A stretch of 64,000 nucleotides of DNA from Macrostomum lignano (taxonomy: Eukaryota): the NCBI GenBank assembly GCA_002269645.1, contig NIVC01001954.1, positions 1 to 64,000 on the forward strand, written 5' to 3'. A program made the translations under genes and the position numbers. The notes under the pieces were generated by a model. That model was not told the DNA's origin. It worked only from the letters and a program-made list of their open reading frames with translations, and did not search any database. Positions within the stretch are counted from its first letter, which is position 1, and every line of letters starts with the position of its first letter. Shown here piece after piece: positions 1 to 64,000 of this stretch.

Positions 1-58
1 CTACACCCCCCTGTAGCTTGCACCAAAACCGCTATCCAAATTGTTTGCAATCACGCAG

Positions 59-3000
59 ATCATGGAGCCAGTGGTGGAGAACATCGGCAAAGGCCACTAA
101 ACTGCAGGACACAGTGTCCCAGATGAAATCGGTACGAACAGCGCGCTTAGTACTTGACGAAAAATTCACGTTGCCATTGCTCAGTGTAGCTATTTTGTTT
201 GAATCTAAAACACTTTCAGGGAAACAAAGAGTATTATGAACAGGAGATCATTCTCAACACTAAGCTAAAATCGTTGGCTGTTAATCTCAGCCTGCTGTGG
301 GGCGCGTCACAACACGGTGAAAGCGCAATTGAAGGTCAACTCCAATAGAGGTAGTGCAGTCAGTACTTTTACAACTTTTATGCCTCACTACAGTAAGGAT
401 GCTTAATCGTACATTTGCACTACTGTCTGACTGTCGCACGCAGAGTACACCACAATCGGAGGCGACGAGGCGCTGCCCCTCGACGAGGAGTTTCAGAGTC
501 ACGTGCGCTGCCTCATCGGCATGGGCAGCCGGAAGCCTGAGCAGCGGTACAAACTGGCGCGCTGCTGGTCAACGGACTCAGGTAGGGCGGTTAAACAAGA
601 TTCATTAAACGAATCCCTAGCTGATCTAGGAATTTAATTATTCAACCCGAAGAATCTGTGCGACAACCAGCGGCACCACCCACGTGCCAACTACGAGCAC
701 GGAGACGAAGCTCCGACGCGAGCAAGAGCGCCTGACGGTTCGCATCCTGCAGATTCTGCGCGCCTTCATGCACAACGAGGAGAGAAAACTCCCGGCTGAC
801 TGGGAGGTTCGAACCACGGAGTTTCGAGTGAAAAAGTGAGTATAGAGACCTTATATAGGAGTATTAGTGAAATGCCTTTCTCGGGCAATATGGTGCCAGT
901 TGCCTCGTTAGCGCAGTAGGTAGCGCGTCAGTCTCATAATCTGAAGGAGTTCGATCGTGAGTTCGATCCTCACACGGGGCAAAACTTTTGTCTTATTTTT
1001 TCTACTCATTTTTAAATAAATCTCTCTAGAGATCTAGATGACGACAATTCATCATTCAAGAAAAAACTTTGTTAGAATTTTTACAACGCAAAATAAATCG
1101 ATTTTCAGGGGCCTTCGCAACATATCGGACATTCAAACAACGCTCAACTCGTTCGAACTAGTGAAGCACGCTTTGCCGCATCTGGCTTCCACCAGCAGCC
1201 TAGTAGCCAAGGAGGTGCTTTCACTGCTTGGCATGATGCTGTTTAACGCTAATGAGAGGGTTCAGGTATGTCACGCATATTTCGTAAAACAGTATAAAAA
1301 ACACACACCTTACTACTTAAAGCAATTAACCTAATTTTGTTATTCCAACAGGAGAGCATGCTGAACTACTTTCTACACACGAAGGAAGAAGTGTTCTTTT
1401 ACGCGGTGCGAAATCGCCTGCAGATGTCCACGGCCAACATCAAAGAGCGCCGTCTGCTGATCTCGCAACAAAAGGCGCGCCAGTCAGAAGCCAAATCTCA
1501 GGCTGAGAACCTCAGAGCTACCATGACTCTAGGGATCAAGGCTTTGCAGGTGAGACGGAGCTAATGTGAATGGATAGCATGAAATGGATTTCGGTTTGGT
1601 CTGACAAATTTACCAAGTGACAAGCTGGTAGGGCACCACAACCGCTGTAGTTGACTTTAGGTGACCCGGAGAGGGCGTCGCAACAGCTGTTGGTGACATT
1701 AGTAACCAGAGAGGGCATCACAACCAGTTATTGGTGACTTTAGTAACCAGAGAGGGCATCACAACCAGTTATTGGTGACTTTAGTAACCAGAGAGGGCAT
1801 CGCAACCAGCTATTGGTGACATTAGTAACCAGAGAGGGCATCGCAACCAGCTATTGGTGACTTTAGTAAACCAGAGAGGTCATCGCAACCAGCTATTGGT
1901 GACATTAGTAACCAGAGAGGGCATCGCAACCAGCTATTGGTGACTTTAGTAACCAGAGAGGGCATCACAACCAGCTATTGGTGACTTTAGTAACCAGAGA
2001 GGGCATCACAACCAGCTATTGGTGACTTTAGTGGACCAGAGAGGGCGTCGCAACCAGCTATTGGTGACTTTAGTGGACCAGAGAGGGCATCACAACCAGC
2101 TATTGGTGACTTTAGTAACCAGAGAGGGCATCACAACCAGCTATTGGTGACTTTAGTAACCAGAGAGGGCATCACAACCAGCTATTGGTGACTTTAGTGG
2201 ACCAGAGAGGGCGTCGCAACCAGCTATTGGTGACTTTAGTGGACCAGAGAGGGCATCACAACCAGCTATTGGTGACTTTAGTGGACCAGAGAGGGCATCA
2301 CAACCGCCATTGGCGACTTCGATACTACGAGTACACCTGCTCGCTCATGCCCATACTGTTTAAAGCTCGTTTCGTTTTAAATTTGAAAATCGACCATCAT
2401 AATTAATCGTGCAGCAAATCAAGCAGTACCGCATCGAGATGAAGATTGAACAGGCCAACAATGATCTCACGGTAAGGCCTAACTTATGCTGTATCTTTCA
2501 CTCGTTAGCACAGAGAAGTCACTATGAACAGAGCAAGACAAATGATAGAATTCTTGGTTAACTGCAGCGCCGAGTCAGCCTCACCAAGATGCAGTCGCAG
2601 TCAATGATGACCAAACGTCGCAAAGAGTCTGGCAGTCAAACGCCGAGCAACAGCAGTGGCAAGAAGAGCGGCGGCAGTGGCAACAAGAAGGTGGCATTCG
2701 CCAACGGGCTGAAAGGCGAGAGTCAGGAGCCGATGGCGCAGAGCCTGCTGGAAGAATCGGCCAGCTCCGACTCCGGTGCTGAGGTGGTGAGTCTCTGTGT
2801 TTCAAATGTTTCCAGTCAAATGCAAGTACAAAGTAAATTTGGCTGTCATTGCAGCTGGCTAACAGTTCAAAAAGGGAAATTTTCGTCAGAAGGTGTGCCA
2901 CAATTTAGTTTTTGTGTGCAATATTATTGTTTGTTATTATTTACTATTACTATTTACTATTATATATATTATTATTGTTATTATTTACTTTAGTTAATTA

Positions 3001-6000
3001 AAGTATTGTAGTTGGGAATAGGACGCGAAACCGCTCCAAAAAACTAAAGAAAAAGAAGTCGAATGTCAATTGTTGGTTAAATATTATTTCAATGCAATCG
3101 TCCTATGCAAAGTGGTGCATTATAGACACGCGGAAAGTCAATTGCCAGCGCTCTATCCCGACAGGAAAACCTGGCTAGCCAGACTCACGATGAAGATGAG
3201 ACGATCTCTATGAAAGACGACGGCTACATCGCCCTGGTGCTGAAGGTCCTGGCCAGCATCTGCGACGGGCAGCACTTTGGTCTGCAGAACTACCTGCGCG
3301 AGCAGCCGGACAACATCAAGTCGTTCAACATCGTGGCCGAAGTCTCCCAGTTCATCAACGTTGCCTACTCGAATATCAACGGTGACACGATCGATTTGCT
3401 CATCCAGCTGTTCTCCACGGTTAATGAGTTCTGTGCTGTGAGTTGCTTTGTCAGCTGGGTTGCTCAGATGGCTGTGAGCACCTGGTGTACAGTAAGAGAG
3501 GTCAGATAGGACCAAGATTTTCTGGATCGGGTCTCATCCTACCGATCGAGTCTGCAACACGAGCCTTGACGGAAAGAGCGCAATGGATTTGAATCTATAC
3601 TCACAAAACGGCCTCGTTTTTTCATTGATGGAAACTTTTCTCAAACTTTTTAATGGGGTGAGATTTGCTCCGAAAATGAAATCAAAATTAAGAAAGTATC
3701 ATCAGGATCCAGGTTAGGAGGCTTGTTCAGCCTAGAAGTCATTTTTCAGCGGCAAGACCGTGCGATTGATGAGACCTTGTGGTAGCTATTAGTTCTGAGA
3801 AAGTTGTCAAGGTGAGGCCCTTCTTGGTGAAACAAGTCCCATGAGCTGCACACATCATAAGGCTCTGTGCATGAGTCATCTTACCAGGCCATTTTTCAAT
3901 TATTTTAGTTCAGCATCAGCTCTGAGCTCTCGGTAAACCTTGGTACTAGAAGAGCTTCCAGTACACTCCACTTCGGTGTCAAGAAAATGGGAGTTTCTTG
4001 TCATCTCTTTACTTGACTTGACTCAGCTACAGGGGGTTCTGGGCATCCGGATACAGCGGGGAGGCGTCGACGCCCATTGCGCTAACCTCTGACAACCTCG
4101 GGCAGTTGGTGCTGCGGTGTCGCGCAGGGAGATCCGGAGAGTCCAGGAGGTGGATGGTCGCTCGCCCGGTAGCGGACGAGCTGGCAGATATTCTGAGGCT
4201 TTCCAACGTCGGAAAGGCCCGGGTTTGCGCCGAGGTAGGTGAGCCTGTCCTGAGTAAAGGCGGGGCACTCACAGATGAAGTGCTTCGCATTCTCATCACC
4301 GGAGAGGCAGAAGGGGGCATTCCTCATTGCGGATGTTTCACTGGAGGTAACGATGCCTAGAGAGCGAGAGAGGGCCATGGTCACCGCCATGATGTCCCTG
4401 CGGTTTTCTTGTCACCTCCCTCATCCGTGAGTTTCATGTTGAAGTGAGTGTAGTTAATGAGTTTAAAGAAGTTCTCCTGATCTTTGGAACTTAAAAAAAA
4501 TCAACTGGAAAGTCGTCGGATAGGCGAAACGCGTAGACATTAAATGTTTGTGTTGATATTTCTCTTCTTGTTATTCTCCCGGAGTCTTCAATTACTCAAG
4601 AATATTACAGACTACAAAAATCCCGCAAACAATGATCCAGGGCAACCAGGAGAACCGGGCAACCGTGTACGACAACAAAATCATCGACTATATAAACTTC
4701 ATTCTGCGCAGCTCCGACTTCGAAAGCTGCGAGCCTCAGCAGGTGGTGCAACTGCGCCAGACCATCGCCAACCTGGTGATCTCGCTGATTGAGGAGAATT
4801 CTCCCGAGGCTCTGGTAATCGCTAGGGAGGTGAAGGACACGCTGGACAAGGGCGCTCTCTACCGGCCATGTCCGAGTGCTACGAGGCCCAGCAGCGGACT
4901 GGCAAGGACGGCGGATTCCTTGTGCGACTCTTTGTGAGTTGGAGCGACCTGACGTCTCAGATGCGGGCGCTCCGTTTGCCCTGCGTTTGGGGAATGATCC
5001 TGAGGGATCTCGACGGGACCATTGGTGATCGTCAGAATCCCATAATGATTTCCATCACCAGAATCCTATAATGGTTTACATCAGCAGAATCCCATAATGG
5101 TTTACAGCACCATAATCCCATAATGATCTCCATCACCATAATCCCATAATTATCTCCATCACCAGAATCCCATAATGATCTCCATCACCAGAATCCCAAA
5201 ATGATCTCCATCACCAGAATCCCATAATGATCTCCATCACCAGAATCCCAAAATGATCTCCATCACCAGAATCCCATAATGATCTCCATCACCAGAATCC
5301 CAAAATGATCTCCATCACCAGAATCCCATAATGATCTCCATCACCAGAATCCCAAAATGATCTCCATCACCAGAATCCCAAAATGATCTCCATCACCAGA
5401 ATCCCAAAATGATCTCCATCACCAGAATCCCAAAATGATCTCCATCACCATAATCCCATAATGGTTTACATCACTAGAATCCCATAATGATCTCCATCAC
5501 TAGAATCCCATAATGATCTCCATCACCAGAATCCCAAAATGATCTCCATCACTAGAATCCCATAATGATCTCCATCACCAGAATCCCAAAATGATCTCCA
5601 TCACCAGAATCCCATAATGATCTCCATCACCAGAATCCCATAATGATCTCCATCACCAGAATCCCAAAATGATCTCCATCACCAGAATCCCATAATGATC
5701 TCCATCACCAGAATCCCAAAATGATCTCCATCACCAGAATCCCAAAATGATCTCCATCACCAGAATCCTAAAATGATCTCCATCACCATAATCCCATAAT
5801 GGTTTACATCACTAGAATCCCATAATGATCTCCATCGCCAGAATCCCATTTCAGCCCACTTCGCCAACCCATTGCAGAAGAAGGAGGAGAACCGCGAGCT
5901 CAAGGAGGCCATGTGCGAGGTCGGCTTCACGTTCTACGTGATCCTGGCCCGGCTGTACGACATTGACCCGGCCATGGGCAAGAAAGGTGAGTCCATCGCC

Positions 6001-9000
6001 AAACTCAGCTCTGAGAAGTTGGTCATGTAGAACAGCTTAGCAAACACCTGAGCTAGCAATCAACCGAATCCATATCGCTTTGAATCCCAAGCTAGCTGAT
6101 GTTGTGCTTTACTGTGCTCAACCACTGCTGACTTGCATACAAATTGAGTTCCTTTAATCTCATTAACCCTGCCACCATTGATCCTCAACTGATCTCTTTG
6201 CTGCTCCAATGCTTGCAGATTCAGACCCGTATGGAAGAGGTAAACCCGAAAAAATGCCTACCTTTGCCTGTCCTCGTATTAAGTCGGCGATTAAATATTA
6301 ATCCGTTTTAATTATTGATTTATTGGTCACGGTCTTTTTCTTAAGATGTGAAGAGAAGCACTATAAAATGACTGCAAACAATTGCGGCAAACACAATCTT
6401 AATTACATGAGTGACAGGCACAAGCGGGGCAGAAATGTCTTCATCGAAATCAGAAAGTTACTCAGCTCGCACTGGCGCTTTTTTACTTTTCTTAAAGCAA
6501 GCAGAACAAATTGATTTTCTTCTTTGCCTTTGCTGCTATTTGCTGCTAAAAATTCTTCTGACAAATCGTGTCCTTATCTATTTTGTCTATCAAATCTGTT
6601 CAGTGCAATCGTTTTTCTGTGGTATATTTTCTATTTTAGTTCTTGATCTGAATCCTATTCTCTGTCTGTTGCATACCACCATCTCCCCACCCTTCTCTCC
6701 CCACCATCTTCTCCCACCCTCTTCTTCCCACCCTCTTCTCCCCACCCTCTTCTCCCCACCCTCTTCTTCCCACCCTCTTCTTCCCACCCTCTTCTCCCCA
6801 CCCTCTTCTCCCCACCCTCTTCTCCCCACCCTCTTCTCCCCACCCTCTTCTCCCCACCCTCTTCTCCCCACCCTCTTTTCCCCACCATCTTCTCCCCATC
6901 CTCTTCTCCCAATCCTCTTCTACCCACCCTCTTCTCCCCACCCTTTTCCCCACCCACTTCTCCCACCCTCTTCTCCCCACCCTCTTCTCCCCACCCTCTT
7001 CTCCCCACCCTCTTCTCCCCACCCTCTTCTCCCCATCCTCTTCTCCCCACCCTCTTTTCCCCACCCTTCTCTCTTCACCCTCCTCTCCCCACCCTTTCTC
7101 TGCATCCTCTTATTATTATTCTTATAATCCATTCGTTAATTTACAGAGCTGCAGATTAGCGACATTCAGCAGAAGGCATTCAAATTCTTCAAGAAGAACG
7201 CAATGACAATTGAGATTCTGAAAAATGACAACCTGCAGAAGGTTCACTTTCGAGTGAGAAACAAGGCAAGTTCTGTCAAATGCTACTTATTAGTTAGTAA
7301 GTAGTATAAATAGTGCTATCAAACATAAAAAATCCACTACTGTAAATCTCATAATTCAGAATGTTCTCCGCGAAGAACTCAAAGAGAAGCTGAAATGGAA
7401 CGTGGACCGGTCCTCGCCCAGCACGAAGATCCGCGACTTCATGGACTGGACTAAGGCTATACTGAAGGACATTCACTATCAGAAGAAAGTGCTGTCAAAC
7501 CCTTTTACTATATTGCTGACTCGACTGTGGCTCATCTGGAACCACGCCGCAACCTTGACTGCCGTTATTATCAACCTAATCATGCTGATTGGCCTGGAAG
7601 CTACTGACACGCCCACAATGCTGGCGGACACTGGCATGTTTACCATTCCGGCCAAGTGAGCGAAATTCGATTAGCCTTTTTATTGCTCCTTTTTAAAAAT
7701 GAAGTCTATTTTTTTGTACATGTTTACTCATTTCCAATAAAAGTTTGTGTGAGCCAATCAGATTCGAGGGAGTGAGAGCCAATCAAATTCCAGTGAGTCC
7801 GAGCCATTCAGATGCGAGTGAGTGTGAGCCAAGATCAGATTCGAGTCGACTGAGTGTAAGCCAATCGGATTCGAGTGAGTCTGAGACAATTAGACTCGAA
7901 TGAGCCACAGCCAATCAGATACCAGTGAGTGTAAGCCAATCAGATTCAAGCGACTCTTAGCCAATCAGATTCGAATGAGCCACAGCCAATCAGATTCCAG
8001 TGAGTGTAAGCCAATCAGATTCAAGCGACTCTTAGCCAATCAGATTCGAGTGAGTCACAGCCAATCAGATTCCAGTGAGTGTGAGCCAATCAGATTTAAG
8101 CGACTCTTAGCCAATCAGATTCGAGTGAGTCACAGCCAATCAGATTCTAGTGAGTGTGAGCCAATCAGATTTGAGTGATCCAATCAGATTCGAGTGGTTG
8201 TGAGCCAATCAAATCCGTGTGGAAATGAGCCAACCAGAATCCCAGCCTCAGGCTGAGCAATCTGTTCCCAACTCCAATTCTGATCAGCGAATCTGCCCGC
8301 TGGAAGTCGCAGTTCGAGCACCTGGAGATGTGGAAGGATGCATTCGCGTACACCATGGACATCCTGGCCATAGTCATCCTGTTGGCCTTCTTCGTTGCCA
8401 ACCATCCGGAGCCGCCGAACGTGCGCCGCATCCGGGATCGGCTGCGCCGCCTGCGCCGCGCCAAAGCCGACGAAGAGGACGACCCGGCCGACTGCAGGGA
8501 CCGCGGCAGCGAGGGCGGCAACAAACTGGCTGTCAACCTGTTCAGCATAGCCACGCTGTACTACTTGTCCTTCGCCGCCTGCGCCTTTGCTGGCACTTTT
8601 TACTGTCCGTACTTCTTCGCCTTCCACCTGCTGAACATGGTCAACAATAACCAGCTGCTGCAGGGAGTCATTCAGGCTGTCACCATGAATGGTGAGACAG
8701 TCGGCTGTCTCTAGTCAGTTGTTTCTAGTCAGTTGTTTCTAGTCAGTTGTTTCTAGTCAGTTGTTTCTAGTCAGTTGTTTCTAGTCAGTTGTTTCTAGTC
8801 AGTTGTTTCTAGTCAGTTGTTTCTAGTCAGTTGTTTCTAGTCAGTTGTCTCTAGTCAGTTGTCTCTAGCCAGTTGTCTCTAGTCAGTTGTCTCTAGTCAG
8901 TTGTCTCTAGTCAGTTGTCTCTAGTCAGTTGTCTCTAGTCAGTTGTTTCTAGTCAGTTGTTTCTAGTCAGTTGTCTCTAGTCAGTTGTTTCTAGTCAGTT

Positions 9001-12000
9001 GTTTCTAGTCAGTTGTTTCTAGTCAGTTGTCTCTAGTCAGTTGTTTCTAGTCAGTTGTCTCTAGCCAGTTGTCTCTAGTCAGTTGTCTCTAGTCAGTTGT
9101 CTCTAGTCAGTTGTTTCTAGTCAGTTGTCTCTAGCCAGTTGTCTCTAGTCAGTTGTTTCTAGTCAGTTGTCTCTAGCCAGTTGTCTCTAGTCAGTTGTCT
9201 CTAGTCAGTTGTCTCTATCCAGTTGTCTCTAGCCAGTTGTCGCTAGCCAGTTGTCTCTAGTCAGTTGTCTCCAGCGAGTTGTCTCTAACCAGTTGTCTCT
9301 AGTCAGTTGTCACCAAGCCTTGTCTCAAACGTGGAGGCAGTCAAAATATAACAAATTCCCCACCGAACCTGCTCAGGCCTCTCCCTGATCTGGGTGTCTG
9401 TGCTGGGCATCGCCATCATGTACCTGTTCTCCGTGCTGGCTTTCGCAAGGCTTCGCCGAGGTTTCGGCGGCCTCATGTTCTGCTCGGACCTCAGCCAATG
9501 CTTTGTGACCGTGTTGCGCTTTGGACTCATTGGGGATCTGTTCGAGGTGAGGACCGCAGCAGTGCCCTGAGTCTGGCTTCTGAGGCAGTTCACTACTTTA
9601 TGTATCACCCTACTGTCGCTCCCGGTGCTTCGCTGCCTGTCATTTTTCCCTCTACTGTCTCCTCTGTCACTCTACTGTCTCCTCTGTCACTCTACTGTCT
9701 CCTCTGTCACTCTACTGTCTCCTCTGTCACTCTTCTGTCTCCTCTGTCACTCTACTATCTCCTCTGTCACTCTACTATCTCCTCTGTCACTCTACTATCT
9801 CCTCTGTCACTCTACTGTCTCTTCTGTCACTCTACTATCTCCTCTGTCACTCTACTATCTCCTCTGTCACTCTACTGTCTCTTCTGTCACTCTACTATCT
9901 CCTCTGTCACTCTACTGTTTTCTCTGTCACTCTGATGTCTGCACTGTCACTCTACTCTCTCCTCTGTTACTCTACTGTCTCCTCTGTCACTCTACTGTTT
10001 TCTCTGTCACTCTGATGTCTGCACTGTCACTCTACTCTCTCCTCTGTTACTCTACTGTCTCCTCTGTCACTCTACTGTTTTCTCTGTCACTCTACTCTCT
10101 TCTCTGTCACTCTACTGTTTTCTCTGTCACTTTGATGTCTGAATTGTCACTCTACTCTCTCCTCTGTCACTTTACTCTTCTCTGTCACTCTACTCTTCTT
10201 TCACTCTACTGTCTCCTCTGTCACTCTACTGTCTCCTCTGTCACTCTACTGTCTCCTCTGTCACTCTACTGTCTCCTCTGTCACTCTACTGTCTCCTCTG
10301 TCACTCTACTGTCTCCTCTGTCACTCTACTGTCTCCTCTGTCACTCTACTGTCTCCTCTGTCACTCTACTGTTTCCTCTGTCACTCTACTGTTTCCTCTG
10401 CCACTCTACTGTCTCCTCTGTCACTCTACTGTCTCCTCTGTTACTCTACTGTCTCCTCTGTCACTCTACTGTCTCCTCTGTCACTCTACTGTTTCCGCTG
10501 ACACTTGGCTGTCTCAAGAATCCCAAATCGCACCTCAAAATTCCCGCAGAACATGGTGCCTCGCGAGGACTCGCCAACCTTCGACTCATTCTTCTGGATG
10601 GCCATATTTCACATCGTGTTCTTCATCCTGATCACCACGGTCGGCCTCAACATCATCTTCGGCATCATTGTTGACACGTTCAGCGAGCTGCGCAACATGA
10701 AATGGACAGCCGAGGTGGACATGCGCGACAACTGCTTCATCTGCTCGCGCAGCAACTACGATTTCGAGCACCACGGCCAGGGCTTTGACTATCACGTGCG
10801 CAACGAGCACAACATGTGGGCCTACATATTCTTCTTCATTCACCTGCAGGACACGGCCAAGAATGATTACACCTCGTTGGAGCTGCACGTGTACAAACTG
10901 GTGGGTTCGCTTTGTACTTTTACTTTTTTCTCGTTGTTGTGATTCTTTCTGCTTCGAGAGAATGCAATTTGGGTGTCGGAGAGGGCGCCATTTCGGGTGT
11001 CGGAGAGGGCGCCACTTTGGGTGTCGGAGAGGGCGCCATTTCGGGTGTCGGAGAGGGCGCCATTTCGGGTGTCGGAGAGGGCGCCATTTCGGGTGTCGGA
11101 GAGGGCGCCACTTTGGGTGTCGGAGAGGGCGCCACTTTGGGTGTCGGAGAGGGCGCCATTTCGGGTGTCGGAGAGGGCGCCACTTTGGGTGTCGGAGAGG
11201 GCGCCATTTCGGGTGTCAGAGAGGGCGCCATTTCGGGTGTCGGAGAGGGCGCCATTTCGGGTGTCGGAGAGGGCGCCACTTTGGGTGTCGGAGAGGGCGC
11301 CACTTTGGGTGTCGGAGAGGGCGCCACTTTGGGTGTCGGAGAGGGCGCCACTTTGGGTGTCGGAGAGGGCGCCATTTCGGGTGTCGGAGAGGGCGCCACT
11401 TTGGGTGTCGGAGAGGGCGCCATTTCGGGTGTCAGAGAGGGCGCCATTTCGGGTGTCGGAGAGGGCGCCATTTCGGGTGTCGGAGAGGGCGCCACTTTGG
11501 GTGTCGGAGAGGGCGCCATTTCGGGTGTCAGAGAGGGCGCCATTTCGGGTGTCGGAGAGGGCGCCATTTCGGGTGTCGGAGAGGGCGCCACTTTGGGTGT
11601 CGGAGAGGGCGCCACTTTGGGTGTCGGAGAGGGCGCCGTTTTGGGTGTCGGAGAGGGCGCCGCTTTGGGTGTCGGAGAGGGCGCCACTTGGGGTGTCGGA
11701 GAGGGCGCCACTTTGGGTGTCGGAGAGGGCGCCACTTTGGGTGTCGGAGAGGGCGCCACTTTGGGTGTCGGAGAGGGCGCCACTTTGGGTGTCGGAGAGG
11801 GCGCCACTTTGGGTGTCAGCGAGAGCGCCATTTTCGGTGTCCGGGGCCGCCATTTTTACTAATCAGATGCGTCGCTTAAATTTTTAGCCTCTGTGTTGGC
11901 TCCAAGAGGCGTTCAAGTAGTTCAAAACTTTGCATCTGCAGCCTCAAAAATGGCAAAAACAATTTCCTATGGCGCTCCCTTTTGGGTGGCCCCAAAGTCC

Positions 12001-15000
12001 AGGTCCCCCGTTTGAGTCCTTGCGCGCTCATACTCGTATTCCTCGGTGTCTGACAAAAAAGAAAGTCGAAGCTGCTAAGCACCCTGTGTGAGCGTGTGCC
12101 TGTACGTGTACATGCACAATCCGTGTGCCTGTGTACATGCACAATCCGTGTGCCTGTGTACATGCACAATCCGTGTGCCTGTGTACATGCACAATCCGTG
12201 TGCCTGTGTACATGCACAATCCGTGTGCCTGTGTACATGTACGCATCCGTGTGCCTGTGTACATGTACGCATCCGTGTGCCTGTGTACATGTACGCATCC
12301 GTGTGCCTGTGTACATGCACAATCCGTGTGCCTGTGTACATGTACGCATCCGTGTGCCTGTGTACATGTACGCATCCGTGTGCCTGTGTACATGTACGCA
12401 TCCGTGTGCCTGTGTACATGCACAATCCGTGTGCCTGTGTACATGTACGCATCCGTTTGCCTGTGTACATGCACAATCCGTGTGCCTGTGTACATGCACA
12501 ATCCGTGTGCCTGTGTACATGTACGCATCCGTGTGCCTCTGTACATGCACAATCCGTGTGCCTGTGTACATGTACGCATCCGTGTGCCTGTGTACATGTA
12601 CGCATCCGTGTGCCTGTGTACATGCACAATCCGTGTGCCTGTGTACATGTACGCATCCGTGTGCCTGTGTACATGCATAATCCGTGTGCCTGTGTACATG
12701 CACAATCCGTGTGCCTGTGTACATGTACGCATCCGTGTGCCTGTGTACATGCACAATCCGTGTGCCTGTGTACATGTACGCATCCGTGTGCCTGTGTACA
12801 TGTACGCATCCGTGTGCCTGTGTACATGCACAATCCGTGTGCCTGTGTACATGTACGCATCCGTGTGCCTCTGTACATGCACAATCCGTGTGCCTGTGTA
12901 CATGTACGCATCCGTGTGCCTGTGTACATGTACGCATCCGTGTGCCTGTGTACATGTACGCATCCGTGTGCCTGTGTACATGCACAATCCGTGTGCCTGT
13001 GTACATGTACGCATCCGTGTGCCTGTGTACATGCATAATCCGTGTGCCTGTGTACATGCACAATCCGTGTGCCTGTGTACATGTACGCATCCGTGTGCCT
13101 GTGTACATGTACGCATCCGTGTGCCTGTGTACATGCACAATCCGTGTGCCTGTGTACATAAACGTATCCATGTACGTCCTGTAACTGACTGCCTCACTAA
13201 ACCCACCCGCAGCTCATAGAGGAAAAATACGACTTCTTCCCAATGAACCGGGCTCTCTGCCTATCCGCTAAGGACGAGGACTCCACCGAATCGAAGATTG
13301 ACGAACTGTTGCAGCACGTGAAGAACCTGGTGCAGCATCAGAAAGAGGAGGTCAGATCTGGCTTACAATGTTGACAGGCAAAGCATATGACAAATTAGTA
13401 GGTTATCCTAGGTTAAGGAGTTTTAGGAGCAGTGGCACCATAGAGTGCAACATATATAAGATAAGGGGAAGGCAGTCACGTGATGAAATTTGTACACGAA
13501 GGGACGAGGCGAGCCAATCAAAAATCAGGACAGAGCATCAGCTGTGGAATTGATATGGTGCCCGGTTGAAAGTTTGTACAGTGATTAAAGAGCAGATCAG
13601 TGAAGACTAGATTGAGACCGGCATCCTCACCAACAATGGTCAAAGTGCAGATCAGTGAAGGCCAGATTGAGACCGGCATCCTCACCAACAATGGTCAAAG
13701 TGCAGATCACTGAAGGCCAGATTGAGACCGGCATCCTCACCAACAATGGTCAAAGTGCAGATCACTGAAGGCCAGATTGAGACTCGCATCCTCACCAACA
13801 ATGGTCAAAGTGCAGATCACTGAAGGCCAGATTGAGACTCGCATCCTCACCAACAATGGTCAAAGTGCAGATCAGTGAAGGCCAGATTGAGACCGGCATC
13901 CTCACCAACAATGGTCAAAGTGCAGATCAGTGAAGGCCAGATTGAGACCGGCATCCTCACCAACAATGGTCAAAGTGCAGATCAGTGAAGGCCAGATTGA
14001 GACCGGCATCCTCACCAACAATGGTCAAAGTGCAGATCAGTGAAGGCCAGATTGAGACTCGCATCCTCACCAACAATGGTCAAAGTGCAGATCACTGAAG
14101 GCCAGATTGAGACTCGCATCCTCACCAACAATGGTCAAAGTGCAGATCAGTGAAGGCCAGATTGAGACCGGCATCCTCACCAACAATGGTCAAAGTGCAG
14201 ATCAGTGAAGGCCAGATTGAGACCGGCATCCTCACCAACAATGGTCAAAGTGCAGATCAGTGAAGACTAGATTGAGACTCGCATCCTCACCAACAATGGT
14301 CAAAGTGCAGATCAGTGAAGGCCAGATTGAGACCGGCATCCTCACCAATAATGGTCAAAGTGCAGATCACTGAAGGCCAGATTGAGACTCGCATCCTCAC
14401 CAACAATGGTCAAAGTGCAGATCAGTGAAGGCCAGATTGAGACTCGCATCCTCACCAACAATGGTCAAAGTGCAGATCAGTGAAGGCCAGATTGAGACCG
14501 GCATCCTCACCAACAATGGTCAAAGTGCAGATCAGTGAAGGCCAGATTGAGACTCGCATCCTCACCAACAATGGTCAAAGTGCAGATCAGTGAAGACTAG
14601 ATTGAGACTCGCATCCTCACCAACAATGGTCAAAGTGCAGATCAGTGAAGGCCAGATTGAGACTCGCATCCTCACCAACAATGGTCAAAGTGCAGATCAG
14701 TGAAGACTAGATTGAGACTCGCATCCTCACCAACAATGGTCAAAGTGCAGATCAGTGAAGGCCAGATTGAGACTCGCATCCTCACCAACAATGGTCAAAG
14801 TGCAGATCAGTGAAGGCCAGATTGAGACTCGCATCCTCACCAACAATGGTCAAAGTGCAGATCAGTGAAGACTAGATTGAGACTCGCATCCTCACCAACA
14901 ATGGTCAAAGTGCAGATCAGTGAAGGCCAGATTGAGACTCGCATCCTCACCAACAATGGTCAAAGTGCAGATCAGTGAAGGCCAGATTGAGACTCGCATC

Positions 15001-18000
15001 CTCACCAACAATGGTCAAAGTGCAGATCAGTGAAGACTAGATTGAGACTCGCATCCTCACCAACAATGGTCAAAGTGCAGATCAGTGAAGACTAGATTGA
15101 GACTCGCATCCTCACCAACAATGGTCAAAGTGCAGATCAGTGAAGACTAGATTGAGACTCGCATCCTCACCAACAATGGTCAAAGTGCAGATCAGTGAAG
15201 GCAGATTGAGACTCGCATCCTCACCAACAATGGTCAAAGTGCAGATCAGTGAAGGCCAGATTGAGACTCGCATCCTCACCAACAATGGTCAAAGTGCAGA
15301 TCAGTGAAGGCCAGATTGAGACTCGCATCCTCACCAACAATGGTCAAAGTGCAGATCAGTGAAGGCCAGATTGAGACTCGCATCCTCACCAACAATGGTC
15401 AAAGTGCAGATCAGTGAAGGCCAGATTGAGACCGGCATCCTCACCAACAATGGTCAAAGTGCAGATCAGTGAAGACTAGATTGAGACTCGCATCCTCACC
15501 AACAATGGTCAAAGTGCAGATCAGTGAAGGCCAGATTGAGACTCGCATCCTCACCAACAATGGTCAAAGTGCAGATCAGTGAAGACTAGATTGAGACTCG
15601 CATCCTCACCAACAATGGTCAAAGTGCAGATCAGTGAAGGCCAGATTGAGACTCGCATCCTCACCAACAATGGTCAAAGTGCAGATCAGTGAAGACTAGA
15701 TTGAGACTCGCATCCTCACCAACAATGGTCAAAGTGCAGATCAGTGAAGACTAGATTGAGACTCGCATCCTCACCAACAATGGTCAAAGTGCAGATCAGT
15801 GAAGACTAGATTGAGACTCGCATCCTCACCAACAATGGTCAAAGTGCAGATCAGTGAAGGCCAGATTGAGACTCGCATCCTCACCAACAATGGTCAAAGT
15901 GCAGATCAGTGAAGACTAGATTGAGACTCGCATCCTCACCAACAATGGTCAAAGTGCAGATCAGTGAAGACTAGATTGAGACTCGCATCCTCACCAACAA
16001 TGGTCAAAGTGCAGATCAGTGAAGGCCAGATTGAGACTCGCATCCTCACCAACAATGGTCAAAGTGCAGATCAGTGAAGACTAGATTGAGACTCGCATCC
16101 TCACCAACAATGGTCAAAGTGCAGATCAGTGAAGGCCAGATTGAGACTCGCATCCTCACCAACAATGGTCAAAGTGCAGATCAGTGAAGACTAGATTGAG
16201 ACTCGCATCCTCACCAACAATGGTCAAAGTGCAGATCAGTGAAGACTAGATTGAGACTCGCATCCTCACCAACAATGGTCAAAGTGCAGATCAGTGAAGA
16301 CTAGATTGAGACTCGCATCCTCACCAACAATGGTCAAAGTGCAGATCAGTGAAGGCCAGATTGAGACTCGCATCCTCACCAACAATGGTCAAAGTGCAGA
16401 TCAGTGAAGGCCAGATTGAGACTCGCATCCTCACCAACAATGGTCAAAGTGCAGATCAGTGAAGACTAGATTGAGACTCGCATCCTCACCAACAATGGTC
16501 AAAGTGCAGATCAGTGAAGACTAGATTGAGACTCGCATCCTCACCAACAATGGTCAAAGTGCAGATCAGTGAAGGCCAGATTGAGACTCGCATCCTCACC
16601 AACAATGGTCAAAGTGCAGATCAGTGAAGGCCAGATTGAGACTCGCATCCTCACCAACAATGGTCAAAGTGCAGATCAGTGAAGACTAGATTGAGACTCG
16701 CATCCTCACCAACAATGGTCAAAGTGCAGATCAGTGAAGACTAGATTGAGACTCGCATCCTCACCAACAATGGTCAAAGTGCAGATCAGTGAAGGCCAGA
16801 TTGAGACTCGCATCCTCACCAACAATGGTCAAAGTGCAGATCAGTGAAGGCCAGATTGAGACTCGCATCCTCACCAACAATGGTCAAAGTGCAGATCAGT
16901 GAAGGCCAGATTGAGACTCGCATCCTCACCAACAATGGTCAAAGTGCAGATCAGTGAAGACTAGATTGAGACTCGCATCCTCACCAACAATGGTCAAAGT
17001 GCAGATCAGTGAAGACTAGATTGAGACTCGCATCCTCACCAACAATGGTCAAAGTGCAGATCAGTGAAGGCCAGATTGAGACTCGCATCCTCACCAACAA
17101 TGGTCAAAGTGCAGATCAGTGAAGACTAGATTGAGACTCGCATCCTCACCAACAATGGTCAAAGTGCAGATCAGTGAAGACTAGATTGAGACTCGCATCC
17201 TCACCAACAATGGTCAAAGTGCAGATCAGTGAAGACTAGATTGAGACTCGCATCCTCACCAACAATGGTCAAAGTGCAGATCAGTGAAGGCCAGATTGAG
17301 ACTCGCATCCTCACCAACAATGGTCAAAGTGCAGATCAGTGAAGACTAGATTGAGACTCGCATCCTCACCAACAATGGTCAAAGTGCAGATCAGTGAAGG
17401 CCAGATTGAGACTCGCATCCTCACCAACAATGGTCAAAGTGCAGATCAGTGAAGGCCAGATTGAGACTCGCATCCTCACCAACAATGGTCAAAGTGCAGA
17501 TCAGTGAAGGCCAGATTGAGACTCGCATCCTCACCAACAATGGTCAAAGTGCAGATCAGTGAAGACTAGATTGAGACTCGCATCCTCACCAACAATGGTC
17601 AAAGTGCAGATCAGTGAAGACTAGATTGAGACTCGCATCCTCACCAACAATGGTCAAAGTGCAGATCAGTGAAGGCCAGATTGAGACTCGCATCCTCACC
17701 AACAATGGTCAAAGTGCAGATCAGTGAAGACTAGATTGAGACTCGCATCCTCACCAACAATGGTCAAAGTGCAGATCAGTGAAGACTAGATTGAGACTCG
17801 CATCCTCACCAACAATGGTCAAAGTGCAGATCAGTGAAGGCCAGATTGAGACTCGCATCCTCACCAACAATGGTCAAAGTGCAGATCAGTGAAGACTAGA
17901 TTGAGACTCGCATCCTCACCAACAATGGTCAAAGTGCAGATCAGTGAAGGCCAGATTGAGACTCGCATCCTCACCAACAATGGTCAAAGTGCAGATCAGT

Positions 18001-21000
18001 GAAGGCCAGATTGAGACTCGCATCCTCACCAACAATGGTCAAAGTGCAGATCAGTGAAGACTAGATTGAGACTCGCATCCTCACCAACAATGGTCAAAGT
18101 GCAGATCAGTGAAGGCCAGATTGAGACTCGCATCCTCACCAACAATGGTCAAAGTGCAGATCAGTGAAGACTAGATTGAGACTCGCATCCTCACCAACAA
18201 TGGTCAAAGTGCAGATCAGTGAAGGCCAGATTGAGACTCGCATCCTCACCAACAATGGTCAAAGTGCAGATCAGTGAAGACCAGATTGAGACTCGCATCC
18301 TCACCAACAATGGTCAAAGTGCAGATCAGTGAAGACTAGATTGAGACTCGCATCCTCACCAACAATGGTCAAAGTGCAGATCAGTGAAGACTAGATTGAG
18401 ACTCGCATCCTCACCAACAATGGTCAAAGTGCAGATCAGTGAAGGCCAGATTGAGACTCGCATCCTCACCAACAATGGTCAAAGTGCAGATCAGTGAAGG
18501 CCAGATTGAGACTCGCATCCTCACCAACAATGGTCAAAGTGCAGATCAGTGAAGGCCAGATTGAGACTCGCATCCTCACCAACAATGGTCAAAGTGCAGA
18601 TCAGTGAAGGCCAGATTGAGACTCGCATCCTCACCAACAATGGTCAAAGTGCAGATCAGTGAAGGCCAGATTGAGACTCGCATCCTCACCAACAATGGTC
18701 AAAGTGCAGATCAGTGAAGACTAGATTGAGACTCGCATCCTCACCAACAATGGTCAAAGTGCAGATCAGTGAAGGCCAGATTGAGACTCGCATCCTCACC
18801 AACAATGGTCAAAGTGCAGATCAGTGAAGACCAGATTGAGACTCGCATCCTCACCAACAATGGTCAAAGTGCAGATCAGTGAAGACTAGATTGAGACTCG
18901 CATCCTCACCAACAATGGTCAAAGTGCAGATCAGTGAAGACTAGATTGAGACTCGCATCCTCACCAACAATGGTCAAAGTGCAGATCAGTGAAGGCCAGA
19001 TTGAGACTCGCATCCTCACCAACAATGGTCAAAGTGCAGATCAGTGAAGACCAGATTGAGACTCGCATCCTCACCAACAATGGTCAAAGTGCAGATCAGT
19101 GAAGACTAGATTGAGACTCGCATCCTCACCAACAATGGTCAAAGTGCAGATCAGTGAAGGCCAGATTGAGACTCGCATCCTCACCAACAATGGTCAAAGT
19201 GCAGATCAGTGAAGACTAGATTGAGACTCGCATCCTCACCAACAATGGTCAAAGTGCAGATCAGTGAAGACTAGATTGAGACTCGCATCCTCACCAACAA
19301 TGGTCAAAGTGCAGATCAGTGAAGACCAGATTGAGACTCGCATCCTCACCAACAATGGTCAAAGTGCAGATCAGTGAAGGCCAGATTGAGACTCGCATCC
19401 TCACCAACAATGGTCAAAGTGCAGATCAGTGAAGGCCAGATTGAGACTCGCATCCTCACCAACAATGGTCAAAGTGCAGATCAGTGAAGACTAGATTGAG
19501 ACTCGCATCCTCACCAACAATGGTCAAAGTGCAGATCAGTGAAGACTAGATTGAGACTCGCATCCTCACCAACAATGGTCAAAGTGCAGATCAGTGAAGG
19601 CCAGATTGAGACTCGCATCCTCACCAACAATGGTCAAAGTGCAGATCAGTGAAGGCCAGATTGAGACTCGCATCCTCACCAACAATGGTCAAAGTGCAGA
19701 TCAGTGAAGACTAGATTGAGACTCGCATCCTCACCAACAATGGTCAAAGTGCAGATCAGTGAAGACCAGATTGAGACTCGCATCCTCACCAACAATGGTC
19801 AAAGTGCAGATCAGTGAAGACCAGATTGAGACTCGCATCCTCACCAACAATGGTCAAAGTGCAGATCAGTGAAGACCAGATTGAGACTCGCATCCTCACC
19901 AACAATGGTCAAAGTGCAGATCAGTGAAGACCAGATTGAGACTCGCATCCTCACCAACAATGGTCAAAGTGCAGATCAGTGAAGACTAGATTGAGACTCG
20001 CATCCTCACCAACAATGGTCAAAGTGCAGATCAGTGAAGACCAGATTGAGACTCGCATCCTCACCAACAATGGTCAAAGTGCAGATCAGTGAAGCCAGAT
20101 TGAGACTCGCATCCTCACCAACAATGGTCAAAGTGCAGATCAGTGAAGACTAGATTGAGACTCGCATCCTCACCAACAATGGTCAAAGTGCAGATCAGTG
20201 AAGACCAGATTGAGACTCGCATCCTCACCAACAATGGTCAAAGTGCAGATCAGTGAAGACAGATTGAGACTCGCATCCTCACCAACAATGGTCAAAGTGC
20301 AGATCAGTGAAGACTAGATTGAGACTCGCATCCTCACCAACAATGGTCAAAGTGCAGATCAGTGAAGACTAGATTGAGACTCGCATCCTCACCAACAATG
20401 GTCAAAGTGCAGATCAGTGAAGAGATTGAGACTCGCATCCTCACCAACAATGGTCAAAGTGCAGATCAGTGAAGGCCAGATTGAGACTCGCATCCTCACC
20501 AACAATGGTCAAAGTGCAGATCAGTGAAGACCAGATTGAGACTCGCATCCTCACCAACAATGGTCAAAGTGCAGATCAGTGAAGACTAGATTGAGACTCG
20601 CATCCTCACCAACAATGGTCAAAGTGCAGATCAGTGAAGGCCAGATTGAGACTCGCATCCTCACCAACAATGGTCAAAGTGCAGATCAGTGAAGGCCAGA
20701 TTGAGACTCGCATCCTCACCAACAATGGTCAAAGTGCAGATCAGTGAAGACTTGAGACTCGCATCCTCACCAACAATGGTCAAAGTGCAGATCAGTGAAG
20801 ACTAGATTGAGACTCGCATCCTCACCAACAATGGTCAAAGTGCAGATCAGTGAAGGCCAGATTGAGACTCGCATCCTCACCAACAATGGTCAAAGTGCAG
20901 ATCAGTGAAGACTAGATTGAGACTCGCATCCTCACCAACAATGGTCAAAGTGCAGATCAGTGAAGACTAGATTGAGACTCGCATCCTCACCAACAATGGT

Positions 21001-24000
21001 CAAAGTGCAGATCAGTGAAGACCAGATTGAGACTCGCATCCTCACCAACAATGGTCAAAGTGCAGATCAGTGAAGACCAGATTGAGACTCGCATCCTCAC
21101 CAACAATGGTCAAAGTGCAGATCAGTGAAGACTAGATTGAGACTCGCATCCTCACCAACAATGGTCAAAGTGCAGATCAGTGAAGACCAGATTGAGACTC
21201 GCATCCTCACCAACAATGGTCAAAGTGCAGATCAGTGAAGGCCAGATTGAGACTCGCATCCTCACCAACAATGGTCAAAGTGCAGATCAGTGAAGACTAG
21301 ATTGAGACTCGCATCCTCACCAACAATGGTCAAAGTGCAGATCAGTGAAGACCAGATTGAGACTCGCATCCTCACCAACAATGGTCAAAGTGCAGATCAG
21401 TGAAGACTAGATTGAGACTCGCATCCTCACCAACAATGGTCAAAGTGCAGATCAGTGAAGACTAGATTGAGACTCGCATCCTCACCAACAATGGTCAAAG
21501 TGCAGATCAGTGAAGACCAGATTGAGACTCGCATCCTCACCAACAATGGTCAAAGTGCAGATCAGTGAAGACCAGATTGAGACTCGCATCCTCACCAACA
21601 ATGGTCAAAGTGCAGATCAGTGAAGACCAGATTGAGACTCGCATCCTCACCAACAATGGTCAAAGTGCAGATCAGTGAAGACTAGATTGAGACTCGCATC
21701 CTCACCAACAATGGTCAAAGTGCAGATCAGTGAAGACTAGATTGAGACTCGCATCCTCACCAACAATGGTCAAAGTGCAGATCAGTGAAGACCAGATTGA
21801 GACTCGCATCCTCACCAACAATGGTCAAAGTGCAGATCAGTGAAGACTAGATTGAGACTCGCATCCTCACCAACAATGGTCAAAGTGCAGATCAGTGAAG
21901 ACTAGATTGAGACTCGCATCCTCACCAACAATGGTCAAAGTGCAGATCAGTGAAGACCAGATTGAGACTCGCATCCTCACCAACAATGGTCAAAGTGCAG
22001 ATCAGTGAAGACTAGATTGAGACTCGCATCCTCACCAACAATGGTCAAAGTGCAGATCAGTGAAGACCAGATTGAGACTCGCATCCTCACCAACAATGGT
22101 CAAAGTGCAGATCAGTGAAGACCAGATTGAGACTCGCATCCTCACCAACAATGGTCAAAGTGCAGATCAGTGAAGACTAGATTGAGACTCGCATCCTCAC
22201 CAACAATGGTCAAAGTGCAGATCAGTGAAGACTAGATTGAGACTCGCATCCTCACCAACAATGGTCAAAGTGCAGATCAGTGAAGACTAGATTGAGACTC
22301 GCATCCTCACCAACAATGGTCAAAGTGCAGATCAGTGAAGACCAGATTGAGACTCGCATCCTCACCAACAATGGTCAAAGTGCAGATCAGTGAAGACCAG
22401 ATTGAGACTCGCATCCTCACCAACAATGGTCAAAGTGCAGATCAGTGAAGACTAGATTGAGACTCGCATCCTCACCAACAATGGTCAAAGTGCAGATCAG
22501 TGAAGACTAGATTGAGACTCGCATCCTCACCAACAATGGTCAAAGTGCAGATCAGTGAAGACCAGATTGAGACTCGCATCCTCACCAACAATGGTCAAAG
22601 TGCAGATCAGTGAAGACCAGATTGAGACTCGCATCCTCACCAACAATGGTCAAAGTGCAGATCAGTGAAGACTAGATTGAGACTCGCATCCTCACCAACA
22701 ATGGTCAAAGTGCAGATCAGTGAAGACCAGATTGAGACTCGCATCCTCACCAACAATGGTCAAAGTGCAGATCAGTGAAGACTAGATTGAGACTCGCATC
22801 CTCACCAACAATGGTCAAAGTGCAGATCAGTGAAGACTAGATTGAGACTCGCATCCTCACCAACAATGGTCAAAGTGCAGATCAGTGAAGACCAGATTGA
22901 GACTCGCATCCTCACCAACAATGGTCAAAGTGCAGATCAGTGAAGACTAGATTGAGACTCGCATCCTCACCAACAATGGTCAAAGTGCAGATCAGTGAAG
23001 GATTGAGACTCGCATCCTCACCAACAATGGTCAAAGTGCAGATCAGTGAAGACTAGATTGAGACTCGCATCCTCACCAACAATGGTCAAAGTGCAGATCA
23101 GTGAAGACTAGATTGAGACTCGCATCCTCACCAACAATGGTCAAAGTGCAGATCAGTGAAGACTAGATTGAGACTCGCATCCTCACCAACAATGGTCAAA
23201 GTGCAGATCAGTGAAGGCTAGATTGAGACTCGCATCCTCACCAACAATGGTCAAAGTGCAGATCAGTGAAGACTAGATTGAGACTCGCATCCTCACCAAC
23301 AATGGTCAAAGTGCAGATCAGTGAAGACCAGATTGAGACTCGCATCCTCACCAACAATGGTCAAAGTGCAGATCAGTGAAGACTAGATTGAGACTCGCAT
23401 CCTCACCAACAATGGTCAAAGTGCAGATCAGTGAAGACCAGATTGAGACTCGCATCCTCACCAACAATGGTCAAAGTGCAGATCAGTGAAGACCAGATTG
23501 AGACTCGCATCCTCACCAACAATGGTCAAAGTGCAGATCAGTGAAGACTAGATTGAGACTCGCATCCTCACCAACAATGGTCAAAGTGCAGATCAGTGAA
23601 GATTGAGACTCGCATCCTCACCAACAATGGTCAAAGTGCAGATCAGTGAAGACTAGATTGAGACTCGCATCCTCACCAACAATGGTCAAAGTGCAGATCA
23701 GTGAAGACTAGATTGAGACTCGCATCCTCACCAACAATGGTCAAAGTGCAGATCAGTGAAGACTAGATTGAGACTCGCATCCTCACCAACAATGGTCAAA
23801 GTGCAGATCAGTGAAGACTAGATTGAGACTCGCATCCTCACCAACAATGGTCAAAGTGCAGATCAGTGAAGACTAGATTGAGACTCGCATCCTCACCAAC
23901 AATGGTCAAAGTGCAGATCAGTGAAGACCAGATTGAGACTCGCATCCTCACCAACAATGGTCAAAGTGCAGATCAGTGAAGACTAGATTGAGACTCGCAT

Positions 24001-27000
24001 CCTCACCAACAATGGTCAAAGTGCAGATCAGTGAAGACTAGATTGAGACTCGCATCCTCACCAACAATGGTCAAAGTGCAGATCAGTGAAGACAGATTGA
24101 GACTCGCATCCTCACCAACAATGGTCAAAGTGCAGATCAGTGAAGACCAGATTGAGACTCGCATCCTCACCAACAATGGTCAAAGTGCAGATCAGTGAAG
24201 ACTAGATTGAGACTCGCATCCTCACCAACAATGGTCAAAGTGCAGATCAGTGAAGACTAGATTGAGACTCGCATCCTCACCAACAATGGTCAAAGTGCAG
24301 ATCAGTGAAGACTAGATTGAGACTCGCATCCTCACCAACAATGGTCAAAGTGCAGATCAGTGAAGACTAGATTGAGACTCGCATCCTCACCAACAATGGT
24401 CAAAGTGCAGATCAGTGAAGACTAGATTGAGACTCGCATCCTCACCAACAATGGTCAAAGTGCAGATCAGTGAAGACTAGATTGAGACTCGCATCCTCAC
24501 CAACAATGGTCAAAGTGCAGATCAGTGAAGACTAGATTGAGACTCGCATCCTCACCAACAATGGTCAAAGTGCAGATCAGTGAAGACTAGATTGAGACTC
24601 GCATCCTCACCAACAATGGTCAAAGTGCAGATCAGTGAAGACTAGATTGAGACTCGCATCCTCACCAACAATGGTCAAAGTGCAGATCAGTGAAGACTAG
24701 ATTGAGACTCGCATCCTCACCAACAATGGTCAAAGTGCAGATCAGTGAAGACTAGATTGAGACTCGCATCCTCACCAACAATGGTCAAAGTGCAGATCAG
24801 TGAAGACTAGATTGAGACTCGCATCCTCACCAACAATGGTCAAAGTGCAGATCAGTGAAGACTAGATTGAGACTCGCATCCTCACCAACAATGGTCAAAG
24901 TGCAGATCAGTGAAGACTAGATTGAGACTCGCATCCTCACCAACAATGGTCAAAGTGCAGATCAGTGAAGACTAGATTGAGACTCGCATCCTCACCAACA
25001 ATGGTCAAAGTGCAGATCAGTGAAGACTAGATTGAGACTCGCATCCTCACCAACAATGGTCAAAGTGCAGATCAGTGAAGACTAGATTGAGACTCGCATC
25101 CTCACCAACAATGGTCAAAGTGCAGATCAGTGAAGACTAGATTGAGACTCGCATCCTCACCAACAATGGTCAAAGTGCAGATCAGTGAAGACTAGATTGA
25201 GACTCGCATCCTCACCAACAATGGTCAAAGTGCAGATCAGTGAAGACCAGATTGAGACTCGCATCCTCACCAACAATGGTCAAAGTGCAGATCAGTGAAG
25301 ACTAGATTGAGACTCGCATCCTCACCAACAATGGTCAAAGTGCAGATCAGTGAAGACTAGATTGAGACTCGCATCCTCACCAACAATGGTCAAAGTGCAG
25401 ATCAGTGAAGACTAGATTGAGACTCGCATCCTCACCAACAATGGTCAAAGTGCAGATCAGTGAAGACTAGATTGAGACTCGCATCCTCACCAACAATGGT
25501 CAAAGTGCAGATCAGTGAAGACTAGATTGAGACTCGCATCCTCACCAACAATGGTCAAAGTGCAGATCAGTGAAGACTAGATTGAGACTCGCATCCTCAC
25601 CAACAATGGTCAAAGTGCAGATCAGTGAAGACTAGATTGAGACTCGCATCCTCACCAACAATGGTCAAAGTGCAGATCAGTGAAGACTAGATTGAGACTC
25701 GCATCCTCACCAACAATGGTCAAAGTGCAGATCAGTGAAGACTAGATTGAGACTCGCATCCTCACCAACAATGGTCAAAGTGCAGATCAGTGAAGACTAG
25801 ATTGAGACTCGCATCCTCACCAACAATGGTCAAAGTGCAGATCAGTGAAGACTAGATTGAGACTCGCATCCTCACCAACAATGGTCAAAGTGCAGATCAG
25901 TGAAGACTAGATTGAGACTCGCATCCTCACCAACAATGGTCAAAGTGCAGATCAGTGAAGACTAGATTGAGACTCGCATCCTCACCAACAATGGTCAAAG
26001 TGCAGATCAGTGAAGACTAGATTGAGACTCGCATCCTCACCAACAATGGTCAAAGTGCAGATCAGTGAAGACTAGATTGAGACTCGCATCCTCACCAACA
26101 ATGGTCAAAGTGCAGATCAGTGAAGACTAGATTGAGACTCGCATCCTCACCAACAATGGTCAAAGTGCAGATCAGTGAAGACTAGATTGAGACTCGCATC
26201 CTCACCAACAATGGTCAAAGTGCAGATCAGTGAAGACTAGATTGAGACTCGCATCCTCACCAACAATGGTCAAAGTGCAGATCAGTGAAGACTAGATTGA
26301 GACTCGCATCCTCACCAACAATGGTCAAAGTGCAGATCAGTGAAGACTAGATTGAGACTCGCATCCTCACCAACAATGGTCAAAGTGCAGATCAGTGAAG
26401 ACTAGATTGAGACTCGCATCCTCACCAACAATGGTCAAAGTGCAGATCAGTGAAGACTAGATTGAGACTCGCATCCTCACCAACAATGGTCAAAGTGCAG
26501 ATCAGTGAAGACTAGATTGAGACTCGCATCCTCACCAACAATGGTCAAAGTGCAGATCAGTGAAGACTAGATTGAGACTCGCATCCTCACCAACAATGGT
26601 CAAAGTGCAGATCAGTGAAGACTAGATTGAGACTCGCATCCTCACCAACAATGGTCAAAGTGCAGATCAGTGAAGACTAGATTGAGACTCGCATCCTCAC
26701 CAACAATGGTCAAAGTGCAGATCAGTGAAGACTAGATTGAGACTCGCATCCTCACCAACAATGGTCAAAGTGCAGATCAGTGAAGACTAGATTGAGACTC
26801 GCATCCTCACCAACAATGGTCAAAGTGCAGATCAGTGAAGACTAGATTGAGACTCGCATCCTCACCAACAATGGTCAAAGTGCAGATCAGTGAAGACTAG
26901 ATTGAGACTCGCATCCTCACCAACAATGGTCAAAGTGCAGATCAGTGAAGACTAGATTGAGACTCGCATCCTCACCAACAATGGTCAAAGTGCAGATCAG

Positions 27001-30000
27001 TGAAGACTAGATTGAGACTCGCATCCTCACCAACAATGGTCAAAGTGCAGATCAGTGAAGACTAGATTGAGACTCGCATCCTCACCAACAATGGTCAAAG
27101 TGCAGATCAGTGAAGACTAGATTGAGACTCGCATCCTCACCAACAATGGTCAAAGTGCAGATCAGTGAAGACTAGATTGAGACTCGCATCCTCACCAACA
27201 ATGGTCAAAGTGCAGATCAGTGAAGACTAGATTGAGACTCGCATCCTCACCAACAATGGTCAAAGTGCAGATCAGTGAAGACTAGATTGAGACTCGCATC
27301 CTCACCAACAATGGTCAAAGTGCAGATCAGTGAAGACCAGATTGAGACTCGCATCCTCACCAACAATGGTCAAAGTGCAGATCAGTGAAGACTAGATTGA
27401 GACTCGCATCCTCACCAACAATGGTCAAAGTGCAGATCAGTGAAGACTAGATTGAGACTCGCATCCTCACCAACAATGGTCAAAGTGCAGATCAGTGAAG
27501 ACTAGATTGAGACTCGCATCCTCACCAACAATGGTCAAAGTGCAGATCAGTGAAGACTAGATTGAGACTCGCATCCTCACCAACAATGGTCAAAGTGCAG
27601 ATCAGTGAAGACTAGATTGAGACTCGCATCCTCACCAACAATGGTCAAAGTGCAGATCAGTGAAGACTAGATTGAGACTCGCATCCTCACCAACAATGGT
27701 CAAAGTGCAGATCAGTGAAGACTAGATTGAGACTCGCATCCTCACCAACAATGGTCAAAGTGCAGATCAGTGAAGACTAGATTGAGACTCGCATCCTCAC
27801 CAACAATGGTCAAAGTGCAGATCAGTGAAGACTAGATTGAGACTCGCATCCTCACCAACAATGGTCAAAGTGCAGATCAGTGAAGACTAGATTGAGACTC
27901 GCATCCTCACCAACAATGGTCAAAGTGCAGATCAGTGAAGACTAGATTGAGACTCGCATCCTCACCAACAATGGTCAAAGTGCAGATCAGTGAAGACTAG
28001 ATTGAGACTCGCATCCTCACCAACAATGGTCAAAGTGCAGATCAGTGAAGACTAGATTGAGACTCGCATCCTCACCAACAATGGTCAAAGTGCAGATCAG
28101 TGAAGACTAGATTGAGACTCGCATCCTCACCAACAATGGTCAAAGTGCAGATCAGTGAAGACTAGATTGAGACTCGCATCCTCACCAACAATGGTCAAAG
28201 TGCAGATCAGTGAAGACTAGATTGAGACTCGCATCCTCACCAACAATGGTCAAAGTGCAGATCAGTGAAGACTAGATTGAGACTCGCATCCTCACCAACA
28301 ATGGTCAAAGTGCAGATCAGTGAAGACTAGATTGAGACTCGCATCCTCACCAACAATGGTCAAAGTGCAGATCAGTGAAGACTAGATTGAGACTCGCATC
28401 CTCACCAACAATGGTCAAAGTGCAGATCAGTGAAGACTAGATTGAGACTCGCATCCTCACCAACAATGGTCAAAGTGCAGATCAGTGAAGACTAGATTGA
28501 GACTCGCATCCTCACCAACAATGGTCAAAGTGCAGATCAGTGAAGACTAGATTGAGACTCGCATCCTCACCAACAATGGTCAAAGTGCAGATCAGTGAAG
28601 ACTAGATTGAGACTCGCATCCTCACCAACAATGGTCAAAGTGCAGATCAGTGAAGACTAGATTGAGACTCGCATCCTCACCAACAATGGTCAAAGTGCAG
28701 ATCAGTGAAGACTAGATTGAGACTCGCATCCTCACCAACAATGGTCAAAGTGCAGATCAGTGAAGACTAGATTGAGACTCGCATCCTCACCAACAATGGT
28801 CAAAGTGCAGATCAGTGAAGACTAGATTGAGACTCGCATCCTCACCAACAATGGTCAAAGTGCAGATCAGTGAAGACTAGATTGAGACTCGCATCCTCAC
28901 CAACAATGGTCAAAGTGCAGATCAGTGAAGACTAGATTGAGACTCGCATCCTCACCAACAATGGTCAAAGTGCAGATCAGTGAAGACTAGATTGAGACTC
29001 GCATCCTCACCAACAATGGTCAAAGTGCAGATCAGTGAAGACTAGATTGAGACTCGCATCCTCACCAACAATGGTCAAAGTGCAGATCAGTGAAGACTAG
29101 ATTGAGACTCGCATCCTCACCAACAATGGTCAAAGTGCAGATCAGTGAAGACTAGATTGAGACTCGCATCCTCACCAACAATGGTCAAAGTGCAGATCAG
29201 TGAAGACTAGATTGAGACTCGCATCCTCACCAACAATGGTCAAAGTGCAGATCAGTGAAGACTAGATTGAGACTCGCATCCTCACCAACAATGGTCAAAG
29301 TGCAGATCAGTGAAGACTAGATTGAGACTCGCATCCTCACCAACAATGGTCAAAGTGCAGATCAGTGAAGACTAGATTGAGACTCGCATCCTCACCAACA
29401 ATGGTCAAAGTGCAGATCAGTGAAGACTAGATTGAGACTCGCATCCTCACCAACAATGGTCAAAGTGCAGATCAGTGAAGGCCAGATTGAGACTCGCATC
29501 CTCACCAACAATGGTCAAAGTGCAGATCAGTGAAGACCAGATTGAGACTCGCATCCTCACCAACAATGGTCAAAGTGCAGATCAGTGAAGACTAGATTGA
29601 GACTCGCATCCTCACCAACAATGGTCAAAGTGCAGATCAGTGAAGACTAGATTGAGACTCGCATCCTCACCAACAATGGTCAAAGTGCAGATCAGTGAAG
29701 ACTAGATTGAGACTCGCATCCTCACCAACAATGGTCAAAGTGCAGATCAGTGAAGACTAGATTGAGACTCGCATCCTCACCAACAATGGTCAAAGTGCAG
29801 ATCAGTGAAGACTAGATTGAGACTCGCATCCTCACCAACAATGGTCAAAGTGCAGATCAGTGAAGACTAGATTGAGACTCGCATCCTCACCAACAATGGT
29901 CAAAGTGCAGATCAGTGAAGACTAGATTGAGACTCGCATCCTCACCAACAATGGTCAAAGTGCAGATCAGTGAAGACTAGATTGAGACTCGCATCCTCAC

Positions 30001-33000
30001 CAACAATGGTCAAAGTGCAGATCAGTGAAGACTAGATTGAGACTCGCATCCTCACCAACAATGGTCAAAGTGCAGATCAGTGAAGACTAGATTGAGACTC
30101 GCATCCTCACCAACAATGGTCAAAGTGCAGATCAGTGAAGACTAGATTGAGACTCGCATCCTCACCAACAATGGTCAAAGTGCAGATCAGTGAAGACTAG
30201 ATTGAGACTCGCATCCTCACCAACAATGGTCAAAGTGCAGATCAGTGAAGACTAGATTGAGACTCGCATCCTCACCAACAATGGTCAAAGTGCAGATCAG
30301 TGAAGGCCAGATTGAGACTCGCATCCTCACCAACAATGGTCAAAGTGCAGATCAGTGAAGACTAGATTGAGACTCGCATCCTCACCAACAATGGTCAAAG
30401 TGCAGATCAGTGAAGACTAGATTGAGACTCGCATCCTCACCAACAATGGTCAAAGTGCAGATCAGTGAAGACTAGATTGAGACTCGCATCCTCACCAACA
30501 ATGGTCAAAGTGCAGATCAGTGAAGACTAGATTGAGACTCGCATCCTCACCAACAATGGTCAAAGTGCAGATCAGTGAAGACTAGATTGAGACTCGCATC
30601 CTCACCAACAATGGTCAAAGTGCAGATCAGTGAAGACTAGATTGAGACTCGCATCCTCACCAACAATGGTCAAAGTGCAGATCAGTGAAGACTAGATTGA
30701 GACTCGCATCCTCACCAACAATGGTCAAAGTGCAGATCAGTGAAGACTAGATTGAGACTCGCATCCTCACCAACAATGGTCAAAGTGCAGATCAGTGAAG
30801 ACTAGATTGAGACTCGCATCCTCACCAACAATGGTCAAAGTGCAGATCAGTGAAGACTAGATTGAGACTCGCATCCTCACCAACAATGGTCAAAGTGCAG
30901 ATCAGTGAAGACTAGATTGAGACTCGCATCCTCACCAACAATGGTCAAAGTGCAGATCAGTGAAGACTAGATTGAGACTCGCATCCTCACCAACAATGGT
31001 CAAAGTGCAGATCAGTGAAGACTAGATTGAGACTCGCATCCTCACCAACAATGGTCAAAGTGCAGATCAGTGAAGACTAGATTGAGACTCGCATCCTCAC
31101 CAACAATGGTCAAAGTGCAGATCAGTGAAGACTAGATTGAGACTCGCATCCTCACCAACAATGGTCAAAGTGCAGATCAGTGAAGACTAGATTGAGACTC
31201 GCATCCTCACCAACAATGGTCAAAGTGCAGATCAGTGAAGACTAGATTGAGACTCGCATCCTCACCAACAATGGTCAAAGTGCAGATCAGTGAAGACTAG
31301 ATTGAGACTCGCATCCTCACCAACAATGGTCAAAGTGCAGATCAGTGAAGACTAGATTGAGACTCGCATCCTCACCAACAATGGTCAAAGTGCAGATCAG
31401 TGAAGGCCAGATTGAGACTCGCATCCTCACCAACAATGGTCAAAGTGCAGATCAGTGAAGACTAGATTGAGACTCGCATCCTCACCAACAATGGTCAAAG
31501 TGCAGATCAGTGAAGACTAGATTGAGACTCGCATCCTCACCAACAATGGTCAAAGTGCAGATCAGTGAAGACTAGATTGAGACTCGCATCCTCACCAACA
31601 ATGGTCAAAGTGCAGATCAGTGAAGACTAGATTGAGACTCGCATCCTCACCAACAATGGTCAAAGTGCAGATCAGTGAAGACTAGATTGAGACTCGCATC
31701 CTCACCAACAATGGTCAAAGTGCAGATCAGTGAAGACTAGATTGAGACTCGCATCCTCACCAACAATGGTCAAAGTGCAGATCAGTGAAGACTAGATTGA
31801 GACTCGCATCCTCACCAACAATGGTCAAAGTGCAGATCAGTGAAGACTAGATTGAGACTCGCATCCTCACCAACAATGGTCAAAGTGCAGATCAGTGAAG
31901 ACTAGATTGAGACTCGCATCCTCACCAACAATGGTCAAAGTGCAGATCAGTGAAGACTAGATTGAGACTCGCATCCTCACCAACAATGGTCAAAGTGCAG
32001 ATCAGTGAAGACTAGATTGAGACTCGCATCCTCACCAACAATGGTCAAAGTGCAGATCAGTGAAGACTAGATTGAGACTCGCATCCTCACCAACAATGGT
32101 CAAAGTGCAGATCAGTGAAGACTAGATTGAGACTCGCATCCTCACCAACAATGGTCAAAGTGCAGATCAGTGAAGACTAGATTGAGACTCGCATCCTCAC
32201 CAACAATGGTCAAAGTGCAGATCAGTGAAGACTAGATTGAGACTCGCATCCTCACCAACAATGGTCAAAGTGCAGATCAGTGAAGACTAGATTGAGACTC
32301 GCATCCTCACCAACAATGGTCAAAGTGCAGATCAGTGAAGACTAGATTGAGACTCGCATCCTCACCAACAATGGTCAAAGTGCAGATCAGTGAAGACTAG
32401 ATTGAGACTCGCATCCTCACCAACAATGGTCAAAGTGCAGATCAGTGAAGACTAGATTGAGACTCGCATCCTCACCAACAATGGTCAAAGTGCAGATCAG
32501 TGAAGACTAGATTGAGACTCGCATCCTCACCAACAATGGTCAAAGTGCAGATCAGTGAAGACTAGATTGAGACTCGCATCCTCACCAACAATGGTCAAAG
32601 TGCAGATCAGTGAAGACTAGATTGAGACTCGCATCCTCACCAACAATGGTCAAAGTGCAGATCAGTGAAGACTAGATTGAGACTCGCATCCTCACCAACA
32701 ATGGTCAAAGTGCAGATCAGTGAAGACTAGATTGAGACTCGCATCCTCACCAACAATGGTCAAAGTGCAGATCAGTGAAGACTAGATTGAGACTCGCATC
32801 CTCACCAACAATGGTCAAAGTGCAGATCAGTGAAGACTAGATTGAGACTCGCATCCTCACCAACAATGGTCAAAGTGCAGATCAGTGAAGACTAGATTGA
32901 GACTCGCATCCTCACCAACAATGGTCAAAGTGCAGATCAGTGAAGGCCAGATTGAGACTCGCATCCTCACCAACAATGGTCAAAGTGCAGATCAGTGAAG

Positions 33001-36000
33001 ACTAGATTGAGACTCGCATCCTCACCAACAATGGTCAAAGTGCAGATCAGTGAAGACTAGATTGAGACTCGCATCCTCACCAACAATGGTCAAAGTGCAG
33101 ATCAGTGAAGACTAGATTGAGACTCGCATCCTCACCAACAATGGTCAAAGTGCAGATCAGTGAAGACTAGATTGAGACTCGCATCCTCACCAACAATGGT
33201 CAAAGTGCAGATCAGTGAAGACTAGATTGAGACTCGCATCCTCACCAACAATGGTCAAAGTGCAGATCAGTGAAGACTAGATTGAGACTCGCATCCTCAC
33301 CAACAATGGTCAAAGTGCAGATCAGTGAAGACTAGATTGAGACTCGCATCCTCACCAACAATGGTCAAAGTGCAGATCAGTGAAGACTAGATTGAGACTC
33401 GCATCCTCACCAACAATGGTCAAAGTGCAGATCAGTGAAGGCCAGATTGAGACTCGCATCCTCACCAACAATGGTCAAAGTGCAGATCAGTGAAGGCTAG
33501 ATTGAGACTCGCATCCTCACCAACAATGGTCAAAGTGCAGATCAGTGAAGGCCAGATTGAGACTCGCATCCTCACCAACAATGGTCAAAGTGCAGATCAG
33601 TGAAGGCTAGATTGAGACTCGCATCCTCACCAACAATGGTCAAAGTGCAGATCAGTGAAGACCAGATTGAGACTCGCATCCTCACCAACAATGGTCAAAG
33701 TGCAGATCAGTGAAGACTAGATTGAGACTCGCATCCTCACCAACAATGGTCAAAGTGCAGATCAGTGAAGACTAGATTGAGACTCGCATCCTCACCAACA
33801 ATGGTCAAAGTGCAGATCAGTGAAGACTAGATTGAGACTCGCATCCTCACCAACAATGGTCAAAGTGCAGATCAGTGAAGACTAGATTGAGACTCGCATC
33901 CTCACCAACAATGGTCAAAGTGCAGATCAGTGAAGACTAGATTGAGACTCGCATCCTCACCAACAATGGTCAAAGTGCAGATCAGTGAAGACTAGATTGA
34001 GACTCGCATCCTCACCAACAATGGTCAAAGTGCAGATCAGTGAAGACTAGATTGAGACTCGCATCCTCACCAACAATGGTCAAAGTGCAGATCAGTGAAG
34101 ACTAGATTGAGACTCGCATCCTCACCAACAATGGTCAAAGTGCAGATCAGTGAAGACTAGATTGAGACTCGCATCCTCACCAACAATGGTCAAAGTGCAG
34201 ATCAGTGAAGACTAGATTGAGACTCGCATCCTCACCAACAATGGTCAAAGTGCAGATCAGTGAAGACTAGATTGAGACTCGCATCCTCACCAACAATGGT
34301 CAAAGTGCAGATCAGTGAAGGAGAGACTCTCATCCTCACCAACAATGGTCAAAGTGCAGATCAGTGAAGACTAGATTGAGACTCGCATCCTCACCAACAA
34401 TGGTCAAAGTGCAGATCAGTGAAGACTAGATTGAGACTCGCATCCTCACCAACAATGGTCAAAGTGCAGATCAGTGAAGACTAGATTGAGACTCGCATCC
34501 TCACCAACAATGGTCAAAGTGCAGATCAGTGAAGACTAGATTGAGACTCGCATCCTCACCAACAATGGTCAAAGTGCAGATCAGTGAAGACTAGATTGAG
34601 ACTCGCATCCTCACCAACAATGGTCAAAGTGCAGATCAGTGAAGGCCAGATTGAGACTCGCATCCTCACCAACAATGGTCAAAGTGCAGATCAGTGAAGA
34701 CCAGATTGAGACTCGCATCCTCACCAACAATGGTCAAAGTGCAGATCAGTGAAGACTAGATTGAGACTCGCATCCTCACCAACAATGGTCAAAGTGCAGA
34801 TCAGTGAAGACCAGATTGAGACTCGCATCCTCACCAACAATGGTCAAAGTGCAGATCAGTGAAGACTAGATTGAGACTCGCATCCTCACCAACAATGGTC
34901 AAAGTGCAGATCAGTGAAGACTAGATTGAGACTCGCATCCTCACCAACAATGGTCAAAGTGCAGATCAGTGAAGACTAGATTGAGACTCGCATCCTCACC
35001 AACAATGGTCAAAGTGCAGATCAGTGAAGACTAGATTGAGACTCGCATCCTCACCAACAATGGTCAAAGTGCAGATCAGTGAAGGCCAGATTGAGACTCG
35101 CATCCTCACCAACAATGGTCAAAGTGCAGATCAGTGAAGGCCAGATTGAGACTCGCATCCTCACCAACAATGGTCAAAGTGCAGATCAGTGAAGGCCAGA
35201 TTGAGACTCGCATCCTCACCAACAATGGTCAAAGTGCAGATCAGTGAAGGCCAGATTGAGACTCGCATCCTCACCAACAATGGTCAAAGTGCAGATCAGT
35301 GAAGGCCAGATTGAGACTCGCATCCTCACCAACAATGGTCAAAGTGCAGATCAGTGAAGGCTAGATTGAGACTCGCATCCTCACCAACAATGGTCAAAGT
35401 GCAGATCAGTGAAGACTAGATTGAGACTCGCATCCTCACCAACAATGGTCAAAGTGCAGATCAGTGAAGGCTAGATTGAGACTCGCATCCTCACCAACAA
35501 TGGTCAAAGTGCAGATCAGTGAAGACTAGATTGAGACTCGCATCCTCACCAACAATGGTCAAAGTGCAGATCAGTGAAGACTAGATTGAGACTCGCATCC
35601 TCACCAACAATGGTCAAAGTGCAGATCAGTGAAGACTAGATTGAGACTCGCATCCTCACCAACAATGGTCAAAGTGCAGATCAGTGAAGACTAGATTGAG
35701 ACTCGCATCCTCACCAACAATGGTCAAAGTGCAGATCAGTGAAGACTAGATTGAGACTCGCATCCTCACCAACAATGGTCAAAGTGCAGATCAGTGAAGA
35801 CTAGATTGAGACTCGCATCCTCACCAACAATGGTCAAAGTGCAGATCAGTGAAGGCCAGATTGAGACTCGCATCCTCACCAACAATGGTCAAAGTGCAGA
35901 TCAGTGAAGACTAGATTGAGACTCGCATCCTCACCAACAATGGTCAAAGTGCAGATCAGTGAAGACTAGATTGAGACTCGCATCCTCACCAACAATGGTC

Positions 36001-37699
36001 AAAGTGCAGATCAGTGAAGGCCAGATTGAGACTCGCATCCTCACCAACAATGGTCAAAGTGCAGATCAGTGAAGACTAAATTGAGACTCGCATCCTCACC
36101 AACAATGGTCAAAGTGCAGATCAGTGAAGACTAGATTGAGACCGGCATCCTCACCAACAATGGTCAAAGTGCAGATTGGTGCAGAAAAGCTTAATTGGGG
36201 AAGTTCGAACATAAAGTCTGTTTTTTCCTTAAACCGTCTCTCTTTCTGGCTTGCAGGAGGCGGAGCGGAAGCGATGGGCTGAGCTCAACCGCCAGAGGAA
36301 ATGGCAGCGCCGGGTTCTGGGAGGCGGCGGCGGAGGCGGCGGAGGCAACGGTCACAGGGACAGCCTGTCCGAGGCGGACGACTTCCTGTCCGTGCCCAGG
36401 GTGGCCTCGTTCCGGCAGTTGAACCTGGAAGCTCAGAACCGAGAGGCCAGCCCGAATAATAGCGAGGACGAGTACCGGCTGACCGTGTCGCATCCCGAGG
36501 TGGGCTGCCCGGGATGGGAGCCCTGTGTGTCTGGATTGCTGTCCAGATGACTGGGTTTTGGTTGTTATGAAGGGGTTTAGTGTGTTTTTATGTGTTTAGA
36601 TGAGGGTCTGTGTGTTTAGATGAGCGTTTGTGTGTTTAGGTAAGGGTTTGTGTGTTTAGATGAGGATTTGTGTGTTTAGATGAGGGTTTGTGTGTTTAGA
36701 TAAGGGTTTGTGTGTTTAGATGAGAGTTTGTGTGTTTAGATGAGGGTTTGTGGGTTTAGATGGGGGTTTGTGTGTTTAGATAAGGGTTTGTGTGTTTAGA
36801 TGAGGGTTTGTGGGTTTAGATGAGGGTTTGTGTGTTTAGATGAGGGTTTGTGTGTTTAGATGAGGGTTTGTGTGCTTAGATGAGGGTTTGTGTGTTTAGA
36901 TGAGGGTTTGTGTGTTTAGATGAGAGTTTGTGTATTTATATGAGGGTTTGTGTGTTTATATGAGGGTTTGTGTGCTTAGATGAGGGTTAGTGTGTTTAGA
37001 TGAGGGTTTGTGTGTTTAGATGAGGGTTTGTGTGCTTAGATGAGGGTTTGTGTGTTTAGATGAGGGTTTGTGTGTTTAGATGAGAGTTTGTGTATTTATA
37101 TGAGGGTTTGTGTGTTTATATGAGGGTTTGTGTGCTTAGATGAGGGTTAGTGTGTTTAGATGAGGGTTTGTGTGTTTAGATGAGAGTTTGTGTGTTTAGA
37201 TGAGGGTTAGTGTGTTTAGATGAGGGTTAGTGTGTTTGGGGTTAGGGTTAGGGTGTTTAGGATTTGGGTTCCTTCAATCCAATTCCGTCCACTCCGCTAA
37301 CCTCTGAGTACGCACACGCAGTACGTAAGCGCGGATACGCACGCAGGCACACGCTCACACAGGGTGTGCAGCGGTCCGGACCTTCCTATCATCAGGCATG
37401 TACAATCTCCCTGCCCTCACGAGTGAGATTCGCACCTCAGATCCGTGCACAAGTCCCAAGTTAATATGTTCGCGCACAGAGTCGAACCAGGGACTCTGGC
37501 GCGACAACCAGATGTGTTTACCGCTGCTGTCCCGGAACTCCCGCAGCTGGGCATCGCCCCCGCCGCCGCCGTCGCTCCCGCCGTGGTTGAAGCGGCCGCG
37601 GCTGAGCAGCACCTTGGCTTTCTGGACGCCTACGACGAGGACGGCGAGCCGCGCCACCCGGCACAGCCGCCGCCAATCGATAGAGGCGCCAGGACCTGA
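59..37699 (+). CDS. ITPR: Divergent inositol 1,4,5-trisphosphate receptor / RyR-superfamily intracellular channel, 3' part (5' end lies upstream of the window)
   Basis: Exons joined by splice site and phase: 59-131 (tentative), 444-581, 653-835, 1109-1265, 1352-1549, 2415-2471, 2568-2786, 3165-3437, 4641-4933, 5878-5986, 7147-7265, 7360-7655, 8288-8691, 9377-9546, 10550-10900, 13213-13350, 36257-36499, 37547-37699 (TGA). Motifs: RIH-associated LKVLASICDGQHFGLQNYLREQ, EFCAGNQEN, EVGFTFYVILARL, SKIRDF-like STKIRDF, six TM segments, S6 LNIIFGIIVDTFSELR, C2H2 CFICS...HVRNEHNMWAY, DFFPMNRALCL. Apparent 1-nt deletions near 131, 559 and 4865. Confidence 0.93.
902..981 (+). tRNA. tRNA-Met(CAT), elongator type, with 7-nt insertion in the variable loop (intronic)
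   Basis: GCCTCGTTAGCGCAGTAGGTAGCGCGTCAGTCTCATAATCTGAAGG[AGTTCGA]TCGTGAGTTCGATCCTCACACGGGGCA. Anticodon CAT at 935-937; T-run terminator just downstream. Without 948-954 it matches the conserved metazoan elongator tRNA-Met as I recall it. Confidence 0.85.
1665..2305. repeat. 41/42-bp intronic minisatellite, about 15 copies
   Basis: Unit ACCAGAGAGGGCATCACAACCAGCTATTGGTGACTTTAGTA with GTGG/GTAAA variants. Confidence 0.95.
4023..4440 (-). mobile_element. Degenerate 3' fragment of a non-LTR retrotransposon (RNase H-adjacent Cys/His motif; R1/LOA/I-like)
   Basis: Minus-strand translation RRDIMAVT...SLGIVTSS...PFCLSGDENAKHFICECPAFTQDRLTYLG resembles the C-terminal CxxC..E..HxxCxC knuckle of LINE ORF2. 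Frame is disrupted; located in an intron. Confidence 0.7.
5035..5850. repeat. 26-bp intronic minisatellite, about 31 copies
   Basis: Unit GAATCCCA(T/A)AATGATCTCCATCACCA; ends just before the acceptor of exon 5878. Confidence 0.95.
6219..6239 (+). CDS. Candidate 21-nt symmetric (phase 1-1) microexon of the ITPR-like gene
   Basis: TTGCAG|ATTCAGACCCGTATGGAAGAG|GTAAAC. In frame it inserts DSDPYGR between exons 5878-5986 and 7147-7265. Confidence 0.5.
6675..7100. repeat. Polypyrimidine/polypurine low-complexity tandem repeat
   Basis: (CCCTCTTCTCCCCA)-like units, almost no G on the + strand. Confidence 0.9.
7750..8240. repeat. CCAAT-box-containing repeat: about 25-bp subunits in a 75-bp higher-order unit
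   Basis: AGCCAATCAGATT recurs about every 25 bp; 75-bp period over 7900-8180. Confidence 0.9.
8706..9310. repeat. 14-bp intronic minisatellite, about 43 copies
   Basis: Unit TCTAGTCAGTTGT(T/C). Confidence 0.95.
9647..10495. repeat. 20-bp intronic minisatellite, about 42 copies
   Basis: Unit TCACTCTACTGTCTCCTCTG. Confidence 0.95.
10966..11838. repeat. 24-bp intronic minisatellite, about 36 copies
   Basis: Unit GGGTGTCGGAGAGGGCGCCA(TTTC/CTTT). It explains six repetitive ORFs. Confidence 0.95.
12094..13160. repeat. 24/26-bp two-variant minisatellite, about 42 copies
   Basis: Units CCGTGTGCCTGTGTACATGCACAAT-type and CCGTGTGCCTGTGTACATGTACGCAT-type interspersed. Confidence 0.95.
13592..36175. 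repeat. 55-bp satellite array, about 410 copies (22.6 kb), inside ITPR-like intron 13351-36256
   Basis: Unit GATCAGTGAAGACTAGATTGAGACTCGCATCCTCACCAACAATGGTCAAAGTGCA. No spacers, and no ORF called in any frame across the array. Confidence 0.98.
36590..37235. repeat. 20-bp minisatellite followed by short (TTAGGG) units
   Basis: Unit TGTGTGTTTAGATGAGGGTT; GGGTTAGGGTTAGGG at about 37238-37253. Confidence 0.92.
37285..37533 (-). mobile_element. tRNA-derived SINE-like element
   Basis: Minus strand: A-box-like ACAGCAGCGG, B-box GGTTCGACTC (37488-37479), then the core TGTACATGCCTGATGATA...GGACCGCTGCACACCCTGTGTGAGCGTGTGCCTG shared with the element at 62258-62525. Confidence 0.65.
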
Positions 37700-37844
37700 G
37701 CGCCACCTGAGCGCCACCTGAGCGCCACAAACCCCACCGAGTTCTGCGTTCGACCGGCTGGCAAAGCCTGCTTCAAAAAGCTGACTCGAGATGAAAAAAT
37801 CAAATGATTTACAAATTAAAAAATAACATTTTATTACTTCGTTA

Positions 37845-38277
<433 letters not shown>

Positions 38278-38623
38278 GACTCTCTGCTGTGGAGCTGCAG
38301 CAAGTTGTCAAGTGTTCGAGTTCTTTGTCCTACTGTTACTATAAGATTTCCATATCTCTCATAATATTGTATACTGTTTCCTATTCTCGTAATTATGCTT
38401 TTCTCAAATAGGTGAGACTTTAGAAATTAACCAGCACGTCGAGTTATTGATAGCGTCGAATTTTTACTCTGCATTATTAGCTTGAGCTGTTTCGTAAATC
38501 GTAGCTCTTAGTTCACTACACTCCGCTTTAAGCTTTTATTTTGTTATAGTTGAACCTTTAGTGAGCTCTAATGAAAATCACAAATAAAATTGCGTGTTTT
38601 ATTTTCAATATTCCCATGCCATT

Positions 38624-39350
38624 AGCGGTAGCGGAAGCGGAAGCGGTAGCGGAAGCGGTAGCGGAAGCGGTAGCGGAAGCGGTAGCGGAAGCGGTAGCGG
38701 AAGCGGTAGCGGAAGCGGTAGCGGAAGCGGTAGCGGAAGCGGTAGCGGAAGCGGTAGCGGAAGCGGTAGCGGAAGCGGTAGCGGAAGCGGTAGCGGAAGC
38801 GGTAGCGGAAGCGGTAGCGGAAGCGGTAGCGGAAGCGGTAGCGGAAGCGGTAGCGGAAGCGGTAGCGGAAGCGGTAGCGGAAGCGGTAGCGGAAGCGGTA
38901 GCGGAAGCGGTAGCGGAAGCGGTAGCGGAAGCGGTAGCGGAAGCGGTAGCGGAAGCGGTAGCGGAAGCGGTAGCGGAAGCGGTAGCGGAAGCGGTAGCGG
39001 AAGCGGTAGCGGAAGCGGTAGCGGAAGCGGTAGCGGAAGCGGTAGCGGAAGCGGTAGCGGAAGCGGTAGCGGAAGCGGTAGCGGAAGCGGTAGCGGAAGC
39101 GGTAGCGGAAGCGGTAGCGGAAGCGGTAGCGGAAGCGGTAGCGGAAGCGGTAGCGGAAGCGGTAGCGGAAGCGGTAGCGGAAGCGGTAGCGGAAGCGGTA
39201 GCGGAAGCGGTAGCGGAAGCGGTAGCGGAAGCGGTAGCGGAAGCGGTAGCGGAAGCGGTAGCGGAAGCGGTAGCGGAAGCGGTAGCGGAAGCGGTAGCGG
39301 AAGCGGTAGCGGAAGCGGTAGCGGAAGCGGTAGCGGAAGCGGTAGCGGAA
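38624..39350. repeat. 12-bp minisatellite (AGCGGT AGCGGA)n, about 60 copies
   Basis: Near-perfect array; source of the spurious (AEAV)n and (GS)n ORFs. Confidence 0.97.
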
Positions 39351-39667
39351 TTACATTATGCTTATATATTTTTTTTTCTTCATGATATCCCCAAAATAAA
39401 GTATCAAAAGACTAATATATTAAATCGATTCAATCGATCGTGCAAAACTACGTTTCTTGCTGTTATTTCTTTGCAAAGGAAGGGCTTAGTTTAATACTAA
39501 CAGTAGTATATCAGTAGTATTTCAAGCAGTAGTTGAAATTGTTACACGTGGTTCAAGCAGAAATGATGACGCCGTAAAATGTGTAAAAGCTACAGCTGAG
39601 TGAAAAGCCATTTTGCTGTTGCTTAAAAAGCAACACAGTAAAGTTTCATTGTGCGGGCTGATTCGCC

Positions 39668-48449
<8,782 letters not shown>

Positions 48450-49011
48450 CCTGTCGATTATTTGCGATGATTGAAATGCCTGACGAGGATTTAGAGAATG
48501 AGAGAGCGTCAAAATTTAATGCATGCTCGACAGGCTTTTCTTGCTATTTTGGCCGAATAAAAGAGCTGTGTGACACAGGCTATAGATAGAAGGCCATAGG
48601 CTAAAAGCAAGCGTAGGCTCTGACTGGCTGCTTGTGTGCTTAGGGTGGCAAGAATTCCGGCAACTGGGGGGTTTGGCCAAGAATAGAAATTTTTGCTTGA
48701 ATGTGCACTGGCTAAGCGCCTTATATGCGAATACGTTTAGGTATTCCCAGCCATTATATACATGCAGTGAACTTTTAGTGTAAATTATTAAGTTATGATT
48801 GCAGCTTTTGTATACCTCGCAGCTGGAGCGGAAATAATAAAACTTTGTTTACGCTCGCATTTCACTTCATTCGTTGCAATCGTCAAATTTTACGAAATTC
48901 TTACCTCTTCCATTCGATGGTAAATTGCAAGTTCCGAAAATGAAAGTTTTCTAAATGTATTAGTGGTCCCTGTCTTTAGATAACACAAACTTTGAATGCG
49001 GCCCCAAACTG

Positions 49012-49495
49012 TATTGGGTGCTCCCTGTCCTTGGGTGCAATCGTTGTCCTTGGGTGCTCGCTGTCCTTGGGTGCAGATGTTGTCCTTGGGTGTTCGCTGT
49101 CCTTGGGTGCAATTGTTGTCCTTGGGTGCTCGCTGTCCTTGGGTGCAATTGTTGTCCTTGGGTGCTCGCTGTCCTTGGGTGCAATTGTTGTCCTTGGGTG
49201 CTCGCTGTCCTTGGATGCAATTGTTGTCCTTGGGTGCTCGCTGTCCTTGGGTGCAATTGTTGTCCTTGGGTGCTCGCTGTCCTTGGATGCAATTGTTGTC
49301 CTTGGGTGCTCGCTGTCCTTGGGTGCAATTGTTGTCCTTGGGTGCTCGCTGTCCTTGGGTGCTCGCTGTCTGAACCCTGTATCCACTGACCTGTCTATGG
49401 GCTGAACCCTGTATCCACTGACCTGTCTATGGGCTGAACCCTGTATCCACACTGACCTGTCTATGGGCTGAACCCTGTTTCCACACTGACCTGTT
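49012..49495. repeat. 36-bp dimeric minisatellite (about 10 copies) followed by a short 32-34-bp tandem repeat
   Basis: CCTTGGGTGCAATTGTTGT + CCTTGGGTGCTCGCTGT, then CTGAACCCTGTATCCACTGACCTGTCTATGGG about 3 times. Confidence 0.92.
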
Positions 49496-49902
49496 CAGTT
49501 TGAATCTTGTAGTCTTATCATTCTCCATAAGTTGCCTCTGTCAGTGTGGTTTTTAAAGACTAAAATAAAGTTACCGGCCTATCGAAAATGACTTTAATGA
49601 TTTTGAGTCAGCTAGCATATGTAATCAACAAGTTTTTCCACGTCGTATAAATATTGATGATGATTAAAACACACGGGGGACACAAAGCTTGCATGGTAAA
49701 TAAATAGTTCGCTACATTGAAAACGAGGTAAGGAAACAAGGCCAGGTCGATAAATGAGCTGAATTGTTTACGAATTGTTAAACAGTTAATTTACATAATC
49801 AGACAGAAAAATCGTAGCGCGCACTGTGAGCCTCGCGTAAACATATTATTAAGCCTGCCACAAGTTAAAATTGTCACGTTAAGGGCGCCCCTATTAGCTG
49901 TG

Positions 49903-49975
49903 TTCCAAGTGTTCTAATGGATAAGGCGTCGGTTTTCGGAGCTGAAGGTTATGGGTTCGAATCCCATCTTGGACA
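49903..49975 (+). tRNA. tRNA-Arg(TCG)-like gene, possibly a pseudogene
   Basis: Cloverleaf: acceptor TTCCAAG/CTTGGAC (first pair mismatched), D-loop TAATGGATAAGG, anticodon stem TCGGT/GCTGA with loop TTTCGGA, perfect T arm ATGGG-TTCGAAT-CCCAT, TTTTT terminator at 49979. Confidence 0.75.
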
Positions 49976-50985
49976 GAATTTTTCCTCGCATAAAGGGAAG
50001 CTTCGATTAGTTAAATGTGCATAAAATTGTTTGATAGAGAAACTTAAATGACGTTAAATTAAAAAAATAACTACAGTACGTAACTCCCGCATAAAAATTC
50101 AAATTGAACTTTACTTTCTTTTCGATACATATCGTAAAGTAGTATAGGAGGCAAAGTGAGCAAGATTAGCTTGCCGGTTAAGCTAATTATTTTCAATGTT
50201 GTTAAAAATCGCCGTGAAGAGCAAACCAAGTGTTTTAGTACAATTATATTTATCTGCTTTCGGTTTCCGATTATGTTATTGTGAAAAGTGAATTTTAATA
50301 ATAGCTCGTAATTTTTGTAACTAATCTAGCCAACTGCCAGCTCTACTTATGCCATGCTGTTTCACATTGAGTTATAATCTATTTTAGGTTCTTTCGGGAA
50401 ATTCTCGCATAATTCAGTCTTAAGGGTGGAAATGCACGCCTATTTTAGGCTATACTAATTTTAGCCACGTTTCAATTTCACGTTGGCAAGTACGCTAAAA
50501 ATTATGCATAGCAACTTAATAATAGAGACTTTACCTTGACTAAAACTCTTGACAGTTTATCGAAAGAAAAAGCCCCTGATTGTTTCAACAAATCAATTCC
50601 TCTGATCAACGGCCGTCCTGAGATGGAGATCGGATTAAAAAAAAACAGAATTGGAATTCGGGTGCTCAGGAAGCTAAAAAATATTGAACTAAAATATGAA
50701 AATATACAATCTAAACTTTGACCCTCAAGGAATGAATCTTCAGTTTTTGCTGGACGGCTGGAGAATAATCCACGCCCGCGCTTAAACTGTACAACCCTTG
50801 AACAGATAATGAAAATGTATACAGAAGTATAGCTACCTACGAGTACATGTAATTGGAATGCATTTATACGTGTTTGTTTGCTAGTGAAGAAAGAAGGCGA
50901 TGCTTTGCCTTCAACAAAGAATTCTATTCGACTGTTTTAAAGAAAGCTTTGTGCGACAGAAACCCCAAAATAGGTGTATGCATAA

Positions 50986-51349
50986 CAGGGGCGTAGCCAG
51001 GAATTTTGATTGGGGGGGGGCCGTGAGTTAGGGGGCGCCAGCTTCTTATAGGGGGGCGCCAGTTTCTTTTAGGGGGGGGCGCCAGTTTCTTATAGGGGGG
51101 GGGCGCCAGTTTCTTTTAGGGGGGGGCGCCAGTTTCTTATAGGGGGGCGCCAGTTTCTTTTAGGGGGGGGGGGGCGCCAGTTTCTTTTAGGAGGGGCCGG
51201 GGGCACCAGTTTCTTTTAGGGGGGGGGGGGGGCGCCAGTTTTTTATAGGGAGGGGGGCGCCAGTTTCTTTTAGGGGGGGGGGGGCGCCAAGGCCAGAGTT
51301 GGTTGATTGGACCCTTCCCCTCTGGAGGACCCCTCTGGCTACGCCCCTG
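50986..51349. mobile_element. hAT-family MITE (364 bp)
   Basis: Perfect 15-bp TIR CAGGGGCGTAGCCAG / CTGGCTACGCCCCTG; perfect 8-bp TSD ATGCATAA on both sides; internal G-run/GGCGCCAGTTTC repeats. Confidence 0.9.
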
Positions 51350-52335
51350 ATGCATAATTTGTTAAGGTTGTTATATTGACATTTGAATTTATGTTACTTA
51401 TATGCAACCCACAGATAATAAAACAGATAGTATCTGTGATGCAACCTTACAACTCATTTAAAACTTGCAATGCTTTTTAGTAGACATACTGCTAACTAAT
51501 TCAACAATGCAAAAATTTACCAGACTGCAGTTTGTAAATATAATACCGTTTTGATAATGAAGAAATGTATATAGGCAATATAGCTTTCTTTGCAGCCTGT
51601 TCAACGCTGTACGGTATGCGCTTTTAAAGATGCTAAACTGCAGGCTACTTTTGATCTGCTACTTTGTCGAGACTAAGTAATAATAGCGCTGAAATGACTG
51701 CAACTTTATTCATTTTTACTGCAATGAAATATTTGATGTTGTCATCACTCTACTGTATGTACGTCTGCCATTCCCACATGTAGATATAGCTCCAAACTTT
51801 ACATCATGTTAAAGAGAACAGTTTTGAACAACCAGGCAAAAAGTTACCATTTTAGGTGCAGCTAACCCGGAGTTATGAGCATTTAAATTTTAGGTTCAAT
51901 GCGACAATGCAAACAAACGTCCCCAAAACTTTTCCATAGATGGGGAGTGTCGCGTCCTTTTTACTTCAGTAGTCATTCGTCTGTTTGCACCTTTCCCAAT
52001 TCTTCTTCAACTGGGAAACCCAAAAAAGGCCTTGAAGAAAACCAAGTCTATTTTAAGATATCTATATTTAGCTCCAAAAGGAAACTGAAAAACAAAGATA
52101 ACATTATCAAAAAGAATTTTGTAGTTAATAAAACTTATATATTTTAAGTTAGTATTATTTTTTGTTTTTTTCTTGAATTTAGCTTTTCGCTACATACTTT
52201 TTGTTATAATCCTTTGATGACATCATTCGCTGGAATTTCGCGTATATATATAACGACCCCTGCCCACGTGTTTTCATCATCAACCCAAATAGTGGAATCA
52301 GAGGCGTTGCCTGCAATTGAACTTCTAATTCTAGC

Positions 52336-55300
52336 ATGTCGAACGTTGACGTCGAGTACTTATCACGTCGTGACTTTAAAAGCGACTCTGTTTTGGATAG
52401 AAACCCGAAAACGGAAGAAAGCTCTCTGTCTGATTTTCTTTCTCGTGTTCTTCCCACTCTCGAACACGTCGAACTACCGAAGATGGGAGAGTTGGACCCA
52501 GAGTCCCTGCTAAATTTGCTTGCAAACCAGAAGACTACTCAAGCTAGCGGTATTCGTGGATCGGAATTGAGCGACAGTGCGTCATGGAGGCCGATTCTTG
52601 GCTGTGGACTTGCGACAAGAACAGAAGGTACAGAAGCATTTGGTGATGCAAATTTTAGTCTTCAAAGTTTGGATCACTTGTCAAGTTCTGCTACCCAGTC
52701 TGCGACTTCATCAGCTGCTGGAACTTCTGCCATTGAACAAATGACAGCCAGTGCCGATTTTGACAACCAGCTGCGACAGGCCACCTTTGAGAATAGGTCC
52801 CGCGATTTGTTTCAAAGACTAATAATGCAAGCTTCAATTGCTCAGGGCAAGCGACAGATAACAATTACTGAGCGCATTCAAGTTCCATCATCTGATCATG
52901 TGGCTGAAATTGTTGGCAAGAATGGTAAGTGTGTTTGTATTTTTGTATATTTTTCTTAACATCAATCATCATGAGATATGGCAAATCATCTAGGCCTAAT
53001 CTAAATAATTTTGTTTTTTATTTATTTTCAATATATAAAAATAGTTGAAATTTGACATTTAAAATATAGTTTTTTAGTGTAAAAAATTCCTCTTTGAGAA
53101 TTAATTGTTGCTTGCAAATATTTTATTTTTAAAATTTCTTATTTAGTAATTTAATTAGCATATTGTCTGGATTTGTAATCTGTAAATTTAAAATAAGCTT
53201 CTTTTATTTAAGTATATTTTATATAAGTTTTTTTAGATTAGAATAGGCCTATTTTGAATTTTAATATTTAAAACTTATTTTCTTTCTAATTACTGGTTCA
53301 TTTATTTTTTTATTTAGCTAATTTTAACTTATTTTTTACTTATTCCAGGCCTCCGCATCAAGCAGATCCGTGAACACTTGAAGGTTTGGGTCAAGACACC
53401 AACAAGAGATGAGCTGCCTATCTTTGAAGTCACTGGAGTGCCAGATAAAGTTGCTGAGGTGAGTCACTGTTGCTTAATTTTTAATTTTCCAACTAATGCA
53501 TACGAGGGGCACTAGATAAGTTTTTAGCTGCGGTCAAACCGTTTATTCAAATTAGGCCATATTTTCTGAGCATATTGAATAAGAAGTTTTATCATGGTCC
53601 CCAAAGTTTCATGCACCTAATTGTCACCATTCTCTCACTGTCGCATTTTATCTCAACAAGGTCTGTGACTCTTTCAGCACTGTAATGGAGCTCAATCGTG
53701 AACACTTTCGTGCCATGATTTTCTACGATTTTAAGAGCGGCTTGACATTTCACCAGTGCCACGAGCGGCTGTCTGCTGCCTTTCCTAACCTTGCGCCATC
53801 CATCGCCACCGTCACCGCCTGGTTCCGGGAGTTCAAGCGTGGCCGAGACAGCTTGGAAGACGAAGGTCGAACCGGCCGACCTGTTTCAGTGACGACACCT
53901 GAAACTATCGACCGCGTGCGGCGCATGATTGAGGCTGATCGGCGAGTGACGTATCAAACGATTGAGGCATGTCTTGGAATCTCATCGCCGACAGTCGCTT
54001 CTATCCTTCGTGATCACCTCGCTGTCCGCAAGCTGACCAGTCGCTGGGTGCCGCATTTGCTCACCACCGAGCAGAAGCAGGCCCGCATGAGCTGGTGCCA
54101 GGAAATGCTGGACAGGTTTGGCGGAGGGACGTCGAAGTCTGTCACAGACATTGTCACATGTGACGAAACGTGGGTGTATTGCTACGAACCCGAGCGGAAA
54201 TGCCAGTCGCGTGTGTGGGCTTTTGAAGATGAAGCCCCGCCGACCAAGGTTGTCAGGGGTCGGAGCACTGGCAAGCAAATGGTGGCAACTTTCTTCCAAA
54301 AGACTGGCCACATTGCGACTGTAGCACTCGAGAGCCAGCGCACAGTGACTGCAGATTGGTACTGCACCGTCTGCCTGCCGCGTGTCATCAGCAGCCTTAA
54401 AGAGGCGCGGCCAAAGTGCGGCGTTCGAGGTCTCTGGCTGCACCAGGACAGCGCCAGTGCGCACACGGCGAATCGAACTCGAGAGTTTCTACAGACGGTG
54501 GGCTTCCAGCAGCTCAGTCATCCACCATATTCACCTGACCTGGCACCGTGTGACTTTTTTTTATTTCCATTCATCAAGAATTCCATGCGAGGGTGCCGAT
54601 TTTCCTCCGCCGAAGAGGCTGTTGATGCCTATAGATCGGCCGTTGAGGGGGTATCCCACTCAGAGTGGCGCCACTGCTTTGAAACTTGGTTTGAGCGGAT
54701 GAGGCGGTGCATCCAAGCTGATGGAGAGTACTTTGAAAAGCTCTGAAATTTTCATCTTTATAACTGTTACATGTCGACCGCAGCTAGAAACTTATCTAGT
54801 GCCCCTCGTATTAAGCATATAAAACTTGGCACATTGCCAAAAATACAAGAACCACTAAATTGTGCTTAAGTCATTCAACAAATAGCCCACAATCAATTGT
54901 TTGCAGGCGATCCGAATTCTGCAGCAGATGAGTGAGCACTTTACCCGGGTGCAGCAGGAACGTCAGACTCGCACTGAACCCACTAGAGTGGAGGAGCGAC
55001 TGTATGTTGAGCAGGACAAGGTCGGCCTCATTGTGTGCGCCTCTGGCCAGACCATCCGCTGGGTGCAGCAGCTCTCAGACACGCACATCGCCACGCCGCG
55101 CAAGCAGGAGAAGCAGCCCGGCCTGCGCACCTGCTTCACCATCTGCGGCACCAAGGAGCGGGTCCAGTTTGCCAAGCAGCTCATCTCCGAGTACGTTGCC
55201 ATGCGCTGCCCAGGCCTGTGGCTCGAGCCCAGCTTGCCCCGCTCCGTCGAGGCTCTCAAACTGGTGGCCGATTTTCATCAGGTGCGCCAGACCAAAGCTG

Positions 55301-55701
55301 AGTCGGCCGCCCCGACTGTCAGCGTCACCCCGGCTGCCGGACCCGCCGCCGCTGCTAGCACCGACGATGTCGGAGCTGACGCCTGCATTGGGATCGCCCA
55401 GATGTCACTGCTGAACGAGCCCCAGCAGCAGCAGACCCTGAAGGACGCCCGCCGGCTCTGGCCGGAGCAGGAGCGGCCGAAGCGCCTGTGGAACAGCGCC
55501 CTTTTCTTCGGCGGCCTCGCCGAGCAGCGCCGCTACTCTGCCGACACGCCCGTCAGCCCCATCACCCCCGCCGGAGCCGCCGGCGCGACCGCTGACTGGC
55601 CAACAGCCGAGCAGCTGGCCTCGCTGAAGAAGGTCAGAAGCAACGAGCAACTTGGCGAGTCGCCAGCACCGAACTCAGCCGCCTTCTCTGGCTGGATGTG
55701 A
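52336..55701 (+). CDS. MEX3: MEX-3-like KH-domain RNA-binding protein, 3 exons, about 497 aa, no RING
   Basis: join(52336-52924, 53349-53458, 54907-55701) with consistent phases. KH1 VPSSDHVAEIVGKNGLRIKQIREHLKVWVKTPTRDELPIFEVTG...SEHF parallels MEX3 VPSSEHVAEIVGRQGCKIK..IKTPVRGEEPVF. KH2 VGLIVCASGQTIRWVQQLSDTHIATP. Confidence 0.85.
53503..54808 (+). mobile_element. Full-length mariner DNA transposon (1306 bp), probably irritans subfamily
   Basis: 33-bp TIR CGAGGGGCACTAGATAAGTTT(T/C)TAGCTGCGGTC (1 mismatch), TA on both sides (53501-2, 54809-10), single transposase ORF. Confidence 0.97.
53685..54746 (+). CDS. Mariner transposase, 353 aa, DD34D
   Basis: Uninterrupted ORF with HTH region, WVPHLL, VTCDETW, HQDSASAH and YSPDLAPCD. 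I count 34 residues between the second and third catalytic Asp. Confidence 0.97.
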   Translation: MELNREHFRAMIFYDFKSGLTFHQCHERLSAAFPNLAPSIATVTAWFREFKRGRDSLEDEGRTGRPVSVTTPETIDRVRRMIEADRRVTYQTIEACLGISSPTVASILRDHLAVRKLTSRWVPHLLTTEQKQARMSWCQEMLDRFGGGTSKSVTDIVTCDETWVYCYEPERKCQSRVWAFEDEAPPTKVVRGRSTGKQMVATFFQKTGHIATVALESQRTVTADWYCTVCLPRVISSLKEARPKCGVRGLWLHQDSASAHTANRTREFLQTVGFQQLSHPPYSPDLAPCDFFLFPFIKNSMRGCRFSSAEEAVDAYRSAVEGVSHSEWRHCFETWFERMRRCIQADGEYFEKL

Positions 55702-58088
55702 ATTCAGTGTTAACTCTCTGACCGCTTCACCCTTGTTCGCGTATTCATTTCAACAATTATACAAACTATTGCGATTAATACTGGAACTGCGTTTTGGTTA
55801 TAAACCTTAGGTTGACTAAATATGCTGATTGTTTTGGCTGTATATGTCACTTATAATTCTAGATGCCTGATAGTTGCTAATATGATTAAATTGGCTAAGT
55901 ATTTCATCTTTTCGATTAAATGTAGGAGCACTGCTTAGCACTTGCTAATAACTGTGTACTATTGTAGTTAAGATTTGATAATTGATTTTTGCGCCTTCAC
56001 CCCAAGCACGAATTTTATATTTATATAAATTGCTAATAGTTCACTGCTTATTTTTACTCTATGATACAACCGCCCCCGCTCTTCTCTGCCTGTTATTTTT
56101 GCTCCTTATATTTTTATCTAGCTGATAAAGGCCTTTGAAGCATTTTCAATGCATAATCTGTCTCTTTTCTAGCCAGCGTAAGAAAGTAATCAAAATAATA
56201 AAAAAAACAATTTTTACCAGAGAACAGGTTTTATAAATATAGGTCTTTTGCCTTGCTCTGTACACAGTTAAGTTTGATCTGCTGTTTTTCGCATCTAAAT
56301 GTTATTTTGTTTAAAAATACAGAGAAGAGCGCATCATTTTTGTTTATTATATAAGCCTTATAAAATTATATTATTGTTATTATTAACCCGAATTCTTTAT
56401 CAGAGCTTTATCTGCAGGTTTCATTTTTGTATATCCATTTTATTCAGTAAACTGTCATCCGCGCCATCGTCTACGCTCGTGTCAGTTGGTTACTCTTGGC
56501 GGCTTGCAGTAATGTTTTATTAAATAGTTGGATATGTTTATATACTGTGTTATTAATTGTTAAATATAAACTAAAACTGTAATAAATTCTGATATGCAAA
56601 GCTATATATTAATAAGACTTTCACTTTCCGTAGCGGGTGCGGCGCTCATTCCGCGTGACTCATCGCCGCTTTTGCTCATCGGGATTGGGAGCGATTGGCT
56701 CGGAAGTCGGAAGTCTGAACTGGATTTGCACTTCAAATGCCCCCGTCGGTTACCATACTAAGCTATGAGGGGATTACTGCGTGTGCGTGTGCTGTTGCTA
56801 AAAATAGATCGGCAATAGCCTTGAGGTCAACCCCAGTGCGATCACCCCCCCCCCGTTTTACTGCGTGACTCACTATGGGGTGGTGGCCTATTTTGGTCTT
56901 TCGCGAACATTCTACAGATAAGGCGTCACCAATTGGTCATGCGGTACGGCCTCTGGCCCCTTACTCTCTCGCTTATTCAGCCCGCTGAACTGCTTTTGCA
57001 CTGGAAAAGCAAAACTATGCTGCCTAATAAAGCAGAATTGCGTCTTAGCCTTATTTACCCGCGGCACAAATGAATCCGCAGGGCAGTAAAGCAGATATGC
57101 AAAGCACAAATGATTAAATTATGTACGGTATACGCCCATTTTTTAAGCACTAACATTGAGGATTTCCTGTATGTCAAGTGAAGATTAAACAAAATAAAAC
57201 TTTTATAAACATTTTGAGAGCTGTACGTAAGTGACATAAAACTAGGCGAATATACGTAGTGCATATTTAATTATAACCTTTACATCAATACGGGATACAG
57301 TAAAATACAAACTCAAGATGACATGGCCTCACCGTCTCTGTACCAGAGGTCAGAGGAGATGAGAGATGAGAGGATAAGAAAGAGAAGAGAAGAGAGCTGG
57401 GGAAATTCTATTACGAAGTTTCAAAGGGCCCGAGGGCCGGATGGAGTGACAAGGACCACTGTAGTAGCAAAACCAATAGTAAAGCTAAACTAATAGTTGT
57501 TGCTACAGTGGTTTGCTGACCTCCTGCTCAATGAGCGTCCACGGATGCCTGTGCTATACTAAATATAATCAACTAATTCGCTGGTTGGTTTATGTACGCT
57601 CGCAATTAATTCCTTATCAGTCAGCAGGCCTCAATACCTTGCGATCAAAAGTCATTTAAAGACAGACGAAGAGAAAACCCCCGAAGGGGTCGGAAATGCG
57701 AGCGATTCGAACCTGCATGCCCGCCCACGCAATAGCCTGTGCCGCCTGTGCGGTAGGGAGCGGAAATCAAGAAGACTGTTAGGCTTTCCGCTAAAGCAAT
57801 GGCGCGCCGGTGCACGGGCGGGTAGCGAGAGTTCAGCACCTGGCAATACCCGCTCGTAAAGTGTGGTAGAAAGCAGGAAAGCCCAGGTGTGCGAGTCTGC
57901 TGCAGAGAGAAGCCCCCCCCCACAGCAAGCTCTTCGCGTGGGAAAGTGCAGCAGCTGATTATGCAGAGAATGCCTGAGGTGGGCGGCGCCCGGGTGCCAC
58001 CCAGTGACATTTCCGTCAATTCTCCTGCCTGCTCTCTGACCGTTGTGCTGTGGGGCCTGCTGCCATGCTTAATTATACCCGGTGAGGC

Positions 58089-58718
<630 letters not shown>

Positions 58719-59514
58719 GTATGGATGTATGTATATTTCAGATTTATAGATATACATGCCTTTGTTAGTATCTGAAAACTTTAATCTTCCAACGCTCTGC
58801 ATATTTGTGGACAACTTAAACATATCCAACATAGCGTACAGAATATCTATAAGACATACCATGACTCAAGGTATGAATCACGATCGAGAGGGGATTCGTC
58901 AAGGCGATGACTGCTGCTGACCAGGGTGCCTGGGCATGACCTCACTTCTTGTCGAGAGCCAGTGCAGCAGTGACTGATTGGCCCAGTGATTTATGGAGTG
59001 TCGTCATCTCCGTACAATGCGCTGGCTCAGCAGAGAATTCCCGTCTTGTGCGTGCTGAGTCAGCCGATTTTGCTTCCTTCTAATTTTTATCGCGTAATTC
59101 ATACGAAAGAGCCATATATTTCTACTAACAGTAAGCATTTGGCAAAGAACGCGGAAATATAAATCACAGAAAAGCAGAATGATAAAAAGGAATTCCACGA
59201 TTCTATAATAACGAAAAACGCTATTTTTACTACTCATCGGATTTCCCTGTTGTAAGTAGGGTAAATCATGAATTTGAAGGATTTGAAAAAGGGACAAATC
59301 AATTTGATTATTGCCTTGATTCTTGTCAAGTGGAAATTTTCCCTAATTTTCTGTCTCGTTTGTTAAACTGATTTTGCGAGACTAAACGCAGTTAGAAACG
59401 AAATCGGAATGAAAAGAATGAAAAAACAAATATTTGACCCTAATTCTGCCACAAAGCGGTCCTGTATTCAGGAAAAAATGCTGTTAAAATAGGAAAACTT
59501 CAGTTGCCGCTCAG

Positions 59515-59582
59515 ACTTCCGGTTGTCTCAAAGAGAACTTGAGAGCTAATTGCAACCCCGGAAGTGCTATTGCACCGGAAGT
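59515..59582. promoter_or_regulatory. Cluster of three ETS/GABP-type CCGGAAGT motifs, candidate promoter of the ankyrin-TRP gene
   Basis: ACTTCCGG 59515-59522, CCGGAAGT 59558-59565 and 59575-59582, about 360 bp upstream of the ATG. A pyrimidine-rich acceptor at 59897-8 suggests a 5' UTR intron. Confidence 0.35.
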
Positions 59583-59942
59583 AGCAGGAATAACTCAACT
59601 TTCTATGTGTGCTCAGCCAGAGGAAGGCAATCCCAAAGTTTGCAGGTTCAATAGGTTCATTTGTGCCACCTGGTCCAGGTTAGCAACCAAGGGAAAGGTG
59701 AGAGAGGGACTTGTGCAGGTATTTTTTAGCTGGGAGATTTTTCGGTGCCTAACGAAGCCTGGCTGTTGATTCGCAGGGCCTCGGGGGAGGACCAGCATTA
59801 GCGGCCGTCGGATCCGGTTGAGTTCTCCGCTGCAGACAGGCAGACAGGCAGACTGACACTCAAGATTACCTGGTCTCTCTCTCTCTCTATTTTGCAAGCG
59901 AAAGCCGTTGGCGCACTGCTGCCCGCCTCAGCTAGGCCTGCA

Positions 59943-62090
59943 ATGTCTGAGTCGCCACCGTCTGGAGACTCCAGTAATGCCGCCGGCTCCCAAGAGGCCG
60001 CCACGAGCGACCCCAGCGGCGAGCTGGCGGCGCAGCTGCACGACGCTGTGCGAGACAACCAGCCCGACAAGCTGCGTCAAGTGCTGCTGCGGATGGTTGA
60101 AATTGCCGGCGCTGGCGCCATTGAAGCGCCAGATGACCGCGGAGACTCGGCGCTGCACGCGTGCGCCGCTGCCGGTCTGACCGAGTGCGCCGAGCTGCTG
60201 CTGACGTTCGGCGCCAATGCGGACCGGCCAAACTCGGCAGGCGATCGGCCGCTCCACCTGGCCGCAGCGGCGGGCGAGCGCAGCAAAGGCGTCGCCCGCG
60301 AGCTGCTCCGGTGCGGCGCCGATCCGACTCAACTCGACGCCATCGGCGACAACGCGCTGCACGTGACCTGCTACGCCGAGTGTGGCCGCATCGCCGACCT
60401 CCTGTTGCGGGCAAAGCCTTCCATTGTCAACAGTCGGAATAGCAGCGGCAGCACTGGCCTGCATATTGCCGCCTCGTGTGAGAATCATGAGCTGCTTGGC
60501 CAGCTGCTCTGTCACGGTGCCGACTTCTCTCTGGCTGATAGTCGCGGCCAGACGCCGGTCGATTTGCTGCTGCAGGGCCCGGACACATCCGGCATCGACT
60601 GCCTCGGCAGGCACCTGATGCGCCGCCTTCGACAGTTCAATAACGGCCAGGACATAATCGGGGTGTTCGCCTCTTTTGAAGGTCGCGAGTTCGTGCGCCA
60701 GTTGCTGCTCATTGACAGCGACATTGGTGGACATTCAAAGAGAGCTGAAGCAAAGGACTTGGACCCGGAGGGCTTGGTAGCCGAGGAAGATGAAGAGGCG
60801 GTGAAGCAGCGGCAATGGCAGCTGTCCAGGCTTGAGCTGGCTGCCTCCCGTCGCACCGTGGACGCCAAGCAGCTCATTGATGCTCTGATCGCCGCCTTCC
60901 AAGCCGGATTGAGCTGCAGCCTCGAGTCCAGCGGCCTGCTGAGTCGGATTGCCTGGCAGCTGTGCCAGCTGGTGCTGTTTGCCGAGAACACGCGCCTGCT
61001 GAAGCGGCTGGTTGAACATCGGCACCTCTGGAGAGCGCTCTCCCGCCAACTGGAGGTTGCCATCGACAAATTGTATGCCAAGACGTTGCGCAAGCAGAAG
61101 GCAGGCGTGCGCGAGCTGCTCCAGCAGCGGTGCTGCATCGACGGCGGCACTTCGATCTCGTTTGCAAGGCTCAACAAGCTGCTGGCCGAGCTCACCACTT
61201 ACTGGCAGTTCGCCAGCCGCCAGATGGTGTTCGACTTTGGAGAGCGACGCGGCGGCGACGACTGGTGCCAGAAGCGGCCGCTCCGAGACCCCGCCCAGTC
61301 GCTGGTGCTGTGGGCGATCTTGAGCGGCCGGCCGGGCCTGGTGCCCATCTTGCTGCAGCAGGAGGAGTTCGACCTGGTGCCGCTGGCCTTGCTCGCCGCG
61401 ACGCTGCTCCGCTCACTGGCACGTCGACGCGACATCGAGGACGTGTTCGCTGACCGGGCCGGTCGCATCGCCGACATCTGCGAGGCGATGGCCGTCAAAG
61501 TGATCAAGCAGGTGAAGGAGGTTGACGATTCACCCGGCAACTGCCTCACCATCAGCTACGTGAGTATGCCTCTGCCCAACTACGCTAACTACACGATTCT
61601 TGACCTGTCTGCTCGAGGCGGGGCGGGCAGTTTCATCAAGCTGGACATTGTTGAACTGGCAACGGAGAAGAACTGGTATGGGGACTTTTTCAACTTCCGC
61701 AAGCCTGCCCTGCGCGAGCTGGTGATTGCGGCCGGGTTCGTTCCACCGCTGCTGCTCTTCCTGCCCGGCCTGCTGCGCCGGTTCCGCGGTCCCGGCACGC
61801 GCGCCTTCCTCGACTCGGTGCTCAACGATTCCGGACCAACCGAGCATCCGGGCAACTGTCCGGAGACGTTCCGTCTGCTCGCCTCGGATTTCCAGGTGGC
61901 CAGACGCCGACGCCGACGACAGGACTCTGAACTGGAAGCGCGCAGTCGCCGCCTGTGGCAGCGAGCGAGCGAGTTCGGCAGCGAGCTGGCGCTGTTTTAC
62001 AACACGCCGTGCGTCAAGTTTCGCTTGCACGCGGCGGCCTCGTTTGTGTTCATCGGCCTGCTGTCCTACGTGATACTGCACGACTTTCAG
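59943..62090 (+). CDS. Ankyrin-repeat TRP-like (TRPM/TRPS-related) cation channel, large coding exon; gene continues beyond the window
   Basis: 716 codons from ATG 59943 to donor CAG|GTGACC at 62090. About 4-5 ankyrin repeats (GDSALH, GDRPLHLAA, GDNALH, GSTGLHIAA, GQTP). MHR4-like DPAQSLVLWAILSGR..LALLAATLLRSL, NYANYTILDLS..FI..WYG. Pre-S1/S1 FYNTPCVKF...FIGLLSYVIL. Confidence 0.82.
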
Positions 62091-62257
62091 GTGACCAGCG
62101 GCTCTGGGAAGGGAGCAATCGATGAGGAATGAAACTGGGAAGTGGGAAATCAGCACTGTTTCTCGTCCAGAATCATGGATCGGCAATCTTTTATACCTTC
62201 AGGGCCAGATAGATATCCAGTTCATTGCTGCAGGACATTTTAATTGATTTAATTGGA

Positions 62258-62525
62258 GGGGCCGTAGCCCAGCAGTCTAGCGCGGCGCTCCCATGTTCCA
62301 ACGGCCCAGGCTCGATTCCAAGTGCAGTCACATTCATTTGGGGGCTAAATTGGAATCTCGGCCTGGCTCTGCTCGTGCAATTAACGGTCTTGAGGGCCGA
62401 CCCCCAATGCACAGTAAAATGTACATGCCTAACGATAAATAACGCTGGGACCGCTGTACACTCCTGTGTGAGTGTGTGCCTGTGCGTATGACTGCGTACG
62501 TATCCGCGCGCTTGTGTGCCTGCTC
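62258..62525 (+). mobile_element. tRNA-derived SINE-like element
   Basis: A-box-like TAGCCCAGCAG, B-box-like GGCTCGATTCC (about 62310), and 3' core TGTACATGCCT...GGACCGCTGTACACTCCTGTGTGAGTGTGTGCCTG shared with 37285-37533. Confidence 0.65.
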
Positions 62526-62914
62526 ACTGTGCTCAGGGGCGAGTATATTTTTTGTCGTGATAAATCTTAGAGGTGTAACTTAATACGCAGCGTACAGTAT
62601 TGTTTAACTTTCATTGTCTATGGTTGAGGTCCACAGAAGGGGTAAACAACGGGGAGAAAAAGTACAACGATAAATGGATAATCAAGCTGCTACAAAGAAC
62701 TGCTACACAGCAATGCCTCTCGCCGGTTGTGTGACAATGCCACTTAAAGTGCGCCAGGGTGCACACTGCTACCCTGCCTCTAATAAAAAATGGTTAATTC
62801 TATAGATTTGGTACTGCAGACGAGGAGGGAAGAAAGGAACACGAACAAAAGATAAGAGGAAGGAGACAGAAAAAAAAGATGTGAAAGGGAGGAGCGAGGA
62901 GAGATTATAAAATA

Positions 62915-64000
62915 TTTGTGAAGAGGTGGAGGGAGAGAGAAGAGAGAGCAGAGCAGAGAGGAGATGGGGGAGAGAGAGAAGAGAGAGAAGAGCAGAGAGG
63001 AGATGGGGGAGAGAGAGAAGAGCAGAGAGGAGATGGGGGGAGAGAGAAGAGAGAGCAGAGAGGAGATGGGGGAGAGAGAGAAGAGAGAGCAGAGAGGAGA
63101 TGGGGAGAGAGAGAGAAGAGAGCAGAGCAGAGAGGAGATGGGGGAGAGAGAAGAGAGAGAAGAGAGGAGATGGGGGGAGAGAGAAGAGAGAGAAGAGCAG
63201 AGAGGAGATGGGGGAGAGAGAGAGAAGAGAGAGCAGAGAGGAGATGGGGGGAGAGAGAAGAGAGAGGAGAGCAGAGAGGAGATGGGGGAGAGAGAGAGAA
63301 GAGAGAGAAGAGAGGAGATGGGGGGAGAGAGAAGAGAGAGAAGAGCAGAGAGGAGATGGGGGAGAGAGAGAAGAGCAGAGAGGAGATGGGGGGAGAGAGA
63401 AGAGAGAGGAGAGCAGAGAGGAGATGGGGGAGAGAGAGAGAAGAGAGAGAAGAGAGGAGATGGGGGGAGAGAGAAGAGAGAGAAGAGCAGAGAGGAGATG
63501 GGGGAGAGAGAGAGAGAGAGAAGAGAGAGCAGAGAGGAGATGGGGGAGAGAGAGAAGAGAGAGGAGAGCAGAGAGGAGATGGGGGAGAGAGAGAAGAGCA
63601 GAGAGGAGATGGGGGGAGAGAGAAGAGAGAGGAGAGCAGAGAGGAGATGGGGGAGAGAGAGAAGAGAGAGGAGAGCAGAGAGGAGATGGGGGAGAGAGAG
63701 AGAGAGAAGAGAGAGCAGAGAGGAGATGGGGGGAGAGAGAAGAGAGCAGAGAGGAGATGGGGAGAGAGAGAGAGAGAAGAGAGAGCAGAGAGGAGATGGG
63801 GGAGAGAGAGAAGAGAGAGGAGAGCAGAGAGGAGATGGGGGAGAGAGAGAAGAGAGAGGAGAGCAGAGAGGAGATGGGGGAGAGAGAGAGAGAGAAGAGA
63901 GAGCAGAGAGGAGATGGGGGGAGAGAGAAGAGAGAGCAGAGAGGAGATGGGGGGAGAGAGAAGAGAGCAGAGAGGAGATGGGGAGAGAGAGAGAAGAGAG
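62915..64000. repeat. Purine-rich (GA) compound tandem repeat, runs to the window end
   Basis: Units like GAGAAGAGAGAGCAGAGAGGAGATGGGGGA with variable GA counts. Confidence 0.93.

Follow-up and report, generated by a model that had tools for sequence, protein, structure and literature searches.

A 64,000-nucleotide stretch of Macrostomum lignano contig NIVC01001954.1 (the window) carries a new member of the already named IP3R-B family of intracellular channels. The explanation that best accounts for all observations, and which we consider likely, is a flatworm IP3R-B channel with a pore loop of normal length in which the glycine filter has been replaced and the remaining machinery has been kept. 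The GGGxGD signature is lost by replacement of a block of equal length, and the loop is not shortened. Within the IP3R/RyR superfamily, IP3R-B makes up the third branch in bilaterians. It is missing in vertebrates, Drosophila and C. elegans, and because vertebrates, flies and nematodes are without it, it is also the least studied branch. Gate, linker and Ca2+-sensor positions are conserved among its members, yet their pore loop, though of normal length, contains none of the glycines on which IP3R depends, which raises the concrete and testable question of how this pore selects ions and whether it conducts.

The window encodes the C-terminal part of the gene

The gene spans at least positions 59-37699, with 19 exons, ~1,190 C-terminal codons and a TGA stop codon at 37697-37699 (Table 1). 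Pfam recognizes RIH_assoc and Ion_trans in the encoded protein, whose N-terminal two-thirds, including the ligand-binding region, lie outside the window, upstream of it. As described in the initial annotation, the GLIGD string is found at 9523-9537 on the + strand with an intact frame, inside exon 9377-9546 (reading ...LMFCSDLSQCFVTVLRFGLIGDLFE), which is bordered by an AG acceptor (9375-9376) and a GT donor (9547-9548). The frame of the pore exon stands; the range given for the feature, 9377-10900, consists of two exons and a 1-kb minisatellite intron and is not a single exon. The following exon, 10550-10900 (NMVPREDSPTFDSFFWMAIFHIVFFILITTVGLNIIFGIIVDTFSELR...CFIC...HVRNEH), encodes both the S6 gate and the C2H2 zinc finger, whose conservation had been recognized correctly, as had the very short luminal loop between S5 and the pore helix (~10 residues versus ~60 in human IP3R1) and the filter strings quoted from IP3R and RyR for comparison.

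Table 1. Positions of the IP3R-B gene and its features in the window.
Feature	Position	Strand	Remark
In-window part of IP3R-B gene	59..37699	+	tblastn with M. lignano relatives P0059, P0002, P0001; splice sites and phases read by hand
Exon 1 (IMEPVVENIGKG / KLQDTVSQMKS)	59..131	+	frame switch near 95-101, apparent +1
Exon 2 (GNKEYYEQEIILNTKLKSLAVNLSLLWG / ARHNTVKAQLKVNSNR)	220..350	+	frame switch near 303-306, apparent +1
Exon 3 (EYTTIGGDEALPLDEEFQSHVRCLIGMGSRKPEQRYKLA / ALLVNGL)	444..581	+	frame switch near 556-560, apparent -1
Exon 4 (RICATTSGTTHV...LTVRILQILRAFMHNEERKLPADWEVRTTEFRVK)	653..835	+	
Exon 5	1109..1265	+	
Exon 6	1352..1549	+	
Exon 7	2415..2471	+	
Exon 8, Ser/Lys-rich variable linker	2568..2786	+	
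Exon 9, RIH_assoc domain	3165..3437	+	Pfam E=4e-19; 93% identity to P0059
Exon 10	4641..4933	+	one nucleotide missing at 4866-4867, between ...GALYR and MSECYEAQQ
Exon 11	5878..5986	+	
Exon 12	7147..7265	+	followed by GC-AG intron, donor AAG/GCAAGT at 7266
Exon 13 (NVLREELKEKLKWNVDRSSPSTKIRDF...; pre-S1 and S1)	7360..7655	+	
Exon 14 (S2 to start of S5; ...YFFAFHLLNMVNNNQLLQGVIQAVTMN)	8288..8691	+	acceptor picked by phase, less certain than the others
Exon 15	9377..9546	+	S5, short luminal loop, pore helix, start of filter block
Predicted pore helix, exon 15	9490-9531	+	limits transferred from AlphaFold model of P0002
Pore-helix Cys, exon 15	9499-9501	+	
Exon 16	10550..10900	+	end of filter block (NM), luminal loop, S6, zinc finger
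S6 gate LNIIFGIIVDTFSELR, exon 16	10646-10693	+	
C2H2 zinc finger CFIC...HVRNEH, exon 16	10733-10810	+	
Exon 17 (LIEEKYDFFPMNRALCLSAKDEDSTESKIDELLQHVKNLVQHQKEE)	13213..13350	+	
Intron, 22.9 kb	13351..36256	+	almost all satellite
55-bp satellite, 411 copies, 22.6 kb	13587-36176		within intron 13351..36256
Exon 18	36257..36499	+	coiled coil and Gly-run tail
Exon 19 (...EQHLGFLDAYDEDGEP...)	37547..37699	+	last coding exon, ends with stop codon

The gene belongs to the IP3R-B family

A PDB sequence search matched the window protein to ITPR2 (E=9e-45) and RyR (E~1e-27), and the AlphaFold model of its closest relative found its best structural matches in IP3R3 and IP3R1 (Foldseek TMq 0.55), followed by RyR1. 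The best protein matches came from M. lignano itself, with 70% identity overall and 80-93% in the conserved exons. We computed neighbor-joining (NJ) trees from a short alignment of 220 columns (simple distance, 200 bootstraps), taking IP3R-B reference sequences and family labels from the supplement of PMC7992859. The window protein paired with M. lignano P0002 (A0A1I8I1W9; 98-100% support), a sister paralogue that is only ~70-85% identical, and both joined the IP3RB sequences published for Helobdella, Capitella, Lottia and Saccoglossus in one clade (99% support, and 100% for the IP3R-B clade when unicellular holozoans were added), within which the branching was weakly supported (27-58%). IP3R-A and RyR each formed a clade of their own with 100% support, which supports the earlier proposal that the gene is not a canonical itpr orthologue and belongs to a separate clade.

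The channel-domain signatures of the IP3R-B references are all present in the window protein, namely the S6 motif GIIVDTFSELR, the short S5-pore loop and a post-helix loop without GGGxGD, and it also carries the IP3R-B variant of RIH_assoc (CDGQH ... NEF.[AS]GN). Three full-length relatives (P0061, P0063 and P0064) have the IP3R-type domain order Ins145_P3_rec, MIR, RIH, RIH_assoc and Ion_trans, with neither SPRY nor RyR-repeat domains; full-length relatives measure 2,473-2,819 aa. Within the family, the window protein is distinguished by FGLIGD in place of the YGLIGD of most spiralians and by four disruptions of its reading frame.

The initial annotation had described the clade as functionally uncharacterized. 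This holds for its function, since IP3R-B physiology is described as still to be determined (PMC7992859), but not for its recognition, since the name IP3R-B dates from 2015 (Alzayady et al. 2015, as cited in PMC7992859). The leech genes ip3rb1 and ip3rb2 were studied by Heath-Heckman et al. 2021, and one IP3R-B member was localized to leech touch neurons (PMC7992859). Our literature searches on IP3R-B/IP3RB returned only this leech paper and brief mentions elsewhere, nothing relevant turned up in a full-text search for GLIGD, and no functional data on any animal IP3R-B were found in the literature searched.

The glycine filter is replaced by a block of equal length

According to the initial annotation most of the selectivity filter is deleted, with five residues (RSGGG) missing. 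Anchoring the alignment on the GD that both filters share is indeed a tempting misreading, and it suggests a five-residue deletion that does not exist. Counted from the Cys in the pore helix to the S6 LN, the window protein has 50 residues, exactly as human IP3R1 does, and 50 is also the modal value among 74 relatives with a GGG-type filter and the value in the choanoflagellate relatives with GGGLGE. The HMMER alignment runs across the filter with no gap, and an ungapped alignment to the GGGLGE-type relative P0028 keeps F27, F30, F31, W32 and F36 in register. In the AlphaFold models of P0002 (GLIGD-type) and P0028, which are monomers of relatives and not of the window protein, the pore helix ends at position 11 after the Cys and S6 starts at the equivalent Phe in both. 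A gapped reading requires a compensating five-residue insertion right after GD, and its score gain of 23-31 is offset by two gap penalties. As gapped and ungapped scores are then equivalent, sequence scoring alone does not decide between them; loop length and predicted helix limits do. On the basis that the spacing, the ungapped alignments and the predicted helix limits match those of GGG-type channels, we conclude that GGGxGD is absent by substitution, the eight residues RSGGGVGD of IP3R1 corresponding to IGDLFENM at the same positions of a P-loop of normal length.

The canonical filter has thereby lost both its glycine triplet and its luminal Asp, the position equivalent to D2551 being occupied by Met, Leu or Ile. 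IGDLFENM fills the positions at which a canonical IP3R has GGGVGD or GGGIGD, and the RyR combination of GGGIGDE with GLIIDAFGELR in S6 is likewise absent. A search of the 64-kb window for an alternative second version of the pore exon found none.

The replacement is common to bilaterian IP3R-B

Filter replacement is not peculiar to the window gene and is common to bilaterian IP3R-B generally. Loops without GGG occur in flatworm, annelid, mollusc, nemertean, hemichordate and amphioxus proteins (Paralvinella, Candidula, Patella, Lottia, Helobdella, Capitella, Tubulanus, Pomacea, Saccoglossus and Branchiostoma), and all 11 leech-paper sequences with GIIVDTF are without GGGxGD. In flatworms, annelids, molluscs and one nemertean, the string R-[FY]-G-L-I-G-D-[LIM]-F-[ED] turns up in genomes and transcriptomes that are independent of one another, and GGGLGE is kept in the Salpingoeca and Corallochytrium members of the clade. 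The loop that follows the pore helix varies far more in IP3R-B (GLIGDLFE, GLSDGMYN, GLLESFHE and GLIISLFE, for example) than does the canonical filter of IP3R-A and RyR. Its acidic positions are not invariant: the GLIGD subclade has Asp at position 13 where others have Gly, and an acidic residue occupies position 16 in 52% of 66 relatives without GGG.

Gating machinery, Ca2+ sensor and IP3 site

The S6 gate, the zinc-finger linker, RIH_assoc and both acidic positions of the Ca2+ sensor (one of them as Asp) are conserved in the window protein. The S6 motif G-I-I-V-D-T-F-S-E-L-R is almost invariant across IP3R-B, including G440 and F446 in 77 sequences. In exon 9, the sensor residues (E3893/E3967 in RyR1 and E1882/E1946 in IP3R3) align with ICDGQH (for LCEGHN, Glu to Asp) and VNEFCAG (for LTEY.QGP, Glu kept). 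The acidic pair is thus present together with the post-S6 C2H2 zinc finger, and Ca2+ binding by the window protein is putative.

The IP3-coordinating set comprises R265, T266, T267, G268, R269, R504, K508, R511, Y567, R568 and K569. When a full-length Tubulanus relative is compared with IP3R1, K508, R511 and K569 are kept, whereas T266, T267, G268, R269, Y567 and R568 are replaced, and Helobdella IP3RB has a similar pattern. Because full-length close relatives are without T266, T267, G268 and R269, canonical IP3 binding is unlikely to be the route by which the window channel is activated. For the same reason, that IP3-binding residues are partly lost in full-length relatives, the database label "IP3 receptor type 1/2/3-like" is misleading.

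A candidate side-chain filter

We propose that the window protein would assemble as a tetramer into an intracellular cation channel that shares the S6/linker gating mechanism of its relatives and probably depends on cytosolic Ca2+. To judge from the models of relatives, the narrowest point would probably be lined by Asp residues in a ring (the D of GLIGD), positioned right where the pore helix ends on its C-terminal side; a short helical turn (LFEN) would come next and may present a second acidic ring. The Asp ring and the helical turn could then stand in for the backbone carbonyls of the glycine loop, and with such a side-chain filter in its place, conductance and selectivity should differ from those of IP3R and RyR. 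A comparable arrangement is found in PKD2, where the filter L641-G642-D643 is accompanied by pore helix 2, and in polycystin and mucolipin TRP channels at large, where L-G-D is followed by a second pore helix. In the predicted IP3R-B loop, too, Gly-Asp would come straight after the first pore helix with a short helical turn behind it, a likeness that consists of three residues and a monomer prediction between proteins that are not homologous. A more far-reaching view would make bilaterian IP3R-B a third, functionally distinct class of release channel, with a side-chain filter (Asp ring plus second acidic ring), gated by cytosolic Ca2+ and/or another non-IP3 ligand, that changed after the choanoflagellate split and was retained in most invertebrate phyla, flatworms included; we put this forward tentatively, as somewhat unlikely.

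Alternative explanations

That the window gene is a fast-diverged flatworm orthologue of the canonical IP3 receptor (IP3R-A) might be read from the automatic annotation of many relatives as "inositol 1,4,5-trisphosphate receptor type 1/2/3-like" and from the top structural matches to IP3R3 and IP3R1. The NJ trees contradict IP3R-A orthology, with annelid, mollusc and beetle IP3R-A and the human receptors in the separate 100% clade; moreover, annelids and molluscs carry both kinds side by side, the S6 motif differs from the GVIIDTFADLR of IP3R-A, the S5-pore loop is short, and Schistosoma has an IP3R-like protein with a conserved GGGXGD motif (PMC3194816), the Schistosoma homologues covered in the parasite survey of Prole & Taylor being of the GGGXGD type only (PMC3194816). 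We regard such orthology as extremely improbable. The same very low probability attaches to an artefact of assembly or annotation, that is, a local deletion or mis-join in a canonical IP3R gene, even though the region is extremely repeat-rich and the frame is disturbed elsewhere in the gene. The pore exon is continuous, in frame and flanked by good splice sites, the loop has its normal length, and the window holds no second copy of the exon. An assembly deletion, which the initial annotation had raised against its own reading, did not materialize and is for practical purposes refuted by the recurrence of the GLIGD-type string in independent genomes and transcriptomes of four phyla.

A single Gly-to-Ser change in the GGGXG of IP3R2 produces a dead pore, and G2506R/A in IP3R1 has the same effect (PMC7939385); by analogy, a pore that has lost these glycines might be unable to conduct ions unless rebuilt. 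IP3R-B with a GLIGD-type loop might then be non-conducting and act as a scaffold, sensor or modulatory subunit, and the greater variability of its post-helix loop compared with the IP3R-A and RyR filter points the same way. So does the work of Alzayady and colleagues from 2015, in which Capsaspora IP3R-B reportedly showed neither IP3 binding nor Ca2+ release in the assays used. On the other hand, the near-invariant S6 gate motif and the retention of the pore-helix Cys, the helix-ending G-L and the S6 hydrophobic pattern are hard to account for if there is no gated pore. The family has also been maintained, often in multiple copies, in at least six phyla, and we judge a dead pore to be improbable. 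A greater, though still less than even, chance is given to the window copy being an inactivated or decaying duplicate, in which case the family assignment holds and no full-length channel is made from this copy. Four frame disruptions relative to M. lignano P0059 (near 98, +1; 303, +1; 557, -1; and 4866, -1) lie within ~3.6 kb of coding sequence, all upstream of the pore exon, for which reason the copy may have become a pseudogene or may contain errors of assembly, and is possibly non-functional. The NLK exons in the window show no disruption when aligned to homologues, a 746-aa ankyrin/TRPM-like ORF, KH ORFs and a mariner transposase ORF are all open, and over its 22.6 kb the satellite array shows no more than four length changes of a single base, so that the general indel error rate looks low; furthermore, M. 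lignano has several paralogues, and the database entries P0004 and P0046 resemble translations across frameshifts. Decay is less readily reconciled with usable splice sites and correct phases in 19 of 19 exons, with in-frame stops that are only those produced by the shifts, and with a gradient of identity to the M. lignano protein as expected under selection (93% in RIH_assoc, 81-85% in S6/zinc finger and pre-S1, and 36-56% in the linkers, which are least conserved). Each of the four sites is embedded in GGCC or GCGC sequence, which makes systematic base-calling or polishing errors plausible, and three of them fall inside the first 560 bases of the window.

Comparison with related channels

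With the preferred reading, a flatworm IP3R-B channel with a replaced filter, the protein can be set against its closest known counterparts. It shares with canonical IP3R-A (ITPR1-3) the overall fold, the pore-helix Cys with identical spacing to S6, the G-L, the Phe and Asp of the S6 gate, the C2H2 zinc finger, RIH_assoc and the C-terminal "DFFP..RA.SL", and differs in its clade, in having IGDLFENM instead of GGGVGD, in the length of the S5-pore loop and in the replacement, seen in full-length IP3R-B relatives, of half of the IP3-coordinating residues. With RyR it has in common the superfamily, the short S5-pore loop, the zinc finger and the Ca2+-sensor acidic positions in the equivalent domain; in contrast, GGGIGDE is missing, S6 reads GIIVDTF versus GLIIDAF, the clades are separate, and full-length IP3R-B relatives measure ~2,500-2,800 aa and have no SPRY or RyR-repeat domains, compared with about 5,000 aa for RyR. 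The IP3R-B-like proteins of holozoan protists (Salpingoeca rosetta PTSG_02461, S. infusionum, Corallochytrium and Capsaspora CAOG_04510) belong to the same 100% clade and share the S6 signature and the loop length, but the choanoflagellate and Corallochytrium proteins have GGGLGE, and Capsaspora has another non-GGG loop, GLENGLASVG.

Gene structure and the pore loop

Using Macrostomum lignano proteins as tblastn guides, we assembled 19 exons of the channel gene, the first of them starting at position 59 and the last ending in the stop codon (37697-37699), with the gene start lying upstream of the window; apart from one GC-AG intron (donor AAG/GCAAGT), all of its introns are GT-AG. Pfam searches of the assembled protein identified RIH_assoc and Ion_trans, and a PDB sequence search returned ITPR2 (E=9e-45), ITPR3 and ITPR1, then RyR1-3 (E~1e-27). 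The nearest proteins are M. lignano entries, with A0A1I8I1W9 (P0002) sharing 69-70% identity overall and 80-93% in conserved exons, and no M. lignano entry among the closest proteins is identical to the window protein, so that the gene would belong either to a different Macrostomum-type flatworm or to a paralogue lacking annotation. The string GLIGD lies within a single exon bounded by AG (acceptor) and GT (donor) splice sites (GLSLIWVSVLGIAIMYLFSVLAFARLRRGFGGLMFCSDLSQCFVTVLRFGLIGDLFE), separated by a 1-kb intron filled with a 20-bp minisatellite from the S6 exon (NMVPREDSPTFDSFFWMAIFHIVFFILITTVGLNIIFGIIVDTFSELRNMKWTAEVDMRDNCFICSRSNYDFEHHGQGFDYHVRNEHNMW...). The frame is intact in both exons, and the initial annotation proved correct in the strings it quoted, in their coordinates and in its description of the S6 gate and the zinc finger.

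That annotation had also proposed that five residues (RSGGG) are deleted from the selectivity filter, a claim refuted by our data. The loop is not shortened, because the spacing is equal, an ungapped alignment is possible and the helix ends coincide in AlphaFold2 models. Specifically, 50 residues separate the pore-helix Cys from the S6 'LN' in both the window protein and human IP3R1, and 50 is likewise the mode in 74 relatives with a GGG-type filter and in 66 without. When aligned without gaps to P0028, a GGGLGE-type relative of the same clade, the protein matches at five aromatic positions between filter and S6 (F27, F30, F31, W32 and F36). HMMER places no gap in the filter, MAFFT introduces one gap and one insertion of two residues each, and the earlier alignment implies a 5-residue gap followed directly by a 5-residue insertion, its gain of 23-31 in substitution score equalling the cost of its two gaps. 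We take the AlphaFold2 models of P0002 (pLDDT about 90 in the pore) and P0028 (pLDDT 88) to settle which positions correspond: the pore helix is predicted to end at position 11 after the Cys in both (..RFGLI in P0002), followed in P0002 by G-D as coil and LFDN as a helical turn, and in P0028 by NGGG as coil and LGE as a turn, with S6 beginning at the Phe of SFDSF or its equivalent. As judged from alignments and predicted structures, the block RSGGGVGD is replaced by IGDLFENM, such that the GLIGD Asp occupies the site of the first filter glycine and Met the canonical luminal Asp position, which is hydrophobic in 58 of the 66 non-GGG relatives.

The GLIGD loop typifies a branch of IP3R-B proteins

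The string R-[FY]-G-L-I-G-D-[LIM]-F-[ED] is found in Paralvinella, Candidula, Patella, Lymnaea, Lottia, Pomacea and Tubulanus proteins, with near variants in Helobdella (GLVGD, GLVGQ) and Capitella (GLTAE). Annelids and molluscs also have a sister group, which carries H-H-G-[LF]-x-[DE]-G-M-Y, and the corresponding string is RYGLLESFHE or RFGLIDGLQE in Saccoglossus and RYGLMENLHK in Branchiostoma; GGGxGD occurs in none of these annelid, mollusc, nemertean, Saccoglossus or Branchiostoma relatives. Judging from these homologues, the GLIGD-type loop is a family trait and not an artefact. The Capitella model Ctel_203606 (PMC7992859 supplement) holds the S5-pore segment twice in succession, in two versions (…MLHRGAAIG… and …TVHRGLIDGMYNF…), suggesting that this annelid IP3R-B gene carries pore exons in tandem, which might be mutually exclusive.

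The supplement of a leech neuron-transcriptome paper supplies the sequences underlying its IP3R tree (PMC7992859); its text and supplement identify the Helobdella pair that lacks a GGG filter as the IP3RB genes, and P0014, one of our own hits, is contained in one of the two. In a neighbour-joining tree (220 alignment columns spanning S5 through the C-terminal domain, 200 bootstraps), the window protein pairs with P0002 (98%) inside a 99% clade with all IP3R-B-type sequences, apart from the canonical IP3 receptors (IP3R-A, 100%) and RyR (100%), which bears out the earlier inference of a separate clade. With full-length relatives added from an exhaustive HMMER search and named by cluster look-up, a 100% clade also takes in Salpingoeca rosetta PTSG_02461, S. 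infusionum, Corallochytrium and Capsaspora CAOG_04510. Full-length members (2,473-2,819 aa) contain Ins145_P3_rec, MIR, RIH, RIH_assoc and Ion_trans domains and no SPRY or RyR repeats. IP3R-B was defined in 2015, according to a paper citing that work (PMC7992859), and a leech member was localized to touch neurons in 2021, its physiology being undetermined according to the authors (PMC7992859). Beyond this paper, none treating IP3R-B was found in the literature searched; the window gene adds a new member to a family that is known but has been little studied.

Predicted channel properties

Among 77 sequences, G440 and F446 of the S6 gate are invariant, and conservation reaches 90% or more at I441, I442, D444, T445, L449 and R450; the window protein also has the zinc finger and both acidic Ca2+-sensor positions, one of which is Asp in all IP3R-B proteins examined. 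Because these elements are kept, IP3R-B would assemble as a tetramer and act as an intracellular cation channel, gated as in the rest of the superfamily and dependent on Ca2+. Acidic side chains would presumably line its filter, with Asp at position 13 for the GLIGD subclade and Glu or Asp at position 16 for roughly half of the non-GGG members. On the other side, replacing one glycine is enough to disable the pore of IP3R (PMC7939385); a non-conducting role of the IP3R-B pore is conceivable, though unlikely. For the cation channel proposed here, canonical IP3 gating appears unlikely, since full-length relatives keep K508, R511 and K569 of the IP3 site and lack T266, T267, G268 and R269, the last being needed for IP3 binding in IP3R1 (PMC7939385).

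Integrity of the gene copy and its surroundings

Compared with its M. lignano relative P0059, the gene shows four frame breaks within about 3.6 kb of coding sequence, and it is possible, though somewhat doubtful, that this copy is a pseudogene. Real lesions are pointed to because the window's ankyrin/TRPM-like, KH and transposase ORFs are uninterrupted, the four Nemo-like kinase (NLK) exons found show no frame break when aligned to homologues, and the satellite holds at most four single-base length changes in 22.6 kb. However, every exon keeps its splice sites and phase, conservation is weighted to domains (93% in RIH_assoc versus 36-56% in linkers), and all four breaks lie in GGCC or GCGC contexts. 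The M. lignano UniRef entries P0004 and P0046 resemble frameshift-crossing translations of an IP3R-B gene like that of P0001, another relative (for example, CFATFLRFGFDWRLVRNLV in place of CFVTILRFGLIGDLFENLV), and frame problems in the family are therefore not limited to the window.

Coordinates of features in the window
Feature	Position	Strand	Remarks
Frame breaks	~95-101, ~303-306, ~556-560, 4866-4867		single-base, apparent shifts; ~98 (+1), ~303 (+1), ~557 (-1), ~4866 (-1); 3 within first three exons
tRNA-Met (CAT)	901-982		82 nt; ARAGORN
Intron minisatellites	1630-2319, 5033-5849, 6682-7111, 7750-8211, 8706-9311, 9650-10505, 10968-11841, 12106-13173, 36587-37260
GC-AG intron	7266-7359
Pore exon	9377-9546	+	GLIGD at 9523-9537
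S6 exon	10550-10900
Satellite intron	13351-36256		array 13587-36176, 98% matches
NLK exons	~40902-46125	minus	65-75% identity to animal NLK in the catalytic-loop exon
tRNA-Arg (TCG)	49903-49975		73 nt
Mariner/Mos1-type transposase ORF	53685-54746		intact, 353 aa; HTH_48, DDE_3, Transposase_1
ORF with KH_1 match	54901-55701
Ankyrin repeats and TRPM2-like domain ORF	59892-62132		746 aa uninterrupted; 64% G+C
Purine-rich (GA)n-like low complexity	62929-64000		about 1 kb, at window end; higher-order period ~190-216 bp

One intron of the channel gene consists almost entirely of a 55-bp satellite in 411 copies, only 9 of which differ from 55 bp, and nearly all other introns contain one minisatellite apiece, mutually unrelated, with periods of 14-77 bp and 16-60 copies each. 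The tRNA-Met, in which a short stretch near the T arm appears to be duplicated internally, lies inside a channel-gene intron, with the tRNA-Arg downstream. The transposase ORF is flanked by two ORFs, the downstream one being that with the KH_1 match, and may have inserted recently into an intron belonging to a KH-domain gene; the ankyrin-repeat ORF probably belongs to another cation-channel gene, as its N-terminal exon.

Follow-up and report, generated by a model that had tools for sequence, protein, structure and literature searches.

Ankyrin repeats ahead of a TRPM-type MHR4 domain: the probable 5′ end of a flatworm gene for a "TRPM-like" cation channel

Near the end of the stretch of DNA analysed here (the window, 64,000 nucleotides in length) lies a coding exon that we assign, with a probability of about 0.8, to the 5′ end of a flatworm gene for a TRPM_MCLZ-type ("TRPM-like") cation channel. 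An ankyrin domain and a helical linker precede an MHR4-type domain and the first transmembrane helix, in the following layout:

59943..62090, + strand: probable first coding exon, 716 codons long, of a gene for a TRPM_MCLZ-like ("TRPM-like") cation channel, from the continuous open reading frame, homology, dN/dS and synteny
60012..60578, + strand: ankyrin repeat domain of five repeats, aa 24–212 (Pfam Ank, PDB, AlphaFold, Foldseek)
60579..61271, + strand: helical linker, aa 213–443 (about 230 aa), conserved within the family (family alignment, hhalign, model)
61272..61733, + strand: MHR4-type domain, aa 444–597, with LVLWAILSGR, LALLAATLLRSL, NYANYTILDLS and NWYG (PF25508, TRPM1/3/7 alignments, hhalign, BLASTP)
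61734..61934, + strand: variable pre-S1 loop, probably disordered, aa 598–664, with an arginine run (pLDDT, alignments)
61935..62090, + strand: pre-S1 helix, FYNTPCVKF (61995–62021) and transmembrane helix S1 as far as HDFQ (invariant residues, TRPM1/TRPM7 alignment, model)
62091..64000, + strand: putative phase 0 intron that extends past the window end and measures at least 1.9 kb (GT donor at 62091–62092)

The exon lies in an open reading frame at 59892–62132 (+) whose first ATG is at 59943, and from there to 62090 it reads as a single 716-codon frame on the + strand with neither stop nor frameshift. The GT directly after 62090 (cag/gtgacc) is the sole GT donor ahead of the in-frame stop (TGA, 62130–62132). 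An earlier note on this DNA had described the block as intronless, a description that does not hold, as the frame closes 13 codons past the donor and HDFQ. When compared to the orthologue from Macrostomum lignano described below, the exon has a dN/dS of about 0.32 overall, falling to 0.20 in the MHR4–S1 part and reaching about 0.46 in the linker; by this measure it is shown to be under purifying selection. The window protein also keeps all 26 of the 26 residues that are invariant in a 13-member family alignment.

The ankyrin repeats, which the note had placed where SLOG/MHR1-3 would be expected, are real. Pfam identifies Ank_2 (E 3.4e-21), Ank (E 2.2e-17) and Ank_3/4/5 over aa 32–212 of the 716-aa product, the Ank families spanning E 3e-21 to 7e-9, and a PDB search gives ankyrin and DARPin matches down to E 2.7e-44. 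An AlphaFold model built from the family alignment (pLDDT 75.6 overall; a single-sequence model with pLDDT 45 was discarded) has five helix-turn-helix repeats in an ankyrin region with pLDDT above 85 (about 85–94), and the helix pairs, the all-helical linker and the pre-S1/S1 helices in it bear out the domain reading for which the note had suggested structure prediction. Foldseek with the whole model finds DARPin and ankyrin structures at target TM-scores of 0.85–0.87, and as its matches are mostly of this kind they are uninformative on the linker or MHR4. The interval originally proposed for the repeats, 60140–60570, covers repeats 2–5 and misses a degenerate first repeat that starts near 60012. 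The Pfam family LSDAT_euk (SLOG/MHR1-2) matches neither the window protein nor any of the nine paralogue groups of M. lignano, but does match all four canonical TRPMs used as positive controls (P0016, P0017, P0022 and P0024). A search of all three forward frames between the upstream KH gene and the ATG found no SLOG-like frame. We rejected the idea that the ankyrin exon is part of a separate neighbouring gene: ankyrin and MHR4 lie in one frame, and their order is kept in all relatives.

From MHR4 onwards the exon is related to TRPM, as had been suspected from its motifs. With the ankyrin part removed, all PDB matches at E ≤ 10 are TRPM chains, the best being TRPM1 (9or5, E 7e-8; aa 448–712 against TRPM1 654–895). 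This alignment pairs LVLWAILSGR with LMVWAVLMKR, LALLAATLLRSL with KALVACKLYKAM, NYANYTILDLS with NWSNSTCLKLA, NWYG with MWMG and FYNTPCVKF with FYNAPIVKF, and the last of these motifs also aligns, together with S1, to FYNAPIVKF and S1 of TRPM7. The Pfam "TRPM2-like domain" (PF25508) matches aa 443–565 just above threshold (E 1.4e-6; 29.2 bits compared to a cutoff of 27), starting at model position 139 in the window protein and reaching back to positions 63–98 in some paralogues. When the family is aligned with canonical SLOG-bearing TRPMs by hhalign the match runs from MHR4 to the TRP helix (E 1.7e-70), and homology begins only at aa 444 (MHR4), after the linker, in which this comparison detects no likeness to TRPM MHR3. 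The linker itself aligns across the 13 family members, with D258, L353 and Y378 invariant, and is all-helical in the model. The pre-S1 loop has pLDDT below 50 over aa 619–665, is variable in length and cannot be aligned either within the family or to TRPM; beyond it P689, K692 and F693 are invariant in the family alignment, and the model has helices at 665–686 and 689–714.

The channel core is seen in full-length relatives rather than in the window exon. An exhaustive search of representative proteins detected nine M. lignano clusters, each with Ank and PF25508 and most also with Ion_trans. The full-length relatives have six transmembrane helices and a helical C-terminal tail. In a PDB search with the closest relative the best 60 matches listed are all TRPM, for instance TRPM3 with 114 bits from MHR4 to the TRP helix. 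The VGEY filter in the relatives' pore loop aligns with YGE of the TRPM profile, which we take to be the filter of the divalent-permeable TRPM1/3/6/7; E, E, N and D in S2/S3 occupy the Ca2+-binding positions of TRPM2/4/5/8; and the TRP helix LWxFERYDLxxEFxxRSxLPPP has TRPM spacing. The family thus resembles canonical TRPMs in MHR4, in the pre-S1 motif FYxxPxVKF, in S1–S6 with an acidic pore filter and acidic/amide residues in S2/S3, and in the TRP helix (WxFxRYxLxxxFxxRxxLPPP). Unlike them (TRPM1/3/6/7, TRPM2/4/5/8 and TRPM_PZQ), it has no SLOG/MHR1-2, NUDT9H or kinase domain, and no Nudix/NUDT9H match was found in any family member. The comparison with the praziquantel target made in the note applies in so far as both are flatworm TRPM-type channels; TRPM_PZQ, however, keeps its SLOG domain. 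TRPS (soromelastatin), the sister of TRPM, has SLOG and Nudix along with a divergent TRP box 2, whereas the ankyrin family has neither SLOG nor Nudix.

The closest published counterpart is TRPM_MCLZ of schistosomes, Smp_333650 in Schistosoma mansoni, the meclonazepam target in these worms. This cation channel, which (S)-meclonazepam opens, is encoded by three exons and has been described as lacking MHR1/2-SLOG, carrying N-terminal ankyrin repeats and belonging to a "TRPM-like" clade (PMC11731825, PMC12861061, PMC10788528); orthologues occur in flukes and tapeworms. Two sequences in our set, P0067 (CAH8438365.1, S. turkestanicum) and P0135 (CAH8481013.1, S. bovis), are accessions named TRPM_MCLZ in the JBC paper. 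The window exon matches P0135 by BLASTP with 28% identity over 134 aa (E 4e-13), and its relative P0026 does so with E 6e-46 over 614 aa. Against the family MHR4 profile, TRPM_MCLZ orthologues reach 113–127 bits and SLOG TRPMs 29–68 bits. In a tree of MHR4 that includes the window sequence, the ankyrin family and TRPM_MCLZ group apart from the SLOG-bearing TRPMs with 100% bootstrap, and the window sequence pairs with P0026 at 99%; channel-core trees, which contain relatives only, recover the same group at 97–99%. Support drops to 78% when a TRPA1 outgroup is added, and the TRPA1-rooted tree does not fix the group's place relative to canonical TRPMs. All trees are neighbour-joining trees of 142–305 columns; canonical TRPMs are sparsely sampled in them, TRPS, TRPC and TRPN are absent, and the one outgroup is a distant TRPA1 that came in via its ankyrin repeats.

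Judged from these alignments and trees, the window gene is a member of the "TRPM-like" clade of flatworm channels, of which TRPM_MCLZ is typical, and no new chimera. As in TRPM_MCLZ, SLOG/MHR1-2 is replaced by ankyrin repeats and an MHR4-type domain and a pre-S1 element follow; in its full-length relatives the likeness extends to a TRPM-type core, a TRP helix and an intron-poor gene. The macrostomid proteins are nevertheless only 25–28% identical to TRPM_MCLZ, differ in intron positions and are about 1,000–1,370 aa long compared to 1,380, with a more compact ankyrin region. Copy number differs too: the family is multi-copy in Macrostomum, with nine groups that are less than 50% identical, while in the searches made each parasite yielded one TRPM_MCLZ orthologue cluster. 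The M. lignano orthologue has Phe at the S4 position that corresponds to H946 in S. mansoni. As F/H/Y variation at this site has been linked to meclonazepam sensitivity in the literature, no such sensitivity is expected there.

The closest relative of the window gene is M. lignano Mlig004154 (PAA86244.1 / PAA53095.1, annotated "hypothetical protein"), with 52% identity over 690 aligned residues; the non-ankyrin part alone matches P0001/PAA53095.1 with 56% identity (E 7.6e-152). The domain order is identical, and at both loci a KH_1-domain gene, itself 50–52% identical, lies upstream on the same strand, so that by identity and gene order the window gene is taken to be the syntenic orthologue of Mlig004154. 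On the same grounds the two genes would stand in different species, the window then probably deriving from another macrostomid, or at deeply diverged loci. They differ in their introns: the single intron of Mlig004154 interrupts the pore loop (phase 1, after aa 889), whereas the putative intron of the window gene lies in S1, which Mlig004154 encodes without interruption. Intron-poor structure is a trait of the whole family, with positions that differ between members, and a canonical M. lignano TRPM gene that we examined has 19 coding exons compared to 2–3 in the ankyrin family. The note had suggested that a GC-rich block might reflect retroposition. We rejected retroposition of the window gene as the cause, as the KH-domain exon next to it is equally GC-rich (GC 0.655 and GC3 0.81, compared to 0.64 and 0.79 in the channel exon); coding sequence in this genome normally has a high GC content. 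The putative intron holds a tRNA-like stretch near 62255–62330, and a GA-rich repeat with a 188/216-bp period occupies 62929–64000. Tandem repeats saturate the entire window, and a mariner element lies in it as well.

Whether the gene continues past the donor bears on the one alternative with appreciable weight, namely that the window copy is a 3′-truncated pseudogene or fragment, its channel part lost or pushed away through the insertion of repeats or a transposon and its frame stopping at 62130. We regard this as unlikely, though several observations point towards it. The M. lignano gene reads straight through the point where the window frame closes, within a 2.7-kb first exon covering aa 1–889, and the codons just after the window donor loosely resemble its coding sequence; truncation is possible for these two reasons, and the early closure of the frame past HDFQ fits with it. 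The downstream DNA consists of repeats without channel homology, in a window rich in tandem repeats that also has the mariner element. The search for downstream exons that the note had suggested found none inside the window (tblastn with P0026, P0002 and P0003, E ≤ 10), but the window ends 1.9 kb past the exon, inside repeats, which would place any transmembrane exons beyond S1 off the window and is too early for a next exon to be visible. A decayed copy would also have to be reconciled with 716 undisturbed codons, the full set of family-invariant residues and dN/dS values of 0.2–0.46 in all three regions. The donor CAG/GTGACC is a good one at a protosplice-like site, M. lignano having CAA/GGC there, and intron positions vary among family members anyway.

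The remaining alternatives concern the type of channel. That the exon represents a new, undescribed chimeric TRP architecture is very improbable. Such a reading could appeal to general surveys in which TRPM and TRPS are described as free of ankyrin repeats (PMC7306681), to a 2026 metazoan TRPM survey that contains no flatworm terms, and to the annotation of the M. lignano members only as "hypothetical protein". However, the same architecture is explicitly described for TRPM_MCLZ, and the window gene groups with the named orthologues. The earlier note had itself named a published Ank-MHR4 architecture for this clade as the finding that would overturn its claim of novelty, and that claim falls; what stands is an architecture specific to a lineage, the flatworms. 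We give still less credence to a TRPC-, TRPN- or TRPA-type channel with a superficial likeness to TRPM. NOMPC occurs among the ankyrin-driven structural matches, and the overall layout recalls TRPC, which presumably shares a cytosolic N-terminus of few (4–5) ankyrin repeats, linker helices, a pre-S1 element, six transmembrane helices and a TRP helix followed by LPPP. Against this, no TRPC chain is among the PDB matches listed for the window exon or a full-length relative, and those obtained without the ankyrin part or with the relative are TRPM throughout. PF25508 is found in the family while TRP_2 (PF08344) has no Pfam match in the window protein or family members, the EWKFAR box is absent, the relatives having LWxFERY with TRPM spacing, and the family shows no sequence or profile match to TRPC. 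The family core profile fails to detect the TRPA1 sequence even at E 10. The note's choice of TRPM over TRPC, TRPA and TRPN is accordingly upheld by the relatives' channel core in the PDB matches, hhalign and core trees, with TRPA1 as the sole outgroup.

If the exon is the 5′ part of a TRPM_MCLZ-type gene, as we favour, the remaining exons would lie beyond the 3′ end of the window, and alignment together with the schistosome channel suggests that the complete protein would be a tetrameric, Ca2+-permeable, non-selective cation channel. Its gate would be coupled through the MHR4/pre-S1/TRP-helix interface as in TRPM, and the S1–S4 pocket may be able to bind small ligands in the way that meclonazepam is bound in the schistosome channel. 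Since an ankyrin module replaces the ADP-ribose/nucleotide-binding SLOG module, cytosolic control would be expected from protein–protein contacts on the ankyrin ring and not from nucleotide binding.

The M. lignano paralogues suggest, at somewhat less than even odds in our view, that free-living macrostomids hold a large and old expansion of the meclonazepam-target type, with at least nine M. lignano groups below 50% identity that are monophyletic and sister to the clade with neodermatan TRPM_MCLZ. If this is true, the whole clade would date to the base of the rhabditophoran flatworms. The expansion in free-living flatworms appears to be undescribed, as papers that mention TRPM_MCLZ treat parasites only. 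As for the origin of the clade, the members examined share no intron position with one another or with the 19-exon canonical TRPM, and for this reason the clade may descend from an intron-poor, possibly retroposed TRPM copy running from MHR4 to the C-terminus that became fused to an ankyrin exon. One canonical TRPM of M. lignano has ankyrin repeats before SLOG and could be a relic of an intermediate form.

For the exon itself, the result is the correct domain reading of a gene type already in the literature. Clear domain replacements are few among TRPM channels, a lineage that general surveys still call ankyrin-free, and the exchange of SLOG for ankyrin repeats is one of them. The free-living members would make the architecture older than the parasitic flatworms. 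In the latter, channels of this type have been validated as a drug target, that of meclonazepam, and an experimentally tractable free-living genus with syntenic orthologues and a many-fold expansion offers a laboratory model for what these channels normally sense.

The channel gene is a real gene. An earlier note, made from the sequence alone, had read the exon at 59943-62090 (+) as ankyrin repeats joined to the MHR4 and pre-S1 regions of a TRPM-like channel, and this reading of the domains was right, being confirmed by the open frame, Pfam, PDB comparisons and a structural model, together with the lack of any coding-like stretch upstream. The exon and its surroundings comprise the following features.

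52336-52959 and 54901-55701 (+), exons of a KH-domain gene, about 4 kb upstream of the channel exon, used as synteny anchor
59892-62132 (+), uninterrupted open frame containing the channel exon, from ORF reading
near 62255-62330, tRNA-like stretch inside the putative intron, with no ARAGORN call
62929-64000, GA-rich repeat of 188/216-bp periodicity, extending beyond the window's 3' end

The first ATG of the channel frame is at 59943 and its closing TGA at 62130-62132 (+). The sole GT between the S1 codons and this TGA is at 62091 (CAG/GTGACC), a donor that coincides with the exon end picked in the earlier note, and the product from the ATG to 62090 is 716 residues long. Pfam finds ankyrin families at residues 32-212 (Ank_2, E 3.4e-21; Ank, E 2.2e-17) and PF25508, the "TRPM2-like domain", at residues 443-565 (E 1.4e-6; 29.2 bits for a cutoff of 27). 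When the non-ankyrin part was compared to all PDB sequences, each of the 39 distinct matches (E <= 10) was a TRPM chain, and the best (TRPM1, PDB ID: 9or5; E 7e-8) aligns over MHR4 and pre-S1 into S1, placing every MHR4 and pre-S1 motif quoted earlier opposite its TRPM counterpart. The AlphaFold model, computed from a 13-sequence family alignment (pLDDT 75.6), agrees with this layout: it has five ankyrin helix pairs at residues 24-212, the linker is helical throughout, MHR4 is folded with good confidence, residues 619-665 form a disordered loop, and two long helices make up pre-S1 and S1. Foldseek backs the ankyrin fold by matches to DARPins (target TM-score 0.85-0.87). In the DNA separating the ATG at 59943 from the upstream gene, all three forward frames were read, and no stop-free stretch is coding-like.

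Used as the query of an exhaustive HMMER search, the product without its ankyrin part gave 25 cluster representatives at E <= 1e-3, the ten top-scoring of which are all from Macrostomum lignano. The best, P0001 (PAA53095.1, gene Mlig004154g2; E 7.6e-152, 56% identity), has a longer allele, P0026 (PAA86244.1). By Pfam, N-terminal ankyrin repeats occur together with PF25508 in proteins P0001-P0007, P0009 and P0010, in most cases with Ion_trans and in no case with a SLOG domain; P0008 has PF25508 only. The flukes Opisthorchis and Dicrocoelium, and one read-archive assembly, supply weaker matches that combine ankyrin repeats with a channel, and SLOG-bearing canonical TRPMs, among them M. lignano P0016 and one from a starfish, have lower scores in the same search. 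In the family alignment the window exon breaks off within S1, whereas its relatives go on into S2-S6, with a pore loop of the form ...MVGEY... and a TRP helix LWxFERYDLxEEFxxRSxLPPPLNIL.

Kinship to TRPA or TRPC is very unlikely: the channel-core profile of the family misses a hemichordate TRPA1 even at E 10, and no TRPC-specific Pfam domain is present in the window product or its M. lignano relatives. For the closest relative, searched without its ankyrin repeats, the best 60 PDB matches are exclusively TRPM, from TRPM3 (114 bits, one alignment from MHR4 to the TRP helix) down to the 60th (76 bits). Profile-profile comparison to seven SLOG-type TRPMs gives a probability of 100% (E 1.7e-70) for a match that starts at residue 444 (MHR4) and stops where the TRP helix ends. 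Neither the ankyrin repeats nor the 230-residue linker has a counterpart in those seven.

The earlier note had proposed a chimeric or lineage-specific TRP architecture. It is lineage-specific but not new, as the layout has been published for the schistosome meclonazepam target TRPM_MCLZ. Sm.TRPM_MCLZ (Smp_333650), a cation channel of 1,380 residues that opens in response to (S)-meclonazepam, is encoded in three exons and has ankyrin-like repeats along its extended N-terminus (PMC10788528); ankyrin-repeat modules replace the NH2-terminal MHR1/2 or SLOG domain (PMC11731825), and the group has been named "TRPM-like" (PMC12861061). An undescribed architecture is thus very unlikely, and the window gene is of this TRPM_MCLZ or "TRPM-like" type, in a free-living flatworm. 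Searching with the Dicrocoelium protein gave an orthologue set over flukes and tapeworms (41-76% identity). Two proteins, identified by cluster look-up as CAH8438365.1 (P0067) and CAH8481013.1 (P0135), are the S. turkestanicum and S. bovis TRPM_MCLZ (PMC10788528), and Pfam finds ankyrin repeats and Ion_trans but no SLOG in both. The window exon matches the S. bovis protein in MHR4 (28% over 134 residues, E 4e-13), and the Mlig004154 protein gives a collinear match to it that starts in MHR4 and extends to the TRP helix (25% over 614 residues, E 6e-46). Against the family's MHR4 profile, orthologues of TRPM_MCLZ reach 113-127 bits and SLOG-TRPMs 29-68 bits. In Opisthorchis, Clonorchis and Paragonimus the channel exon is duplicated (3a/3b; PMC12861061), which accounts for the two complete tandem channel cores of O. 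viverrini P0014 (KER32702.1; residues 677-990 and 1354-1674) as both exons merged into one protein model.

Neighbour-joining trees were computed with 300 bootstraps. The channel core separates ankyrin-bearing proteins from SLOG-TRPMs with 97-99% support (78% once the distant TRPA1 is added), and the nine groups from M. lignano form a single clade (100%; 84% when TRPA1 is the outgroup), their sister being the read-archive-assembly proteins plus neodermatan TRPM_MCLZ. The MHR4 tree, which includes the window's own sequence, recovers the ankyrin group at 100% and the window with P0026 at 99%. With this sampling of ankyrin-bearing proteins, SLOG-TRPMs and one TRPA1, the ankyrin clade may lie either inside TRPM or beside it. 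The read-archive proteins P0015 and P0011 (Logan DRR639838, contig L001, 1298-4516) are ankyrin-TRPM-like and sister to the neodermatan clade; they may stem from a further free-living flatworm.

No likeness to S2-S6 is found downstream of 62090 within the window, where the remaining 1.9 kb hold the tRNA-like stretch, which may be a tRNA-derived SINE, and the GA-rich repeat. An intron after 62090 ranks well ahead of a copy truncated 3' of S1. Truncation would fit with the fact that Mlig004154 has no intron at the position of the window's S1 donor, and the post-donor codons VTSGS are loosely like GTASS of Mlig004154, but this likeness amounts to 6/9 bases followed by an indel and was judged not significant.

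On the M. lignano contig NIVC01003136.1, Mlig004154g2 is preceded at ~7 kb by a KH-domain gene of the same orientation. The window KH exons are 50-52% identical to it and the channel exon is 52% identical to Mlig004154 over 690 aligned residues. That both neighbours have diverged to the same degree suggests orthologous segments, with the window's coming from another macrostomid, rather than a paralogous copy inside the M. lignano genome. With synonymous sites near saturation, Nei-Gojobori dN/dS between the two channels is ~0.32 overall, and 0.41, 0.46 and 0.20 for ankyrin repeats, linker and MHR4-S1. An intact 353-residue mariner/Tc1-type transposase ORF (53685-54746, +; HTH_48, Transposase_1, DDE_3) sits between the two KH exons, apparently within an intron that is ~1.9 kb here versus ~1.1 kb in NIVC01003136.1. 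Elsewhere the window has a 22.6-kb tandem array (13587-36176; 55-bp unit, 411 copies, 98% matches) occupying one third of its length, >15 further minisatellite arrays between 1630 and 51289, predicted tRNA-Met (CAT; 901-982, +) and tRNA-Arg (TCG; 49903-49975, +), and an (ATCT)n microsatellite (158 copies, 58089-58722) located 1.2 kb 5' to the ATG of the channel.

The GC-rich block had been taken as a possible sign of retroposition, a suggestion that fails: the channel exon (GC 0.64, GC3 0.79) is matched by the KH exon (0.655, 0.81) while non-coding flanks are at 0.39-0.52, so this is ordinary coding composition for the genome. The ankyrin-TRPM family as a whole is nevertheless intron-poor. Mlig004154 has a first exon of 2.7 kb (residues 1-889) and a single phase 1 intron in the pore loop, and schistosome TRPM_MCLZ has its entire channel in exon 3 of three (PMC12861061), compared to 19 coding exons in the canonical M. 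lignano TRPM P0016. An apparent second break in Mlig004154 is a frameshift difference of two alleles, just past S6 (about 13118-13130 of NIVC01003136.1), after which P0001 (985 residues) lacks the TRP helix that P0026 (1112 residues) retains; either the assembly is wrong here or one copy is decaying. The putative window intron (after Q716, phase 0) and that of Mlig004154 differ in position, and the nearest P0016 introns, 19 and 10 residues away respectively, coincide with neither. Because the family is intron-poor and intron positions are unshared, it is possible that the whole clade stems from an intron-poor or retroposed ancestor. P0016 itself (NIVC01000307.1, 3001-22147) has an Ank_2 match (residues 133-219, 32.9 bits) N-terminal to SLOG, one exon (residues 197-288) bridging the two and three allelic models of equal length, and this ankyrin plus SLOG form may be relevant to the origin of the ankyrin-only clade.

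The papers found to mention TRPM_MCLZ are on parasites, except for one preprint on human TRP channels, and none is on free-living flatworms; the two broad TRPM/TRPS surveys consulted (one without flatworm terms) do not describe ankyrin-headed flatworm channels. What appears to be new is how large and how old the expansion in macrostomids is. S. mansoni H946 governs meclonazepam sensitivity (PMC12861061), and since the Mlig004154 protein has Phe opposite it, sensitivity is not expected to carry over.

Domain order, SLOG loss and conservation of MHR4 and pre-S1 are seen in the window exon itself. Its relatives add a filter with an acidic residue (VGEY, opposite YGE in the TRPM profile), a TRP helix spaced as in TRPM, a C-terminal tail that is helical, and E, E, N and D at S2/S3 positions that coordinate Ca2+ in TRPM4/TRPM2 structures. 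The full protein would be a tetrameric, Ca2+-permeable, non-selective cation channel, in which the membrane-proximal coupling layer of TRPM would be kept and the distal nucleotide-binding layer swapped for an ankyrin ring that may take protein partners.
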